A stretch of DNA of 55,717 nucleotides from Verrucomicrobiota bacterium (GTDB taxonomy: Bacteria > Verrucomicrobiota > Verrucomicrobiia > Opitutales > Seribacteraceae): positions 1 to 55,717 of the forward strand of contig JAQBYT010000025.1 in assembly GCA_027622665.1 (NCBI GenBank). The letters run 5' to 3'. Each line of letters opens with the position of its first letter. The first letter of the stretch is position 1. Of the stretch, positions 1 through 55,717 are shown piece after piece. The notes beneath the pieces are model-generated. The model was not told where the DNA came from. It saw only the letters and a list, made by a program, of their open reading frames with translations, and searched no databases. The position numbers were made by a program, and so were the translations under genes.

Positions 1-473
1 CGACCGCGAACCATCCCGCATAACGCCCCCGCCACTCCATAGCGTAAAGGGGGACGCATCGCCCATGCATCCCGCATGACGGTTTCGCTGGATTTGCCGC
101 GCCAGGTTGTGGCTCGCAATGACAGCCTTGGGGGATAACGCCCGAAATGTCGAGAATAACCAACCACGCCCACCCCACTTCCCGCGTTGTCATTGCGAGG
201 AGCGCAGCGACGTGGCAATCCAGCGACCGCGAACCATCACGCCCCGGCATCCCGCATCCGCCCCCGCCACTCCACACCGTAAAGGGGAGACGCATCGCTT
301 GGGCATCCCGCATGACGGTTTCGCTAAATTGCCGCGCCACGTTGTGGCTCGCAATGACAGCCTTGGGGGACGCATCGCCACGGCATCCCACACCACGTCA
401 CCGACTGGATTGCCACGTCAGTTCTCTACGAGACCTTCCTCGCAAGGACAATGTTGGGGGATACGCCCGAAAT
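1..473. repeat. Cluster of REP/MITE-like palindromic elements (GTCATTGCGAG...CTCGCAATGAC type), about 2.5 tandem copies
   Basis: Perfect 12-bp terminal inverted repeat TGTCATTGCGAG (188-199) / CTCGCAATGACA (348-359). A second right end lies at 113-124 and a degenerate third at ~407-450. Bases 1-135 are an imperfect direct repeat of 224-370. The left arm translates as HCEERSDVAI, typical of this repeat family. Confidence 0.8.
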
Positions 474-575
474 ACCGGGACGAACAACCCCGCCAAAATC
501 GACTTTTGACCGACCGCTTCCCCCTTACCTGTCAGTGGGAGATTCCTCGCACCCAACGCCGTGGGATGCTAGTGA

Positions 576-1346
576 TCAAGGTTTGCTCTTCGGACCTTTT
601 TTAATCGTTTCCAGGCGAGCGGTAAAGCTTCCCACGGCAACCTTTCTGGCCATCTTTACGGGTATCCGCCGGGCATCCGCCGAATACCATATTCGGAGGA
701 CGCCTCGAGGGCTTTTCTTGAAGACTCCTCGGAGGTTCTTGAGTGATGGCGTTGCCTCGAATACTTCAAATTTGCCTGCTGCGACCCGAAGTTTTTCTTT
801 TTCCTGCACAGCTACCACCACGTCCTGAAGAACCCGACCGTCGCATGTGGGAAAGGATCGCTTTATGCCGGTTTTAATTTCTCCCAGTCGGAATAAGTAG
901 GCAATAGACAGGGGATCGAAGGACACAGGTCTGATCGGGATTTCCCGTTCGAGCTTTCCGTAATTCGAATAGAAAGCCAAGTTGCGATCGTAGTCGAAAC
1001 GCACGACCACATCGCGTTTGGTTTTGCCTTCTTGCTGTTTTTTTCGGTATAGCAATGATCGGCGAAAGCCTGGAGCTAGATAGCTTTCCGCTCGGGTGCG
1101 GACTTTGTAGAAGGCATCGGCGAATTCGTTGGTCTGGACGGAGAGAACGAACTTGTGGCAAAGAGTCCCATTCACTTCCTCGGATGGAGCAACTTCGAGG
1201 GTTGCTCTACCGACGGGGATAAGACCCCATTTGATTTTGTAATGCAGGCGCTCTCCGGGAAGGAAAGGTAATGGTGATTATTCTCCGAAACCCACACCAG
1301 AAGGTCCAAGAAACAGGAAAAGGAAACAGGAAAAACGAAACTTCAC
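576..1346 (-). pseudogene. DUF3108-family exported protein interrupted by an in-frame TAA at 1278-1280
   Basis: The frame of ORF 576..1175 continues upstream as LPFLPGERLHYKIKWGLIPVGRATLEV (DUF3108-like N-terminus), then TAA, then a signal peptide [21 protein letters not shown] from a GTG at 1346 that overlaps the glgP stop (GTGA). The C-terminus has the typical IWYSADARRIPVKM. Confidence 0.7.
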
Positions 1347-3832
1347 TGCTCGACGGGTATAGGTTCGAGACTCCAGATTTCTTTGGCATATTCTCGTATG
1401 GTTCGGTCAGAAGAGAATTTCCCCGAACGAGCCACGTTCCGTACAGCCATGGCACTCCATTGTTCAATATCAGCATAAACGGAATCGGCCTTTTCCTGAG
1501 CCTCGACGTAGGCACGGTAGTCGGCGAGAACAAAGTAAGGGTCTCCCCAATCGAGCAAGCTGTGGACGAGGTCCGTGAAGACCCCGCTTTCTCCTCCGGT
1601 AAAGGTATCGGAACTGAGCCAATCAACCACGGCTTTAAGTTCCTCGTCGGATTCGTAGACAGCGCGTGGATCGTAGCCGCCTTGACGAAGCTCTTCGATA
1701 CCTTCGACGGTCTTTCCGAAAATGAATATGTTTTCTTCGCCGACCTCGTCCCGGATTTCGACGTTGGCTCCGTCGAGCGTCCCAATGGTGAGGGCGCCGT
1801 TCAGGGCAAACTTCATGTTGCCTGTACCCGAGGCCTCCTTACCCGCAGTCGAGATTTGCTCGGAAAGATCCGTCGCAGGGATGATTCGCTCGGCTGTGGA
1901 AACCCCATAGTTGGGAATGAAGGCAACTTTGATCTTGTCGCGGATACGGGAATCATCGTTGATCCGACGTCCGACTAGGTTGATGGCTCGAATAATGAGC
2001 TTGGCGAGATGGTAACCGGGAGCCGCTTTGGCTCCGAATAGAAAGACCCGTGGGCGAACGTCGAGACCGGGATCGTTCAGCAGGCGACGATAAAGCGTGA
2101 GCACATGCAACAGGTTCAGGTGCTGGCGCTTGTATTCGTGTAGACGTTTTATTTGAGAATCGAAGATGGCGGCGGGATTCACCTTTAACCCAAGTTCAGC
2201 CGAAAGGTAATCGGCCAAAAGTTCCTTGTTGCATCGTTTCACCGCCCTGAACTTCTCTCTAAAGGCAGCGTCCTCCGAATAAGCATCGAGATCACGCAGG
2301 CGATCCAGATCGGTTACCCAGCCATCCCCAATGGCGGAGGTGATGAGATCGGACAAACCCGGATTGCAACCCAGCAACCAACGGCGGGGAGTAATCCCAT
2401 TGGTTTTGTTGTTGAATTTCAGAGGGTACAGTTCAGCAAATTCGTGGAGAAGGTTTTCCTTCAGCAGCTTCGTGTGCAACTCGGCCACGCCATTTACCGA
2501 GCGGCTACCCGCTACGGAAAGGTGAGCCATTTTTATGCATCCGTCCTTGACGATGCTCATGCTGGATTTTCGTCCTTCGTCGCCCGGCCACTTCGCCTCT
2601 ACCTCGTCGGCCAAGAAACGACGATTCACTTCCCGGACGAGCTCCAGGTGGCGCGGAAGGACCTTTCCGAAAAGATCTTCTCCCCAAGTCTCCAAGGCTT
2701 CGGGAAGCAGGGTATGATTGGTATAAGCGAAAGTACGACGGACAATGTCCCAAGCCGAGACCCAGACCAAATGCTCCTCATCCACCAAAATCCTCAATAG
2801 TTCCAGAATGGCAACCGACGGGTGAGTGTCGTTCAGCTGTATGACCGCCTTGTCGGGGAATTCCTCCCAGTTCATATCTTTCTTCCGAAAACGTCGAATC
2901 ATGTCCCGCAAGGAACAAGCTACGAAAAAATATTGCTGGACGAGTCGCAGTTCCTTGCCACTTTCAGTTGAGTCGTTCGGGTAAAGAACCTTGGATATGC
3001 TTTCTCCCAAGGCCTTCTCCCGTACTGCCTCGACGTATCCGCCTTGATTGAAGGTCTCCAAGTCGAATTCCTGCGATGCCTTAGACTCCCAAAGCCGTAG
3101 GAAATTGACGGTCTTGGCCCCATACCCGACAATGGCGACGTCGTACGGGACCCCCTCGATCGTCTTGGTTTCGACCCACTTTGGCGAGTAATTCCCGAAA
3201 CTATCGTAATCATGCGTCACACGGCCGTACAATCGCACGGTCTGTGCGTACTGGGGGCGTACGATTTCCCACGGATTGCCGAACTTCAGCCAGTCGTCGG
3301 GACTTTCCATTTGATGACCATCCCGAAAACTCTGACTGAACAGCCCGAACTGATAGTGTATACCGTATCCGATGGCAGGAAGTTCCAGCGTGGCCATCGA
3401 ATCCAAAAAACAAGCGGCCAAGCGGCCTAAACCGCCGTTGCCCAAACCCATATCGTGTTCTTCTTCGCAAAGTTCCTCGAGATCCTGATCCAGTTCCGAC
3501 AATGCTTGCCTGACAGGTTCGCGTAAACCGCAGTTGTGTAGGTTCACGTTCAACAAACGCCCCATGAGGTACTCTAGACTGAGATAATATACTCGTTTTG
3601 TCCCGGACTTACTGTGAACGGCTTGGGTCTCGATGAAACGATCGATCAATTGATCTCGAACCGCAAGAGAGGTTGCCATCCACAATTCTCGTCTTGTGGC
3701 ATTGGATAAATGGCGAGCCATCGTGATACGGAGGTGGCGCAGGATCGAGGTTTTCATTTCCTCGATCAAGTCATCGCCCACGGAAAGTCCGGTATCGACC
3801 CGAATGTCAGGTTCCTTTGTTTGCAAAGTCAT
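1343..3832 (-). CDS. glgP: Glycogen/starch phosphorylase (GT35)
   Basis: 829 aa with [41 protein letters not shown] and the PLP site [10 protein letters not shown]. Confidence 0.98.
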
Positions 3833-3968
3833 TGTCTTAATAAATGCTTAGAGAAAATGGAATCTAGGTTATTTCTAACCTCACAAAAGTGAAGTAGCAA
3901 GGCATGGGCCAAGCTTTATCGAACGGTGTCAGCAGTCGAAAGCTTGATCGGAAAAGGAACGTTAAACG

Positions 3969-5231
3969 TTACTCCGCTCTGAACTTGTGAACGATAACGT
4001 GCTTATAGGTTTCGCCGGGATTGAGCACACAGGACTTCCATCCCTTTTCGCCCTGATGATTCGGGCTATCCGGAAGCACTTGGGTTTCGAGGCATAACCC
4101 CGAACGATAGGGATAGGGCTTACCGCTCTTCCCAACAAGTGTGCCATCTAGGTAGTTGCCCGTGTAAAACTGAATGCCGGGTTGGTCGGTGTGAATTTCC
4201 ATTACACGCCCACTGCTTTGATCTTTCAAGGTTACTGCGTGGGCGAGATCGTTATCGTCACGACGAATAACCCAAGTGTGGTCGTAACCTTTGCCGAACT
4301 TCAATTGGTTGTGATCACCTTCCACGCGGGCACCAATCCTGTGGAAAGTACGAAAGTCCATGGGAGTCCCTACGACTGGGGTGATGGCGGTGGGAATGTT
4401 TGTGTCATCGGTCGCCACGAAATGATCGGACATTATGCTCAACTCGTGTTCGAGAATGGTTGGGGTACCCTCACCGGCCAAGTTGAAATAGGTATGGTTC
4501 GTGAGGTTGAGGACGGTTGGCTTGTCGGTGGTCGCCTTGTAGTCGATGCGCAACTCGTTGTCGTTGGTCAGGGTATAGGTTACCTTGCATACAAGTGCGC
4601 CTGGATAACCTTCCTCACCGTCTGGACTGGTCCGTGTGAAGGTAATGGCTATATCATGTTCGTCCACTTCGGCAGCCCATAGACGTTTGTCGAAACCTTT
4701 TACTCCACCGTGCAAGTGGTTTTTACCATTGTTTGCGGCGAGACTATATTTCTTGCCTTCGAGAGTGAAGTTGCCATCGGCGATGCGGTTTGCATATCGC
4801 CCCGTAATGCATCCGAAATACGGGCTCTTCTCTTGGTATTCGGCCAATGTCTTGAATCCCAAAGCGATGTCCCCGAACTTCCCATTGCGGTCGGGTGCGA
4901 GAATACTTACGATGGTTCCACCGTAATCGGAGACCTTGACCTTCATCCCGTTGGCATTGGCCAAGGTGTAAAGAAATACTTTCTGCCCATTGGGCATTTC
5001 GCCAAAAGATTGCTTGGAAACAGACATGGGAGGTAAATCTACTGAAGAATTCTTGTTCAAGCCAAGAGCCTTCTTGGTCGAACCATAGGCTTTTTTTGAT
5101 TTCTCGGAAATGTAGGAACCGGTTTTCTTGAAGCCGGACTTGGTTTTATCTCCGATTTCGGAAAGAGTGCAACCGGCGGCAAGGGCCGCTATGCAGGCGG
5201 TGAGGACAAGGGCTTGAGTCGACGTTTTCAT
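3969..5231 (-). CDS. galM: Aldose 1-epimerase (mutarotase), predicted lipoprotein
   Basis: GRYANRIA, HLHGG, NLTNHTYFNL, GYDH and GLCLETQ motifs. Start placed at ATG 5231 (MKTSTQALVLTACIAALAAGC, lipobox-like). Confidence 0.93.
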   Translation of the reverse strand: MKTSTQALVLTACIAALAAGCTLSEIGDKTKSGFKKTGSYISEKSKKAYGSTKKALGLNKNSSVDLPPMSVSKQSFGEMPNGQKVFLYTLANANGMKVKVSDYGGTIVSILAPDRNGKFGDIALGFKTLAEYQEKSPYFGCITGRYANRIADGNFTLEGKKYSLAANNGKNHLHGGVKGFDKRLWAAEVDEHDIAITFTRTSPDGEEGYPGALVCKVTYTLTNDNELRIDYKATTDKPTVLNLTNHTYFNLAGEGTPTILEHELSIMSDHFVATDDTNIPTAITPVVGTPMDFRTFHRIGARVEGDHNQLKFGKGYDHTWVIRRDDNDLAHAVTLKDQSSGRVMEIHTDQPGIQFYTGNYLDGTLVGKSGKPYPYRSGLCLETQVLPDSPNHQGEKGWKSCVLNPGETYKHVIVHKFRAE

Positions 5232-5363
5232 GGTTGAGTCCGTTAGGCGGTTTAACGTTGTTGGTTTGAAAGTTAAAAAAGTTTCCTTAACTTGTAAAAA
5301 GTATGGGTTGCGGGCAAGCACGGAACTGAAGGTTATCTTGAAACGGACGAAATACTTGTAGAG

Positions 5364-7190
5364 TCATAGACCGCGTCCAAAACGTTTTTTCCACTCTCTC
5401 CAAGGATGCTCGACGTAGGTGGGGCGGCCCTGCGGGCAGGTCAACGGGTTGCGGCACCGCAGCAGTTGTTCCGCCAAGCGAATCACTTCACCATCGGCAA
5501 AATCATCACCTGCTGCGCGTCCTCGAACCACGGCCAACCTGGCGATTTCCTCTTGAGCGACCGAACCTGCGGCCGATCCGCCGGCCCGACGTGCGAGATC
5601 CAGAAAATCGCGCAGGAAGGAAATAGACTCACCCGGTTCGATCCACGCGGGACAAGCCTCAACACGGTAAAAATTTCTGCCAAACTCCTCAATCGCAAAG
5701 CCTTGGTTGTTCAACTCAGGCAAAGCCGACTCCAAAATACCGGCCTCCACGCCGTCGAGCTCGATGGGTTCGGGAATCAACAGGATCTGGCTTTCGGCCG
5801 ACTTCCCCAACGCCAACGCATCCTCCACTTGTTCCAGTCGCACGCGCTCATACGCTGCCCGACAATGAAAGGCAACCACACCCGCATCCGTGGAAAACAA
5901 AACGAGGTCGCCCTGCACGCGTCCCAAGAAACGCCAAGCCACTCCTAGGTCGTCACGGAAGCCCACTCTCTTTCGAACCTCCTCCGCCCCAGGTTTCTTC
6001 TCGAGCGACGGACTAATGTCGGTTACCGGGAATTCACCGGAAGACGACACTTGTCCCATGGTAACCGAGGCACCTTCGGAATCGGGATTGCTCTCATCAA
6101 GCCGCGGCACCGGAAGGGCCGAGGGGTCCAAGCGTGGCAATACAAACTCTTTCTCACTGGGATTAAGCTCTGGAGCAATTCCTTGGATGCGGACATCGCC
6201 CGAAAGCTCCCGCAAACGATCCAGCACCGTACGAATGACGAATCCTCGCACTTTTCCCTCCTCGCGAAAACGCAGTTCACGTTTCGCCGGATGAACATTT
6301 ACGTCCACGGCGGCCGGATCGATTTCCAAAAGCAACGCCACTGGCGGATAGCGACCCTTTGGCACATAGGTATGATAAGCCTCAATCAGGGAATAGGCCA
6401 ATGTCTTGCTTTCCACAGGTCTACGATTCACGAAAAACAGCATCTCCTTACGGGTAGACCTTCCCTTCCCGGGCTTAGCCAGCAAGCCATGTAGACGATA
6501 GCCGTCTCTCTCCCTTTCCACGGGTTCCATATCCTCGGCCAGACCTCGGCCAAAGATTTCATGTACCCGGTCCTTCAAGTCGGAACAAGTCGGTGATCGG
6601 AAAATCGTGCGGCCTGCCTCGAGCAAGGTGAAGGATATTTCAGGATGGGCGAGAGCATACAGCCTCGTCAAGTGGCAGATGTGGGCGGACTCGGTGGCGT
6701 CCGTCTTGAGAAACTTTCGTCTCGCGGGAACGGAATTGAACAACTGAGCAACCTCGATCCGGGTGCCCTCGGGCATGCCGCAATCCTTGTTGTGGATCAT
6801 TTTTCCACCGTTTAGAAAGATCTCTCTCCCGGCTTCTTCACCTGCGGCTCGGGTGCGAAGCGTAAATCGGCTCACACTGGCAATTGAGGGCAGGGCCTCC
6901 CCACGAAAACCGAAGGAAGTAACGAGAAGCAGGTCGTCCGCTTCCCGAATTTTGCTGGTGGCATGACGTTCGAGGCAAAGCAGGGCTTCGTCCGGATTCA
7001 TGCCCTTTCCGTTATCTTCCACTCGCATGTAGGCCTTACCACCATTGCGATACTCCACCTCGACTTGCGTCGCCCCGGCATCAATGCTGTTTTCCACCAA
7101 TTCCTTGACCACCGCCGCAGGTCGCTCCACAACTTCGCCTGCCGCGATCTGGTTGGCTACCCGGTCGGGTAAAATACGTATAGAGGACAT
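5364..7190 (-). CDS. mutL: DNA mismatch repair protein MutL
   Basis: [50 protein letters not shown] and C-terminal CPQGRP. Confidence 0.97.
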
Positions 7191-7301
7191 CGGAACCCAC
7201 TCGTAAGGGGAAGCGGCAAAGTCCTCAACGGGAAAATGTCGAAAGGCCTTTCAGGCTTGGGCAAAGAGCGGAACTCCAATATGAGTTCATTCCCTCAACT
7301 C

Positions 7302-9320
7302 ATGTCGAATCGTCTCGAAAAGGAATCAAGCCTCTACTTGCGTCAACACGCCGAAAACCCTGTAAACTGGTATCCGTGGGGAGAGGAAGCCTTTGCCGCT
7401 TCCCGCGAGCAGGACAAGCCGCTCCTTGTGTCCATCGGTTACTCCGCCTGCCACTGGTGTCACGTCATGGCCCACGAATCGTTCGAGGATTCATATGTAG
7501 CCGACATCATGAACAACCATTTCATTTGCGTGAAAGTTGATCGCGAGGAACGACCGGACATAGATCACGTTTACGTCGAGGCGGTTCAAATGTTCAACCA
7601 GTCGGCGGGTTGGCCGCTCAATATATTCTGCCTGCCCGACGGCAAACCCTTCTGGGGCGGCACTTATTTCCCTCCCGAGGACAAGGGGCAGGGAATCGTT
7701 CCGTGGCCGCAGCTTCTCATGCGCATTGCGGATCATTACAAACGCACGAAGGATGAAATGGTCGAGAACGCGGAAAACGTGGTGAAGAACCTCGTTCATG
7801 CCAACGACGCCCAATCTTCCGGCGGGGATGAATGGAATCACGGTCTCCTCCTCGAGGCAGCAAGGGTGTTGTGCGGTTCCCACGACGACGAGCATGGAGG
7901 CTTCACTCCCGCTCCAAAGTTTCCGTCCCCCATGAAGATGGATTTTCTTCTCGCCCTCCGTGAATCCCACGCTTGCTCGCAAACCTCTGGCTTGGGTGAG
8001 CGGATAGACGCTGTCGCGCACAAGACCCTTACCGCGATGGGCCGAGGTGGCCTCTTCGATCAAGTGGGTGGTGGTTTCGCACGCTACAGCGTCGATGCCG
8101 AGTGGAAGATCCCGCATTTCGAGAAAATGCTCTACGACAACGCTCTCCTGCTCGCCACCTATGCTCGGACCATGCGTCGCCAACCCGATCCGCTATTTGC
8201 AGCAGTAGTCGAGGAAACGGTGGCATGGTTGCGTCAAGACATGCTGTCTCCCGAGGGAGGCTTTTACTCCAGCCGCGACGCCGATAGCGAAGGCGAGGAG
8301 GGCAAGCACTATGCGTGGACGCCCAAGCAGGTTAAGGAAATCCTCGGCGAAGAGGACGGTGCGACTTTCTGCGAAGCTTACGACGTCACGACAGAAGGCA
8401 ACTTCGATAACGGCGCCTCCAACCCCGTGCTCACCGCCGACTTTGAGCAGCGGCAAGTACTCGCTCCCCTCCGCACAAAGCTCCTCGAGGCTCGCTCCGA
8501 ACGTCCCGCCCCTTCTCGCGATGAAAAGCAAGTCACAGCGTGGAACGCACTACTCATAAGAGGCTTGGCTGAGGCCGGATTCGCCTTCGGCCGGAAGGAA
8601 TGGCTTACCCTCGCCCGCGAAACGGCCGACTGGGCATGGGATAACCTGCGCCACGAGGACGGAACCCTACACGCCGTGCGCTACCCGGGCAAAAACGCGG
8701 CCGGCCCCGGATTCCTCGACGATTACGCCTTCCTCGCCGAGGCCATCCTCACTCTCGCCTCCTTCGTCGACTGGATCGAACCCGGAGCGTCCTCTACTTA
8801 TCAGGCCCGGGCCATCGAGCTGGCCGAGATCGCCCTCGCCCGCTTCCGCGATCCCAAGCTGCCCGGCTTTTTCTTTACCGCCGACGACCAAGAAGCCCCC
8901 GCCCAAGCCAGAAAGAAACTCTGGTACGACAACGCCCTGCCCTCCGGCAACTCCTCCCTCTTGCGGGTATTCGCCTCACTCCATCAGCTAACGGGAGAGC
9001 AGCGTTGGTTTCGAGAATTCTCGGAGGCTAGAGCCGCCTATCCCAATCTCGCTCGACGCGTCCCTCAAGGAATCGGGCACGCCCTCGCCGCTCTCGCCGA
9101 GCAGGCTATCGGCATCACAGTCATAAAGATTAAGGACTGTCCCGTTGAACCGCTTGTCGAGACCCTTCGTAAAAAACCCTACCGCCTCGTCCACCTTCGA
9201 GTCACGGAAGACGCCGAACAACCCACAGGCTACCAGCTCTGCGTGGGAACGGAATGCAAGCAACCTTCCGAGGATGTCTTGGAAATCACTCGCCTGCTAT
9301 ACGGCGAGGAAGAAGGGTAA
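7302..9320 (+). CDS. YyaL/DUF255 thioredoxin-domain protein (SPATA20-like)
   Basis: [53 protein letters not shown] and [11 protein letters not shown]. Start at 7302 is preferred; the ORF is open from 7236. Confidence 0.93.
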
Positions 9321-9326
9321 GGGAAA

Positions 9327-9605
9327 TTATGCCTTTTCCTGCATCTTCGCCAAAAGGCGGCTCTGCGTGCGACCGTCTTCCTTGACCACCTTGTCTGCGA
9401 CCTCCATGAGATCGTACGGTTGGTCGTGTAAGGAGCTGTGAGCCACGTTGATGGCCGCTCGAATCAACTTGGAGTCAGTCTTTATCCGTTGTCCGGTCTT
9501 GGAAATAATACGCTCGATCCCGTCCAGCAAAGACAGATCGTCCTCAGTAAGGGTAATGGTCCGCACGATACGCTTGGGTAATTTCGAGTCGTTTCCGTCT
9601 GCCAT
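9327..9605 (-). CDS. Small hypothetical protein, possible ribbon-helix-helix DNA-binding fold
   Basis: 92 aa filling the intergenic gap. Strand-helix-helix pattern: VRTITLT / EDDLSLLDGIERII / TDSKLIRAAINVA. Confidence 0.6.
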   Translation of the reverse strand: MADGNDSKLPKRIVRTITLTEDDLSLLDGIERIISKTGQRIKTDSKLIRAAINVAHSSLHDQPYDLMEVADKVVKEDGRTQSRLLAKMQEKA

Positions 9606-9725
9606 GTCTATTTAATTGGTGGAAAATACTATTTACCTCAAGTACTTCGAAAAGTCAACTGCGCGAACAAAGCAGAAAGGAAGGATTTGCCTTTGCCCCG
9701 TGAAAGCGCTTGAAAGGAAACTGTG

Positions 9726-10628
9726 ATGGAGGTGGTGGCTGCTAATTACGTGTTGGATTTCGCTGAGTTCGAAACGAACTTGTGGATGATTCTCTTTTAC
9801 ACGATCCCCGCTTCAATTGCGCTTTGGCAGGGAATGCAAGGGTGGAGACAGGGGCTCACCCGAAAAGTCGTAGCCCTGCTCTCCTTGGCTGCAGCCTTCG
9901 CCACCGCATGGTTCGGGGGGGAATATGTTCTCGGTATGCTTCCGGCTAACGAACCCTCCCACCCCTTCGCCCGTGATCTCGCTGGCTCCGCCATTGCTGG
10001 TATCGGCACTTACGTCGTGCTTCGTCTGCTCGCCGTAGCCCTTCTATTTCGAGGAAAAAGCGATATCGGGTTGCTTGATCGCCTGGGCGGTCTCGTAGTG
10101 GGCTTGGGCATAGCCGGCCTTTGGGTACTGGCATGGGGATTGTCGGTGCGCTATGTCTCCACGGTTCTGGAAACTAGTATTTACGCGGACATGCCCGAGG
10201 ACGGCTCACCCAAGGAAACCATGGAGAAACACGCTCCCGAGCAAAACCCCATCGTTCGAGCCTTTCTCTACTGGAACCAACGGTCGCGTGAAACCGGAAC
10301 CGACGAAAGGATCGAGCAAGCCGACCCCATCGCCCCGTCCTTTTACAAAAACAGCCGCAACCTCGTCCTACTTTCCCGCAGCCCGACCGCCATGGCCCGC
10401 CTCGCCGCCGATCCCAAGGTATCCGAGTTCTTAGACGATGATCCGTCCCTCCTGCAACTCGCCGCAGACAAGGAAATCGTAACCTTGATCGAAAAGCGAA
10501 GTTGGCTCGATCTCCTTCGACACCCCAAGGTCTATTCCACCTTACGAGACGAAGCCTTCCTCCAGCGCCTTCGAGAAAGCGGGCTGGATCGAGCGATGGC
10601 CCAAGCTGTCGAAGAGAATACCGGATAA
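9726..10628 (+). CDS. CvpA-family membrane protein with extended soluble C-terminus
   Basis: Four hydrophobic segments, GWRQGL near the N-terminus and LDRLGGLVVGL, characteristic of CvpA (colicin V production) proteins. Confidence 0.75.
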   Translation: MEVVAANYVLDFAEFETNLWMILFYTIPASIALWQGMQGWRQGLTRKVVALLSLAAAFATAWFGGEYVLGMLPANEPSHPFARDLAGSAIAGIGTYVVLRLLAVALLFRGKSDIGLLDRLGGLVVGLGIAGLWVLAWGLSVRYVSTVLETSIYADMPEDGSPKETMEKHAPEQNPIVRAFLYWNQRSRETGTDERIEQADPIAPSFYKNSRNLVLLSRSPTAMARLAADPKVSEFLDDDPSLLQLAADKEIVTLIEKRSWLDLLRHPKVYSTLRDEAFLQRLRESGLDRAMAQAVEENTG

Positions 10629-10633
10629 CCATC

Positions 10634-10966
10634 ATGAGCCAATACATCGCCATGAACCGCTTCAAGATCGTCAAGGGGCACGAGGCCGATTTCGAGGAAA
10701 TCTGGAAGACCCGCAACACCTACCTGGACGGATCACCCGGTTTCATCGAGTTCAATCTGCTCCGAGGACCCGAACGCGAGGATCATGTTCTCTACGCCTC
10801 CCACACCCTCTGGGAATCGGAATCGGCCTTCGAGGACTGGACCAACTCCGAAGCCTTTCGACAAGCCCATGCGGGAGCCGGCAAACGCGGTCACCTTTAT
10901 TTGGGCCATCCCGATTTCGAAGGTTTTGAAACCGTCGATGGCGCCTCGGTGGCGAAGGGCGGTTAA
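10634..10966 (+). CDS. ABM-family protein, IsdG/HmuQ-like heme-degrading monooxygenase
   Basis: 110 aa: YIAMNRFKI, FEEIW, PGFIEFNLLRG and WESESAFEDWTNSEAFRQAH retain the Asn/Trp/His set of IsdG-like enzymes. Confidence 0.85.
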   Translation: MSQYIAMNRFKIVKGHEADFEEIWKTRNTYLDGSPGFIEFNLLRGPEREDHVLYASHTLWESESAFEDWTNSEAFRQAHAGAGKRGHLYLGHPDFEGFETVDGASVAKGG

Positions 10967-11060
10967 AGGATACGGACAGAGCTTCTACTGGGTGTCCTAT
11001 GGTCACGCCCCACCCGAAAGGAAACAGGGCCACCCTCGCCAGCCCCGACTTTGCGAAGCG

Positions 11061-12023
11061 TTAAGCGTTCAACTTTTTAGACAGTAGCTCTTCGAGCTTG
11101 CGGACGTCGGCGGCGAATCGACGTATGCCTTCGGCCAGTTTCTCGGTGGCCATGGGATCTTCGTTGAGAAGGAAGCGAAAGGCATTCTCGTCCATATGGA
11201 TCTTCTCGAGATTGGAGGTGTGGGCTTGTTCTTCGGTAAGTTTGACGGAGACCTCCTCGTGGTCGTTCTGCATTTCCTCGAGCAGGTTTGGGCTGATGGT
11301 GAGAAGATCGCAACCGACCAGTTCTTTGATTTCCCCGGTATTACGAAAGCTAGCTCCCATGACTTCGGTCTCGTGGCCGAATTTCTTGTAGTAGTTGTAT
11401 ATGGCAGTGACGGATTGTACGCCGGGGTCGTCGGCTCCGTGAAAATCCTTGCCCGAGGATGCCTTGTGCCAATCGAGGATGCGCCCGACGAACGGGGATA
11501 TGAGCTGGGCACCGGCTTCTGCACAGGCGATGGCCTGGGCGTGAGAGAAAAGCAAGGTCATGTTGCAGTGGATGCCCTCTTGTTCGAGAACACGGGAAGT
11601 CTCCACGCCTTCCCATGTTGTGGCTAGCTTGATAAGGATGCGTTCGCGAGAGTGACCGACTGCCTCGTACATGGAAATGAGCTTGCGGGCTTTGGCCAAA
11701 CTGGCCTCGACGCCAAAGGATAGACGGGCGTCGACCTCTGTGGAGACGCGACCGGGCACGATGGCGAGTATTTCCGTGCCAAAGCGAACAAGTAGGCGAT
11801 CCATGACTTCATCGACGTCCGAAACGCTCTCCGCCTTTGCAGTTTCGACCACTTCGTCCACAAGGCCCGCATAGGTTTCTTGGGATGCCGCCTTGAGGAT
11901 GAGGCTCGGGTTGGTGGTGGCGTCTCGCGGTTCGTACTCGCGAATGGACTCGAAGTCACCCGTGTCGGCGACGACGATGGTGTGTTGCTTTAGCTGGTCG
12001 AGGACGGAGGGAGAATCGCTCAT
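11061..12023 (-). CDS. tal: Transaldolase
   Basis: [33 protein letters not shown] and [11 protein letters not shown]. Confidence 0.97.
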
Positions 12024-12049
12024 AAGGACTGGGTGTTGGTGGTGTAAGT

Positions 12050-12086
12050 AAACGAAAACGGCCCGAGGATTAAATTCTCGGACCGT
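12050..12086 (-). terminator. Probable intrinsic terminator downstream of fbaA
   Basis: The minus strand reads ACGGTCCGAGAA-TTTAA-TCCTCGGGCCGT followed by TTTCGTTT, an imperfect stem-loop plus U-tract. Confidence 0.55.
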
Positions 12087-12117
12087 ATCGAAAAAGTCAT
12101 TTTCGTTGGGAGCAGTA

Positions 12118-13191
12118 TCAGCTCACATTTCTATTGATGCAATTGAGGTCATCGAAGGCCGACACGAGGCGCTTGATGAATGCGTTTTCGCCGGAACGCA
12201 ACCAAGTCCGTGGATCGTAGTATTTCTTGTTGGGTTTTTCGTCCCCCTCGGGGTTACCGAGCTGGGTGTTGAGGTAATCCTTGTTTGCCTTGTAGTAGTC
12301 ATGGACGCCGTCCCAATAGGCCCACTGCATATCGGTGTCGAGGTTCATCTTGACGACACCGTAACCGATGGCTTCGCGAATGTGCTCGCGAGAGGAGCCG
12401 GATCCGCCGTGAAAGACGAAATGGATGGGCCTGTCGCCCGTGCCGTGCTTCTCTTTGACGTAATCCTGAGAGTTCTTGAGGATTATGGGGGTAAGCTCCA
12501 CATTGCCCGGTTTGTAGACGCCGTGCACGTTGCCGAATGCGGCAGCTACGGTGAAACGATGGCTTACTTCCTTGAGAGTCTCGTAAGCTTGGTTGACTTC
12601 CTCGGGCTGGGTGTAAAGACGGGAACTGTCGATGTCGGTGTTGTCGATTCCGTCTTCCTCCCCGCCGGTGACGCCGAGCTCGATCTCGATGGTCATGCCG
12701 AGTGGAGTCATTCGCTCGAAGTATTGCTTGGATGTGGAAAGGTTTTCGTCGATCGGTTCCTCGGAAAGATCAAGCATGTGCGAACTGTAGAGGGCTTTCC
12801 CTTCTTGTTCGTGAAACTTCTCACCAGCGTCGAGCAAACCATCGATCCAAGGCAGAAGCTTGCGGGCGGCGTGATCGGTGTGGAGGATGACGGGAACGTC
12901 ATAAGCCTCGGCCATGGCGTGAACATGCTTGGCGCCCGATACGGATCCGGCGATGGCTGCCTTTTGGGCATCGTTCGAGAGGCTCTTGCCCGCATAGAAG
13001 ACTCCGCCGCCGTTGGAAAACTGGATCATTACAGGGGATTTCACTTGGGCGGCCGTTTCCAGTACGGCATTGACCGAGTTGGTGCCCACTACGTTGACCG
13101 CCGGAAGCGCATATTCGTTTTCTAGGGCATCGTTGAAGATCGCTTGAACGGCGTCTCCGGTAGCCACTCCACCTGGGAATTTATTACTCAT
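12118..13191 (-). CDS. fbaA: Class II fructose-bisphosphate aldolase
   Basis: [49 protein letters not shown] and NKKYYDPR. Confidence 0.98.
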
Positions 13192-13343
13192 GATTGTATA
13201 TTGTCGTTATAAGAAGAGGTTCGATTTTACTGGAAAGAAAGAAAGGAAGGAATATCAAAACGTAAGCGGGAAGGAGTCTAAAGAAAAAAAACAAGTTCCC
13301 CACTACCAAAATCGAGAAAGATGGTAAGCCAAGTCGAACGTGA

Positions 13344-13829
13344 TCAGCGAAGCAAATCGCCTACGTCCCCCTGCCCCACCGCTTTTTCTACCTCGTCCAA
13401 CTTGATGAAGGTTGTACGGGTGTGTGGGAGTTTGTAGCGCTTGAAGACGCCCTTCTTCAAAAGGTAGTAAAGTTTACGTTGAGAAACTCTTAGTACTTTG
13501 GCGGCCTCTGAAATGCGCAGAATCTTTGGCACCGGAGGTTTGCGCAGCTCAGCCATGTAATTTTCCTGCGCCATCGCAGTGGATTCCAGTTTGTCGATAC
13601 GTTCATCGATCGAGTCGAGTCGTTCCTTGATTTCGCTTAAGGCGAGAAAAATAATTTCGTTCTCGATGGCAAAGTCGTCGGAGATGCCGAGCTCCCGGGC
13701 TTTTTCATTGCGAAACTTTACGGCGTCTATACGACTGTGGAAATATTTTCTATGACGTTTTTGTCGATAGGTCCAAGTTATGCAGTGAGAGGATGCGCGA
13801 CTGGCAACAAAGGAGTAAGAGACTTTCAT
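13344..13829 (-). CDS. Putative DNA-binding protein: Arm/AP2-like N-terminus, coiled coil, excisionase-like HTH
   Basis: C-terminal ILRISEAAKVLRVSQRKLYYLLKKG resembles HTH_17/MerR-like domains. N-terminal CITWTYRQKRHRKYFHSRIDAVKFR resembles arm-type binding domains. Confidence 0.7.
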   Translation of the reverse strand: MKVSYSFVASRASSHCITWTYRQKRHRKYFHSRIDAVKFRNEKARELGISDDFAIENEIIFLALSEIKERLDSIDERIDKLESTAMAQENYMAELRKPPVPKILRISEAAKVLRVSQRKLYYLLKKGVFKRYKLPHTRTTFIKLDEVEKAVGQGDVGDLLR

Positions 13830-13933
13830 GTCGTCAAAATGATGAAGGTATAATTCGAAAAAGAATTGCCTTTCGCTGGAGAATCTTTGGATTAAGTTTT
13901 AATTATGGCACAGATGACTCGAAACAAAAGTCT

Positions 13934-14353
13934 ATGAGCGAAAAGAATTTTCCCGAAGTTGTAAACGAGATTCACGAAAAGGATGCCCGCTATGGCAAAG
14001 GTGCGTATTTTTTTGTCCGTGAAGCTTTGGATCATACCCTCAAGTCAATTGAAAATTCCCCGAAAAAAGATACCGGACACGTGTCGGGCAATCAGTTACT
14101 AGATGGGATTCGAGAATTTGCATTGGATCGATTCGGACCGATGACCATGACCGTCTTGGAACACTGGCAGGTGAGCAAGTGTAGGGATTTTGGAGACATT
14201 GTTTTTAATCTCGTCGACTACGGGATTTTGGGACGTACCGATAACGACTCTCCTGAAGATTTCGATCAGGGCTATGACTTTCGAGAAGCTTTCGAGAAAC
14301 CCTTTTCTCCCTATTCCTCTGCAGACGACAAGCCGGAACCGTCTCGTAACTGA
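13934..14353 (+). CDS. Verrucomicrobia/Planctomycetes-restricted protein (Minf_1886/TIGR04138-like)
   Basis: DARYGKGAYFFVREALDHT, HVSGNQLLDGIREFALDRFGPM and DFGDIVFNLVDYGILGRTDNDS. Confidence 0.85.
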   Translation: MSEKNFPEVVNEIHEKDARYGKGAYFFVREALDHTLKSIENSPKKDTGHVSGNQLLDGIREFALDRFGPMTMTVLEHWQVSKCRDFGDIVFNLVDYGILGRTDNDSPEDFDQGYDFREAFEKPFSPYSSADDKPEPSRN

Positions 14354-14354
14354 G

Positions 14355-14603
14355 CTAACCGCCCAGCACGAAACGTACGATGAAATAGACCAAGGCCATG
14401 ATGGCTAAGGCGACCATGCAAGAGGCTTGGCTCTTCGCATAAGGCCCCGAACCGTAAGCCCCACCCTCACTCTCTTCCGCTCGAGCGGAAGAATCACTCT
14501 CATCCTCAAACTCCGAATCCATCGAGTCGGAACCGCAAGCGGGACAGACCTGACCATCTGACTCATGCCACTCGAAATCGCAATCGCTGCATTGTCGAAA
14601 CAT
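14355..14603 (-). CDS. Small zinc-ribbon protein with acidic linker and C-terminal TM helix
   Basis: 82 aa with CSDC-x11-CPAC, a D/E/S-rich linker and hydrophobic tail MVALAIMALVYFIVRFVLGG. Confidence 0.65.
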   Translation of the reverse strand: MFRQCSDCDFEWHESDGQVCPACGSDSMDSEFEDESDSSARAEESEGGAYGSGPYAKSQASCMVALAIMALVYFIVRFVLGG

Positions 14604-14729
14604 AACCTTACATCTTCGTCCACAGAATGGCAGGGTCGAGGAAAATTCTTGCCAAATGGATAGGGAAATAAATAAGGCGACTTTCGCCTTGAGCATTAGA
14701 TAAACTATCTCAAGGATATCAGCTTCCTC

Positions 14730-16091
14730 GTGAACATCAAAAGACTTACCATTTCACTTCCCCTCATTTTGATGGCAGGGGCGAATTCATTGATCGCCTC
14801 ACCGCTCACAGAGGAATTGGCAACGGTTCATGGTAAAGCCCAATCTGGTGACGCATACTACCAAGGCGCACTTGCTCTTTTTCACCGACATGGTGAACGT
14901 GGATTAAACATAAATTTAGCGGAAGCAGAAAAGTGGGCTCGTCTCGCCGCTGCAAACGATAGTGCCTTCGGGTTGTGTACACTGGCTGGGATAGAATTGG
15001 AAAAAGGCAACTCCGAACGCGGTAGATATCTCTACGACGAAGCGTACTTGAATTCGGGCCTTCTCGCACTTGCCCGCAGCAACGACCCCCTCGCCCTTTT
15101 CTGCCTGAGCATGATTGAGATAGACAACCCTCCGCGGAATTTCCCGAAGGCTATACGACACTTGAGTAAATCCGCCGATCTAGGATTGGGAGCCGCTCAA
15201 AGTACGCTTGGAATGCTTTATTTCACAGGTATCGGAGTCAAGAAAAACTCTCAAATGGCCATTCGATGGTGCTCGAAGGGAGCGAGGCTACATTCTCCAT
15301 TGGGAATGTTCTACCTCGGGATGGCATACTCGGTCGGGGATGGCATTGATTACAATGAAGATGTCGCTGGTCGTTGGCTACGAGCCGCGGCCGACCGCAA
15401 CCTACCAATGGCTCAGCTTACTCTTGGAATGAAATACGCCACGGGGGAAGGTCTTGCCCGTAATCTGGAGGCTGCCGTAGGTTGGCTGGAAAGAGCTTCC
15501 ACGAATGGTTCATCGGAGGCAAAACTACAGCTTCGCAAGTATCGAGTCCTACTTGAAAACGCACAAAAAGGCGAATCTTCTACGGCATTAGACATGGACC
15601 AAAGATCCCTCGCTCAAATTGCAGCTGAAAAAGCATCGGCAAGCTCAACGAATCCGGATGAAATCTCCTCCGTCGCCCCTCCTATTGAATCTTCTCCCTT
15701 AAGTCCAAAAGAATTGGCGGATCCCGTAACTTACGCCCGCAAAGCCTTAACCGTAGAGAAAAACCCGACCAAGGCCATTCGCCTGCTTAAAGGACCGGCG
15801 CGTTCGGGGGACTCGGAGGCCTCTCGCCTGCTCGGTACAGTTTATTATCGGGCGAAAGAGTTTGAACAGGCGCGCACTTGGTTCCAATCTTCCGCCAAAG
15901 GAGGCGACGTTGAAGCCCAACGCTTTCTTGGGATGATTTTTTTCCTTGGGCAAGGGGTGGAGCAAGATTATGTGCAAGCATCCCATTGGCTGGGAAAAGC
16001 TAGTGCAGGCGGCGATACGCAAGCACCTCGCTACCTTCGCATAGTCGAACAGTTCTATAAATCCGATACGACCGCCACGGAAACACCGTAA
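14730..16091 (+). CDS. Exported Sel1-like repeat protein
   Basis: Signal peptide followed by many AQ-x-LG-x-Y-x-G-x-GV...A-x-W repeats (AQSTLGMLYFTGIGV, AQLTLGMKYATGEGL, AQRFLGMIFFLGQGV). Confidence 0.9.
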   Translation: MNIKRLTISLPLILMAGANSLIASPLTEELATVHGKAQSGDAYYQGALALFHRHGERGLNINLAEAEKWARLAAANDSAFGLCTLAGIELEKGNSERGRYLYDEAYLNSGLLALARSNDPLALFCLSMIEIDNPPRNFPKAIRHLSKSADLGLGAAQSTLGMLYFTGIGVKKNSQMAIRWCSKGARLHSPLGMFYLGMAYSVGDGIDYNEDVAGRWLRAAADRNLPMAQLTLGMKYATGEGLARNLEAAVGWLERASTNGSSEAKLQLRKYRVLLENAQKGESSTALDMDQRSLAQIAAEKASASSTNPDEISSVAPPIESSPLSPKELADPVTYARKALTVEKNPTKAIRLLKGPARSGDSEASRLLGTVYYRAKEFEQARTWFQSSAKGGDVEAQRFLGMIFFLGQGVEQDYVQASHWLGKASAGGDTQAPRYLRIVEQFYKSDTTATETP

Positions 16092-16214
16092 TCAGACTAT
16101 TTAGGCGGCCGGTGAATTTATCGGCATTGGGCTTTAAGCAAAACTGCAGGGGGGATCAACGCTCACAAGATATCTCCCAATGCCAATAGTGTGGAAATCT
16201 CTTAGGGATCTAAG

Positions 16215-19200
16215 CTATTGGGCCCAAGATGCACCGCGCAAATCTAGATTTAGTTGGTTTGTTCTGCCCGATTCGATATTGAAAGCCTTGGACCATACAA
16301 CGCCGACTTGACCAAGCGGTGCTGTCCCGATGATATGATAAGTTCCAGGAGCAAGCGAACTCACTTTGGCAAGTCCTCGAGCATCAGTTTTAATACGGGC
16401 AAAATTGGAATCAGCCAATGCGTTTCGAATATGCGCCGCAACCCCGGGATAGCGATAACCACTTTGTATTGAACGAGCCCACAACTCGGCAGCGGTCTTG
16501 ATGCCTTGCTGAATCGGAATCTGAATGCCGGATTTTTTTACGATAGTGTCCAAGTCATCTCTAAGAACGAAAAACTCAATGTCGGAGGCAGGGCGCACCT
16601 TGTTGTTCAGGAACTGGACATTAGCATTCACCACTAAGTTTCCATCGCCCGTGGGTACGGAACGAACTACGGGGATGGAAGGTCTAGTCGAAGAAACTGC
16701 CGAGAGAGGTGTTGAGCGACGAAAACCACTACCACTTCGCGGTGGCAAAGGCAATTGTTCAACTCGCGAAGGCACGGGAGATATTCTCGAAGTTGCGGCT
16801 AAACCTCCTCCTACTCCTCGCCCGGAAGCCATGGAGGGAAAAGAACTTCTCGTAGCGTATCCACTTGATGGACTCGAAGAAGATAGTGCCCTTATGGGAG
16901 ATTCGGAAGAACCGCCACCGCGTAAGACCCGAATCGCATCTCGTAGAGATACCACTGCGCCTTCGAGCTGGGAAACCTTACCGCGAGAAGTCTTTAATTG
17001 ATTGTCTTGAAGGGCGATCTGCTGCTGTTGAGCCCTTTCTCGCTCAAAGGTTTCCCGCTTAACCTGCTTGGATGTTTGAAGTTCGTTTTGCAAGTCATTG
17101 ATCTTCACTCGCTCCCGCTCAATCTGCATTCCGGAGATGAGGTTCTTTTGACGCTCTTCTTGGAGTTCACGACTAAGCGCATCGTTATCTTGACTGGACT
17201 GAGACAACGTCAATTCTGTCTTCAGCCTTTCATTTTCTTCGCTAAGTTTTTTTAAGAGAGACGTACCAACAGGAGACGAGCCCGTGAAATCAGGAACTCC
17301 TGGGGACACTGAAGCCATGCCAAGGCGAACCGCATCGAGCTCGGCACTACGAGCCCGAGCAACACGGAGATCTTCTTCGAGGACAATCAAGCGCCTGTTG
17401 GCTTCCTTCAGGTCGGCGTCTGTCCGATCCAAATTCATTTTTGCGGATTGCTCGGCAATACGGGATACTTCTGCCAGTCCTTCGGCTTGCAAAATTCTTG
17501 CTCTCAATTCGCCTTCATTCAAACCGATTCCCGAGAGTGGAATCTTTGCCATGTTTTCTCGTAAAACCAATATACTTGAATCTCGTTGTTGTACTTGGGC
17601 TCGCAAGGTGGCATTTTCTTGAGCAAGAGCATCAGGGGCACTGCCCCGAACAATGGAAGTACCGCCACCTTTTAAGCGAGCGTTCTCTGACTCTAGAAAA
17701 GCAACGCTGTTTTTTAATTGAGCAAAGTCTTCCAGCGAACGCTTGAATTCAGAATTCAACTGCAACACGTCGTTATCACTCTTCCGTAGAGCCAGTTGAG
17801 TCTGTTCCAGTTCAGCTCGCAGGGCGGGGGTCGGTGAATTAGCGGATGCTTGAGCAGTCTGGACTTTTGCCGTGGCCAAATCCTGCTGCAGCAATAAAAG
17901 ATCATTCCCCAAGCCCTGAAGTTCGGCAACTTGAGATTCGCTCTTGGTTAATGCTCCACGCGTCTCGTCAAGTTTCGCTTGAAGGGATTCAACTTGAGTT
18001 GTTGGGCCTTGGGTAAGTTGCGCCTTGGCCAAAGCAAGGTCTCGTTGCAGTTGTACGAGATCATTTCGAAGTCCTTGAGAAGAGTTCAACGCTCCCGTTA
18101 AATCCAAAACCTTTTTTTCCGCGGCTGCTTTGGCTAGTTCAGCAGATTCAAATTGAGACAGGGAGTAGGCAAGTCGTTGGTTCAGTTCCTCCAGTTCCAC
18201 TGACGGTTGATTTACTGGAGATGCTTTTGCCAGTGCAGCTAGACGCTCATTGGCTTGCTGCAAATCAGTTTCGAGCTCCAAAACCTCCCCGTACTTATCA
18301 GCCAACTGATTTTGTAACTTGTCGACTTCAGGATTCTTGACCGGAGCACGAGAAGCCAATTCACTAGCTAATTCCAACTCTGCCTTTAGGCTTTCCATCT
18401 CTCCCTGCAATTCAGCAACTCGCAAGTCGGGTTCAGGGGAATTAGGTTGCCGACTAACTGCCTCTGCCAGTTGAGAACGCAAGTCATTAAGTTCTTTTCG
18501 TAAAGAAGCGGACCGGTCACCTGCTTGAGGCAACAACTCTAATTCTTTTATGCTTTTGGCCAACTTGGCTTCGGCCAGCTCTCGCTCGAGATCCTTTGTC
18601 TCAACAATAGACTGCAAACTTGAAATGGTATTTTGAGCCTTCCCCAGTTCTTGCTCCAATCGGTTAAATTGAGCCAAGTTTGCAGGGTCACCATCCGTTT
18701 TAAGAGAATCATTGAATTCCAGTTCGGCCAACTTGGCCTCAGCAGACAACAACTGTTCGTTCAGCCGTTCAGCCAAATCACCCTGTCCCGTATCATCGTC
18801 ACGTTGCTTAGCCAACTCATCCAGTTGAAGCTTTGCACTGATCAATCGCCGTTCCAAATCAGCGGACTCGGGAGCTTCGGATCCTTGTCGGGCTTCGAGT
18901 TCATCAAGTTTTCGTTTAGTCACAACCAATTCGCGCTCCAAAAGCTCTAAAGTATTGTCCTTGCCTTGCTCCACTTCCTTCACGCTCGCTGCCAAATCGT
19001 TGACACGATTACGCGATAATTCCAATTGTTCCTCAAGGTCGGTGATAGTGCCCACGCCTGAATCTTCAGATTGCGCCAAGCGGGCTTCCAGTTTGGCGAC
19101 TTCGCCTTGGGAGCTGAGTAACTGTTCGTTAAGTCGGGCAAAGGATTTAGCGTAGTTGACATTTCTTCCCGCACCATCTTCAGAGAGCATTTTAACCTCT

Positions 19201-21944
19201 AATTGAAGATCAGATAAATTCTTTCGCAAACGTTCCTTCTCCAACTCGGAACGCTCAATATCGGCCAACTGCGATTGCATGGCGTTAGCCAACTCCGAAC
19301 GCAAGCCATCCACTTCCCCATTTACCTGATCGGCTTGGTCCAGACTTTCCTTTAAAACTCGAATGGTACCAAGGGCTTCCTGCAATTGAGCTACCGCTTG
19401 CTGCGCCTCGATACTATTCCCCGAACCTGCGGTTTTGAGCCGAGCAATCTCCGTCCGGGTTTCGTCCAGTTCACTCTTGAGGTCTTGTATTAGTCCCCTC
19501 GACTTATCGGTTCTATCATACATTGTGGCTTGGGTGGCAGCCAACTGTTCACGGGTCTGCTCTAACTGATGCTCCAAGGCAGATACCTGAGATGCACTTT
19601 GTTCTTCCGTTTCTTCCTTGGCCTCCTTCGCAAAAACAAGCTCCACTTGGGACTCATTCAACTGTTCGCGCAGGGAAGCAATAATGCGATCGGCATCAGA
19701 TACTTGAGAATACTGGGTTTTCTTCGTCTCGTCCAGTATCTCGTTCAATTGGCTAAGTTGATCGGCAATGTTCTGAACTTCCGCCAATTCATTTTTTACA
19801 GCTGATGCTTCGTCACGAACTTTTCTCAACTCAAATTCGTGACCTTTCAACAGCTTATTTTTTTCAGACAGTTCAACCAAGCTGGATTGGTGTCGGCGCT
19901 TGGTCGTCTCAAGTTCTACCTGTAAAGCAGAAACCAGTTCGGTGGTCTTACCTTGTTCAGTATCGAAACGTTGAACCAGATCGTCAATTCGAGATTGGGA
20001 CTCGGTTAATGACTGTTCCATATCACCGACCACGGGAACTTTTCGAATGGCGCCTTGGGTCGCTTCTTGGAGTGCAATTTGAGATTCTTGTAATTCTTCC
20101 TCGAGAGACTTGATGGTGGAGGCAAACTCGAATTCCTTTCGAGCCATTAGGGCTCGAGCATTTTCAAGAGCAGATCTCGACGAATCAAGGTCTTGATGGG
20201 ATTGGCCGACACTATTATTCAGAGAACTCATGTCCTCTGCCAGTTGGGCTCGTAGTTCCCGACCGTCAGCTTGAGCTTCACTTACGGCAAGTTTAGCTGA
20301 ATTTAGCTCCAACAAGAGGTTATTAATATATTCTGCACTCACGCCTTTGTTCGGCTTATCCTCGATTTGCTCCATGGTCTGTCGCAGAGCAGTCAATTGG
20401 GTCTCGAGTTCATCTTTGGCCTTGAGTTCGGACTGCAAGCGAGCGATCTCGATCGCTGTTCCGGGTTGATTGTCAGTTTGCTTGATCGATCTACGTAGCT
20501 CGGCTAGCTGAGATTCCAGTTCTTCCTTGCCGGTAAGTTCAGCCTCCAAACGTGTAATCTCTACCAACGCTTTGCGCAGTTCATCTCGTAATTCAGCTGA
20601 TAACCCCGGGTTGCCGGCGACTTGCGCTGACTTGGCTTTCTGCAGGGCCATCTTGGTTCTCTCCAATTCCTGCTCAAGTACAAGTAAACGGGACGTGTCA
20701 GCTCCCGAAGACATGGCAGTGGCACGAGTGATATCCAATTCCTTACGGGATCTTTCCAATTCGTTGGAGAGGGTTCGGATCATTGTGTTGGATCGATCTT
20801 GCTCCGAAAGAAGGGACTGACGAGCGATCTTCAGTTCTTCCCTAGATGTTTTTAATTCAGCCTCCAATCGTGACACCATTCTGCTGACGGCTTCAACGCC
20901 TGACGCATTCTGGCCTCGAGTCTTGAGTAAAGCCATACGAGATTCTTCCAGTTCGCTAACCAAACGCTCGGACTCATTAACGCTTGTTTGAAGGGAAACT
21001 ATTTCTCTGTAGGCCCTTCTTAAATCACTTTGCAACATCTCGGTATCTTCAGAAAGAGCGACTTTGAGGTTATGCGAGCTCGCTAGCTTGGTCCGCAATT
21101 CCTCTAAACTGGAAGCGGATGAACGACGATCGGATGCCGTCTGACGAGCAGAACCGATGTCAACTCCTTCGGCAAGGATAGAGGGTTTGAAACGAGAAGC
21201 GGAGGCACCCTCGTCAATCGCCTTTACTGCATCGGTTATCTCTCGCGGACCAGAAGAAATTGCCACATCGGATTTAGGAGGAGATTCTTTTGTGTTCTCA
21301 CCGGTAAGGCGAGATTGCGAAACTTGATCGAGAATTCCTAAAACTTTTTTACTGAGAGCGGTCGCCATTATACTTCCCTCCTGTTCGGCCGCCTTGACCA
21401 ACTGAGTTGCAGCGTTCAACTCGTTATCAACGCGGTCAAGGTTTTCAGATACTATAAGTAGAATGGGTAATGCCTCATCCGGATTACCACCGGTATTCTC
21501 CAACGCATCATCAAAGATTCCCTTGGTTTCCTCTAGACGACCTTCGATCGCCGAAAGAGTACGAGCCGTTTCTCCTTGCCTACGATCCAATTTCCCTTCC
21601 ACTGCGGAAAGTTCTTCGCCTAGTGTGGAAACCTCTTTCGACAAATCTTCACTCGATTGAGCGGAACCTGCGGGTATACCGTTGCGAGCCTGCTCGAGAT
21701 TCCGGGCAGTACGATCCGTTCCAGATCTGAGTCTCAGACGCGCTTGTGCCTTGGCAAGGTCAGACATCCGGGCATCGAGAGTTTTCAACGACTGCCTTAT
21801 CGCAGTTACTTGACTCTTACCATCTAGCGAGGGAGTCGGCGGCAGACTCTCTAACTGACTGAATGCAAAGGTTACAATTCCAAGCAACAGCAAGGTCAAG
21901 GCGACCCAGCTGAGCCTTCGAGCAGAAAGGCGTGGCTTTTTCAT
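16215..21944 (-). CDS. Giant exported/membrane-anchored coiled-coil protein with C-terminal beta domain
   Basis: 1909 aa with an N-terminal basic+hydrophobic signal/anchor, roughly 1600 aa of L/E/Q/A heptads, an S/P/G/R-rich linker and a C-terminal domain containing KTDARGLAKVSSLAPGTYHIIG (prealbumin/carboxypeptidase-regulatory-like). Confidence 0.85.
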   Translation of the reverse strand: MKKPRLSARRLSWVALTLLLLGIVTFAFSQLESLPPTPSLDGKSQVTAIRQSLKTLDARMSDLAKAQARLRLRSGTDRTARNLEQARNGIPAGSAQSSEDLSKEVSTLGEELSAVEGKLDRRQGETARTLSAIEGRLEETKGIFDDALENTGGNPDEALPILLIVSENLDRVDNELNAATQLVKAAEQEGSIMATALSKKVLGILDQVSQSRLTGENTKESPPKSDVAISSGPREITDAVKAIDEGASASRFKPSILAEGVDIGSARQTASDRRSSASSLEELRTKLASSHNLKVALSEDTEMLQSDLRRAYREIVSLQTSVNESERLVSELEESRMALLKTRGQNASGVEAVSRMVSRLEAELKTSREELKIARQSLLSEQDRSNTMIRTLSNELERSRKELDITRATAMSSGADTSRLLVLEQELERTKMALQKAKSAQVAGNPGLSAELRDELRKALVEITRLEAELTGKEELESQLAELRRSIKQTDNQPGTAIEIARLQSELKAKDELETQLTALRQTMEQIEDKPNKGVSAEYINNLLLELNSAKLAVSEAQADGRELRAQLAEDMSSLNNSVGQSHQDLDSSRSALENARALMARKEFEFASTIKSLEEELQESQIALQEATQGAIRKVPVVGDMEQSLTESQSRIDDLVQRFDTEQGKTTELVSALQVELETTKRRHQSSLVELSEKNKLLKGHEFELRKVRDEASAVKNELAEVQNIADQLSQLNEILDETKKTQYSQVSDADRIIASLREQLNESQVELVFAKEAKEETEEQSASQVSALEHQLEQTREQLAATQATMYDRTDKSRGLIQDLKSELDETRTEIARLKTAGSGNSIEAQQAVAQLQEALGTIRVLKESLDQADQVNGEVDGLRSELANAMQSQLADIERSELEKERLRKNLSDLQLEVKMLSEDGAGRNVNYAKSFARLNEQLLSSQGEVAKLEARLAQSEDSGVGTITDLEEQLELSRNRVNDLAASVKEVEQGKDNTLELLERELVVTKRKLDELEARQGSEAPESADLERRLISAKLQLDELAKQRDDDTGQGDLAERLNEQLLSAEAKLAELEFNDSLKTDGDPANLAQFNRLEQELGKAQNTISSLQSIVETKDLERELAEAKLAKSIKELELLPQAGDRSASLRKELNDLRSQLAEAVSRQPNSPEPDLRVAELQGEMESLKAELELASELASRAPVKNPEVDKLQNQLADKYGEVLELETDLQQANERLAALAKASPVNQPSVELEELNQRLAYSLSQFESAELAKAAAEKKVLDLTGALNSSQGLRNDLVQLQRDLALAKAQLTQGPTTQVESLQAKLDETRGALTKSESQVAELQGLGNDLLLLQQDLATAKVQTAQASANSPTPALRAELEQTQLALRKSDNDVLQLNSEFKRSLEDFAQLKNSVAFLESENARLKGGGTSIVRGSAPDALAQENATLRAQVQQRDSSILVLRENMAKIPLSGIGLNEGELRARILQAEGLAEVSRIAEQSAKMNLDRTDADLKEANRRLIVLEEDLRVARARSAELDAVRLGMASVSPGVPDFTGSSPVGTSLLKKLSEENERLKTELTLSQSSQDNDALSRELQEERQKNLISGMQIERERVKINDLQNELQTSKQVKRETFERERAQQQQIALQDNQLKTSRGKVSQLEGAVVSLRDAIRVLRGGGSSESPIRALSSSSPSSGYATRSSFPSMASGRGVGGGLAATSRISPVPSRVEQLPLPPRSGSGFRRSTPLSAVSSTRPSIPVVRSVPTGDGNLVVNANVQFLNNKVRPASDIEFFVLRDDLDTIVKKSGIQIPIQQGIKTAAELWARSIQSGYRYPGVAAHIRNALADSNFARIKTDARGLAKVSSLAPGTYHIIGTAPLGQVGVVWSKAFNIESGRTNQLNLDLRGASWAQ

Positions 21945-22021
21945 GTGTCAATATATTGTTCTCGCGCGCAAACTTGGCAAGAACGGATTTCCGAGGGTAA
22001 CTCGGCGAAGTCCTCGGAAGA

Positions 22022-22306
22022 TTAGAATTTTGGCTTTTGCCAAGGATATACCGTGCGAGGTACGCCAATCAATTTTTCCTTCAAGTCGCGACTGGCGAAG
22101 CGGGCCAGATGGTAGATCAAGTCGTCTGTCGATTCGATCTCTTTACCCGTATCCTTGCTCACCTTGTGGTAAAGGTCGCGCAAATAGTCATTAAGCCGGG
22201 CTTCTTTTTCATGCTTGGATAATTTGGTCTCAATCTCGCTCTCAATGGACCGACGTTTTTCACTTTCGGGCAGATCGTCAGGGACAGAAATGGTTATATT
22301 GGTCAT
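22022..22306 (-). CDS. Small hypothetical protein
   Basis: 94 aa from ATG 22306 (MTNITISVPDDLPE...), charged and helical. It fills the gap before tRNA-Leu. Confidence 0.6.
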   Translation of the reverse strand: MTNITISVPDDLPESEKRRSIESEIETKLSKHEKEARLNDYLRDLYHKVSKDTGKEIESTDDLIYHLARFASRDLKEKLIGVPRTVYPWQKPKF

Positions 22307-22411
22307 AAGAAAGAAACAGTATTTGGATGAAAACGCTCCATGACGCAAAACATTTTTCTATCTTGCCGAGAATCGATCTGCAACGTATGGATAAAGTTGA
22401 TTAGCGTCAAT

Positions 22412-22496
22412 GCCCGGGTGGCGGAATTGGTAGACGCGCCGGATTTAGGATCCGGTGCCGTAAGGCGTGAGGGTTCGACTCCCTCCTCGGGCACCA
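22412..22496 (+). tRNA. tRNA-Leu(TAG)
   Basis: GCCCGGG/CTCGGGC acceptor stem, anticodon arm CCGGA-TT-TAG-GA-TCCGG, long variable arm, GGTTCGAC T-loop and encoded CCA. Confidence 0.97.
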
Positions 22497-22504
22497 AATG
22501 AATA

Positions 22505-24058
22505 TTAAAAGGCGTCTCCGAACGCCCCTTGCCAAATACCGAAAACGAGAGTCGCTGCGGTAAGGATGACCAAGGACAGCTTGAGAATGCCGCCGAGCTT
22601 GAGTCCGTCCCAAGGGTCGGGACCGTTATCTTCCTCATCGGAAAATTTTGGGCGAGGAATAAACAGCACCTCGCGCAACCAGCCGAAATAGTAGTAAATG
22701 GAGATCACCACACCAACCACCATGGCGGCTAGGGAGAAGTAAAGCTTTGCCTTGAAAGCAACTACGAAGAGAAGAAGCTTGGCGATAAATCCGGCAAAAG
22801 GAGGAACGCCGGCAAGGGAACAAACGCCACAGGACAAGACGAAAGCAAGAAAGGGGTTCTTTTGACCGAGTGCCTCGTAATGCGAAAATTCGTGTTCGGC
22901 GTCGTCGGGCACGTTGGCCAAGCCCATCACGCCAAAGACGGCAAAACTTCCCAGAAGATAGGTGAAAAGGTAAAAGGTGATCACCCAGTCGGCCTGCATG
23001 GTTTGAGAAAGCATGGCGGCGATTACACCAACTAGAAGATAACCCGCATGAGCCACACCCGACAAACCCAACAGTCGCTTAAGGTTGCGTTGGGCGCAAG
23101 CGGCAAGGTTGCCGAAAAGTATAGTGAGGGTGGCAATGAACCCAAGGATCGGGAGGAGGAAATCGCTCATGCCCTCAAATGGGCCGTTCACTAGATTGAG
23201 AAGAACAAAAAAGCCGGCGGCCTTTGAGGAAACCGCAAGAAAGGCAGTTACGGGCATGGGGGAACCGTGATAGACGTCGGGCACCCATATCTGAAAAGGA
23301 GCCGCACCGATCTTGAAGGCTATTCCCGAAATGATGAGAATAACGCCTGCCCGCAAAATGAGGTTGTCGGAATTGGCTTCAAGGAAATAGGCTAAATAGC
23401 CAAATTCCAGTGGGTCATCCAGTCCCAGCCCGGGAGATATGCAGCCCCACGCCTCGGGATTGGAGGCCACTCCATACAAAAGCACGATGCCAAATAGAAG
23501 AAGAGACGAGCTGAGGGCGCCGAAAACCAGGTACTTGAGTCCTGCCTCCAGCGATTTCACACTGTCGCGTTGGTAGGCTACGAGAACGTAGAAGCAAATC
23601 GCCACCGTCTCCAAAGCCACGAAAAGCATGAGGAAATGGTTGCTTTGAACGAGAAGCATGAGGCCCGCCGTGGCGAGCATGGTGAGGTGATGGAACTCTC
23701 CTCCGGCCAATTTACGTCGCCGCAGGTAACTTTCGCCGAGAATGGATACCAGAAGCGATGCGAGCAGAAAGAAGCTCCGCATGACCTCTCCGCGTGAACT
23801 TTGGTTGAGCAGGCCGGAAAAAGTTTCGTGGTCGAAGGGATGATGCCAAATAAGGTAGTCGATGAGGTGAAACACCAGCAGGGAGGCCTGAAATAAAATG
23901 GCGATGGGGCCCGCAAAAGAACGGCGACCAAGTTCTTTGGAGCGGAAAAGTTCCAATCCGAGAACAAGTACGGCCCCCAAGGCCATGGCCAGCTCGGGCC
24001 AGATCTCGAACCAGTCGTTCGAATCGGCAAAAATCTTGAAGGGCGCGAGGTCAATCAT
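22505..24058 (-). CDS. nuoN: NADH-quinone oxidoreductase subunit N
   Basis: FVALET, EAGLKYLVFGA, FKIGAAPFQIWVPDVYHG and SLAGVPPFAGFIAK. Confidence 0.95.
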   Translation of the reverse strand: MIDLAPFKIFADSNDWFEIWPELAMALGAVLVLGLELFRSKELGRRSFAGPIAILFQASLLVFHLIDYLIWHHPFDHETFSGLLNQSSRGEVMRSFFLLASLLVSILGESYLRRRKLAGGEFHHLTMLATAGLMLLVQSNHFLMLFVALETVAICFYVLVAYQRDSVKSLEAGLKYLVFGALSSSLLLFGIVLLYGVASNPEAWGCISPGLGLDDPLEFGYLAYFLEANSDNLILRAGVILIISGIAFKIGAAPFQIWVPDVYHGSPMPVTAFLAVSSKAAGFFVLLNLVNGPFEGMSDFLLPILGFIATLTILFGNLAACAQRNLKRLLGLSGVAHAGYLLVGVIAAMLSQTMQADWVITFYLFTYLLGSFAVFGVMGLANVPDDAEHEFSHYEALGQKNPFLAFVLSCGVCSLAGVPPFAGFIAKLLLFVVAFKAKLYFSLAAMVVGVVISIYYYFGWLREVLFIPRPKFSDEEDNGPDPWDGLKLGGILKLSLVILTAATLVFGIWQGAFGDAF

Positions 24059-25709
24059 GATCGCCCGCCTTTGGTTTGGAAGATTCCTCGGTGGCTTCGA
24101 CTGCCGCGCCGTTGGTCTCGATTCCCTCTTTCACTTCCGGCTCCTCGGCGGTAAGCGCGCAACAGGCTGGTAAACTTCCGGGCACCGATGATTCGAAGGC
24201 TTGGTAGCGATTACCGATTTCAGCATTTACGCGATCGGAAATCGTGCGAGGCCATAACCCGAGGAGAAGGAGCGCAGCTACGAGCAAACCGGCAGGAAGC
24301 ATTTCCACGAGATTTAGATCCTTAACGGGATTTTCCTTTTCAAACTCAGCGAACTCTTCCGTTTGTTCACCGAAGAAAACTTTGGCTACTGCTCGCAATC
24401 CAAAGATTGCTGAGATAATGATGCCGATAACAGCGAGTACCAAGGCAAAGCGAGTACCGGGGTTCTCGCCTAGAGACATGAAAATCCCGAATTCTCCCCA
24501 GAAGTTTCCAAAACCCGGAAGTCCGATGGTCGCGAACGCGGCAGCTAAGAAAAAGCAAGCCAACACGGGTGTCTTTGTACCCAGTCCCCCCATTTCATCC
24601 ATTTCGAAAGTGCCGCACCGCCGATAAACGAAGGTGCCGACCAGAAACATGAGGGCCACGGAAAGTCCATGAGCAGTCATCAGCATGACGACAGAACCGG
24701 CCCCTAGCGCGGAACAGGTGGCTACTCCTAGAAAGCAGTAACCCATGTGCATCACGGAGCCATAACCGACCATGCTCTTCAAATTATTTTGAGCCATGGT
24801 AACTAAACCGACGAAAAGAACGTTGCCCAAGGCCAGCCAGATCAGAAAATCACTCCACTGGGCAGCTCCGGATGGGAGTAGAGGAACCGCAACCTGAACC
24901 AGTCCATAAAGGCCAAACTTCTTGAGAACGCCCGCATGGAGCATGGAAACCGAAGTAGGAGCAGCGCTGTATGCCCTTGGAGCCCATGTGTGAAAGGGAA
25001 ACAAGGCTACCAAGATACCGAAGCCAAGGAGGAGAAGTCCGAAAATCTTGAACTGCGCGGACTCGCCCAAGGCTGTCGTGGAAAGAAGGTGTACCAGGGT
25101 TGGAAAATCAAACTTCTCCGCGTCTCCCATGACGTTCAAGGCGACCAGACCACCAAGCACGATCAGGGCCCCGAGCGTAAGGTAAATGGTAATCTCAAGA
25201 GCAACGCTTCGACGGTCTCGCCCGCCCCATAGTCCTATCATTATGAACGTCGGAACCAGAGCGAATTCGTGGAATAGGAAATAAAAGAACAAATCCACGC
25301 TGGCGAAGAACCCCATAAGTCCGGCCTGCATGAGGGTAAGCAAGGCGAGATAGAGCCGGATACGCTCAGCCCCAGAGTGTATGGCGGCCAAACCTGCGGC
25401 CAGACCCACGAAGCCGGCCATGGCAAAAAGCGGCGACGAAACTCCATTCAAACCTAGGTGGAAGGTGATTCCCAATTCCTGCAAACCGGTTCGATCAAAA
25501 AGAACCTCATACTTGTAATCCGCTCCAACGGCGCCTTCAAACCAAAGGAAAAGGAGAACCCCGGAGACAAAGGGAACGCCAAAGCCAACGTAGGCCAATT
25601 TCTTGGCTGCCTCGTCGCTTGTGACTACCCCGGTGAACAAACATATCGAGACAACCGTCGGAACCACGATCGACGCTAACAAAAGCAACTCTTCAAAGCC
25701 TAAGTTCAT
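24051..25709 (-). CDS. nuoM: NADH-quinone oxidoreductase subunit M
   Basis: FYFLFHEFALVP, FPFHTWAPRAYSAAPT, AGVLKKFGLYG and IGLPGFGNFWGEF. Start at ATG 25709 is preferred. Confidence 0.95.
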   Translation of the reverse strand: MNLGFEELLLLASIVVPTVVSICLFTGVVTSDEAAKKLAYVGFGVPFVSGVLLFLWFEGAVGADYKYEVLFDRTGLQELGITFHLGLNGVSSPLFAMAGFVGLAAGLAAIHSGAERIRLYLALLTLMQAGLMGFFASVDLFFYFLFHEFALVPTFIMIGLWGGRDRRSVALEITIYLTLGALIVLGGLVALNVMGDAEKFDFPTLVHLLSTTALGESAQFKIFGLLLLGFGILVALFPFHTWAPRAYSAAPTSVSMLHAGVLKKFGLYGLVQVAVPLLPSGAAQWSDFLIWLALGNVLFVGLVTMAQNNLKSMVGYGSVMHMGYCFLGVATCSALGAGSVVMLMTAHGLSVALMFLVGTFVYRRCGTFEMDEMGGLGTKTPVLACFFLAAAFATIGLPGFGNFWGEFGIFMSLGENPGTRFALVLAVIGIIISAIFGLRAVAKVFFGEQTEEFAEFEKENPVKDLNLVEMLPAGLLVAALLLLGLWPRTISDRVNAEIGNRYQAFESSVPGSLPACCALTAEEPEVKEGIETNGAAVEATEESSKPKAGDHD

Positions 25710-25710
25710 A

Positions 25711-27591
25711 TCAAAAATGCCCGAACCAGCCAGCCGCATAGGCGAGAAAACCTACGACACCGATCAAGAACCAGAAAGCGTAGCCATGAATACGACCCAA
25801 GTAAAAAGACTTTCCGAACAAGGCGAAAAGACCAGCCGCTCCCGCACTGCCGCGTACCATGAGCCCGGAAATGAAAAGGAGTTCCAGCACCTCGAGTATT
25901 CGAGCAACACGTTGCTGGATGGATGTCACGTAGAAATTGTAAATCTCGTCGAAGAATAGTTTGCTGGAGCAAAGCTGAAACAGCGCAGGAGCTTTTTCCA
26001 TGAGAGGATCTTCGTTGCCGGCTTGACCGTAAAGGCGTCGAGAACCCAAGGCGCCTGCAACCCAGGCGAAAGTACCAAGGACCACCATCCACAAGTGACC
26101 AGGCATGCCGTGAACCACATGAAGATCAGTATGAAACGCGGCAAACAGAGCTTCAGGCCAAAGCGCCTCGAATCCGCCAATTGCCGAAAGTACAGCTAGG
26201 ATGATAAGCGGCCAAGTCATCACCGAGGGACTCTCATTAGCTTCCGCGACATGCTTGGAACGGGGTTCCCCGCAAAAAGCGATCCAGTAAAGTCGGAACA
26301 TATAGAAGGCGGTAAGAATCGCTCCGAGGTAAAGAACTACAAAAACGGGAAGATTCAAATTGTAGGCACCCAACAGGATGGCATCCTTGCTGAAATATCC
26401 GGAAAAGAAATTAACTCCGGAAATGGCGAGTACGCCGATAAGGAAGGTGTTGGCGGTTACCGGCATGCGACTACGCAGACCTCCCATCTTGAATATGTCC
26501 TGCTCGTGGTGACAGGAATGAATTACGGAACCTGCACCGAGGAACATGAGACCCTTGAAAAAGGCATGCGTGGCAAGGTGGAAGAGCGCCACGCCCTCCA
26601 AGCCTAAGCCGAAGGCGGCGGCCATGTAACCGAGTTGCGACAAGGTGGAGTAAGCGAGAATTTTCTTGATGTCGCGCTGAACCAAGGCGCAGAAACCTGC
26701 GTACAGGCCCATAGCCGCTCCCAGCAATGCAATAAAGGACAAGGCTTCCGGGGTGAAAAGGAAATCTATGCGAGCCAGCAGGTAGATGCCGGCGGCAACC
26801 ATAGTGGCTGCATGGATAAGAGCTGAAACAGGGGTCGGCCCCGCCATTGCATCGGGCAACCAAACCTGCAATGGAAACTGGGCGGACTTCCCGATGAAAC
26901 CGCAAGCCAAGGCCAAGGCGATGCCGGTAGTGGCGCGAGCGGGGTCGGCAGCCATGAGTTGGCTGAGTTCGGAGAGGTTTACGGTGCCAAATATCCAGTA
27001 AGTCAACACGATGCCGATAAGGAATCCGAAGTCCCCCACCCTGTTGACGATAAAGGCCTTCTTCGAGGCATCGGATGCTTCCTTGGTATGAAAGTAATGG
27101 GCGATGAGCATGTAGGAACTAAAGCCGACTAGCTCCCAGAAAACGAAAATTATGATCAGGTTGTCGGCCAGAGTGATGCCTAGCATGGAGAACATGAAGA
27201 TGGACAGACCTCCAAAATAACGAGCTTTCCCGGCATCGTCGGCCATGTAGCCAAGACTAAAAACGTGAATGAGAAAACCGACGAAGGAGACGACGAAGAG
27301 AAGAGCTTTGGACTCGTTGTTGGCTTCGGGATCATCGATTTGGAAATCAGCGACTATCTTGAAGTCGGCGATTTCCAACCAAGTGACGCCCGAGTCTACG
27401 ATCGCATCGCCTGATTCAGAGTCCGCAGAAGCAGACTCAGAAAAGATGATCTGGAGTGAAAGCAAGAGAATCGCTCCTGCAGCAGCGACGGAAACGTAAG
27501 AGGCGATTTTCCCGTTCTGGCGAAAAAACAGGAGGATAGTCGCGGCCGAGGCCAACGGAATTAAAAGAAGCGTGCCGGTGGTGATGTCCAT
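25711..27591 (-). CDS. nuoL: NADH-quinone oxidoreductase subunit L
   Basis: WELVGFSSY, KAFIVNRVGDFG, KSAQFPLQVWLPDAMAGPTPVSALIHAATMV and HAFFKGLMFL. Confidence 0.97.
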   Translation of the reverse strand: MDITTGTLLLIPLASAATILLFFRQNGKIASYVSVAAAGAILLLSLQIIFSESASADSESGDAIVDSGVTWLEIADFKIVADFQIDDPEANNESKALLFVVSFVGFLIHVFSLGYMADDAGKARYFGGLSIFMFSMLGITLADNLIIIFVFWELVGFSSYMLIAHYFHTKEASDASKKAFIVNRVGDFGFLIGIVLTYWIFGTVNLSELSQLMAADPARATTGIALALACGFIGKSAQFPLQVWLPDAMAGPTPVSALIHAATMVAAGIYLLARIDFLFTPEALSFIALLGAAMGLYAGFCALVQRDIKKILAYSTLSQLGYMAAAFGLGLEGVALFHLATHAFFKGLMFLGAGSVIHSCHHEQDIFKMGGLRSRMPVTANTFLIGVLAISGVNFFSGYFSKDAILLGAYNLNLPVFVVLYLGAILTAFYMFRLYWIAFCGEPRSKHVAEANESPSVMTWPLIILAVLSAIGGFEALWPEALFAAFHTDLHVVHGMPGHLWMVVLGTFAWVAGALGSRRLYGQAGNEDPLMEKAPALFQLCSSKLFFDEIYNFYVTSIQQRVARILEVLELLFISGLMVRGSAGAAGLFALFGKSFYLGRIHGYAFWFLIGVVGFLAYAAGWFGHF

Positions 27592-27595
27592 TTCC

Positions 27596-27904
27596 CTAGT
27601 TTTTGAGCATGGTCATGTGCTCGGAAAATACGCTTTGCCGTTTTTTGTAGAGGGCCACCAGCAGGGCCAAGCCTACGGAAACCTCAGCTGCAGCCACGGT
27701 CATTATGAAGAAGACGAACAGGCTGCCATCCATATTTGCACTATGTCGGGAAAAGGCCACGAGAGCCACGTTTACTGCGTTTAGCATAAGCTCCAGAGAC
27801 ATGAGGACGAACAGAAGGTTCCGTCGCAAGACTACCCCAAGAAAACCGACCGAAAAGAGTAACACGGCCACCACGAGAAAATCTTGAACGCCAATGGTAT
27901 CCAT
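27596..27904 (-). CDS. nuoK: NADH-quinone oxidoreductase subunit K
   Basis: RRNLLFVLMSLELMLNAVN and VAAAEVSVGLAL. Confidence 0.97.
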   Translation of the reverse strand: MDTIGVQDFLVVAVLLFSVGFLGVVLRRNLLFVLMSLELMLNAVNVALVAFSRHSANMDGSLFVFFIMTVAAAEVSVGLALLVALYKKRQSVFSEHMTMLKN

Positions 27905-27907
27905 TCC

Positions 27908-28531
27908 TTAGGCTTCCTCAGGTCGGGGTTCAGCGGACGCGGATGAAGCGTCTTCAGTCGCCTCGCTGCTTTTCTCTTCGTCCTGTTTTTTGCTCAAGAC
28001 GATCACCCCGACCATTGCCGCCAGCAAAAGAAAGCCGGCCACTTGCAAGGGGAGCATGTATTTGGTGAAGAGACCGTAACCGAAGCTCTTGACACTCTTT
28101 GAGAAAACAACGTTGGCGCCTTCGACTGAGGTTTCTTCGGCCACGTCTTGCCAGTGAGTCGCGGAATCGGTGGCAACTCCTGAATACTCCAAGGTCAGCA
28201 CAGTAAGAAGCCCCACACCAAAAAGAGCAACAAAACCAGAAATTAGGCGCGTCTTCGACAACGCAGTGCGCTTCCCCGAGTCAGGGCCCACGTCCATCAG
28301 CATGATTATAAACAAGAAAAGAACCATGACCGCGCCCGCATATACGAGAACCTGCAAGACGGCCAAAAAGAATGCCTCCAGCAAAACGAACAACGAGGCC
28401 ACTCCAACTAGGGATAAGATCATGAACATCGCCGCCGTTACGGGATTGCGACTTAGGATCACGGCCAGACCTCCTCCCACCGATATGGTGGCGAAGACAT
28501 AAAATAAAAAGTCTACCAGGCTGAGGTTCAT
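27908..28531 (-). CDS. nuoJ: NADH-quinone oxidoreductase subunit J
   Basis: SRNPVTAA and QVLVYAGAVMVLFLFIIML. Start at ATG 28531. Confidence 0.95.
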   Translation of the reverse strand: MNLSLVDFLFYVFATISVGGGLAVILSRNPVTAAMFMILSLVGVASLFVLLEAFFLAVLQVLVYAGAVMVLFLFIIMLMDVGPDSGKRTALSKTRLISGFVALFGVGLLTVLTLEYSGVATDSATHWQDVAEETSVEGANVVFSKSVKSFGYGLFTKYMLPLQVAGFLLLAAMVGVIVLSKKQDEEKSSEATEDASSASAEPRPEEA

Positions 28532-28536
28532 TGATC

Positions 28537-29082
28537 TTAGTGGGCGTTGCCCTGTTCCTCCTCGGTCTTCTTCTTGTCCCACTTGAAGTGCTTGTCGGGC
28601 AAGGTGCCGCCCATTTCATAAAGCTTTTCCTTGTCGTTTACCAGTTCCTCACGGGAATAACCGGACAGTGAGTAATCTTCCTGAAGAAAGATGGCTTCTT
28701 CCGGACAAACTTCCTCGCAATACCCGCAGTAAATGCATCGGAGCATATCGATCTCGAACTCTTTGGGAGCTTTTTCGACATGGGACTGCTCCTCGTCGTC
28801 TTCCGGAATGTCACCGGGGGTAATGCGAATTGCCTTTGACGGACAAACGAACTCGCACAATTGGCAAGAAACGCATTTTTCTCGACCATTCGGATCCTTC
28901 ACCAGAGTGGGTACCCCTCGGTAGCCACGAGGGATCGACGGGCGTTGCTCAGGATACTGGAGAGTCACCTTTTTTTTGAAAAGGTTGGAAAGCGTCGTCT
29001 TCAGGCCGGAGGCGATTTGTGGAAGGTACGTGCGCTCGGAAAGAGAGAGCGGTTTGCGTTCAATTACGACTGTCTTAATCAT
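28537..29082 (-). CDS. nuoI: NADH-quinone oxidoreductase subunit I
   Basis: VTLQYPE plus two CxxCxxCxxxCP ferredoxin motifs. Confidence 0.97.
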   Translation of the reverse strand: MIKTVVIERKPLSLSERTYLPQIASGLKTTLSNLFKKKVTLQYPEQRPSIPRGYRGVPTLVKDPNGREKCVSCQLCEFVCPSKAIRITPGDIPEDDEEQSHVEKAPKEFEIDMLRCIYCGYCEEVCPEEAIFLQEDYSLSGYSREELVNDKEKLYEMGGTLPDKHFKWDKKKTEEEQGNAH

Positions 29083-29101
29083 CGGTTCGTCCTCAAAAGG
29101 T

Positions 29102-30220
29102 TCATGAAGCGGCGGCTTGATCGAGGTAAGTCACCAAGATCACGTAGAAGATCAAGTTGACCAAGGCCAAGGGCAGCAGCTTGGCCCAGCCCAGTTTCAT
29201 TACTTGATCATAGCGAAAACGCGGTAGGGTCCAGCGAACCCAAATAAAGAAAAAGATAAGGCAAAACGTTTTGGCAAGGAACCATCCGACGCCCAGAAGC
29301 GAACCTATCAAGCCCGGTGCCCAAGGGTCGGCAACCCATGGCAAGAAGTGCCATCCACCGAGAAACAAGGTAGTGAAGATGGCGGAACCGATGACCACGT
29401 GAGCGTATTCAGCTACAAAGAAAATCCCGAATTTGAAGCTGCCGTACTCCGTATGAAAACCGCCGACCAGATCGGTTTCCGACTCCGGCATGTCGAAGGG
29501 TAGGCGATTGGTTTCGGCAAACAAGGCGACAAGAAACAAAAAGGCAGACAAGGGCTGAACAAGAACCAGCCAAGCGGCGTCTTCCTGAGAATTGACGATG
29601 GAGACAAGACTCAATCCGCTCCCGGTCATGCCCGGAGCGTTGACCCAAAGAAAAACCGGCAAAACCGAAAGCCCCATCACGAGCTCGTAGGAAATCATCT
29701 GAGCCGAGGAACGAATTCCCCCGAGGAAAGGATACTTGCTGTTCGAGGACCAACCGGCCAACACGATGCCATAGACGCCTAGGGAGGAGATGGCGAAAAC
29801 GAATAGAATGCCCAAGTCCACGTTGGCTAACACCAGTGTTGTGGTGAGACCCTCGGCATTCGTGAATTCCCCGAAGGGCAGCACCGTCATTGTGGTCAGG
29901 GCGGGAACCAAAGCCACGATGGGAGAAAGGTAATAATAAAATTTATTAACGTGCCCGGGAACGATTTCTTCCTTGAAGAGAAATTTCAAGCCGTCGGCCA
30001 ATGGTTGAAATATGCCCAGATTCCGTAAAAAAGGCCCGATGAAGGGTATGGCGGCAACAAAGGGAAGGACGGTGCGGTTGGGGCCCACCCTTCCCTGCAT
30101 CCATGCGCAGACTTTGCGTTCGGCCAAAACCGTGTAACCGGCAATGCTCATGACCACGCTCACCATTACGATAGCGTAGGTCACCTTCAAGGCGAGCATC
30201 TGTATGAGTTCGGCGTCCAT
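29102..30220 (-). CDS. nuoH: NADH-quinone oxidoreductase subunit H
   Basis: ERKVCAWMQGRVGPNR, QPLADGLK, AETNRLPFDMPESE and RWTLPRFRYDQ. Confidence 0.97.
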   Translation of the reverse strand: MDAELIQMLALKVTYAIVMVSVVMSIAGYTVLAERKVCAWMQGRVGPNRTVLPFVAAIPFIGPFLRNLGIFQPLADGLKFLFKEEIVPGHVNKFYYYLSPIVALVPALTTMTVLPFGEFTNAEGLTTTLVLANVDLGILFVFAISSLGVYGIVLAGWSSNSKYPFLGGIRSSAQMISYELVMGLSVLPVFLWVNAPGMTGSGLSLVSIVNSQEDAAWLVLVQPLSAFLFLVALFAETNRLPFDMPESETDLVGGFHTEYGSFKFGIFFVAEYAHVVIGSAIFTTLFLGGWHFLPWVADPWAPGLIGSLLGVGWFLAKTFCLIFFFIWVRWTLPRFRYDQVMKLGWAKLLPLALVNLIFYVILVTYLDQAAAS

Positions 30221-30229
30221 GGTCGTAGC

Positions 30230-31957
30230 TCAGACCTTGGCCACTTTTGGCTTGGCCTTGACTGCTTTTTTGACTTTGGGCGGAGAAAAGTTCAGAGCCG
30301 GTCCCTCAACGTAAGGAAGATCAGCTAATTTGTCGGGATCCAAGGCAAGGCCATCAGAAGGAATTTCGCGATAGGCTATTCCCTTTAGGCAAGATGTCCG
30401 TAGTTTGCCGATTTCCTTCCAAAGAGATTCGAGTCCGAGAGATTCTGCTACTTCTCCAGACAACTCCGAGGCAATACGATTGAGCACAAGGAAATCGGGA
30501 ATAAGCCCTGCCGGTCCGGGCACAGCTTGAAAGAATTTCTGAAGACGGAAGTTTCGATTGATGAAGGTTCCGTTTTTCTCAAAAACCGTAAGGCCGGGCA
30601 ATACGACGTCGGCCAGCTTGCTTGTCTCATTCTCATGGGTGCCGACGTATATGATCTTGGCCTTCTTTATTTGCTCTTTGGTGATGCCGAGGGCAAAGAG
30701 GTCTTCGTTCACCACGAGAAGCGTCTTCACTTCACCTTTTCCCAATTGAAGAGCCAGTGGCTTTAAGTTGTCGGAAGGATATTTTTTTACCATACCCGTA
30801 GCCAATGCCCCACGAAGGTTGGGTGTGCGGTCAGCGGACAGCAAAAGACCGTCGTCGTCGTCAAAGTGACCCGGCAGGTGGGTTTCGGCCTTCGTTTGAT
30901 CCGCAAGTTTGCGAAGAAGGTATTGCTCCTCGACAGAAGAATTACAGGACCCGACAATGGCAATTTCATCGTTGGACAGCAATTCCACCGAGCGAGCTAC
31001 GGCAGCATCAAGCGTAACCTCGGTGCCATCAGAGCGGTGGGCAGTCAAACGACTTTCGGACTGAACCTGTTTGAATAGCTCTCGTCCGCTGTCGGTCATC
31101 CAAGTATCGTTGACTGCATCGTTGCGACGCGGGGTGATCCGGTAAATCTGCCCTTCTCGGCTTGCCACCAAGGTGTTGGCTCCGGCACTGCTTTCGGTAC
31201 AAATACTGGGAGACTCCTTCAAAAACCAAACCCGCATCTTGAAACGGAAGTCAGAACTGGTCAAAGCGCCGACCGGGCAAATGTCGACGGTATTGAGCGA
31301 ATAGTTATTGGAGAGTTCCTTGCCGGGGAAGCAAGTGAGGGTGGAATAACTTCCGCGGTCCACAAAGCCGAGAACGTCGTCCTTGGCCACTTCTTGGCAA
31401 AAACGTATGCAACGAGAGCAAAGGATGCAGCGTTCGTCATCGAGAGTCACTCTTGGCCCAAGTCTCGTCCGCTTCGGCTTAACGTTCTTTCGCTCAACAA
31501 AACGGCTGTAACCGCGACCGTAATCCATCGCGAACTCTTGAAGCCGGCACTCGCCAGCTTGGTCGCAAATCGGACAATCCAGCGGATGATTAACCAGCAG
31601 GAATTCCATGATTCCCTCGCGAGAATCCTTAGCTAAAGGCGAATCCGTGTTGACGCGCATTCCCGGAGCGACGTTCGTGCCGCAACCAATGACGGGCTTG
31701 GGAATCCATCCGATTTTTTGATTTCCATCCGCATCCAAAACCGGTTCGCCCGTTCCACGATCACGCATGGGCATGCCCATTTCGACCAAGCACATTCGGC
31801 AATTGCCGGCCACGGTAAGCTTTGGGTGATAGCAATAGTGCGGAACCTCCCGACCATGAATTTGAGCGGCTTCGATCAAGTTGATGCCTGCAGGCACTTC
31901 AACTTTTTCCCCATTGAGAATGATGGTGACCATGTCCACTTTTCCGTTTCCGCTCAT
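30230..31957 (-). CDS. nuoG: NADH-quinone oxidoreductase subunit G (short form)
   Basis: CYHPKLTVAGNCRMCLVE, NHPLDCPICDQAGECRLQ, CILCSRCIRFC and DICPVGALT; about 575 aa. Confidence 0.95.
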   Translation of the reverse strand: MSGNGKVDMVTIILNGEKVEVPAGINLIEAAQIHGREVPHYCYHPKLTVAGNCRMCLVEMGMPMRDRGTGEPVLDADGNQKIGWIPKPVIGCGTNVAPGMRVNTDSPLAKDSREGIMEFLLVNHPLDCPICDQAGECRLQEFAMDYGRGYSRFVERKNVKPKRTRLGPRVTLDDERCILCSRCIRFCQEVAKDDVLGFVDRGSYSTLTCFPGKELSNNYSLNTVDICPVGALTSSDFRFKMRVWFLKESPSICTESSAGANTLVASREGQIYRITPRRNDAVNDTWMTDSGRELFKQVQSESRLTAHRSDGTEVTLDAAVARSVELLSNDEIAIVGSCNSSVEEQYLLRKLADQTKAETHLPGHFDDDDGLLLSADRTPNLRGALATGMVKKYPSDNLKPLALQLGKGEVKTLLVVNEDLFALGITKEQIKKAKIIYVGTHENETSKLADVVLPGLTVFEKNGTFINRNFRLQKFFQAVPGPAGLIPDFLVLNRIASELSGEVAESLGLESLWKEIGKLRTSCLKGIAYREIPSDGLALDPDKLADLPYVEGPALNFSPPKVKKAVKAKPKVAKV

Positions 31958-31967
31958 ATGCAAAATT

Positions 31968-33329
31968 TCAGATCAACCGCAAACGCGCGGGCCCTTCCGC
32001 ATCGTCATCGGGAGCAGGTTGGTTCGCCTTGGCGATGAATTCGTCCTTGAACTTAGCGATAAAACTTTGAGTGGGCCATGCGGCGGCCTCGCCGAATGCG
32101 CAGATGGTGCGACCCTCGATTTGGTTGGCCACCGAAACGAGCAAGTCGGGATCTTCCTTCCTGGCTCCACCCGAGCACATGCGGGTAGTGATCTTGCGCA
32201 TCCATAGAGAACCTTCGCGACAGGGGGTGCATTGACCGCAGGACTCGTGGGCATAAAAGGCGTTGATGTTGGCCAATGCCTCGACGATGTCGACGCTGTC
32301 GTCCATAACTATTATGCCGCCTGAACCAGACATGGTGCCCGCAGCCATGGGGCCATCGAAATCTAGCGGAATATCGGTAATGCCCCAGTCGAAATCGGTT
32401 CCATCCTTCAGCGTACCGGTGAACCGCTCGTCTGCTCGAAGCACTTTGGCGGAAGAACCGCCGGGAATGACCGCTTTCAAACTTCTACCCGGATTCAGAC
32501 CACCACAGACATCGTAAATCATTTCACCGAGAGTCAGAGCACCGCACTCGAATTCAAAATATCCCGGTTTCTGAACCTGCCCGGAAACGCACCAGATACG
32601 AGTACCGGTATTATTGGGGATACCCAGCTGGGCAAATGCATCGCCGCCCATTTCCAAAATATGCTTAACGTTGCAGAGGGTCTCTACGTTGTTGACGATA
32701 GTTGGACACTGATAGACTCCCAACACGGCGGGGAAATAGGGAGGTTTGATCCTGGGGTGCGGTCGTTTGCCCTCGAGAGACTCGATCAGTCCGGTCTCCT
32801 CACCGCAGATATATGCTCCGGCCCCGCGATGCACAACGATATCACAGGAATAACCCGAACCCAAAACATTGTCACCGCACAAGTGCTTTGCCTTGGCCTC
32901 GGCAATGGCACGGTCGAGGATTCGAGCCCCTTCGAAAAATTCGGCTCGGATATATATGAAAGCCTGTTTGGCTTGGATCGCGTAGGCTGTGATCATCATC
33001 CCCTCAATCAATTGATGGGGGTCCTTGTAGATAATTTGCCGATCCTTGAAAGTTCCGGGTTCGGATTCGTCGGCATTACATATGAGGTAAATGGGCTTGC
33101 CCGACTTGCGATCGAGAAACTTCCATTTCATACCCGTGGGGAAACCTGCTCCTCCGCGACCCCGAAGACCAGACTTCATTACCTCCTCGCAAATGTCTTC
33201 GGGTTTCGATTTGACTGCTTTCTTAAGCATGTCGTACCCACCGTGCTCTAGATAGCAAGGCAGGTCGTTGGAGTACCCCTTGGCATCGGCGTACTTCAAA
33301 ATGATTCGTTTTTCTTTTGCTACCGCCAT
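31968..33329 (-). CDS. nuoF: NADH-quinone oxidoreductase subunit F
   Basis: SGLRGRGGAGFPTG, NADESEPGTFKDR, GAGAYICGEETGL and ESCGQCTPCREG. Confidence 0.98.
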   Translation of the reverse strand: MAVAKEKRIILKYADAKGYSNDLPCYLEHGGYDMLKKAVKSKPEDICEEVMKSGLRGRGGAGFPTGMKWKFLDRKSGKPIYLICNADESEPGTFKDRQIIYKDPHQLIEGMMITAYAIQAKQAFIYIRAEFFEGARILDRAIAEAKAKHLCGDNVLGSGYSCDIVVHRGAGAYICGEETGLIESLEGKRPHPRIKPPYFPAVLGVYQCPTIVNNVETLCNVKHILEMGGDAFAQLGIPNNTGTRIWCVSGQVQKPGYFEFECGALTLGEMIYDVCGGLNPGRSLKAVIPGGSSAKVLRADERFTGTLKDGTDFDWGITDIPLDFDGPMAAGTMSGSGGIIVMDDSVDIVEALANINAFYAHESCGQCTPCREGSLWMRKITTRMCSGGARKEDPDLLVSVANQIEGRTICAFGEAAAWPTQSFIAKFKDEFIAKANQPAPDDDAEGPARLRLI

Positions 33330-33335
33330 GTTGAT

Positions 33336-33908
33336 TTACTTTTTTCCAGCGCCTTTCTTCGTCAAGGCAACAGTCTTTGTACGAGGTTTGGCCAGTCCAT
33401 CTTCGTAACTCGTGAAATTCCGATCCTTGTCTAGCGTGCCATTCTTTACATGCTCGGCAAATTTTTCAGCGGATTGGCCCTGAATGTCCTCGTAAGTCTT
33501 TTCATCAACCATCACAACGGGGCCTTTGCCGCAATCGGCAAGACATTCCATGAATTCGATGGAAAATTCTCCGTCTTCGGAAACATGACCTTCCTTGACT
33601 TTAAGTTTTTCTTCAAGTGTGCGGCAAGTTTTGTACGAACCACGCAATGCGCAAGGAAGGGTTCGACAAACACGAACGTGAGTCTTCCCCCAAGGTTCCC
33701 TCCGAATCATGGGATAAAAAGTAACGACTTCGTAAATGTTCACAGGTTCCACCTCCAACCTCTCGGCAATCCACTCCATCGCCTCATCGGAGATGCAGCC
33801 TTTCTCGTCCTGCACCAAGTGGAGGACCATCAGGGTGGCGCTTCGCTTCTCCGGATAACGAGCGACGACCTCGTCGATCTTGGCTAAAGTCTTTTTGCTA
33901 AGTTCCAT
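33336..33908 (-). CDS. nuoE: NADH-quinone oxidoreductase subunit E
   Basis: VVTFYPM and the 2Fe-2S ligands VCRTLPC and ECLADC. Start at ATG 33908. Confidence 0.95.
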   Translation of the reverse strand: MELSKKTLAKIDEVVARYPEKRSATLMVLHLVQDEKGCISDEAMEWIAERLEVEPVNIYEVVTFYPMIRREPWGKTHVRVCRTLPCALRGSYKTCRTLEEKLKVKEGHVSEDGEFSIEFMECLADCGKGPVVMVDEKTYEDIQGQSAEKFAEHVKNGTLDKDRNFTSYEDGLAKPRTKTVALTKKGAGKK

Positions 33909-33927
33909 GAGGATTATTGCAATAAAA

Positions 33928-35157
33928 CTAGCGGTCGCACTCACCCATCACGAAATCCAGGCTACCCAGAATTACGGTGATATCGGAGAGCATGTGGCCA
34001 GGAGCCATTGTCTCGAGTATACTCAAGTTACAAAAGCTAGGAGCCCGAATCTTGAGTCGGTAGGGAACTCCGCCACCTTTCGAATAAATGTAGAATCCCA
34101 GTATGCCTTTCGGGTTTTCAGCTTCGAAGTAAACCTCTCCGGGAGGAACCTGAGGGCCTTCCGTAACTATCATGAAGTTCTGGATCAACTCCTCCATGCT
34201 GGTGAGGATTTTTTCCTTGGGCGGAGCAAAAATTTTCTTGGCGTCTTCGGCATACCATGAACCGCCGGGGAAATTGTCGATGACTTGCCTGACAATGCGA
34301 ATGCTCTGACGAATTTCCTCTATGCGCACGAGATATCGGTCGTAGCAGTCACCCTTTACGCCAATGGGAACATCGAAATCATACTGCTCGTAACCGCAGT
34401 AAGGTTTGTCCTTCCGCAAATCCAAGTCCACTCCCGAAGCTCGCAAGTTCGGTCCCGTGATGCCCCAAGCAAGAGCGTCCTCTTTGCTGATGATTCCGAT
34501 ATCCTCTGTGCGATCTAGAAATATTCGGTTCCGGGTAAGAAGTTTTTCTACCTCGGCGATCGCCTTGGGGAGTTCGTCGCAAAACTTGATTACGCGGCTC
34601 AACCAACCATCGGGCACGTCGCGAGAAACTCCTCCGATTCGAGTGTAACTGGTGGTGAAGCGGGCTCCCGTCAATTCCTCGAACAAAGTGTATAGCTTTT
34701 CACGTTCAGTAAAGGTGTACATGAAGGGCGTCCACGCACCCGCGTCCATGCCGAAGACACCCATGCCGAGCAGGTGACTGGAAATACGAGCCAGTTCGCA
34801 CACGAGCACGCGTATCGCTTGGCAACGCTCGGGAATCTCAATATCGGTCAATTTCTCGACGGCCAAAACATAGGCGACGTTGTTGGCGAGAGGGGCAATG
34901 TAGTCCAGGCGGTCGGTATAAGGGACAAACTGGTTGTAAGTCATGTTCTCGGCGATCTTCTCGTCACCGCGATGCAAGTAACCGAGTACAGGTTCACACT
35001 TGGCGATGAGATCGCCGTCCAACTCCATCATGAGCCGAAGCACACCATGAGTGGTCGGGTGAGATGGGCCCACGTTCAGGGTCATGCGTTCTCCATCGGC
35101 AGCCCTGGCGGCAACGTCGCCTACGCTCATTTCCTTTGTAACGGGCGTGGTACTCAT
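33928..35157 (-). CDS. nuoD: NADH-quinone oxidoreductase subunit D
   Basis: GPSHPTTHGVLRL, GYLHRG, TDRLDY and GSLDFVMGECDR. Confidence 0.97.
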   Translation of the reverse strand: MSTTPVTKEMSVGDVAARAADGERMTLNVGPSHPTTHGVLRLMMELDGDLIAKCEPVLGYLHRGDEKIAENMTYNQFVPYTDRLDYIAPLANNVAYVLAVEKLTDIEIPERCQAIRVLVCELARISSHLLGMGVFGMDAGAWTPFMYTFTEREKLYTLFEELTGARFTTSYTRIGGVSRDVPDGWLSRVIKFCDELPKAIAEVEKLLTRNRIFLDRTEDIGIISKEDALAWGITGPNLRASGVDLDLRKDKPYCGYEQYDFDVPIGVKGDCYDRYLVRIEEIRQSIRIVRQVIDNFPGGSWYAEDAKKIFAPPKEKILTSMEELIQNFMIVTEGPQVPPGEVYFEAENPKGILGFYIYSKGGGVPYRLKIRAPSFCNLSILETMAPGHMLSDITVILGSLDFVMGECDR

Positions 35158-35768
35158 AGGGTTTTCTCGACCTCCTCGGTCCAACTTTCATCCTTGGCTC
35201 GCGGTTCCGACTCGCTCACATTGCCTTCTGCTGGTGAAACAAAGGGTCCACCCATCATTGGAGCGGGCTTCACGGATACGTTCGTGACTTCCACAACGTC
35301 GGGTGCGGGCAGAGGGGTTTCGATCCCGGCAAGGGGGAATTCTTTGCGCAGGGGATGGTAGGGATACTCGTCCCACATAAGAATGCGCTTCAAGTTGGGA
35401 TGGCCTGCAAAAGTTATGCCGAACATGTCGAAAACTTCCCGTTCGTGCCAATCCGCAGCAGGATAAATGGCGGCCAAGCTGGGCACGTCGGGTTTATCGT
35501 TGCATGGGCAATCGCAAGCGATTCGCAGGTAGATTTTAAGAGCCAAGGAATAGAAATGGTACAGCGTAGTGAAGCGAGGCGAGTTCTCTTGCCCCCAGTC
35601 AAGCGCCGTTAGATCCACCAACATTTCAAAACCCTCGCGATCGCGAAGCGATGTAGCCAATTCCACCAAGTTTTCCGGCGGACAAAAATAAGACAAGCAA
35701 TCCTTCGAAGTGCGTTTAGAGAGAAAGGCGAAGCGCTCCACAAGCCTCTGGGCCAATTCCTCGTCCAT
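35154..35768 (-). CDS. nuoC: NADH-quinone oxidoreductase subunit C
   Basis: ADWHEREVFDMFGITFAGHPNLKRIL and HPLRKEFP. An alternative start lies at 35783. Confidence 0.95.
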   Translation of the reverse strand: MDEELAQRLVERFAFLSKRTSKDCLSYFCPPENLVELATSLRDREGFEMLVDLTALDWGQENSPRFTTLYHFYSLALKIYLRIACDCPCNDKPDVPSLAAIYPAADWHEREVFDMFGITFAGHPNLKRILMWDEYPYHPLRKEFPLAGIETPLPAPDVVEVTNVSVKPAPMMGGPFVSPAEGNVSESEPRAKDESWTEEVEKTL

Positions 35769-35779
35769 AAGACAGAAAC

Positions 35780-36304
35780 TCAAGCGACCGAAGCGATCCC
35801 TTGTGACTTGCGCAGGTTGCGAACGGAAGGCTCGCGTCCGATTTTGTCTTGGAGCTTGATCATTGCATCAAGCAAAGCCTCCGGACGAGGTGGGCATCCG
35901 CTAACGTACACGTCGACGGGAATAATGTTGTCCACTCCCTGCAGCACGGCATAGGAGCGATACATGCCACCCGTAGAAGCGCAAGCTCCCATGGCGACCA
36001 CCCACTTGGGGTCTCCCATTTGGTCATAAATCCGACGAACGACTTCGGCCATTTTGTAGGTTACCGTGCCCGCAACGATCATACAATCGGCCTGTCGCGG
36101 CGAAAATCTCATGACCTCCATGCCAAAACGTGAAATGTCGAACTTGGGAGCTGCAGTGGCCATCAGTTCAATCGCACAGCAGGCAAGACCCATGGGCATG
36201 GGCCAAACTGAGTGCTGGCGTATCCAGTTCACTACTGCATCGGCTCGGGTGACAACTATTTCCCCCTCAACCTTGCTATCGTAAACAATTTCCTTAGTAG
36301 ACAT
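35780..36304 (-). CDS. nuoB: NADH-quinone oxidoreductase subunit B
   Basis: [23 protein letters not shown] and GCPPRPE. Confidence 0.98.
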
Positions 36305-36484
36305 TAAAAAAAATGGTTATAATTCTTCTTATGGACATCTTGGACAACCGGCAAACCTCAAAAAAAAGAATTAGCATTCCGAATCGAAGATAACAGAAAC
36401 TTTATTCCATGGCTTCGATGTTTCTTTAGGCATTGACTAGACGAATATGCGAAACATCCTGCAATCCGACCCTGAGGCACTTTA

Positions 36485-36572
<88 letters not shown>

Positions 36573-36583
36573 TATCGGTCAGA

Positions 36584-39500
36584 TCAAGATTCCCGCACAA
36601 ACACTTTGGCTCCGGTGGAGAAGCGAGCCTCGGATAATTCGAGTACGGCGGGAGCAGAGATGGCTTCCCCACCAGCAACAGCAGTTGCCTGACCAGTTAC
36701 GAGCACGGAAGTCTTGCCGTAGAGGTTGAGGGTTTCACCGTCATTTGGAGAAAGCACATTCCCCGAGTTCAGCCAACGACGAAGCTCTAGTTGGCTCCAA
36801 CTACGATAAGGCTCTCGATTCCCAAGTAGGTTTTCCGCAAAACGAATGGATGCAGTTTTCCAAAGGCTGTTGGAAAGTTCAGACGATTCAGTCATTGCTT
36901 TTTGCATCGACTCGGTAGTCAACCAGAGGGACGTCACTGAGGTGTCGGCAACGACGTTGGCGGTACGAGGAACTCCGGCCAATACAGCCATTTCACCGAT
37001 AACGGCGCCACGTCCCATGATGTCGACGACCAAATCGCCAATCGACACTTTGACGCTTCCTCCGGTTATCACGGTCATCCCGTCACCCGCTCCTCCTTGG
37101 TCCATGATCCGCTGGCCCGAAGAGTAGGATCGTTGCTCGGAAAGTCCTACGATTTGGGAGATAACTGTATCGGGTAATCCTTTCAACCAGGTGACTTCGC
37201 GCAAGACCTCTTCTGGCGAAGGAATCCGAAGCTCGAGAGAACTCTCCATCACATTCTTCATCCGTTCCTCGACGTCGAGGAGCAGCCGGTCCGACTCGTC
37301 GGCTTCGAGGGAACCGGCTTTGCGTAGTTTCTTTATCGTATTGCGCTCGTGGTTAAGAACGGAACGGATGGCATCCTTGGTTTCTATCCCCACTGTGACC
37401 TCCGGATAAGCTTCATGCATTTCCTTGAGGAAATTGAGGCCATGCAAGCGGTTTTCCCGAATCTCGTTCTTGAGTAGATTGGCAGTTTCGGTCACCTTCT
37501 TGGGATCTCCACTTTCGTCTAGGTCGGAAACAAACCCATCCACCATTTTGGCCACGTCCTGCTGAGCAACGACAAAGGCTTTGGCTGAATCATAGCTTAC
37601 GGTCAGGCGGTCGACGAACATACCCTTCAATACGGGAACGTTCTTTAAGGCTTCAAGGAGCTTGGGTATGCCGCACACCTTGTCCAGATATTCGCGCTGG
37701 GTCAGTGGTGCCTTGCCCTCCAAGTCCAGAAACTCGCTCAAGTTGTTGTCGAGCAAGGCAACTCCTTGGGCACTCAGGAGACCTTCACGAAACTGTGCCC
37801 AATAACTGCTGCTTTCCTTCTGCAGCAGACGTCGCCTGGTTTCCGCCAAGGTATCCATCCCCGCAACCTCGTCAGCCGTCAACGGGTAGGCCACGGGGTC
37901 GGGCAAATACTTGCGCACTACACCCCAGTTGGCACCGCCGAGAAAGCGGTCGTCCTTAAGGAGATTCATTTCCTGCTCGCAACCTTTGGCCACTTTGCCC
38001 GAGGCATTGGAAAACATTAGCTTCTTAACTGCGGGCAATGCAGTCAATCCGAGTCCGTTTACCAAAGGCTTAACGGTGGTCGCGTTGACCAGCAAGGTAA
38101 GCAATACTACCCCGGAAATATAAAAAAGAAATTGGTCCCTAACTCGGGAACTGATACCTACCAAAGAGGCCGTGGCCACGGCGCCGGAGCCTTCGCCTAC
38201 AATAATAACCACTTTGTCCTTCGAAGCCAGTTCATCGCGGATGCTCATGGCTTCCTGAGTAGAAGTCTTGGAATTCAAGCTTTTTTCAGCGAAATGTGCG
38301 TCCTGAGAAATGGCAGTGACTTTACCATTGGTAATGGTCGCTTTGGCCTCTGAAGATGAATTAGATGCTATTAACCTTAGTTTCTTATAAAGATGGGTTT
38401 TTTCAGCCCCACGATGCTTCGCTTCATCATCCTTGTTCACAATGAATACAGAGGTCGTAGCCTCTTTGTAGCCTGACCCTCCGGATCCAAGCTCGAATTC
38501 GTAGTGGAAATGCTCGGAATACACCACCAGAGCCAGAGCCAAGCCAATCGCTCCGCGAAGCCCCCCCCACCATACGACTACTGCGTCCTTCCCCGGCAAA
38601 CCGTAGCCCGTCCTTTTCATAAGCGGATAGAACATCGCAATGTTTATTGCCCTGGTCAAATGGATGGCCAAGTAAATGAGGCAGAGGATAACGTAGTCCA
38701 TTCCAGTAGGATCGACGTTTTGGGCAATAATCACGCCGACCACGATAAAGATGATGACGTTCGAGATAAAGGCCGCCAGTTCCCAGAACTCGTGCATAAA
38801 GTGAGCCACCTCAGGGCTTATTCGCTTGGCTCCAACACCAGCCATGAGGATGCCCAAGGCCACCAACCCCAAAACTCCCGAAACTTGAAAGAAATGCTCG
38901 CAGATGAAGAAAACGGCATAGGAAGTGACTAGCACCAACGTAATCTCGATCATCGCATCGTTGAAGACCTTGCGCAGCCAAAGTATACAAACGATGCCGA
39001 TAAGCACTCCCACGAGGGCACCCGCGCCTCCAATTGAACCAAATCCCAAGGCAGCGTCTACGACAAAGTCTCCCAGTCCAGTGAAAATTTGAGCACCGGT
39101 TACGAGACCGATAAGAAGCATAAAGGCAACGATCGCGGTACCATCGTTAAGGAGCGACTCGCCTTCGATCAATGTTCCCAGCTTTTTGCTAGCCCCGAGT
39201 TCTTTGAGCAAAGCTACTACAGCAACTGGGTCGGTAGCGCTCGCAACTGCACCCAATAACATAGAAGCCAACCACACAAAGGACATCGCGCTCGGGGTGT
39301 CCACATGCCATTGCGACAGCACACCCCCTTCCCCACCAAAGAATTGCACCATCCCCCAGAAGCACAGTCCCGTCATAAGTGTTGCCGTAACGATACCCGG
39401 CCCGGCCAGGTACAGGGCGTTGCCCACAGACTTCTTGAAAGTGTGGACGTCCAAGGCGAATCCGGCCTCGAAAATGAGGATGGGAAGGAATACGTACAGA

Positions 39501-39931
39501 ATGAGGTGCCCATCCATATTGCCGCCCCAAGTGATCGCCGCACTCAGCGTATGAACAATCTTGTGCCACAATCCGTCGTCGTGGTGCTCTCCCCCTTCGG
39601 CATGCTCGGCGTGTCCGGTTTCGGCGTGCTCCTCATGTCCGGGTTCGGCGTGTCCGGGTTCGGCGTGTCCGGGTTCGGCGTGCTCGGCGTGACCGGCTTC
39701 AGCGTGCTCGGCGGTAGCAGTGCCTGCCTTATCTATATAAATCCGATTCAGTCCTCCCATTCCCAAACCGATAAGCAAAAGAAGAACCGTAAACGGGAGA
39801 GGAACTTTCTTCAGAAAATGACTAGTCGCAGCCCCGACGACTAGCGCGAGAATCAAGAAGAAGAGACCGTATAAGTAACCGTGCCCACCAGAAGAGGCGA
39901 GAAGGGAAGGCGAAAGGGAAATTAAGTTCAT
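36584..39931 (-). CDS. CPA1 Na+/H+ antiporter with long cytoplasmic tail and cyclic-nucleotide-binding domain (SOS1/SLC9C-like)
   Basis: VFLPILIFEAG, SATDPVAVV, IEGESLLNDG, WWGGLRGAIGLAL and TLLVNATT, followed by a helical domain and a CNBD with IGEMAVLAGVPRTANV. Confidence 0.92.
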   Translation of the reverse strand: MNLISLSPSLLASSGGHGYLYGLFFLILALVVGAATSHFLKKVPLPFTVLLLLIGLGMGGLNRIYIDKAGTATAEHAEAGHAEHAEPGHAEPGHAEPGHEEHAETGHAEHAEGGEHHDDGLWHKIVHTLSAAITWGGNMDGHLILYVFLPILIFEAGFALDVHTFKKSVGNALYLAGPGIVTATLMTGLCFWGMVQFFGGEGGVLSQWHVDTPSAMSFVWLASMLLGAVASATDPVAVVALLKELGASKKLGTLIEGESLLNDGTAIVAFMLLIGLVTGAQIFTGLGDFVVDAALGFGSIGGAGALVGVLIGIVCILWLRKVFNDAMIEITLVLVTSYAVFFICEHFFQVSGVLGLVALGILMAGVGAKRISPEVAHFMHEFWELAAFISNVIIFIVVGVIIAQNVDPTGMDYVILCLIYLAIHLTRAINIAMFYPLMKRTGYGLPGKDAVVVWWGGLRGAIGLALALVVYSEHFHYEFELGSGGSGYKEATTSVFIVNKDDEAKHRGAEKTHLYKKLRLIASNSSSEAKATITNGKVTAISQDAHFAEKSLNSKTSTQEAMSIRDELASKDKVVIIVGEGSGAVATASLVGISSRVRDQFLFYISGVVLLTLLVNATTVKPLVNGLGLTALPAVKKLMFSNASGKVAKGCEQEMNLLKDDRFLGGANWGVVRKYLPDPVAYPLTADEVAGMDTLAETRRRLLQKESSSYWAQFREGLLSAQGVALLDNNLSEFLDLEGKAPLTQREYLDKVCGIPKLLEALKNVPVLKGMFVDRLTVSYDSAKAFVVAQQDVAKMVDGFVSDLDESGDPKKVTETANLLKNEIRENRLHGLNFLKEMHEAYPEVTVGIETKDAIRSVLNHERNTIKKLRKAGSLEADESDRLLLDVEERMKNVMESSLELRIPSPEEVLREVTWLKGLPDTVISQIVGLSEQRSYSSGQRIMDQGGAGDGMTVITGGSVKVSIGDLVVDIMGRGAVIGEMAVLAGVPRTANVVADTSVTSLWLTTESMQKAMTESSELSNSLWKTASIRFAENLLGNREPYRSWSQLELRRWLNSGNVLSPNDGETLNLYGKTSVLVTGQATAVAGGEAISAPAVLELSEARFSTGAKVFVRES
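39636..39682. repeat. 15-bp in-frame tandem repeat (TGTCCGGGTTCGGCG x3) encoding HAEPG
   Basis: Three perfect copies at 39636, 39651 and 39666, within degenerate copies spanning ~39581-39712. Confidence 0.9.
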
Positions 39932-39994
39932 GAGCAGGAAGTGGTTTTCGCAATATTCAACCAATCAAACCCCCATTGCCAAGGAAAAAGACCT

Positions 39995-40993
39995 TCAAGG
40001 CAATTCGAACAAACGCCCCGGCAAAGAGTGCTTCGGAGCAGGAGGGATTTTCCTTTGAGGGGGCTCGACAGAAGTTTTCAATAGTGAATCCGGGCGTGGA
40101 GAAACTCGGCTTGGAGGTCGTCCCAGAAATTCCTCCAAAGGGTTTGAAGAACTGGGTCGATCGGGAGAAGGCTGGACCGAGGCAGGCAGGGGGGCGGGCT
40201 GGGCAGTCTCATGGGGAACGGGGGCTACCGGCACTACCTCGAAAGTGTCGACTCCCTTCGCATCCCCCACAACGGCTCGAAAACGCTTTGCGATGGATTC
40301 GTCCTGAGCTTTTGTGACGATTGCCAAGGAACGCTCGAATGATGAAAGATTTTCGAAGCCACCGACCAGAAAAGAGGTCTTGGTCATTTTCCCCAAGTCA
40401 ACGTACACTAGGTCGCCAAATCCACGCCCACCGGGTTTAACAAAGAGTAATTCGCCCGGCAACAATTGAGTGGCTCGCTTGGACTGAACGTCAGTAACAC
40501 GAACTCGACCTAACATACCTACTATTTTAAGCCCACCATTCGGCTCCACTTCCAACATGACGGTTCCCATTCCATCCAAGGAGATTTCCGCTTCCGGACT
40601 CTTCAAGGTGAGCAATGCCCCCATCTTTCGGGTCCGATAGAGCAAGGACCCTTCATAGACCACAATGCCTTTCTCCTCGATCATAAAAATCGTCTCACTA
40701 CCAAAACGCAAGGTCCGCCCGGCCGCCAGGGTTTCCAAGCCACTCCTCGGTCGCACCGATACCCGCGCCCCTTGGGGGAGATAAGAAGCCCGACCCACGG
40801 TCTTGGCTCCATCGGAGGAACTAATTAATGCTCCATCACCGATAGTTGCGGAAACTAAGAAAAGATTTTTTGCTTCGCTATCGGAAATGAATGTCAACGC
40901 TAACCAAAATGCCGTACCGAAGAGGATGGTGCGCCAACCAAAAACGTTTCCAGACAATGTTAAATATGAATTCACGAACAAGCTCTTCTTCAT
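39995..40993 (-). CDS. Exported FecR-like domain protein with Pro-rich C-terminus
   Basis: Signal/TM segment, then FecR-like beta pattern (TLRFGSETIF, YEGSLL, GGLKIVGMLGRVRV, LLPGELLFV) and a Pro/Ser-rich tail. Confidence 0.7.
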   Translation of the reverse strand: MKKSLFVNSYLTLSGNVFGWRTILFGTAFWLALTFISDSEAKNLFLVSATIGDGALISSSDGAKTVGRASYLPQGARVSVRPRSGLETLAAGRTLRFGSETIFMIEEKGIVVYEGSLLYRTRKMGALLTLKSPEAEISLDGMGTVMLEVEPNGGLKIVGMLGRVRVTDVQSKRATQLLPGELLFVKPGGRGFGDLVYVDLGKMTKTSFLVGGFENLSSFERSLAIVTKAQDESIAKRFRAVVGDAKGVDTFEVVPVAPVPHETAQPAPLPASVQPSPDRPSSSNPLEEFLGRPPSRVSPRPDSLLKTSVEPPQRKIPPAPKHSLPGRLFELP

Positions 40994-41011
40994 GCCTAGC
41001 AATCCTCGAAA

Positions 41012-42151
41012 CTAGAAGCGGTAGTTCCCCGTCAAGGCGGCACCGATATCCCACGCTCGGAACTTGGAGGATTGATCCAACAAAGCTTCGCCCTTCTCGT
41101 TGGTGAACATTTTAGAATAATTAATGAATGTCTGAACACCCAGCCACTCACGAAACTGATAAATACCAGAGGCACCGAGAGTAAACAGGTAATCCACTCG
41201 ACCTTGGTGGTCATTGTTTTTGTAAGAAGTGCGAGCAAACCCAAGACTCGGCATTAACAAAAGTTTCCCGTCGGGTCCAAAGGAATGTATATAGGTCGCA
41301 TTGAGCGCAGTCTGAAGGTTGTCTCCATCATCGGCAAAGACGCCCGGAATGGGAAAGCCATCATAGCCATTTTGTATCACGCGTTTGGTATTGGCGTACT
41401 TGATCATCGAATCGATCATCAAGAACGATTTCTCGGTAAAGGGTAAGATTTTCTGGATCGAGAAAGTGGGTGCCACCGCATCGAACATTTTGTCTCCCGA
41501 GGAAATACTGCTCAGGTAATCGTACTCCAAACCTAATCCCAAACTCCAATCGTCGGGCAATCCAATGGCCGCCGAACCCTTGATCATGCTAAAATGATAC
41601 CCAAGCAAGTCCTTGACCGTTTTTTCCCCGTAATGGGCCCATTGAGTCATGTAGTCGATCCTGGGGATCAAAGTAATGTAATCACCAATTCTAGTGGGAC
41701 GAATGCCCAAGCCCGCTCCTGCATTGAATTCGTAGACGCCGGATCCCATGGTATTCGCTTTGGTGCGCAAAACGTTATTTGTGTAATACATGCGAGTTCC
41801 TGCAGACAAGGAGGCATTCAAAAGAGGTTCGCCCGTAGAAGTGGATGGCGAACCGGCGGCGCCATCCGGGGATAACCGAGGCGGAGGGACGTTTCCAGTG
41901 GCAGGAGGTGGAAGTGAATGTGTCGAGGGCACTGGTGATGCTGGCGCCACGGTGCGTAAAGGCACTCCCACCTCAACGATTTCCTGCAACCCCAAGTTGG
42001 AGTGAAAACCCTGAAATCCCGGACGGGAAGGTGTCGCGGCAGGAACGACAACGGCTTGCCCGAATGATTCACTTGAGACGAAGGCAAGATTCGCCAAGGC
42101 AAACAAAGAGGAGAGAGTAAGAATCCGGATGTGCAAAAGGCTGCGGGTCAT
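41012..42151 (-). CDS. Outer-membrane beta-barrel protein
   Basis: Signal peptide, Pro-rich linker, amphipathic strands starting YYTNNV, and a C-terminal beta-signal ALTGNYRF. Confidence 0.8.
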   Translation of the reverse strand: MTRSLLHIRILTLSSLFALANLAFVSSESFGQAVVVPAATPSRPGFQGFHSNLGLQEIVEVGVPLRTVAPASPVPSTHSLPPPATGNVPPPRLSPDGAAGSPSTSTGEPLLNASLSAGTRMYYTNNVLRTKANTMGSGVYEFNAGAGLGIRPTRIGDYITLIPRIDYMTQWAHYGEKTVKDLLGYHFSMIKGSAAIGLPDDWSLGLGLEYDYLSSISSGDKMFDAVAPTFSIQKILPFTEKSFLMIDSMIKYANTKRVIQNGYDGFPIPGVFADDGDNLQTALNATYIHSFGPDGKLLLMPSLGFARTSYKNNDHQGRVDYLFTLGASGIYQFREWLGVQTFINYSKMFTNEKGEALLDQSSKFRAWDIGAALTGNYRF

Positions 42152-42318
42152 CACGATAAATGAAAAGAAAATTCAATCATGGATAGACAGTCTTGCCAAT
42201 GATAATGTTTTTCTTGAACCGATCAAGAATTATGCAGTGATTGAACATTATTTCGGCCAAGGTTAAACGCAAGAGGAACGAGAAAAGAGAGCATGCCGAA
42301 AAGCCTGAAAGTCACGAC

Positions 42319-45300
42319 TCATCGAACTGTATCTTGAACCACATCTATCCACATCCCATCTGAATAGCGGAAAAGAAAGACTTTTCCAGAGGTAACACCA
42401 AGAAAATAGTGCCATCCGCCACCTTGCTGAAAGACATATGGATATAGGTCGCGAGAAGTCCAAAGCCAACCTAGGTTCTTCTGCCAGTACCAAAGTCCAC
42501 CGGACTCCTCGGGAAAGATGAACAACCACGCGTAATGTTCGTGGAAAACCCAATCCGTTTCTTCCGTCACTGCAAAATTTCCAAACCATGGACTAGCCCA
42601 CCAATTAGGGGCGTTGATGGGGTCCGACTCAGTACCGTTTGACCACATTTCAGTGTCATTGGTACTGTTCAGGTCAAACCTCTCCTGAGCACCGTATCCC
42701 GTCCCCTCTTCATGGGTCGAAAACGCTCGAGAATAATAACTCATAGAAGCCGACAAACCCGATATCTTTGCAGTGAAAGCACCCGTTCCAAAATCATCGA
42801 TGGCTGCGGTAATCGTTAATGTATTAGGAAGACCCAAAACAGGATCGGGGTCTCGGCTCACGACAAAGCCTCTTTCGGAAATGCCTGCAGTGTGACCAGC
42901 GTCTAGAAGGTCTCCAAAGAGAAGAGCTGAAGTGGTGTCCAATACGGTAACTCCATCAGTGTTCACATTCGGTAAAAAGGCATCCACGATCTCGAGGGGC
43001 AAAATCTGCTCGACAAAAGCCCCAAACTCGTCGGTTGAACGAATTCGAATGGAATAAGATGATTTCGTCTCGAAATCCAGTGCACCGTTCGAATAGAGGC
43101 TTCCATTAGCTTCCAGCTTGAAGAATCCGTTATCCGTCGAGCCCGGTCCCTCGACTAGGGAATAGGCATATGGCCTGGTCGAGTTTAGGTCGTCGGGATC
43201 CAAGGTCGACAAAACGTAAGCTAATTCGCTCGAAGTAAAACCTTCCTCTATTTGAACCACCTTCTGGGCAATTGAAGTGGGTGCGTCCTTGATTGTCAAA
43301 ACTTCCTCCACCCCTGTCCATGCCCCGTATTCATCTCCCCAACGAATTCGTATGGAATAAGATGAATTCGTCTCGAAATCCAGAGGCGAGGTCGAGCGCA
43401 AGGAACCATTGCTTTCCATGGTGAAGAACGCATTGTCCGTCGAACCCGTGCCGTCGACCAGAGAATAGGAATTGTTCGATTCACTGATATCGTAAGGCGA
43501 TAAGACGGCAACCGAGGAACCCGAGGCGAAACCATCACCCAATTGAATGATCCTTTGCTCAATTCCGATGGGGGCTTCATTGAACACTTCGACCCGACGG
43601 ACAAAGGGAATCGCATCGTTGCCGGTTGAATCCTTCGCCGAAAAGGTCAAGTCATAGATGCCGGGTACGTTGACCTCGGGCAATATGTCCACTTTTACGG
43701 CCAAGTTCCCCTCGAATGAATCGGTGGCAAGGACTCCCAAGTCCACGTAAGGTTGAAAAACTCGATGCCGAATACTCGAGTTTCCCTCGAAAGAGAGAAC
43801 GGGCGCGGTGGTGTCCCGCACTTGGACGGTTCGAATAACTTCCGTGGCAATGTTACCCGTAGCATCCGTCCGGGCGTAATTCAAAACGTAGGTGCCCAAC
43901 TTGCTCGCGTTCACCTCGCCGGTGGGGAGCACGGTACCGTTCCCATCCAGTATGTCAGACCAAACGGCCCCCGGATCGAGGTAAGTTTCGCCCGCTTCAT
44001 GCGAATAGGTAGCGTTTCCCTCTAGAGCAATCACCGGTGCGGTCGTGTCCGCAACTGTGATTTTACGCGTTTTCAAATACGCCACGTTCCCCGAGGAATC
44101 GGTGTGCGAATAGGTTATGTAGTAAACGTTTTGGCGACCCTTATTCACTCCGCCCTGCATTCCGGAGATGAGGATCGTTCCATTTCCATCGAGGTTGTCC
44201 GACCAAGTCGCGGTGGCGTCCACGTAAACGACACCCGCCTCGTGCGAGGCATTGGCATCTCCCGAGATAGTGATGACGGGGATTTCCGTGTCGACGACTG
44301 TCACCGTACGAGTCACTTGCGCGGCCACGTTGCCCGAGGTGTCGTTCAGGTCGTAACTCAAAACGTAAGTACCCAACTTGCTCCCGTTCACTTCTCCGGT
44401 GGGGATCACGGTTCCGTTTCGATCCACGATGTCGGTCCAAGTCGCATTGGCGTCAACGTACTCGGGACCTGCCTCGTAGGTCAGGTTGGCGTCACCGTTC
44501 AATATAATCACGGGTGGAGTCGTATCCACCACGGTCACCGTACGCGTCACTGAAGTGGCTGCATTGCCCGAGGTGTCGTTCAGGTCATAGGTCAAGACAT
44601 ACGTGCCCGGAACGTTCGCCAGTAAATTCCCCACGCCGTAAACAGTGACGTTGCTGTCGTTGTTGTCTACTCCAAGGGCTCCCGGATCGGAATAGGTCGC
44701 ATTTGCCTCGAAGGTCAAGTTGGCGTCTCCGTGCAAGGTGATCACGGGAGATTCGTCGTCCACGTCGGTCACGTTGATGACAAAGGCCTCTTCGTATATG
44801 GCGTTGTGGTTGTCAGTCACTCGAAGGCGAATACTCAAGGTGGCGTTCACCTCATAGTCCAGAGTTGCCGCCGTACTCAGGGTGCCGTTGGCATCGATAG
44901 TGAAAAAGGAGTGGTCAGTCGATCCGTTGCCGTCGACCAAGGAGAAAACCAAAGTGGCGTTTACGTCGTCGTCAGTGGCATTGAAGTCACCCACGATCGT
45001 GCCCACAGTCGCGTTTTCCTCGACGTACAGCGTCCCGTGGAAAATGTCTCGTGGAATGAAATTGAGCGATTTGACCAAGGTGATCAGGACTGAGCCGTTG
45101 CCATCGCTATATCCGGCCGCAGAAAATCCTTTGGAGTCCCCGTTGTAGGAACCGCCGCCTTGTCCAGCGAAGTCACTAGGATAATTAACCCCCCCATTGC
45201 CTCCGGAATAACCACCTCCGCCTCCGCCGAAACCTCCCAAATCCACCGAGACCGCTGCTCCACCTCCGCCAAAACCTCCGTCAAAATCGCTTGGTGAATC

Positions 45301-48300
45301 GGTTGGTGAAGCTCCACCCAGTCCGGAAGACGCAAAAGAACGTCCTCCAGAAAACCAATCTGAGGCACCATTTTCCAAACCGCCACCGCCGTTTCCGTTT
45401 CCTCCTCCCTTCAACTGGGACGCACCGAATATGTTCCACGGTCCGGGTAGTTCCTTTAGACTGGCATCTCCACCGGGTTGGTCACTCACCGCTCCACCGC
45501 CGCCGCCCGCAACCAACAAAGGAACATTATCGCTATAAGTAACAAAACTCCCTCCCCCCCCTCCGGAGCCGTTCCCGCCAGCATCCACACCTTCTTGTCC
45601 AACAAGAATCCTTAGTTTCATGGAAACGTTCAAATCGAAAACACCAACTGCCCGGGCGCCTTGTCCACCGGGTTGTCCACTCACCGAGCCACCTTTTGCC
45701 CCCAATACCTCGATCCTGTACAACGCCTTGTAGGGAACCGTCCACTCTTGAATGCCTTGGGTGTTCACAGTCACCGCGTCTTCAAGAGAGGTCCCTGTGT
45801 AGTTTGCGTCCACTTGTTCCTGAGTGGGTCCCGAACGTCCGGAAACTCCTGCGTTAGTGAAGTTCAGTGAGATCTCGTTCGAGTCATCCATCGCACTCTC
45901 GTTCGAGTCAGTAACCGTAACCGTAAACTCTTGGTCGGTGGACTTGTTGCCGTCACTGGCTCGCACGATCACTTCGTAGATATTGTCGAGATCTGCATCG
46001 TCGGGATGCTCGTAATCGGGATGAAGCTTGAACTGCAGCAAGCCGACGCTGGTGTTTACCTCCTCGCCCGAGTCAAGGCTTACCTCGATCGTACCCGTAG
46101 CATTGACTTCAAAAAGATCGCCATCCGCTCCACCTGAAATGGAATAGCTTATCGGATGTTCTTCGGGGTCATAGGCGGTAATCGTGGCAACTACGGAAGT
46201 GCCGTCGTTTTCGGCCTTTTCTTCCTTCACTGTGGCGTTAGCTTCGTAAGATGTAAAGGCAGGCGGATTTCCACCTTGGGTGGTTACGCCGGAAATCGTC
46301 CCGACGCCCGAGGATCGGACAACGTAGAAACCACTCCGATATACAAGATCTCCCAACCCGAGCTGCCCGTCGGCATTCCATCCGGTCGCCCAAAGGGAAT
46401 CGGTTTTAAGAATCAGGGAGTAGGACTGTCTTGCGGAAACTGCGGTCACGCTGGCACTCACGGCTTTTGTGGGATAGACGCGGTTAGTCGTGTCCCCAAA
46501 GCCCAACTGTCCCGAAACGTTTTGCCCCATCGACCACAGGGAACCACCGCTTTTTATGAAAAGACTGTGTTGGGCACCGGCTGCAATGGCAATTACTCCG
46601 AAAGGATAGACGGACGCAGGAGTAGCCCTGCTCGTCAGATTACCGTCGCCCAGCTGCCCGTAATCGTTGCGCCCGAAGGTCCAGAGCGAACCATTCCTTT
46701 TGAGGAACAAGCTATGCCCATCACCCGCAGCTACTGCGCTGACGTTGGCGTCTACTATTTTTATGGGCGAACTCCGATCAGTCGTATTTCCGTCCCCGAG
46801 CTGGCCGTAGGCATTCGAACCCATGCCCCAGAGAGAACCGTCCCCTTTCACGAACAAGGCATGGTCATGCCCCGCCGCAAAGCTAACCACGGTGTTAATG
46901 ATGTGAGTGGGCGTCAAACGTTGTGCCGTGTCACCAAGCCCGAGCTCGCCATTGTGGTTGAGCCCCATGCCATAAAGCGAGCCATTGTCCTCCAGATATA
47001 GGCTGAATCTGTTGCTTCCGCTCGCCGAAACCTCAGTCACCCCCGACGAGCGAATTTGAACCGAGGCATTCCGATCCAAAACCGTACCGTCCCCCAGTTG
47101 CCCGTTGGCGTTGTAGCCCATTCCCCACAGGGAACCGTCCGTCTTGACGAAAAGGCTGTAGTCGGCTCCTTCCGAGAACGATCTCACGGCCGAAGATTCG
47201 ATTTGCGAGGAAACGTTACGATCGGCCAAGCCCGGCAATCCCAGCTCGCCATTGTCGTTTTGCCCCATACCCCATAGGGAGCCATTTACGTCCGCGTACA
47301 GGCTGAAGCTAGATCCGTGTCCCTCCAAGACACCATGGCCGGACAAACGATAGGCGCCGGAAGCCACTACCTCGACGGACGATGTGCGATTGGCATCGTC
47401 TCCGAGCCCAAGCTGTCCATCCGAATTCAGGCCCATGGCCCGGAGGGAACCGTTCGCATCCAGATAGAAGGAATGCCCGGATCCTGCCGCCACCGCCGTC
47501 ACGTTGGCCTCGACGATCTCGACAAAACTGACGTTTCGATCCACATTCGTTCCGTCCCCCAGTTGACCGTGGGCGTTGTAACCCGCACCCCAAAGGGAAC
47601 CGTTCGCATCGAGATAGAAGGAGTGATTGGATCCTGCCGCCACCGCAGTTACGTTCGCTTCGACGACCCTGAAGCGAGTACTTCGGTCTGCGGTGTTGTC
47701 GTCTCCCAGTTGCCCGTGTGCATTGTACCCCATCGCCCATAGGGAGCCATCCCTCTTCAGGTAAAGGCTATGGCTTTCTCCCGCAGCAACTACGGACACT
47801 CCGGAAAACTCGATAGGTACCGGAGCGATCAAATTGTTGGTAAAGCCATTTCCCAGTTGACCGTTGGTGTTCAGTCCCACTGTCCAAAGCGATCCATCCG
47901 CCTTTACAAAGCAAGTGTGATGACCACCCGCGGCGATGGACACGACCCCTGCGACAACTACCCTTTGAGGGGCCGTCTGCTGCAGTCCGTTCCCATTGCC
48001 CAATTGTCCATAATCGTTTCTCCCCATGGTCCATAGCGATCCATCCCTCTTCAATAACACACTGTGGTGCATGCCTGCCGCCACCGCCGTCACGTTGGCG
48101 TCAACGATTTTCACGGATTGGTTGCGATCGATCAAGTCGCCAACTCCCAGTTGACCATATGAATTGTCGCCCATTGCCCACAAGGATCCGTCGTCCTGAA
48201 CGTAAAGAGTATGGTCCATCCCATGGGCAAAATCGACAACGCCTCCTCCCGTGGAGATTTTAAAAGGTTGGTTGCGGTCGGTGAGGCTTCCGTCGCCCAG

Positions 48301-48480
48301 TTGGCCCTTGTCATTGTCGCCCATGGCCCAAAGGGATCGATTCTCATCGACGTACAGAGAATAATTCCCCACTCCACCAAATGCCTGCAGGAAACCGAAG
48401 GCAAAAAGAGCGAGACTTAGCCCCAGTCCTCTCCGGGGAGGAATAGCGACTAATGGATCTAAATTACGGTTAGCGTACAT
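42319..48480 (-). CDS. Large modular surface protein: 14 RCC1 repeats, cadherin-like domains, ALK/LTK-type glycine-rich domain, 4 DUF5011 Ig-like domains, FN3-like domain, Trp-rich C-terminal domain
   Basis: Repeats (D/N)GSLWxMGxNxxGQLG, LDYE/LDFE cadherin motifs, DTTxPVIxLxG Ig repeats, GIQEWTVP...GGGGGSFV and terminal WWASPWFG...LGWLWT...YPYVF. Start at ATG 48480 is preferred. Confidence 0.9.
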   Translation of the reverse strand: MYANRNLDPLVAIPPRRGLGLSLALFAFGFLQAFGGVGNYSLYVDENRSLWAMGDNDKGQLGDGSLTDRNQPFKISTGGGVVDFAHGMDHTLYVQDDGSLWAMGDNSYGQLGVGDLIDRNQSVKIVDANVTAVAAGMHHSVLLKRDGSLWTMGRNDYGQLGNGNGLQQTAPQRVVVAGVVSIAAGGHHTCFVKADGSLWTVGLNTNGQLGNGFTNNLIAPVPIEFSGVSVVAAGESHSLYLKRDGSLWAMGYNAHGQLGDDNTADRSTRFRVVEANVTAVAAGSNHSFYLDANGSLWGAGYNAHGQLGDGTNVDRNVSFVEIVEANVTAVAAGSGHSFYLDANGSLRAMGLNSDGQLGLGDDANRTSSVEVVASGAYRLSGHGVLEGHGSSFSLYADVNGSLWGMGQNDNGELGLPGLADRNVSSQIESSAVRSFSEGADYSLFVKTDGSLWGMGYNANGQLGDGTVLDRNASVQIRSSGVTEVSASGSNRFSLYLEDNGSLYGMGLNHNGELGLGDTAQRLTPTHIINTVVSFAAGHDHALFVKGDGSLWGMGSNAYGQLGDGNTTDRSSPIKIVDANVSAVAAGDGHSLFLKRNGSLWTFGRNDYGQLGDGNLTSRATPASVYPFGVIAIAAGAQHSLFIKSGGSLWSMGQNVSGQLGFGDTTNRVYPTKAVSASVTAVSARQSYSLILKTDSLWATGWNADGQLGLGDLVYRSGFYVVRSSGVGTISGVTTQGGNPPAFTSYEANATVKEEKAENDGTSVVATITAYDPEEHPISYSISGGADGDLFEVNATGTIEVSLDSGEEVNTSVGLLQFKLHPDYEHPDDADLDNIYEVIVRASDGNKSTDQEFTVTVTDSNESAMDDSNEISLNFTNAGVSGRSGPTQEQVDANYTGTSLEDAVTVNTQGIQEWTVPYKALYRIEVLGAKGGSVSGQPGGQGARAVGVFDLNVSMKLRILVGQEGVDAGGNGSGGGGGSFVTYSDNVPLLVAGGGGGAVSDQPGGDASLKELPGPWNIFGASQLKGGGNGNGGGGLENGASDWFSGGRSFASSGLGGASPTDSPSDFDGGFGGGGAAVSVDLGGFGGGGGGYSGGNGGVNYPSDFAGQGGGSYNGDSKGFSAAGYSDGNGSVLITLVKSLNFIPRDIFHGTLYVEENATVGTIVGDFNATDDDVNATLVFSLVDGNGSTDHSFFTIDANGTLSTAATLDYEVNATLSIRLRVTDNHNAIYEEAFVINVTDVDDESPVITLHGDANLTFEANATYSDPGALGVDNNDSNVTVYGVGNLLANVPGTYVLTYDLNDTSGNAATSVTRTVTVVDTTPPVIILNGDANLTYEAGPEYVDANATWTDIVDRNGTVIPTGEVNGSKLGTYVLSYDLNDTSGNVAAQVTRTVTVVDTEIPVITISGDANASHEAGVVYVDATATWSDNLDGNGTILISGMQGGVNKGRQNVYYITYSHTDSSGNVAYLKTRKITVADTTAPVIALEGNATYSHEAGETYLDPGAVWSDILDGNGTVLPTGEVNASKLGTYVLNYARTDATGNIATEVIRTVQVRDTTAPVLSFEGNSSIRHRVFQPYVDLGVLATDSFEGNLAVKVDILPEVNVPGIYDLTFSAKDSTGNDAIPFVRRVEVFNEAPIGIEQRIIQLGDGFASGSSVAVLSPYDISESNNSYSLVDGTGSTDNAFFTMESNGSLRSTSPLDFETNSSYSIRIRWGDEYGAWTGVEEVLTIKDAPTSIAQKVVQIEEGFTSSELAYVLSTLDPDDLNSTRPYAYSLVEGPGSTDNGFFKLEANGSLYSNGALDFETKSSYSIRIRSTDEFGAFVEQILPLEIVDAFLPNVNTDGVTVLDTTSALLFGDLLDAGHTAGISERGFVVSRDPDPVLGLPNTLTITAAIDDFGTGAFTAKISGLSASMSYYSRAFSTHEEGTGYGAQERFDLNSTNDTEMWSNGTESDPINAPNWWASPWFGNFAVTEETDWVFHEHYAWLFIFPEESGGLWYWQKNLGWLWTSRDLYPYVFQQGGGWHYFLGVTSGKVFLFRYSDGMWIDVVQDTVR
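43038..43383. repeat. Near-identical 43-bp direct repeat between adjacent cadherin domains
   Basis: 43038-43080 and 43341-43383 differ at 2 of 43 positions, with an in-frame 303-bp offset. Confidence 0.8.
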
Positions 48481-48650
48481 CCTTATGAATAGAGCGAACC
48501 ACGAACAACGGAAAGCGGGCAAGGATCAAAAGTGGGAGTCCAGCATTAGAATTAATCGTTTAGCCGCCATTTCGTCAATGGATTTTAACGCCAATCAAGA
48601 CCGTCGCTAAATCCGTCTGAACTCAAGGATCGGCACGCAATTGGCAAGCC

Positions 48651-50999
48651 CTACCTCAACTTGCCAATTGTTATCTTGCCACCGAAGGAATCGAAACTAG
48701 GTCGATCGTGCAGGAGATTCACGCCGGACTTCACATTCTGCAGGAAGTTAACGCGCCCCAGTTGCTGGGCTGCGGGAATCGATGTGCCGAAATTCGGATA
48801 ACGACCGTCGATGGCTCCCTTGAGGCTGTTCAGGTTTACTGCGGCATTGGCGGGAAAAGTTATGTTCGAAAGTCGAATCGTCGTGGCCTCCATCACGATC
48901 TTCGGTAGCTGGGCGTTGAATCGCATGTTGTCCACGTACAATTCTTTGGCCGCCTTGATTGTCGCCAGCTGGGAGGCACTCACATCTATGTTTCTGAGAT
49001 TCACGTCCCTCATGGAATGGAGGGTCACCTCACGATTTCCTTGCAGAAACACGGGCAACTCCGCCGTCGCACCCTGCAATACAATGTCCCGCCTCACCGA
49101 AAGCACCAAGTCGTTCGTGGCCGCGTCTAGGGTCAAGTCGCTCGAACCCTCAAGCTCACCCCCGCTCATCAGCACCACCCGCTTGGCGCTCCCCGCGTCG
49201 CCCGAAAAAAGGATGTTTCCTTGCAATTGCAATTGTTCCGTGGCTCCCAAGGCAAAAGCATCCGATCCGCTTAGGGCGAGGCTGCTCAACGAGTAATTTC
49301 CGCCCGACAGGGATATCGTTCGCCCGCCAAGGAAGGAGGTTTCCCCCGCCAAGAGGGAATCCTGGACCAATGCCCCGTAGAGGGACGTCACGTCTTCGTA
49401 AAACCGATTGGCCAGGGCATCCGCTCCCGTTACGAGATTGGCTCCGTCCAAGAAACCCGTGCTCGTCACCCCACCCAGCAAACGGTTGGCGATATCTCCT
49501 TCTTTCAGCAACTCGTCGGTCAATTGTCCGTCACCCAGTTTCAGTAATTCGTCAAGCACTTCGGAATTGCCGGAGTCCCTAAGTTGGTTCGCTAGGGCGA
49601 GAAAAGGATCGGCTGTCGTGGAAACGGAAGGAGTCTGGGGAGTTACTTCCGTATTGAGGGCAAGCAGGTTCTGATCCGAGAGAAGTCCCGTCAGCCAAGA
49701 CTCCTCGTACTCCTTTGACAACAGGTTGGCCAAGCTAGAGTCATCCACCAAGGCGATCATCTTGGTCCGGGTTTCTCCCGAGTAACCGAAGAAGGTGGAG
49801 AGATTGGACTCAACAACGCCTTTGGAAGTCAAGTCGATCAATCGCTTGGCGGTTTTGTCGCCCGCCGCAACCAACGCGCTTTGCAAGGACAGCTCGAAGG
49901 AATAGAGAATCTCCGCCTGGGCATCCGTCAATCCGAGTCGAGACACTTGGTTGGACTCGGCGCTCACCTTCCCCGTCTTGCGGGATTGGGTGGCTTCGGA
50001 ATTGTTCTCAAGCACTTGGCTCGTATCTACGGCAGGGGCATTCGGAGTTGAAGCAGCAGCACTCGGTCCGGCTGAATCTCCTCCGCCAGAATCTCCGTTT
50101 CCGGTATCTTCGCTACCCCCGGTATTACTATCTCCACCCGAGTCGGAATCACCGGAACCGCCACTATCGTCACCACCATCGGAACCGCCATCATCGCCCC
50201 CGTCATCTCCGCCATCGCTATCTCCGCCGTCGCCGCCTTCACTGGTGGCCTCGGTCATGGCGTCGCTCACCGCACTCAGGGAAACGTCACCCGTGGCTGC
50301 AATGGCCGCCGTGTTGGTCGCGGTTATGTTTTGCGCTGCCACCGGGCTTATGGGACGTGGGGTGACCGCCCCTGCGGCGGAAACGTCAAGGCCTTGTCCG
50401 GCGCCCACGGGTACGGGTTGACCGCCTCCGGGGGGGGTGAACGCCACGGTGGACTCGGAAACGTCTAGTTTCACTCCCGTGCCTGGAGCTTGTGACATCT
50501 GAAACTGGGTGCCGCGTATGCCCGCAACGCCCGTGGAAGAATGAATGTTCAGCCGCGATTCGCGGTCCAGTTTCTTGGTCGACACCACGATTGAGCCCCA
50601 GTCTAGGTCGAGCTTCACGTTCGACTTGCTTGGCTCTTCCGCCAAGTCCGAAACCTTCCTGCCCGCGGCATCGAAGGGCTCCTGGGAAAATTCGCTTATC
50701 TTCAGTTTCGTTTGCGACTCCAGGGTCATCACCGTGCCATTTGAGAACAACACCACGATCTTCCCGCCGATCCCAGCTTGGGCTACGCAGCCCTCGGGGA
50801 GGGTTCCCCCTACCCCCGTCTTGGCGGCCGGCAAAACCTTACCCTGAGGATCGAGAAATTGGGTTGGACCTTCCTTGGCCGCAATGAACACCACCCCGCG
50901 GCCGGTACCTTTCTTAGGCGCCTGCCCCCAAAGCAAGGGAAGCAGGCAAAGGGAAAAGATGGCGTAGATGGAAAAGGTTTTCATTCGGGTCGTGATCAT
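48651..50999 (-). CDS. Exported FecR-domain protein with Gly/Asp/Ser linker and probable beta-helical C-terminus
   Basis: Signal peptide; FecR motifs VLFSNGTVMTL and SSTGVAGIRGTQF; GGDDGG linker; strand-rich C-terminus. The ATG overlaps the upstream stop (ATGA). Confidence 0.85.
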   Translation of the reverse strand: MITTRMKTFSIYAIFSLCLLPLLWGQAPKKGTGRGVVFIAAKEGPTQFLDPQGKVLPAAKTGVGGTLPEGCVAQAGIGGKIVVLFSNGTVMTLESQTKLKISEFSQEPFDAAGRKVSDLAEEPSKSNVKLDLDWGSIVVSTKKLDRESRLNIHSSTGVAGIRGTQFQMSQAPGTGVKLDVSESTVAFTPPGGGQPVPVGAGQGLDVSAAGAVTPRPISPVAAQNITATNTAAIAATGDVSLSAVSDAMTEATSEGGDGGDSDGGDDGGDDGGSDGGDDSGGSGDSDSGGDSNTGGSEDTGNGDSGGGDSAGPSAAASTPNAPAVDTSQVLENNSEATQSRKTGKVSAESNQVSRLGLTDAQAEILYSFELSLQSALVAAGDKTAKRLIDLTSKGVVESNLSTFFGYSGETRTKMIALVDDSSLANLLSKEYEESWLTGLLSDQNLLALNTEVTPQTPSVSTTADPFLALANQLRDSGNSEVLDELLKLGDGQLTDELLKEGDIANRLLGGVTSTGFLDGANLVTGADALANRFYEDVTSLYGALVQDSLLAGETSFLGGRTISLSGGNYSLSSLALSGSDAFALGATEQLQLQGNILFSGDAGSAKRVVLMSGGELEGSSDLTLDAATNDLVLSVRRDIVLQGATAELPVFLQGNREVTLHSMRDVNLRNIDVSASQLATIKAAKELYVDNMRFNAQLPKIVMEATTIRLSNITFPANAAVNLNSLKGAIDGRYPNFGTSIPAAQQLGRVNFLQNVKSGVNLLHDRPSFDSFGGKITIGKLR

Positions 51000-53900
51000 T
51001 TGCGCTCCGTTCCCTCGGCCACGTCAAACCAAGAAGAATCCGCGTAGCGATAGATAAACACCCTACCCGCGGTGTCGCCAAGCAAGAAACCCCAGCCTTT
51101 TTCGGCATTTAGGAAGATGTACGGGTATACACCCTCGGCCGTCCAAAGCCAACCTAGATTTTCCTGCCAGAGCCAAACCCCGCCCGCCCCGTCGTCCACC
51201 GCGAAGAGCCAGCCAATCGTCTCGTGCCGCATCCATCCGTTCTTGCCGAGAAAGAAGCTCCCGAACCACTGGCTCGTCCACCAATCGGCGGCTTGTCCCG
51301 ATGCCTGAGCGCTCGCCCAGGCCGGTCCCGTCGGCTCCTTGATCGCCGTAAACCGTTCCTGCGAACCGAAGCTTTCCCCCTCCGCGTTCTTGGCGAAGGC
51401 GCGATAATAATACTTCTTTCCTGCAACCAAGTTGTTCGGAGTCGCCTCGAACTGTCCCAAGCCCAACCCGGCCTCGAGTACCGTCACCCCGAAGCCGCCC
51501 GGCTCGGGGTCTGGATGCCGGCCAAGAACTATGCCTCGTTCCGTCGAAACGTGACTGCTGCCGTCGTCCAGCACCTCGCCGCCCAGCAGGAAGGTTCCTT
51601 CGGTGGCTCCCGCTTTCGGCTCGATCGTTTCCACGATGGGAACGAAGGCGTCGATCACGTTCACCGCAAAAGCCTTCTCGAGCGATGTTGCGTTAGCCTC
51701 CGCCCGTACCCTCACCGAATGACTGTCCTTCGTTTCGAAATCGAGTGCTTGAACCGTCCTCAGGGTGCCGTTCGCCTCCAGGGTGAAGAGAGCGTTGTCG
51801 TCACCGCCCGCTCCCGAAACGAGGCTGAAGGAAACCGGCGAGGTTTCGCCTTGCCCAGAGAATACGGCCGACACCACGCCCGCAAAGGCTCCCGCGGGAA
51901 GGTTCTCCGCCACGCTTCCTCCCGTCAGAAAAAGATCAGCCAAAGACGGATTTGTCTCTTCGGGTGGAATTGAATCGTCTTTCGGTCTCTCGACGGTAAA
52001 GGCATGAGACATCTCCACGGCTTCAGAGAAATGAGAGTCACCTGTCTGCTTCGCGGTAATTGTTGCAGTACCCTCCTTCAAGGCTACTAATTCACCATTA
52101 TCAACCTTGATGACCGAGGGATCCGAGCTAACGAAAGTCAAAGGCAATCCCGAAGTGGCGTAAGCAATATTATTTGCTGTAGAACCAAGGACAATAGCGT
52201 CCTCTTCCTCGAACACTATGGATTGCAATCCACCGAAACTTGGGGGTTGATTCCGGAAGGCATGAGTGGATGGAAGGCTGCCTGCAAAACCCCACTTGTG
52301 ACCGAGATAACCTTCCAACCTACGAATGTTCCAATCGTCCAATGCGACGTCAAAGACGAGCACTTCGAGGATTGCTCCGTCGAAAAAGTTGTTCAGAGCG
52401 CCAGTTGCTCCCCGACCGGAACCTAGCAAAACCTCACGGTTTCCCGTGGAAGGAATATTCAAGGTGTTCGATTCATTTGTTGCGGTGCCGACAAGGGGTG
52501 TTCCGTTTCTGAAGAAATCTCCATCGGCATAAGTACTCGGGGTACTTCGACGATACACCCCTATGGTTTTTGCGTTCATGAAATTGCCATCGAAGGCCAG
52601 TTTCCCGTTGTTGTAGTTGAATGAGCTATCTTGAGTCAGCCCCAACACTTGTCCCGCAGTTCCGCTGGTTGCTCCGAAATGAACTAGGTTGCTGGAGGAA
52701 TCATTCGCCGACATAGCGGCAACCAGTACCGTAATTGAAGGACTTCCTTTTAGTGCAGCTTCCAAGTTCCCCTGCAAATGAGTGGCCTCGTTCGAAGTCA
52801 ATGTCGGACCAAACGCGACGAAGGGCTTCATAATCGAATTTCCTAGGCTTGCTAAGTAATCCGGCATCTTGGAAGGGTCGCTTTGAGACAAATGATTTCC
52901 ATTGCCCGAACGGTCACTCCATACATCCACTTTGGCGACGCCATTTATTTGCGTGAAGTCCGAGACACTCTCTGCTTGGCCATCTGCATTTACGTCGGTT
53001 CCGTCCCACCACGAAGACAACCCGGCCACCGAATCTTCGTACAGGTTGAATTCATTCACATTTATTGTAAAAGTCTTGCCGACTGCCGCATCGTATCCAC
53101 CTCCACCCAATTGTGAAGCCGTAATGGTAGCGACACCACCGTCCAGTAAACGCACCATACGACCTCCCGCAACAATCACGGCCACACTTTCGTCGGAACT
53201 TGAATAAGTGATAGGCAGGCCGGTGGCTAGGTTGGTGTCGCCGTTAAGCGATTTGGCTCCGGGATCGAAATCAAAATCTCTAGCGCTCATAAACAAAGAC
53301 GGAAGCTCGTCTCCACCAATGCCGTTTACGATTTTTTGGGGAAGATCATCGAGGACGTCCGACACCGTCACCCCGCGGGTGACCGATGCCACATTGCCCG
53401 CCAAGTCCGATACGGAATAAGTCAACGAGTAAGATCCCTTCGTTCCCGCCTGCACCGTTCCCGATACCGTCACCGAGGTCGTAAGGTCGCCGTCCACCGC
53501 GTCCGTGGCGGTGTATCCCGGTTCCGTCCAAGTGGTATTGACCTCGTGAGTGCCGTTGGCATTGCCAACCAAGGTGATGACTGGGGCCTCTTCGTCGAGG
53601 TCGAGCACTTTTATGGTCAGGGTGGCGGCCGCGGTTCGGTTGTAGTCGTCCTTCACCTGTACTCGCGCCCGACGCTCGGACGCCGCTTCGTAGTCCAGCT
53701 CCGCCGTGGTGGTCAGGCTGCCGTTGGCGTCGATGGCGAATAGAGAATTGTCGAGGGTCGATCCGTTCGCCTCCGCCACGAGGGCGTAGGCGTAGGTGCG
53801 GTTGCCGTCGGGGTCGGTGAAGGTAAGCTTGCCCGCGAAGGTTCCCGCGGGTTGGTTCTCGCTCACCTCGCCGGGCGCAAAAGAAAAATTCGTCGGCAGC

Positions 53901-54604
53901 CATGCGGGCAGCGACTGGTCGTCCAGCGGGTCGGAGCCCGCCGCCTGTTCCTTGGCGTCGGAAAAACCGTCCCCGTCCGTGTCCGCGTTCAGGTCGCTCG
54001 TCCCGAGGCTCTCCTCCTCGCCCTCGTTGAGGCCGTCGGCGTCGGCGTCCTCCAAGTCGTCGTCCAGGATGGCGATTGAAAACGCCTTCTCCACGTACCC
54101 GCCGTTCGGGTCCGTCGCCCTCACCGTCACATGGCGGGTGGCGTTGGCCTCGTGGTCGAGGATCGCCCCCGTGGTCAAGTTGCTCCCGCCGACCGCGAAT
54201 CGTCCGCCCGCATCGTCCGTCAGGGAGAAGGTCGGGTTGTCCATATGGGTCACCGACAAGGCCCCCACCACGGTTCCGATCGACAAGTTTTCCGCCACCG
54301 AGGCGTTCGCCAAGGTCAGCTCCGAAGCAGGCCCCGAGAACAGCACCGCGGGAGCCTCTGAGGTGGATTCCACAGTCCCGCTCGCATTGGACGACCTCCG
54401 TCCCACCCAGTGCAAAGTTCCGAAGTTCCCCACCGTGCCCAGCTCGTTGACCGAGCTTCCCGCCGACGGCAGAATGTACTCCACCTCTATCCGCACGCCC
54501 GTCCCGTTCGCCTCCCGCAGGGCAGCCTCCGCAGGCGGGCATGCCGCCCATGCCGCGAGGATTGTCGCGGTGGCGGTGAACAGGCTATGTCGGGAAAGGT
54601 TCAT
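50996..54604 (-). CDS. Modular surface protein: cadherin, TSP3-like Ca-binding repeat, DUF5011, Ig-like, LamG-like, FN3-like and Trp-rich C-terminal domain
   Basis: Signal peptide ending AEA; DADADGL/DTDGDGFSD; WSDRSGNGNH...FDGAILEVLVF...EGYLGHKWG; same C-terminal module as 42319..48480. Confidence 0.88.
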   Translation of the reverse strand: MNLSRHSLFTATATILAAWAACPPAEAALREANGTGVRIEVEYILPSAGSSVNELGTVGNFGTLHWVGRRSSNASGTVESTSEAPAVLFSGPASELTLANASVAENLSIGTVVGALSVTHMDNPTFSLTDDAGGRFAVGGSNLTTGAILDHEANATRHVTVRATDPNGGYVEKAFSIAILDDDLEDADADGLNEGEEESLGTSDLNADTDGDGFSDAKEQAAGSDPLDDQSLPAWLPTNFSFAPGEVSENQPAGTFAGKLTFTDPDGNRTYAYALVAEANGSTLDNSLFAIDANGSLTTTAELDYEAASERRARVQVKDDYNRTAAATLTIKVLDLDEEAPVITLVGNANGTHEVNTTWTEPGYTATDAVDGDLTTSVTVSGTVQAGTKGSYSLTYSVSDLAGNVASVTRGVTVSDVLDDLPQKIVNGIGGDELPSLFMSARDFDFDPGAKSLNGDTNLATGLPITYSSSDESVAVIVAGGRMVRLLDGGVATITASQLGGGGYDAAVGKTFTINVNEFNLYEDSVAGLSSWWDGTDVNADGQAESVSDFTQINGVAKVDVWSDRSGNGNHLSQSDPSKMPDYLASLGNSIMKPFVAFGPTLTSNEATHLQGNLEAALKGSPSITVLVAAMSANDSSSNLVHFGATSGTAGQVLGLTQDSSFNYNNGKLAFDGNFMNAKTIGVYRRSTPSTYADGDFFRNGTPLVGTATNESNTLNIPSTGNREVLLGSGRGATGALNNFFDGAILEVLVFDVALDDWNIRRLEGYLGHKWGFAGSLPSTHAFRNQPPSFGGLQSIVFEEEDAIVLGSTANNIAYATSGLPLTFVSSDPSVIKVDNGELVALKEGTATITAKQTGDSHFSEAVEMSHAFTVERPKDDSIPPEETNPSLADLFLTGGSVAENLPAGAFAGVVSAVFSGQGETSPVSFSLVSGAGGDDNALFTLEANGTLRTVQALDFETKDSHSVRVRAEANATSLEKAFAVNVIDAFVPIVETIEPKAGATEGTFLLGGEVLDDGSSHVSTERGIVLGRHPDPEPGGFGVTVLEAGLGLGQFEATPNNLVAGKKYYYRAFAKNAEGESFGSQERFTAIKEPTGPAWASAQASGQAADWWTSQWFGSFFLGKNGWMRHETIGWLFAVDDGAGGVWLWQENLGWLWTAEGVYPYIFLNAEKGWGFLLGDTAGRVFIYRYADSSWFDVAEGTERK

Positions 54605-54629
54605 TCAGTGGTTACTTTTCAAGTGTTCC

Positions 54630-55715
54630 TCAGTTGCTTCGCTGCACGAGGCGGAAGCCGCGGTGAGGGCTTACGTTGCTCGGGGTCACGTGGCGCCTGT
54701 ATCGCACCTCCTGCACGGCCTCGCTGAAGTGCTCGCCGCGGAATCCCCGATGGGTGATGTTCGACGGAGAGCCCGACCATGGGCCTCCCGACCACACGCT
54801 CTTGGGATCGTTCGACGTCCAGTACACGGCGCTGATCGCGGTGGTTGGGTTGTTGGTCAACGGGGCGGGCTTCATGTAGATGCGGAGCTTCTTGGGTTTT
54901 CCGATTGGGGCGACCTTGGGGAGAAACTTCTCGAAGTCCGCTTCCGCGTAGGTCTTGGTCTCGTTGCCGTCGAGGAGGGCGAACCAGATCTCGTCGCCCG
55001 CCTCGCGGGTGGCGTCGATCTTCACCTTGAAGTGGGTGGAGTTCTCCTCGTACTGGGGCAGGCTGAAGGTGACGTACGACACGGGGTCGGCCATGTGGTG
55101 GTAGGGGCGACGCAGGATGGATGTGCGGCGCTCGTGGACGTAGGCGGTGGGATTGGTCGTGTCGATATAGGCCTGCACCTCGATTCGCTTCACGGGCTTT
55201 TCCTTCTGCGGGTTGTCGTACCACATGGGGACGTAGGTTTCGGAAGTCGTGGTGTTGGTGGAGGCGTCGTTGGTCGTGTTGTCGTCGTAGACGTACCGTA
55301 TGCGGCAATAGGCGGTGCCCGTATTGGCTCGCCTTATTTCGTTCATCACGCCTTCCAGTTTCTCGGGGGCGGGCAGGGTGATCACCTTGACCGTCTCGTA
55401 GGCGGTGCGGGCGCGCAGGGTCGCCTCAACGTTGTAGGTGTCGGCAGTCGTGACCGGCGTGAGGTCCAAGGGGCGGAAACGGGTGTTTCGCTCGTAGGCT
55501 TCAAGATAGTAGTCGCTATTATATCCTTTCAGCCAGACCGCCACCTTGGTCACGGTTTTCTCGGGCGATGGGTTGGCGTAGTTGGAAACCGTGTCGAAGG
55601 TCGAGCCGGTATCCGTCGCTTCCGTGCTGTTGGCATCCGATCCGTCGGAATAGGTGTACTCGATCTTGCAGTAGGTGGCGTATCCGTTGGTCTCGTTGCG
55701 AAGCTCGTTGAACAC
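54630..55715 (-). CDS. 5'-truncated protein with an internal ~125-aa repeat and an FGE/SUMF1-like C-terminal end
   Basis: The frame is open to the window edge. It has two homologous units (NELR...YCKIEYTYSD...NPSPEKTVTKVAV / NEIR...YCRIRYVYDD...NPQKEKPVKRIEV) and ends R...P......GFRLV as FGE-sulfatase domains do. Confidence 0.65.
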   Translation of the reverse strand: MFNELRNETNGYATYCKIEYTYSDGSDANSTEATDTGSTFDTVSNYANPSPEKTVTKVAVWLKGYNSDYYLEAYERNTRFRPLDLTPVTTADTYNVEATLRARTAYETVKVITLPAPEKLEGVMNEIRRANTGTAYCRIRYVYDDNTTNDASTNTTTSETYVPMWYDNPQKEKPVKRIEVQAYIDTTNPTAYVHERRTSILRRPYHHMADPVSYVTFSLPQYEENSTHFKVKIDATREAGDEIWFALLDGNETKTYAEADFEKFLPKVAPIGKPKKLRIYMKPAPLTNNPTTAISAVYWTSNDPKSVWSGGPWSGSPSNITHRGFRGEHFSEAVQEVRYRRHVTPSNVSPHRGFRLVQRSN

Positions 55716-55717
55716 GC

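Follow-up and report, generated by a model that had tools for sequence, protein, structure and literature searches.

Sequon-rich proteins in the window

The window, i.e., the whole 55,717-nucleotide stretch of contig JAQBYT010000025.1 that was analysed, comes from an Opitutales verrucomicrobium, in line with the original prediction that the DNA was probably verrucomicrobial. In the proteins encoded on the minus strand near its end, we counted the plain sequons (N-X-S/T) and the extended sequons (D/E-X-N-X-S/T, X not Pro). The exported surface protein of 2067 aa (42319..48522, minus strand), which is the predicted main PglB substrate and may start at the ATG at 48480, has D/E at position -2 in 52 of its 61 N-X(not P)-S/T sites, exactly the counts that had been estimated beforehand. 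Composition shuffling gave a mean of 2.5 extended sequons (300 shuffles), and none of 2000 shuffles reached 52, their maximum being 10. The Pfam domain assignment confirmed, domain by domain, the claim that the sites are spread over unrelated folds. In the 14 RCC1-like repeats (residues 52-745; 46288..48369, minus strand), the sequons occupy four constant sites within the loops of the repeat and 16 of the 20 are extended; the cadherin-like and Gly-rich ALK/LTK-like domains (residues 761-1158; 45049..46242, minus strand) have 8/10, that is, 5/5 in the first cadherin and 3/5 in the Gly-rich domain. The segment composed of a cadherin, five Ig-like PF16403 repeats and two more cadherin-like domains (residues 1159-1850; 42973..45048, minus strand) has 27 extended sequons among 28 (6/7, 16/16 and 5/5, respectively). 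The only sequon of the Trp-rich C-terminal domain of about 105 aa (42322..42657, minus strand) is not extended (0/1). This domain is common to 36 proteins of the genome; it matched no Pfam family, and its Atlas neighbours were only “hypothetical” with low recognition.

The exported protein of 1202 aa (50996..54604, minus strand), which has cadherin, TSP3 and Ig-like domains and a Trp-rich tail, carries the nine extended sequons that had been counted originally, among 19 plain sequons instead of 18, and no shuffle of 2000 reached nine. The 361-aa edge ORF (54630..55715, minus strand), the 3' portion of a gene that the end of the contig truncates, has the expected 4/8, a number reached by 2/2000 shuffles, and is a paralogue of a 1638-aa protein (C42:25801-30714) with 56/69 extended sequons. 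The FecR-domain exported protein of 782 aa (48651..50999, minus strand) served as an internal negative control; its 1/6 was reached by 1047/2000 shuffles, and GlgP had 0/6, as both proteins had been said to lack the bias.

Genome-wide signature

The contrast between secreted and cytoplasmic proteins that had been proposed as a check was found proteome-wide. In 2x2 tests on counts de-duplicated on 9-mers, 651 of 2355 sequons were extended in the exported class (OR 2.77, p 4e-76) and 95 of 365 in the multi-pass membrane class (OR 3.22), whereas the cytoplasmic class showed no such bias (273/2059, OR 1.13, p 0.09). When Asn was replaced by D, G or K, no protein class showed a positive effect; with Q, a weak effect was limited to the cytoplasmic class (OR 1.22, p 0.016). 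An acid at offsets -4, -3, -1, +3 or +4 had no positive effect, and Pro was five-fold depleted at -1 (11/893) and +1 (14/893) of the sequon Asn. Together, these results confirmed that the bias is genome-wide, is specific to Asn and to position -2, and excludes Pro. The excess of extended sites in the genome amounts to about 780. Not every exported protein is enriched; the FecR-domain proteins have 36/311.

The PglB enzyme and its surroundings

A PglB-like oligosaccharyltransferase encoded outside the window had been predicted, and an intact pglB with a 1086-aa product was found on a different contig (G000:C43:2660-5920). It is the only STT3-family match in the genome, and nearly all genomes of the family with a match have just one. 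The product matched PF02516 (STT3 membrane domain; 71.9 bits, cut-off 24.5) and PF21436 (core domain; 74.7 bits, cut-off 23) and stayed below the cut-off of the NCBIfam equivalog NF050801, which marks the Campylobacter pgl system in its narrow sense (196.6 bits vs 1300). Its closest solved relative is C. lari PglB (E 5e-43), whose catalytic acids are D56, D154, D156 and E319. In the alignment to that enzyme, the acidic catalytic residues D123, D225, D227 and E451 are present, as is the WWDxG motif (W630-W631-D632-Y-G). D123, R218, D225, D227 and R529 are invariant in 144/144 aligned proteins, while E451 is kept in 143/144 and R463 in 140/144. R463, which is invariant in 12 family proteins, follows E451 by 12 residues, and the T-x-x-E...R segment falls on C. 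lari E319...R331 in the profile alignment. Excerpts of PMC4894442 assign R331 a role in reading the -2 acid and state that the -2 rule does not always follow from the conserved Arg. With the 144-row alignment as input, which was needed as the single-sequence model had a pLDDT of only 41, the predicted structure reached a pLDDT of 92.7, and its top Foldseek matches were 6GXC, 5OGL and 3RCE (E 1e-31 to 6e-30; TM 0.71-0.72 by target length). A LysM-like insert lies near the C terminus; Pfam detected LysM in three of six family homologues, one over the cut-off, and did not detect it in the insert of this genome's own PglB. Parts of pglB were covered by contigs of 4/4 marine RNA libraries, in which DNA carry-over is uncontrolled. 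By its domains, motif, residues and modelled fold, the protein is a predicted transferase of the STT3/PglB/AglB oligosaccharyltransferases, and the R331-equivalent Arg and the acceptor signature indicate that it is probably of the Campylobacter type with the minus-two rule.

Contrary to what had been expected of the gene's surroundings, no flippase, glycosyltransferase or sugar-synthesis gene was found beside pglB in 54 loci; the neighbours there were a MotA-like gene, a coiled-coil gene and a FecR-domain gene. Candidates for a PglK flippase and a PglC/D/E/F bacillosamine pathway lie in the cluster C13:29693-41488, which is not linked to pglB and whose genes have many paralogues. It encodes an ABC exporter with PglK as the best match (192 bits, cut-off 1000; 480/582 residues scanned), along with a PF02397 transferase of 227 aa, a dehydratase and an aminotransferase of the LegC family. 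PF02719 and PF01041 have 16 matches each in the genome, with no single candidate donor pathway.

Distribution and matched comparisons

Of the 36 genomes of the family, which is probably Ca. Seribacteraceae (Opitutales), 31 had a PglB; no PglB was found in the sister families (0/24). In three of the five family genomes missing pglB, the contig breaks in the gene upstream of it. Among 280 other Opitutales genomes, 12 gave weak matches to PF02516, including the control genomes G128, G167, G270 and G299. These matches were rejected as PglB; they are distant GT-C proteins or one false match, with no WWDxG in the stretch examined, where several frames extend beyond the locus. Related PglBs exist, in clusters whose members include sequences labelled as Pedosphaera, Limisphaerales or Verrucomicrobiales. 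None of these occurred in two phylum samples of 400 genomes, which overlapped largely and contained just two proteins of the WWDNG type (family f74). A metagenome scan for a second PglB lineage gave one short locus (L349). The deep nodes of the PglB tree (FastTree) are weak.

Two further checks, whether the enrichment tracks the enzyme across Opitutales and whether it occurs in homologous domains of PglB-negative taxa, also came out as anticipated: it followed the presence of PglB and was missing in those domains. As the family represents one evolutionary event, this co-occurrence is a single contrast. The RCC1 repeats had 25/37 extended sequons in the family and 0/83 in PglB-negative Verrucomicrobiota, where the cadherin/Ig folds had 3/16. 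In YidC, the figures were 42/89 and 1/54, in the Trp-tail surface proteins 160/275 and 5/78, and in random regions the OR was 2.84 compared to 1.20. SecDF carried 29 sites in 15/15 family proteins and three sites in 3/13 PglB-negative ones. The exceptions were the Trp-tail proteins of three family genomes (0/10, 1/7 and 2/14) and a single region of G009 (0/7). As a positive control, exported proteins in 79 other, mostly low-GC PglB loci showed no coupling (38/369, OR 1.06); the presence of PglB alone thus does not give the signal in flanking genes. Since these flanks are mostly glycan-synthesis genes, the control neither supports nor tests the whole Campylobacterota proteome.

Interpretation and alternative explanations

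The analysis demonstrated an intact pglB, its acceptor rule in the exported proteins alone and their co-occurrence across Opitutales. These observations support the interpretation in the original prediction, and the organism and its family very probably have a general N-glycosylation pathway in the periplasm that is of the Campylobacter PglB type. It could be argued instead that the motif is structural, i.e., that D-x-N-G/A-S/T forms turns, caps and calcium loops of the RCC1, cadherin and Ig folds that were multiplied by repeats, PglB being incidental. The sites do fall in hairpins and loops, with G and A as the most frequent residues at +1. Tandem repeats account for the number of sites in some proteins (C43:1-2435), and in SecDF one D-A-N-x-T motif is conserved in both groups. 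However, the counts were de-duplicated, the coupling persists without N-G sites (OR 2.63), and neither Gly at +3 (72/879 vs 174/1925) nor D-x-D-x-S/T is enriched. A calcium-loop or turn origin was largely refuted by the matched RCC1, cadherin/Ig and Trp-tail comparisons, and we regard it as extremely improbable.

It is unlikely, if somewhat less so, that the enzyme is active at low occupancy or that the signal is a relic, with most giant-protein sites unmodified today. One enzyme would have to serve the roughly 780 excess sites, and folded domains restrict PglB access according to a portion of PMC6025236. Against a relic, pglB is intact, its catalytic residues are invariant across the family and it is present in the RNA libraries; moreover, the YidC sequons have persisted although their sequences vary from genus to genus, which would require ongoing selection. 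There is hardly any likelihood that a different enzyme recognises the sequons or that PglB transfers a non-dedicated glycan such as an O-antigen-like or exopolysaccharide repeat. The separation of pglB from glycan genes would fit this, as would the three PF02397 transferases and several polysaccharide clusters of the genome, but no other STT3-family match exists to read the sites. Exported proteins show no enrichment of plain N-X-S/T lacking the acid (11.6% vs 11.5%), which argues against a relaxed or cytoplasmic N-glycosyltransferase, and a shared donor would still count as N-glycosylation by PglB.

Under general N-glycosylation by PglB, the known pathway suggests that the cell would assemble a glycan on undecaprenyl diphosphate on the cytoplasmic side and flip it, and that PglB would then transfer it to the Asn of D/E-X-N-X-S/T in proteins emerging from Sec. 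Arg463 would recognise the -2 acid, and the WWD motif would recognise Ser/Thr. From the comparisons, the family's ancestor may have gained pglB, after which exposed loops would have gained sequons by point change, e.g., the K-x-D-G hairpin of the RCC1 repeats becoming D-x-N-G. Housekeeping proteins such as YidC and SecDF would have gained a few and the giant surface proteins tens, and the latter would then carry a dense glycan coat. Speculatively, such a coat could stabilise long proteins and shield them from proteases, phages or grazers. We give about an even chance to the bolder idea that PglB is a family-wide bulk surface-coating machine, in which most of the 50-80 sequons per giant protein would be occupied as in a eukaryote- or archaea-like N-glycan shield, by a LysM-bearing, high-throughput enzyme that is unlinked to glycan genes and has relatives scattered in other Verrucomicrobiota lineages.

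These findings suggest that the proteins of a family of marine Verrucomicrobiota bear an unusually heavy coat of sugars; ordinary marine metaproteome searches would miss the glycopeptides of these bacteria. They also document, as a clean natural case, how a proteome gained sequons once an enzyme had arrived. With sequence data alone, the sequon test can point out N-glycosylation in lineages that have not been cultured, and the family PglB is a candidate tool for multi-site glycoengineering.

Comparison with known systems

Archaeal AglB and eukaryotic STT3 share the superfamily and fold (Foldseek E about 1e-11), but their relationship is far more remote (12-14% identity), and they read N-X-S/T without the acid. 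Archaea are known to have surface proteins with heavy N-glycosylation. In bacteria, most of what has been characterised of enzymatic N-glycosylation comes from Campylobacterota, Desulfobacterota and a few vent bacteria, according to sections of PMC4894442, PMC6025236 and PMC12229607, and we found no description of such N-glycosylation in marine Verrucomicrobiota in the literature searched. The PglBs of Desulfovibrio (Desulfobacterota) are likewise bacterial single-subunit enzymes outside Campylobacterota; however, they relax the -2 rule (excerpts of PMC4894442 and PMC12229607), unlike the strict signature in this proteome. Helicobacter pullorum, in which pgl genes lie in several loci, provides a precedent for an unlinked pglB and uses the same sequon (part of PMC6025236), but it has two pglB genes compared to a single match in nearly all genomes here, where the glycan genes are only candidates.

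The closest likeness is to the PglBs of C. lari and C. jejuni (3RCE, 5OGL, 6GXC, 3AAG), which are also single-subunit STT3-family enzymes with the same catalytic residues and fold. The acceptor rule, D/E-X-N-X-S/T with X not Pro, is the same (portions of PMC6478998 and PMC12229607), and the substrates of Campylobacter pgl are exported and membrane proteins, as predicted here. The Campylobacter enzyme differs in its phylum, its length (about 713 aa vs 1086) and its sequence (22-23% identity in the structural alignment); the PglB described here has the LysM-like insert, and no pgl locus surrounds its gene. Sections of PMC6478998 and PMC6025236 give 53 to more than 60 glycoproteins for C. jejuni, and in C. 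hepaticus nine of 33 glycoproteins have two or more sites (part of PMC9816155). With 52 extended sequons in one protein and an excess of about 780 in the genome, the density of potential sites is far above these Campylobacter figures. The strict-rule system predicted here belongs to free-living marine Verrucomicrobiota.

Sequon bias in the surface proteins

The 2067-aa frame (42319-48522, reverse strand) was originally described as saturated with extended sequons (D/E-X-N-X-S/T), and this was borne out: 52 of its 61 sequons (N-X-S/T, X not Pro) had D/E at -2, and none of 2000 composition shuffles matched this number (maximum 10). In the 1202-aa neighbour, the bias was also present, with nine extended sequons, which 0/2000 shuffles reached, but the total was 19 rather than the 18 given before. 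The frame that is truncated at the contig end had 4/8 extended sequons, and 2/2000 shuffles were as high. The absence of bias in the FecR protein (1/6 extended, attained by 1047/2000 shuffles) and in glycogen phosphorylase (0/6) was likewise reproduced. The Pfam domains of the 2067-aa protein, i.e., RCC1 repeats, cadherin, an ALK/LTK Gly-rich domain and PF16403 Ig-like repeats, are unrelated folds and every type bears extended sequons, as had been claimed; the Trp-rich tail of this protein has none. This tail is a domain of approximately 105 aa, usually C-terminal and without a Pfam match, which was found at 42322-42657 and 50999-51337. There are 36 copies in the source genome and 8-30 matches in each of 15 genomes of the family; among other Opitutales it was found in 7/40. 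It is a candidate surface-sorting or anchoring domain.

A FecR-domain gene (48651-50999) is interleaved with the surface-protein genes, and downstream of them (39995-42154) come a frame that weakly matches an outer-membrane barrel (PF13505, E 0.008) and a 335-aa exported protein. A 1909-aa protein encoded 3' of the nuo operon (16215-21944) matches no Pfam family and shows no bias in its sequons (1/8 extended), and an 1126-aa Na+/H+ exchanger (36584-39964) carries a cyclic-nucleotide-binding domain at its C terminus in addition to a His-rich repeat.

Genome-wide coupling of the acid to the sequon

Frame calling on the source genome (4.52 Mb, 93.5% complete, its contig C12 being the entire window) yielded 3207 proteins, in which 1672/6933 sequons were extended and 34 proteins were enriched (Poisson p < 1e-5). 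D/E at -2 was tested against S/T at +2 around Asn in a 2x2 test with 9-mer de-duplication, and protein classes were set by hydrophobicity alone, a rough rule without a signal-peptide predictor. The secreted-versus-cytoplasmic comparison that had been proposed showed coupling in the exported class with an N-terminal hydrophobic segment (875 proteins, 651/2355 extended, OR 2.77, p 4e-76) but not in the soluble class without a signal (1475 proteins, 273/2059, OR 1.13, p 0.09). Multi-pass membrane proteins (n = 243, 95/365, OR 3.22), 5'-cut proteins (n = 31, 231/456, OR 6.48) and unclassed proteins (n = 583, 336/1464, OR 2.29) were also coupled. In the exported proteins, coupling was seen in every size class.

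Replacing the central Asn with D, G or K gave no positive effect in any class, and the effect of Q was weak and confined to soluble proteins (OR 1.22, p 0.016). An acid at -4, -3, -1, +3 or +4 had no positive effect, plain sequons without the acid were not enriched (11.6% vs 11.5%), and the OR was still 2.63 after N-G sites were taken out. Pro fell to one fifth of its background frequency both at -1 (11/893) and at +1 (14/893), a depletion that is required by the PglB acceptor rule, which bars Pro according to passages of PMC6478998 and PMC12229607. The excess amounts to approximately 780 distinct sites genome-wide, including 27 in the soluble class. Its housekeeping envelope carriers include SecDF, YidC, SecG, an ExbB/MotA protein, FKBP and an outer-membrane efflux protein; exported FecR-domain proteins were not enriched (36/311).

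The PglB enzyme and its surroundings

The PglB-like oligosaccharyltransferase (OST) that had been proposed to lie outside the window corresponds to the single STT3 match in the genome, a gene on contig C43 (2660-5920, reverse strand) that encodes 1086 aa with PF02516 and PF21436 over the cut-off. The NCBIfam PglB equivalog cut-off of 1300 was not reached (196.6 bits). The nearest solved relative by sequence is C. lari PglB (E 5e-43), which was also nearest to the predicted model (pLDDT 92.7) in Foldseek (E 1e-31, TM 0.71-0.72), compared with only 1e-11 for STT3B and AglB. Among 144 aligned proteins, D123, R218, D225, D227 and R529 are invariant, and E451 (143), R463 (140) and W630/W631/D632 (142/144/142) are invariant or almost so. 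In the profile alignment, the E451...R463 segment lies opposite E319...R331 of C. lari, and passages of PMC4894442 describe R331 as the proposed, not always sufficient, partner of the -2 acid. In the predicted model, residues 988-1033 (2822-2959 of the pglB locus L002) form a beta-alpha-alpha-beta insert in the periplasmic part. This insert matches LysM in 3/6 scanned family homologues, one above the cut-off, and has no Pfam LysM match in the PglB of the source genome; the LysM-like insert of the family could be a peptidoglycan tether or bind glycan. Parts of pglB were covered at 90-100% likeness by contigs from 4/4 marine RNA libraries (four studies), although contigs cannot prove transcription. 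Some homologues are already labelled STT3-type transferases in databases, and three PglB-like proteins (P0143, P0149 and P0161; 1549-2213 aa) have very large membrane inserts ahead of the WWDYG domain.

Immediately 3' of pglB lies a gene for an FG-GAP protein (L002:1-2435) with 43/45 extended sequons, mostly within a long C-terminal tandem repeat of eight residues, every unit of which is an extended sequon; it runs off the contig. A search for flippase and glycosyltransferase neighbours had been proposed, but no glycan genes recur in the 54 family pglB loci, where pglB is preceded by a gene that was assigned as MotA-like by inspection, having no Pfam match (44 loci), and a coiled-coil gene (44), and is followed by a FecR-domain gene (41). 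FecR-domain paralogues flank pglB in the family as well. The upstream genes (L002:5979-9984) form a conserved Opitutales pair without a family match, directly behind which the family pglB is placed. The 764-aa protein of the pair has a MotA-like membrane end and 119/165 extended sequons across the family, and the coiled-coil protein has an Asp within its membrane segment. In 15 genomes of other families, the coiled-coil gene is present, adjoining the MotA-like gene in 14, with no pglB in the downstream sequence covered (at most 1.5 kb). A candidate donor-glycan cluster at 29693-41488 of contig C13 encodes an exporter resembling PglK, a PF02397 transferase of short length, a LegC-family aminotransferase and a dehydratase, but the genome has many paralogues of such genes.

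Matched controls

Enrichment tracked the presence of the OST in random regions, YidC, SecDF and Trp-rich-tail proteins across Opitutales and in RCC1 and cadherin/Ig domains across Verrucomicrobiota, all of which together represent one phylogenetic contrast because kin are not independent. In random 20-kb regions, exported proteins had 62/243 extended sequons in three family genomes (OR 2.84, p 6e-9) vs 38/323 in five PglB-negative genomes (OR 1.20, p 0.33), and the OR of cytoplasmic proteins was 1.0 in both groups; a single region of genome G009 had 0/7. YidC and SecDF were chosen for bearing sequons in the source genome, which itself was left uncounted. In YidC, 42/89 were extended across 14/14 family genomes vs 1/54 in 1/14 others, and in SecDF, with one motif that is conserved in both groups removed, there were 29 sites in 15/15 family genomes vs three in 3/13; one YidC and two SecDF control loci are omitted, as is one YidC of the family that could not be located. 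The source-genome YidC (L120:1-2097) has a C-terminal DnaJ domain, and its family orthologues are of similar length.

Homologous domains were also more enriched than in PglB-negative taxa, with 25/37 extended over 25 RCC1 repeats in the source genome vs 0/83 over 116 repeats in 21 other Verrucomicrobiota genomes. The RCC1 hairpin of the controls had K-x-D-G 39 times and D/E-x-N-G never, and that of the source genome had them 10 and five times. Cadherin/Ig homologues in eight genomes had 3/16 vs 61/68 across the aligned portions of the query, where a site may be counted more than once. When 30 loci of Trp-rich-tail proteins were compared per group, the family had 160/275 (15,823 aa, 15 genomes, OR 7.5; three genomes low) vs 5/78 in other Opitutales (15,674 aa, seven genomes, OR 0.54), and no PglB was found in these seven, five by profile and two in a survey of 24 families. 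Exported proteins in 79 other PglB loci (median GC 35%) showed no coupling (38/369, OR 1.06); this sample is no valid positive control because glycan-synthesis genes dominate it.

Distribution and origin of pglB

As the original prediction implied, relatives carry the enzyme: PglB was found in 31/36 other family genomes and in 0/24 genomes of 24 other Opitutales families. In three of the five family genomes without it, the contig is broken within the gene that precedes pglB; in the other two (51% and 86% complete) this upstream gene is absent as well. Across 300 Opitutales genomes, PF02516 matched strongly in 16/20 family genomes and weakly in 12/280 others; the weak matches were rejected as PglB: apart from a false hit they are distant GT-C proteins, and WWDxG was missing from the part examined. 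Distant STT3-like membrane proteins of other Opitutales (L049-L053, L057, L061) lack WWDxG in the part examined, and some are, by sequence inspection, fused at the N terminus to a Ser/Thr-kinase-like or DnaJ-like region. Only two genomes in two overlapping samples of the phylum (400 genomes) had a distant OST of the WWDNG type (L116 and L117), both genomes belonging to one other family of Verrucomicrobiota. The named pglB records are labelled Opitutales, Opitutia, Puniceicoccaceae or Verrucomicrobia, with one labelled Ca. Chordibacter forsetii (Ca. Seribacteraceae, which we take to be MB11C04).

In a FastTree tree of 11/57 family, 60/87 other and two outgroup proteins, the family PglBs formed one clade (1.00) nested in a larger one (1.00) that also contains 15 other proteins; two clusters of these are labelled Pedosphaera, Limisphaerales or Verrucomicrobiales. 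Both clades are set among PglBs of approximately 700 aa, one cluster of these being labelled Campylobacterales. The simple reading is that pglB was gained in the ancestor of the family.

Proposed mechanism and comparison with known systems

The bias is real, and the PglB-type reading is supported by the enzyme, the motif logic and the matched controls. A lipid-linked glycan would be flipped and then transferred in the periplasm by PglB onto D/E-X-N-X-S/T, a route that is established in Campylobacter according to passages of PMC6025236 and PMC9816155. Sequons would then be selected in exposed loops, most heavily in the giant surface proteins, and it may be speculated that the coating provides stability or shielding. 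We found no description of this N-glycosylation in Verrucomicrobiota or Opitutales in the literature, where the gene may be listed in supplementary genome tables or in subscription papers such as the one that describes the family; the main text of PMC8857213 does not mention glycosylation or PglB. The enzyme belongs to the STT3/PglB family and is predicted to work like Campylobacter PglB, but the system of the source organism falls outside the strict Campylobacter pgl-locus system.
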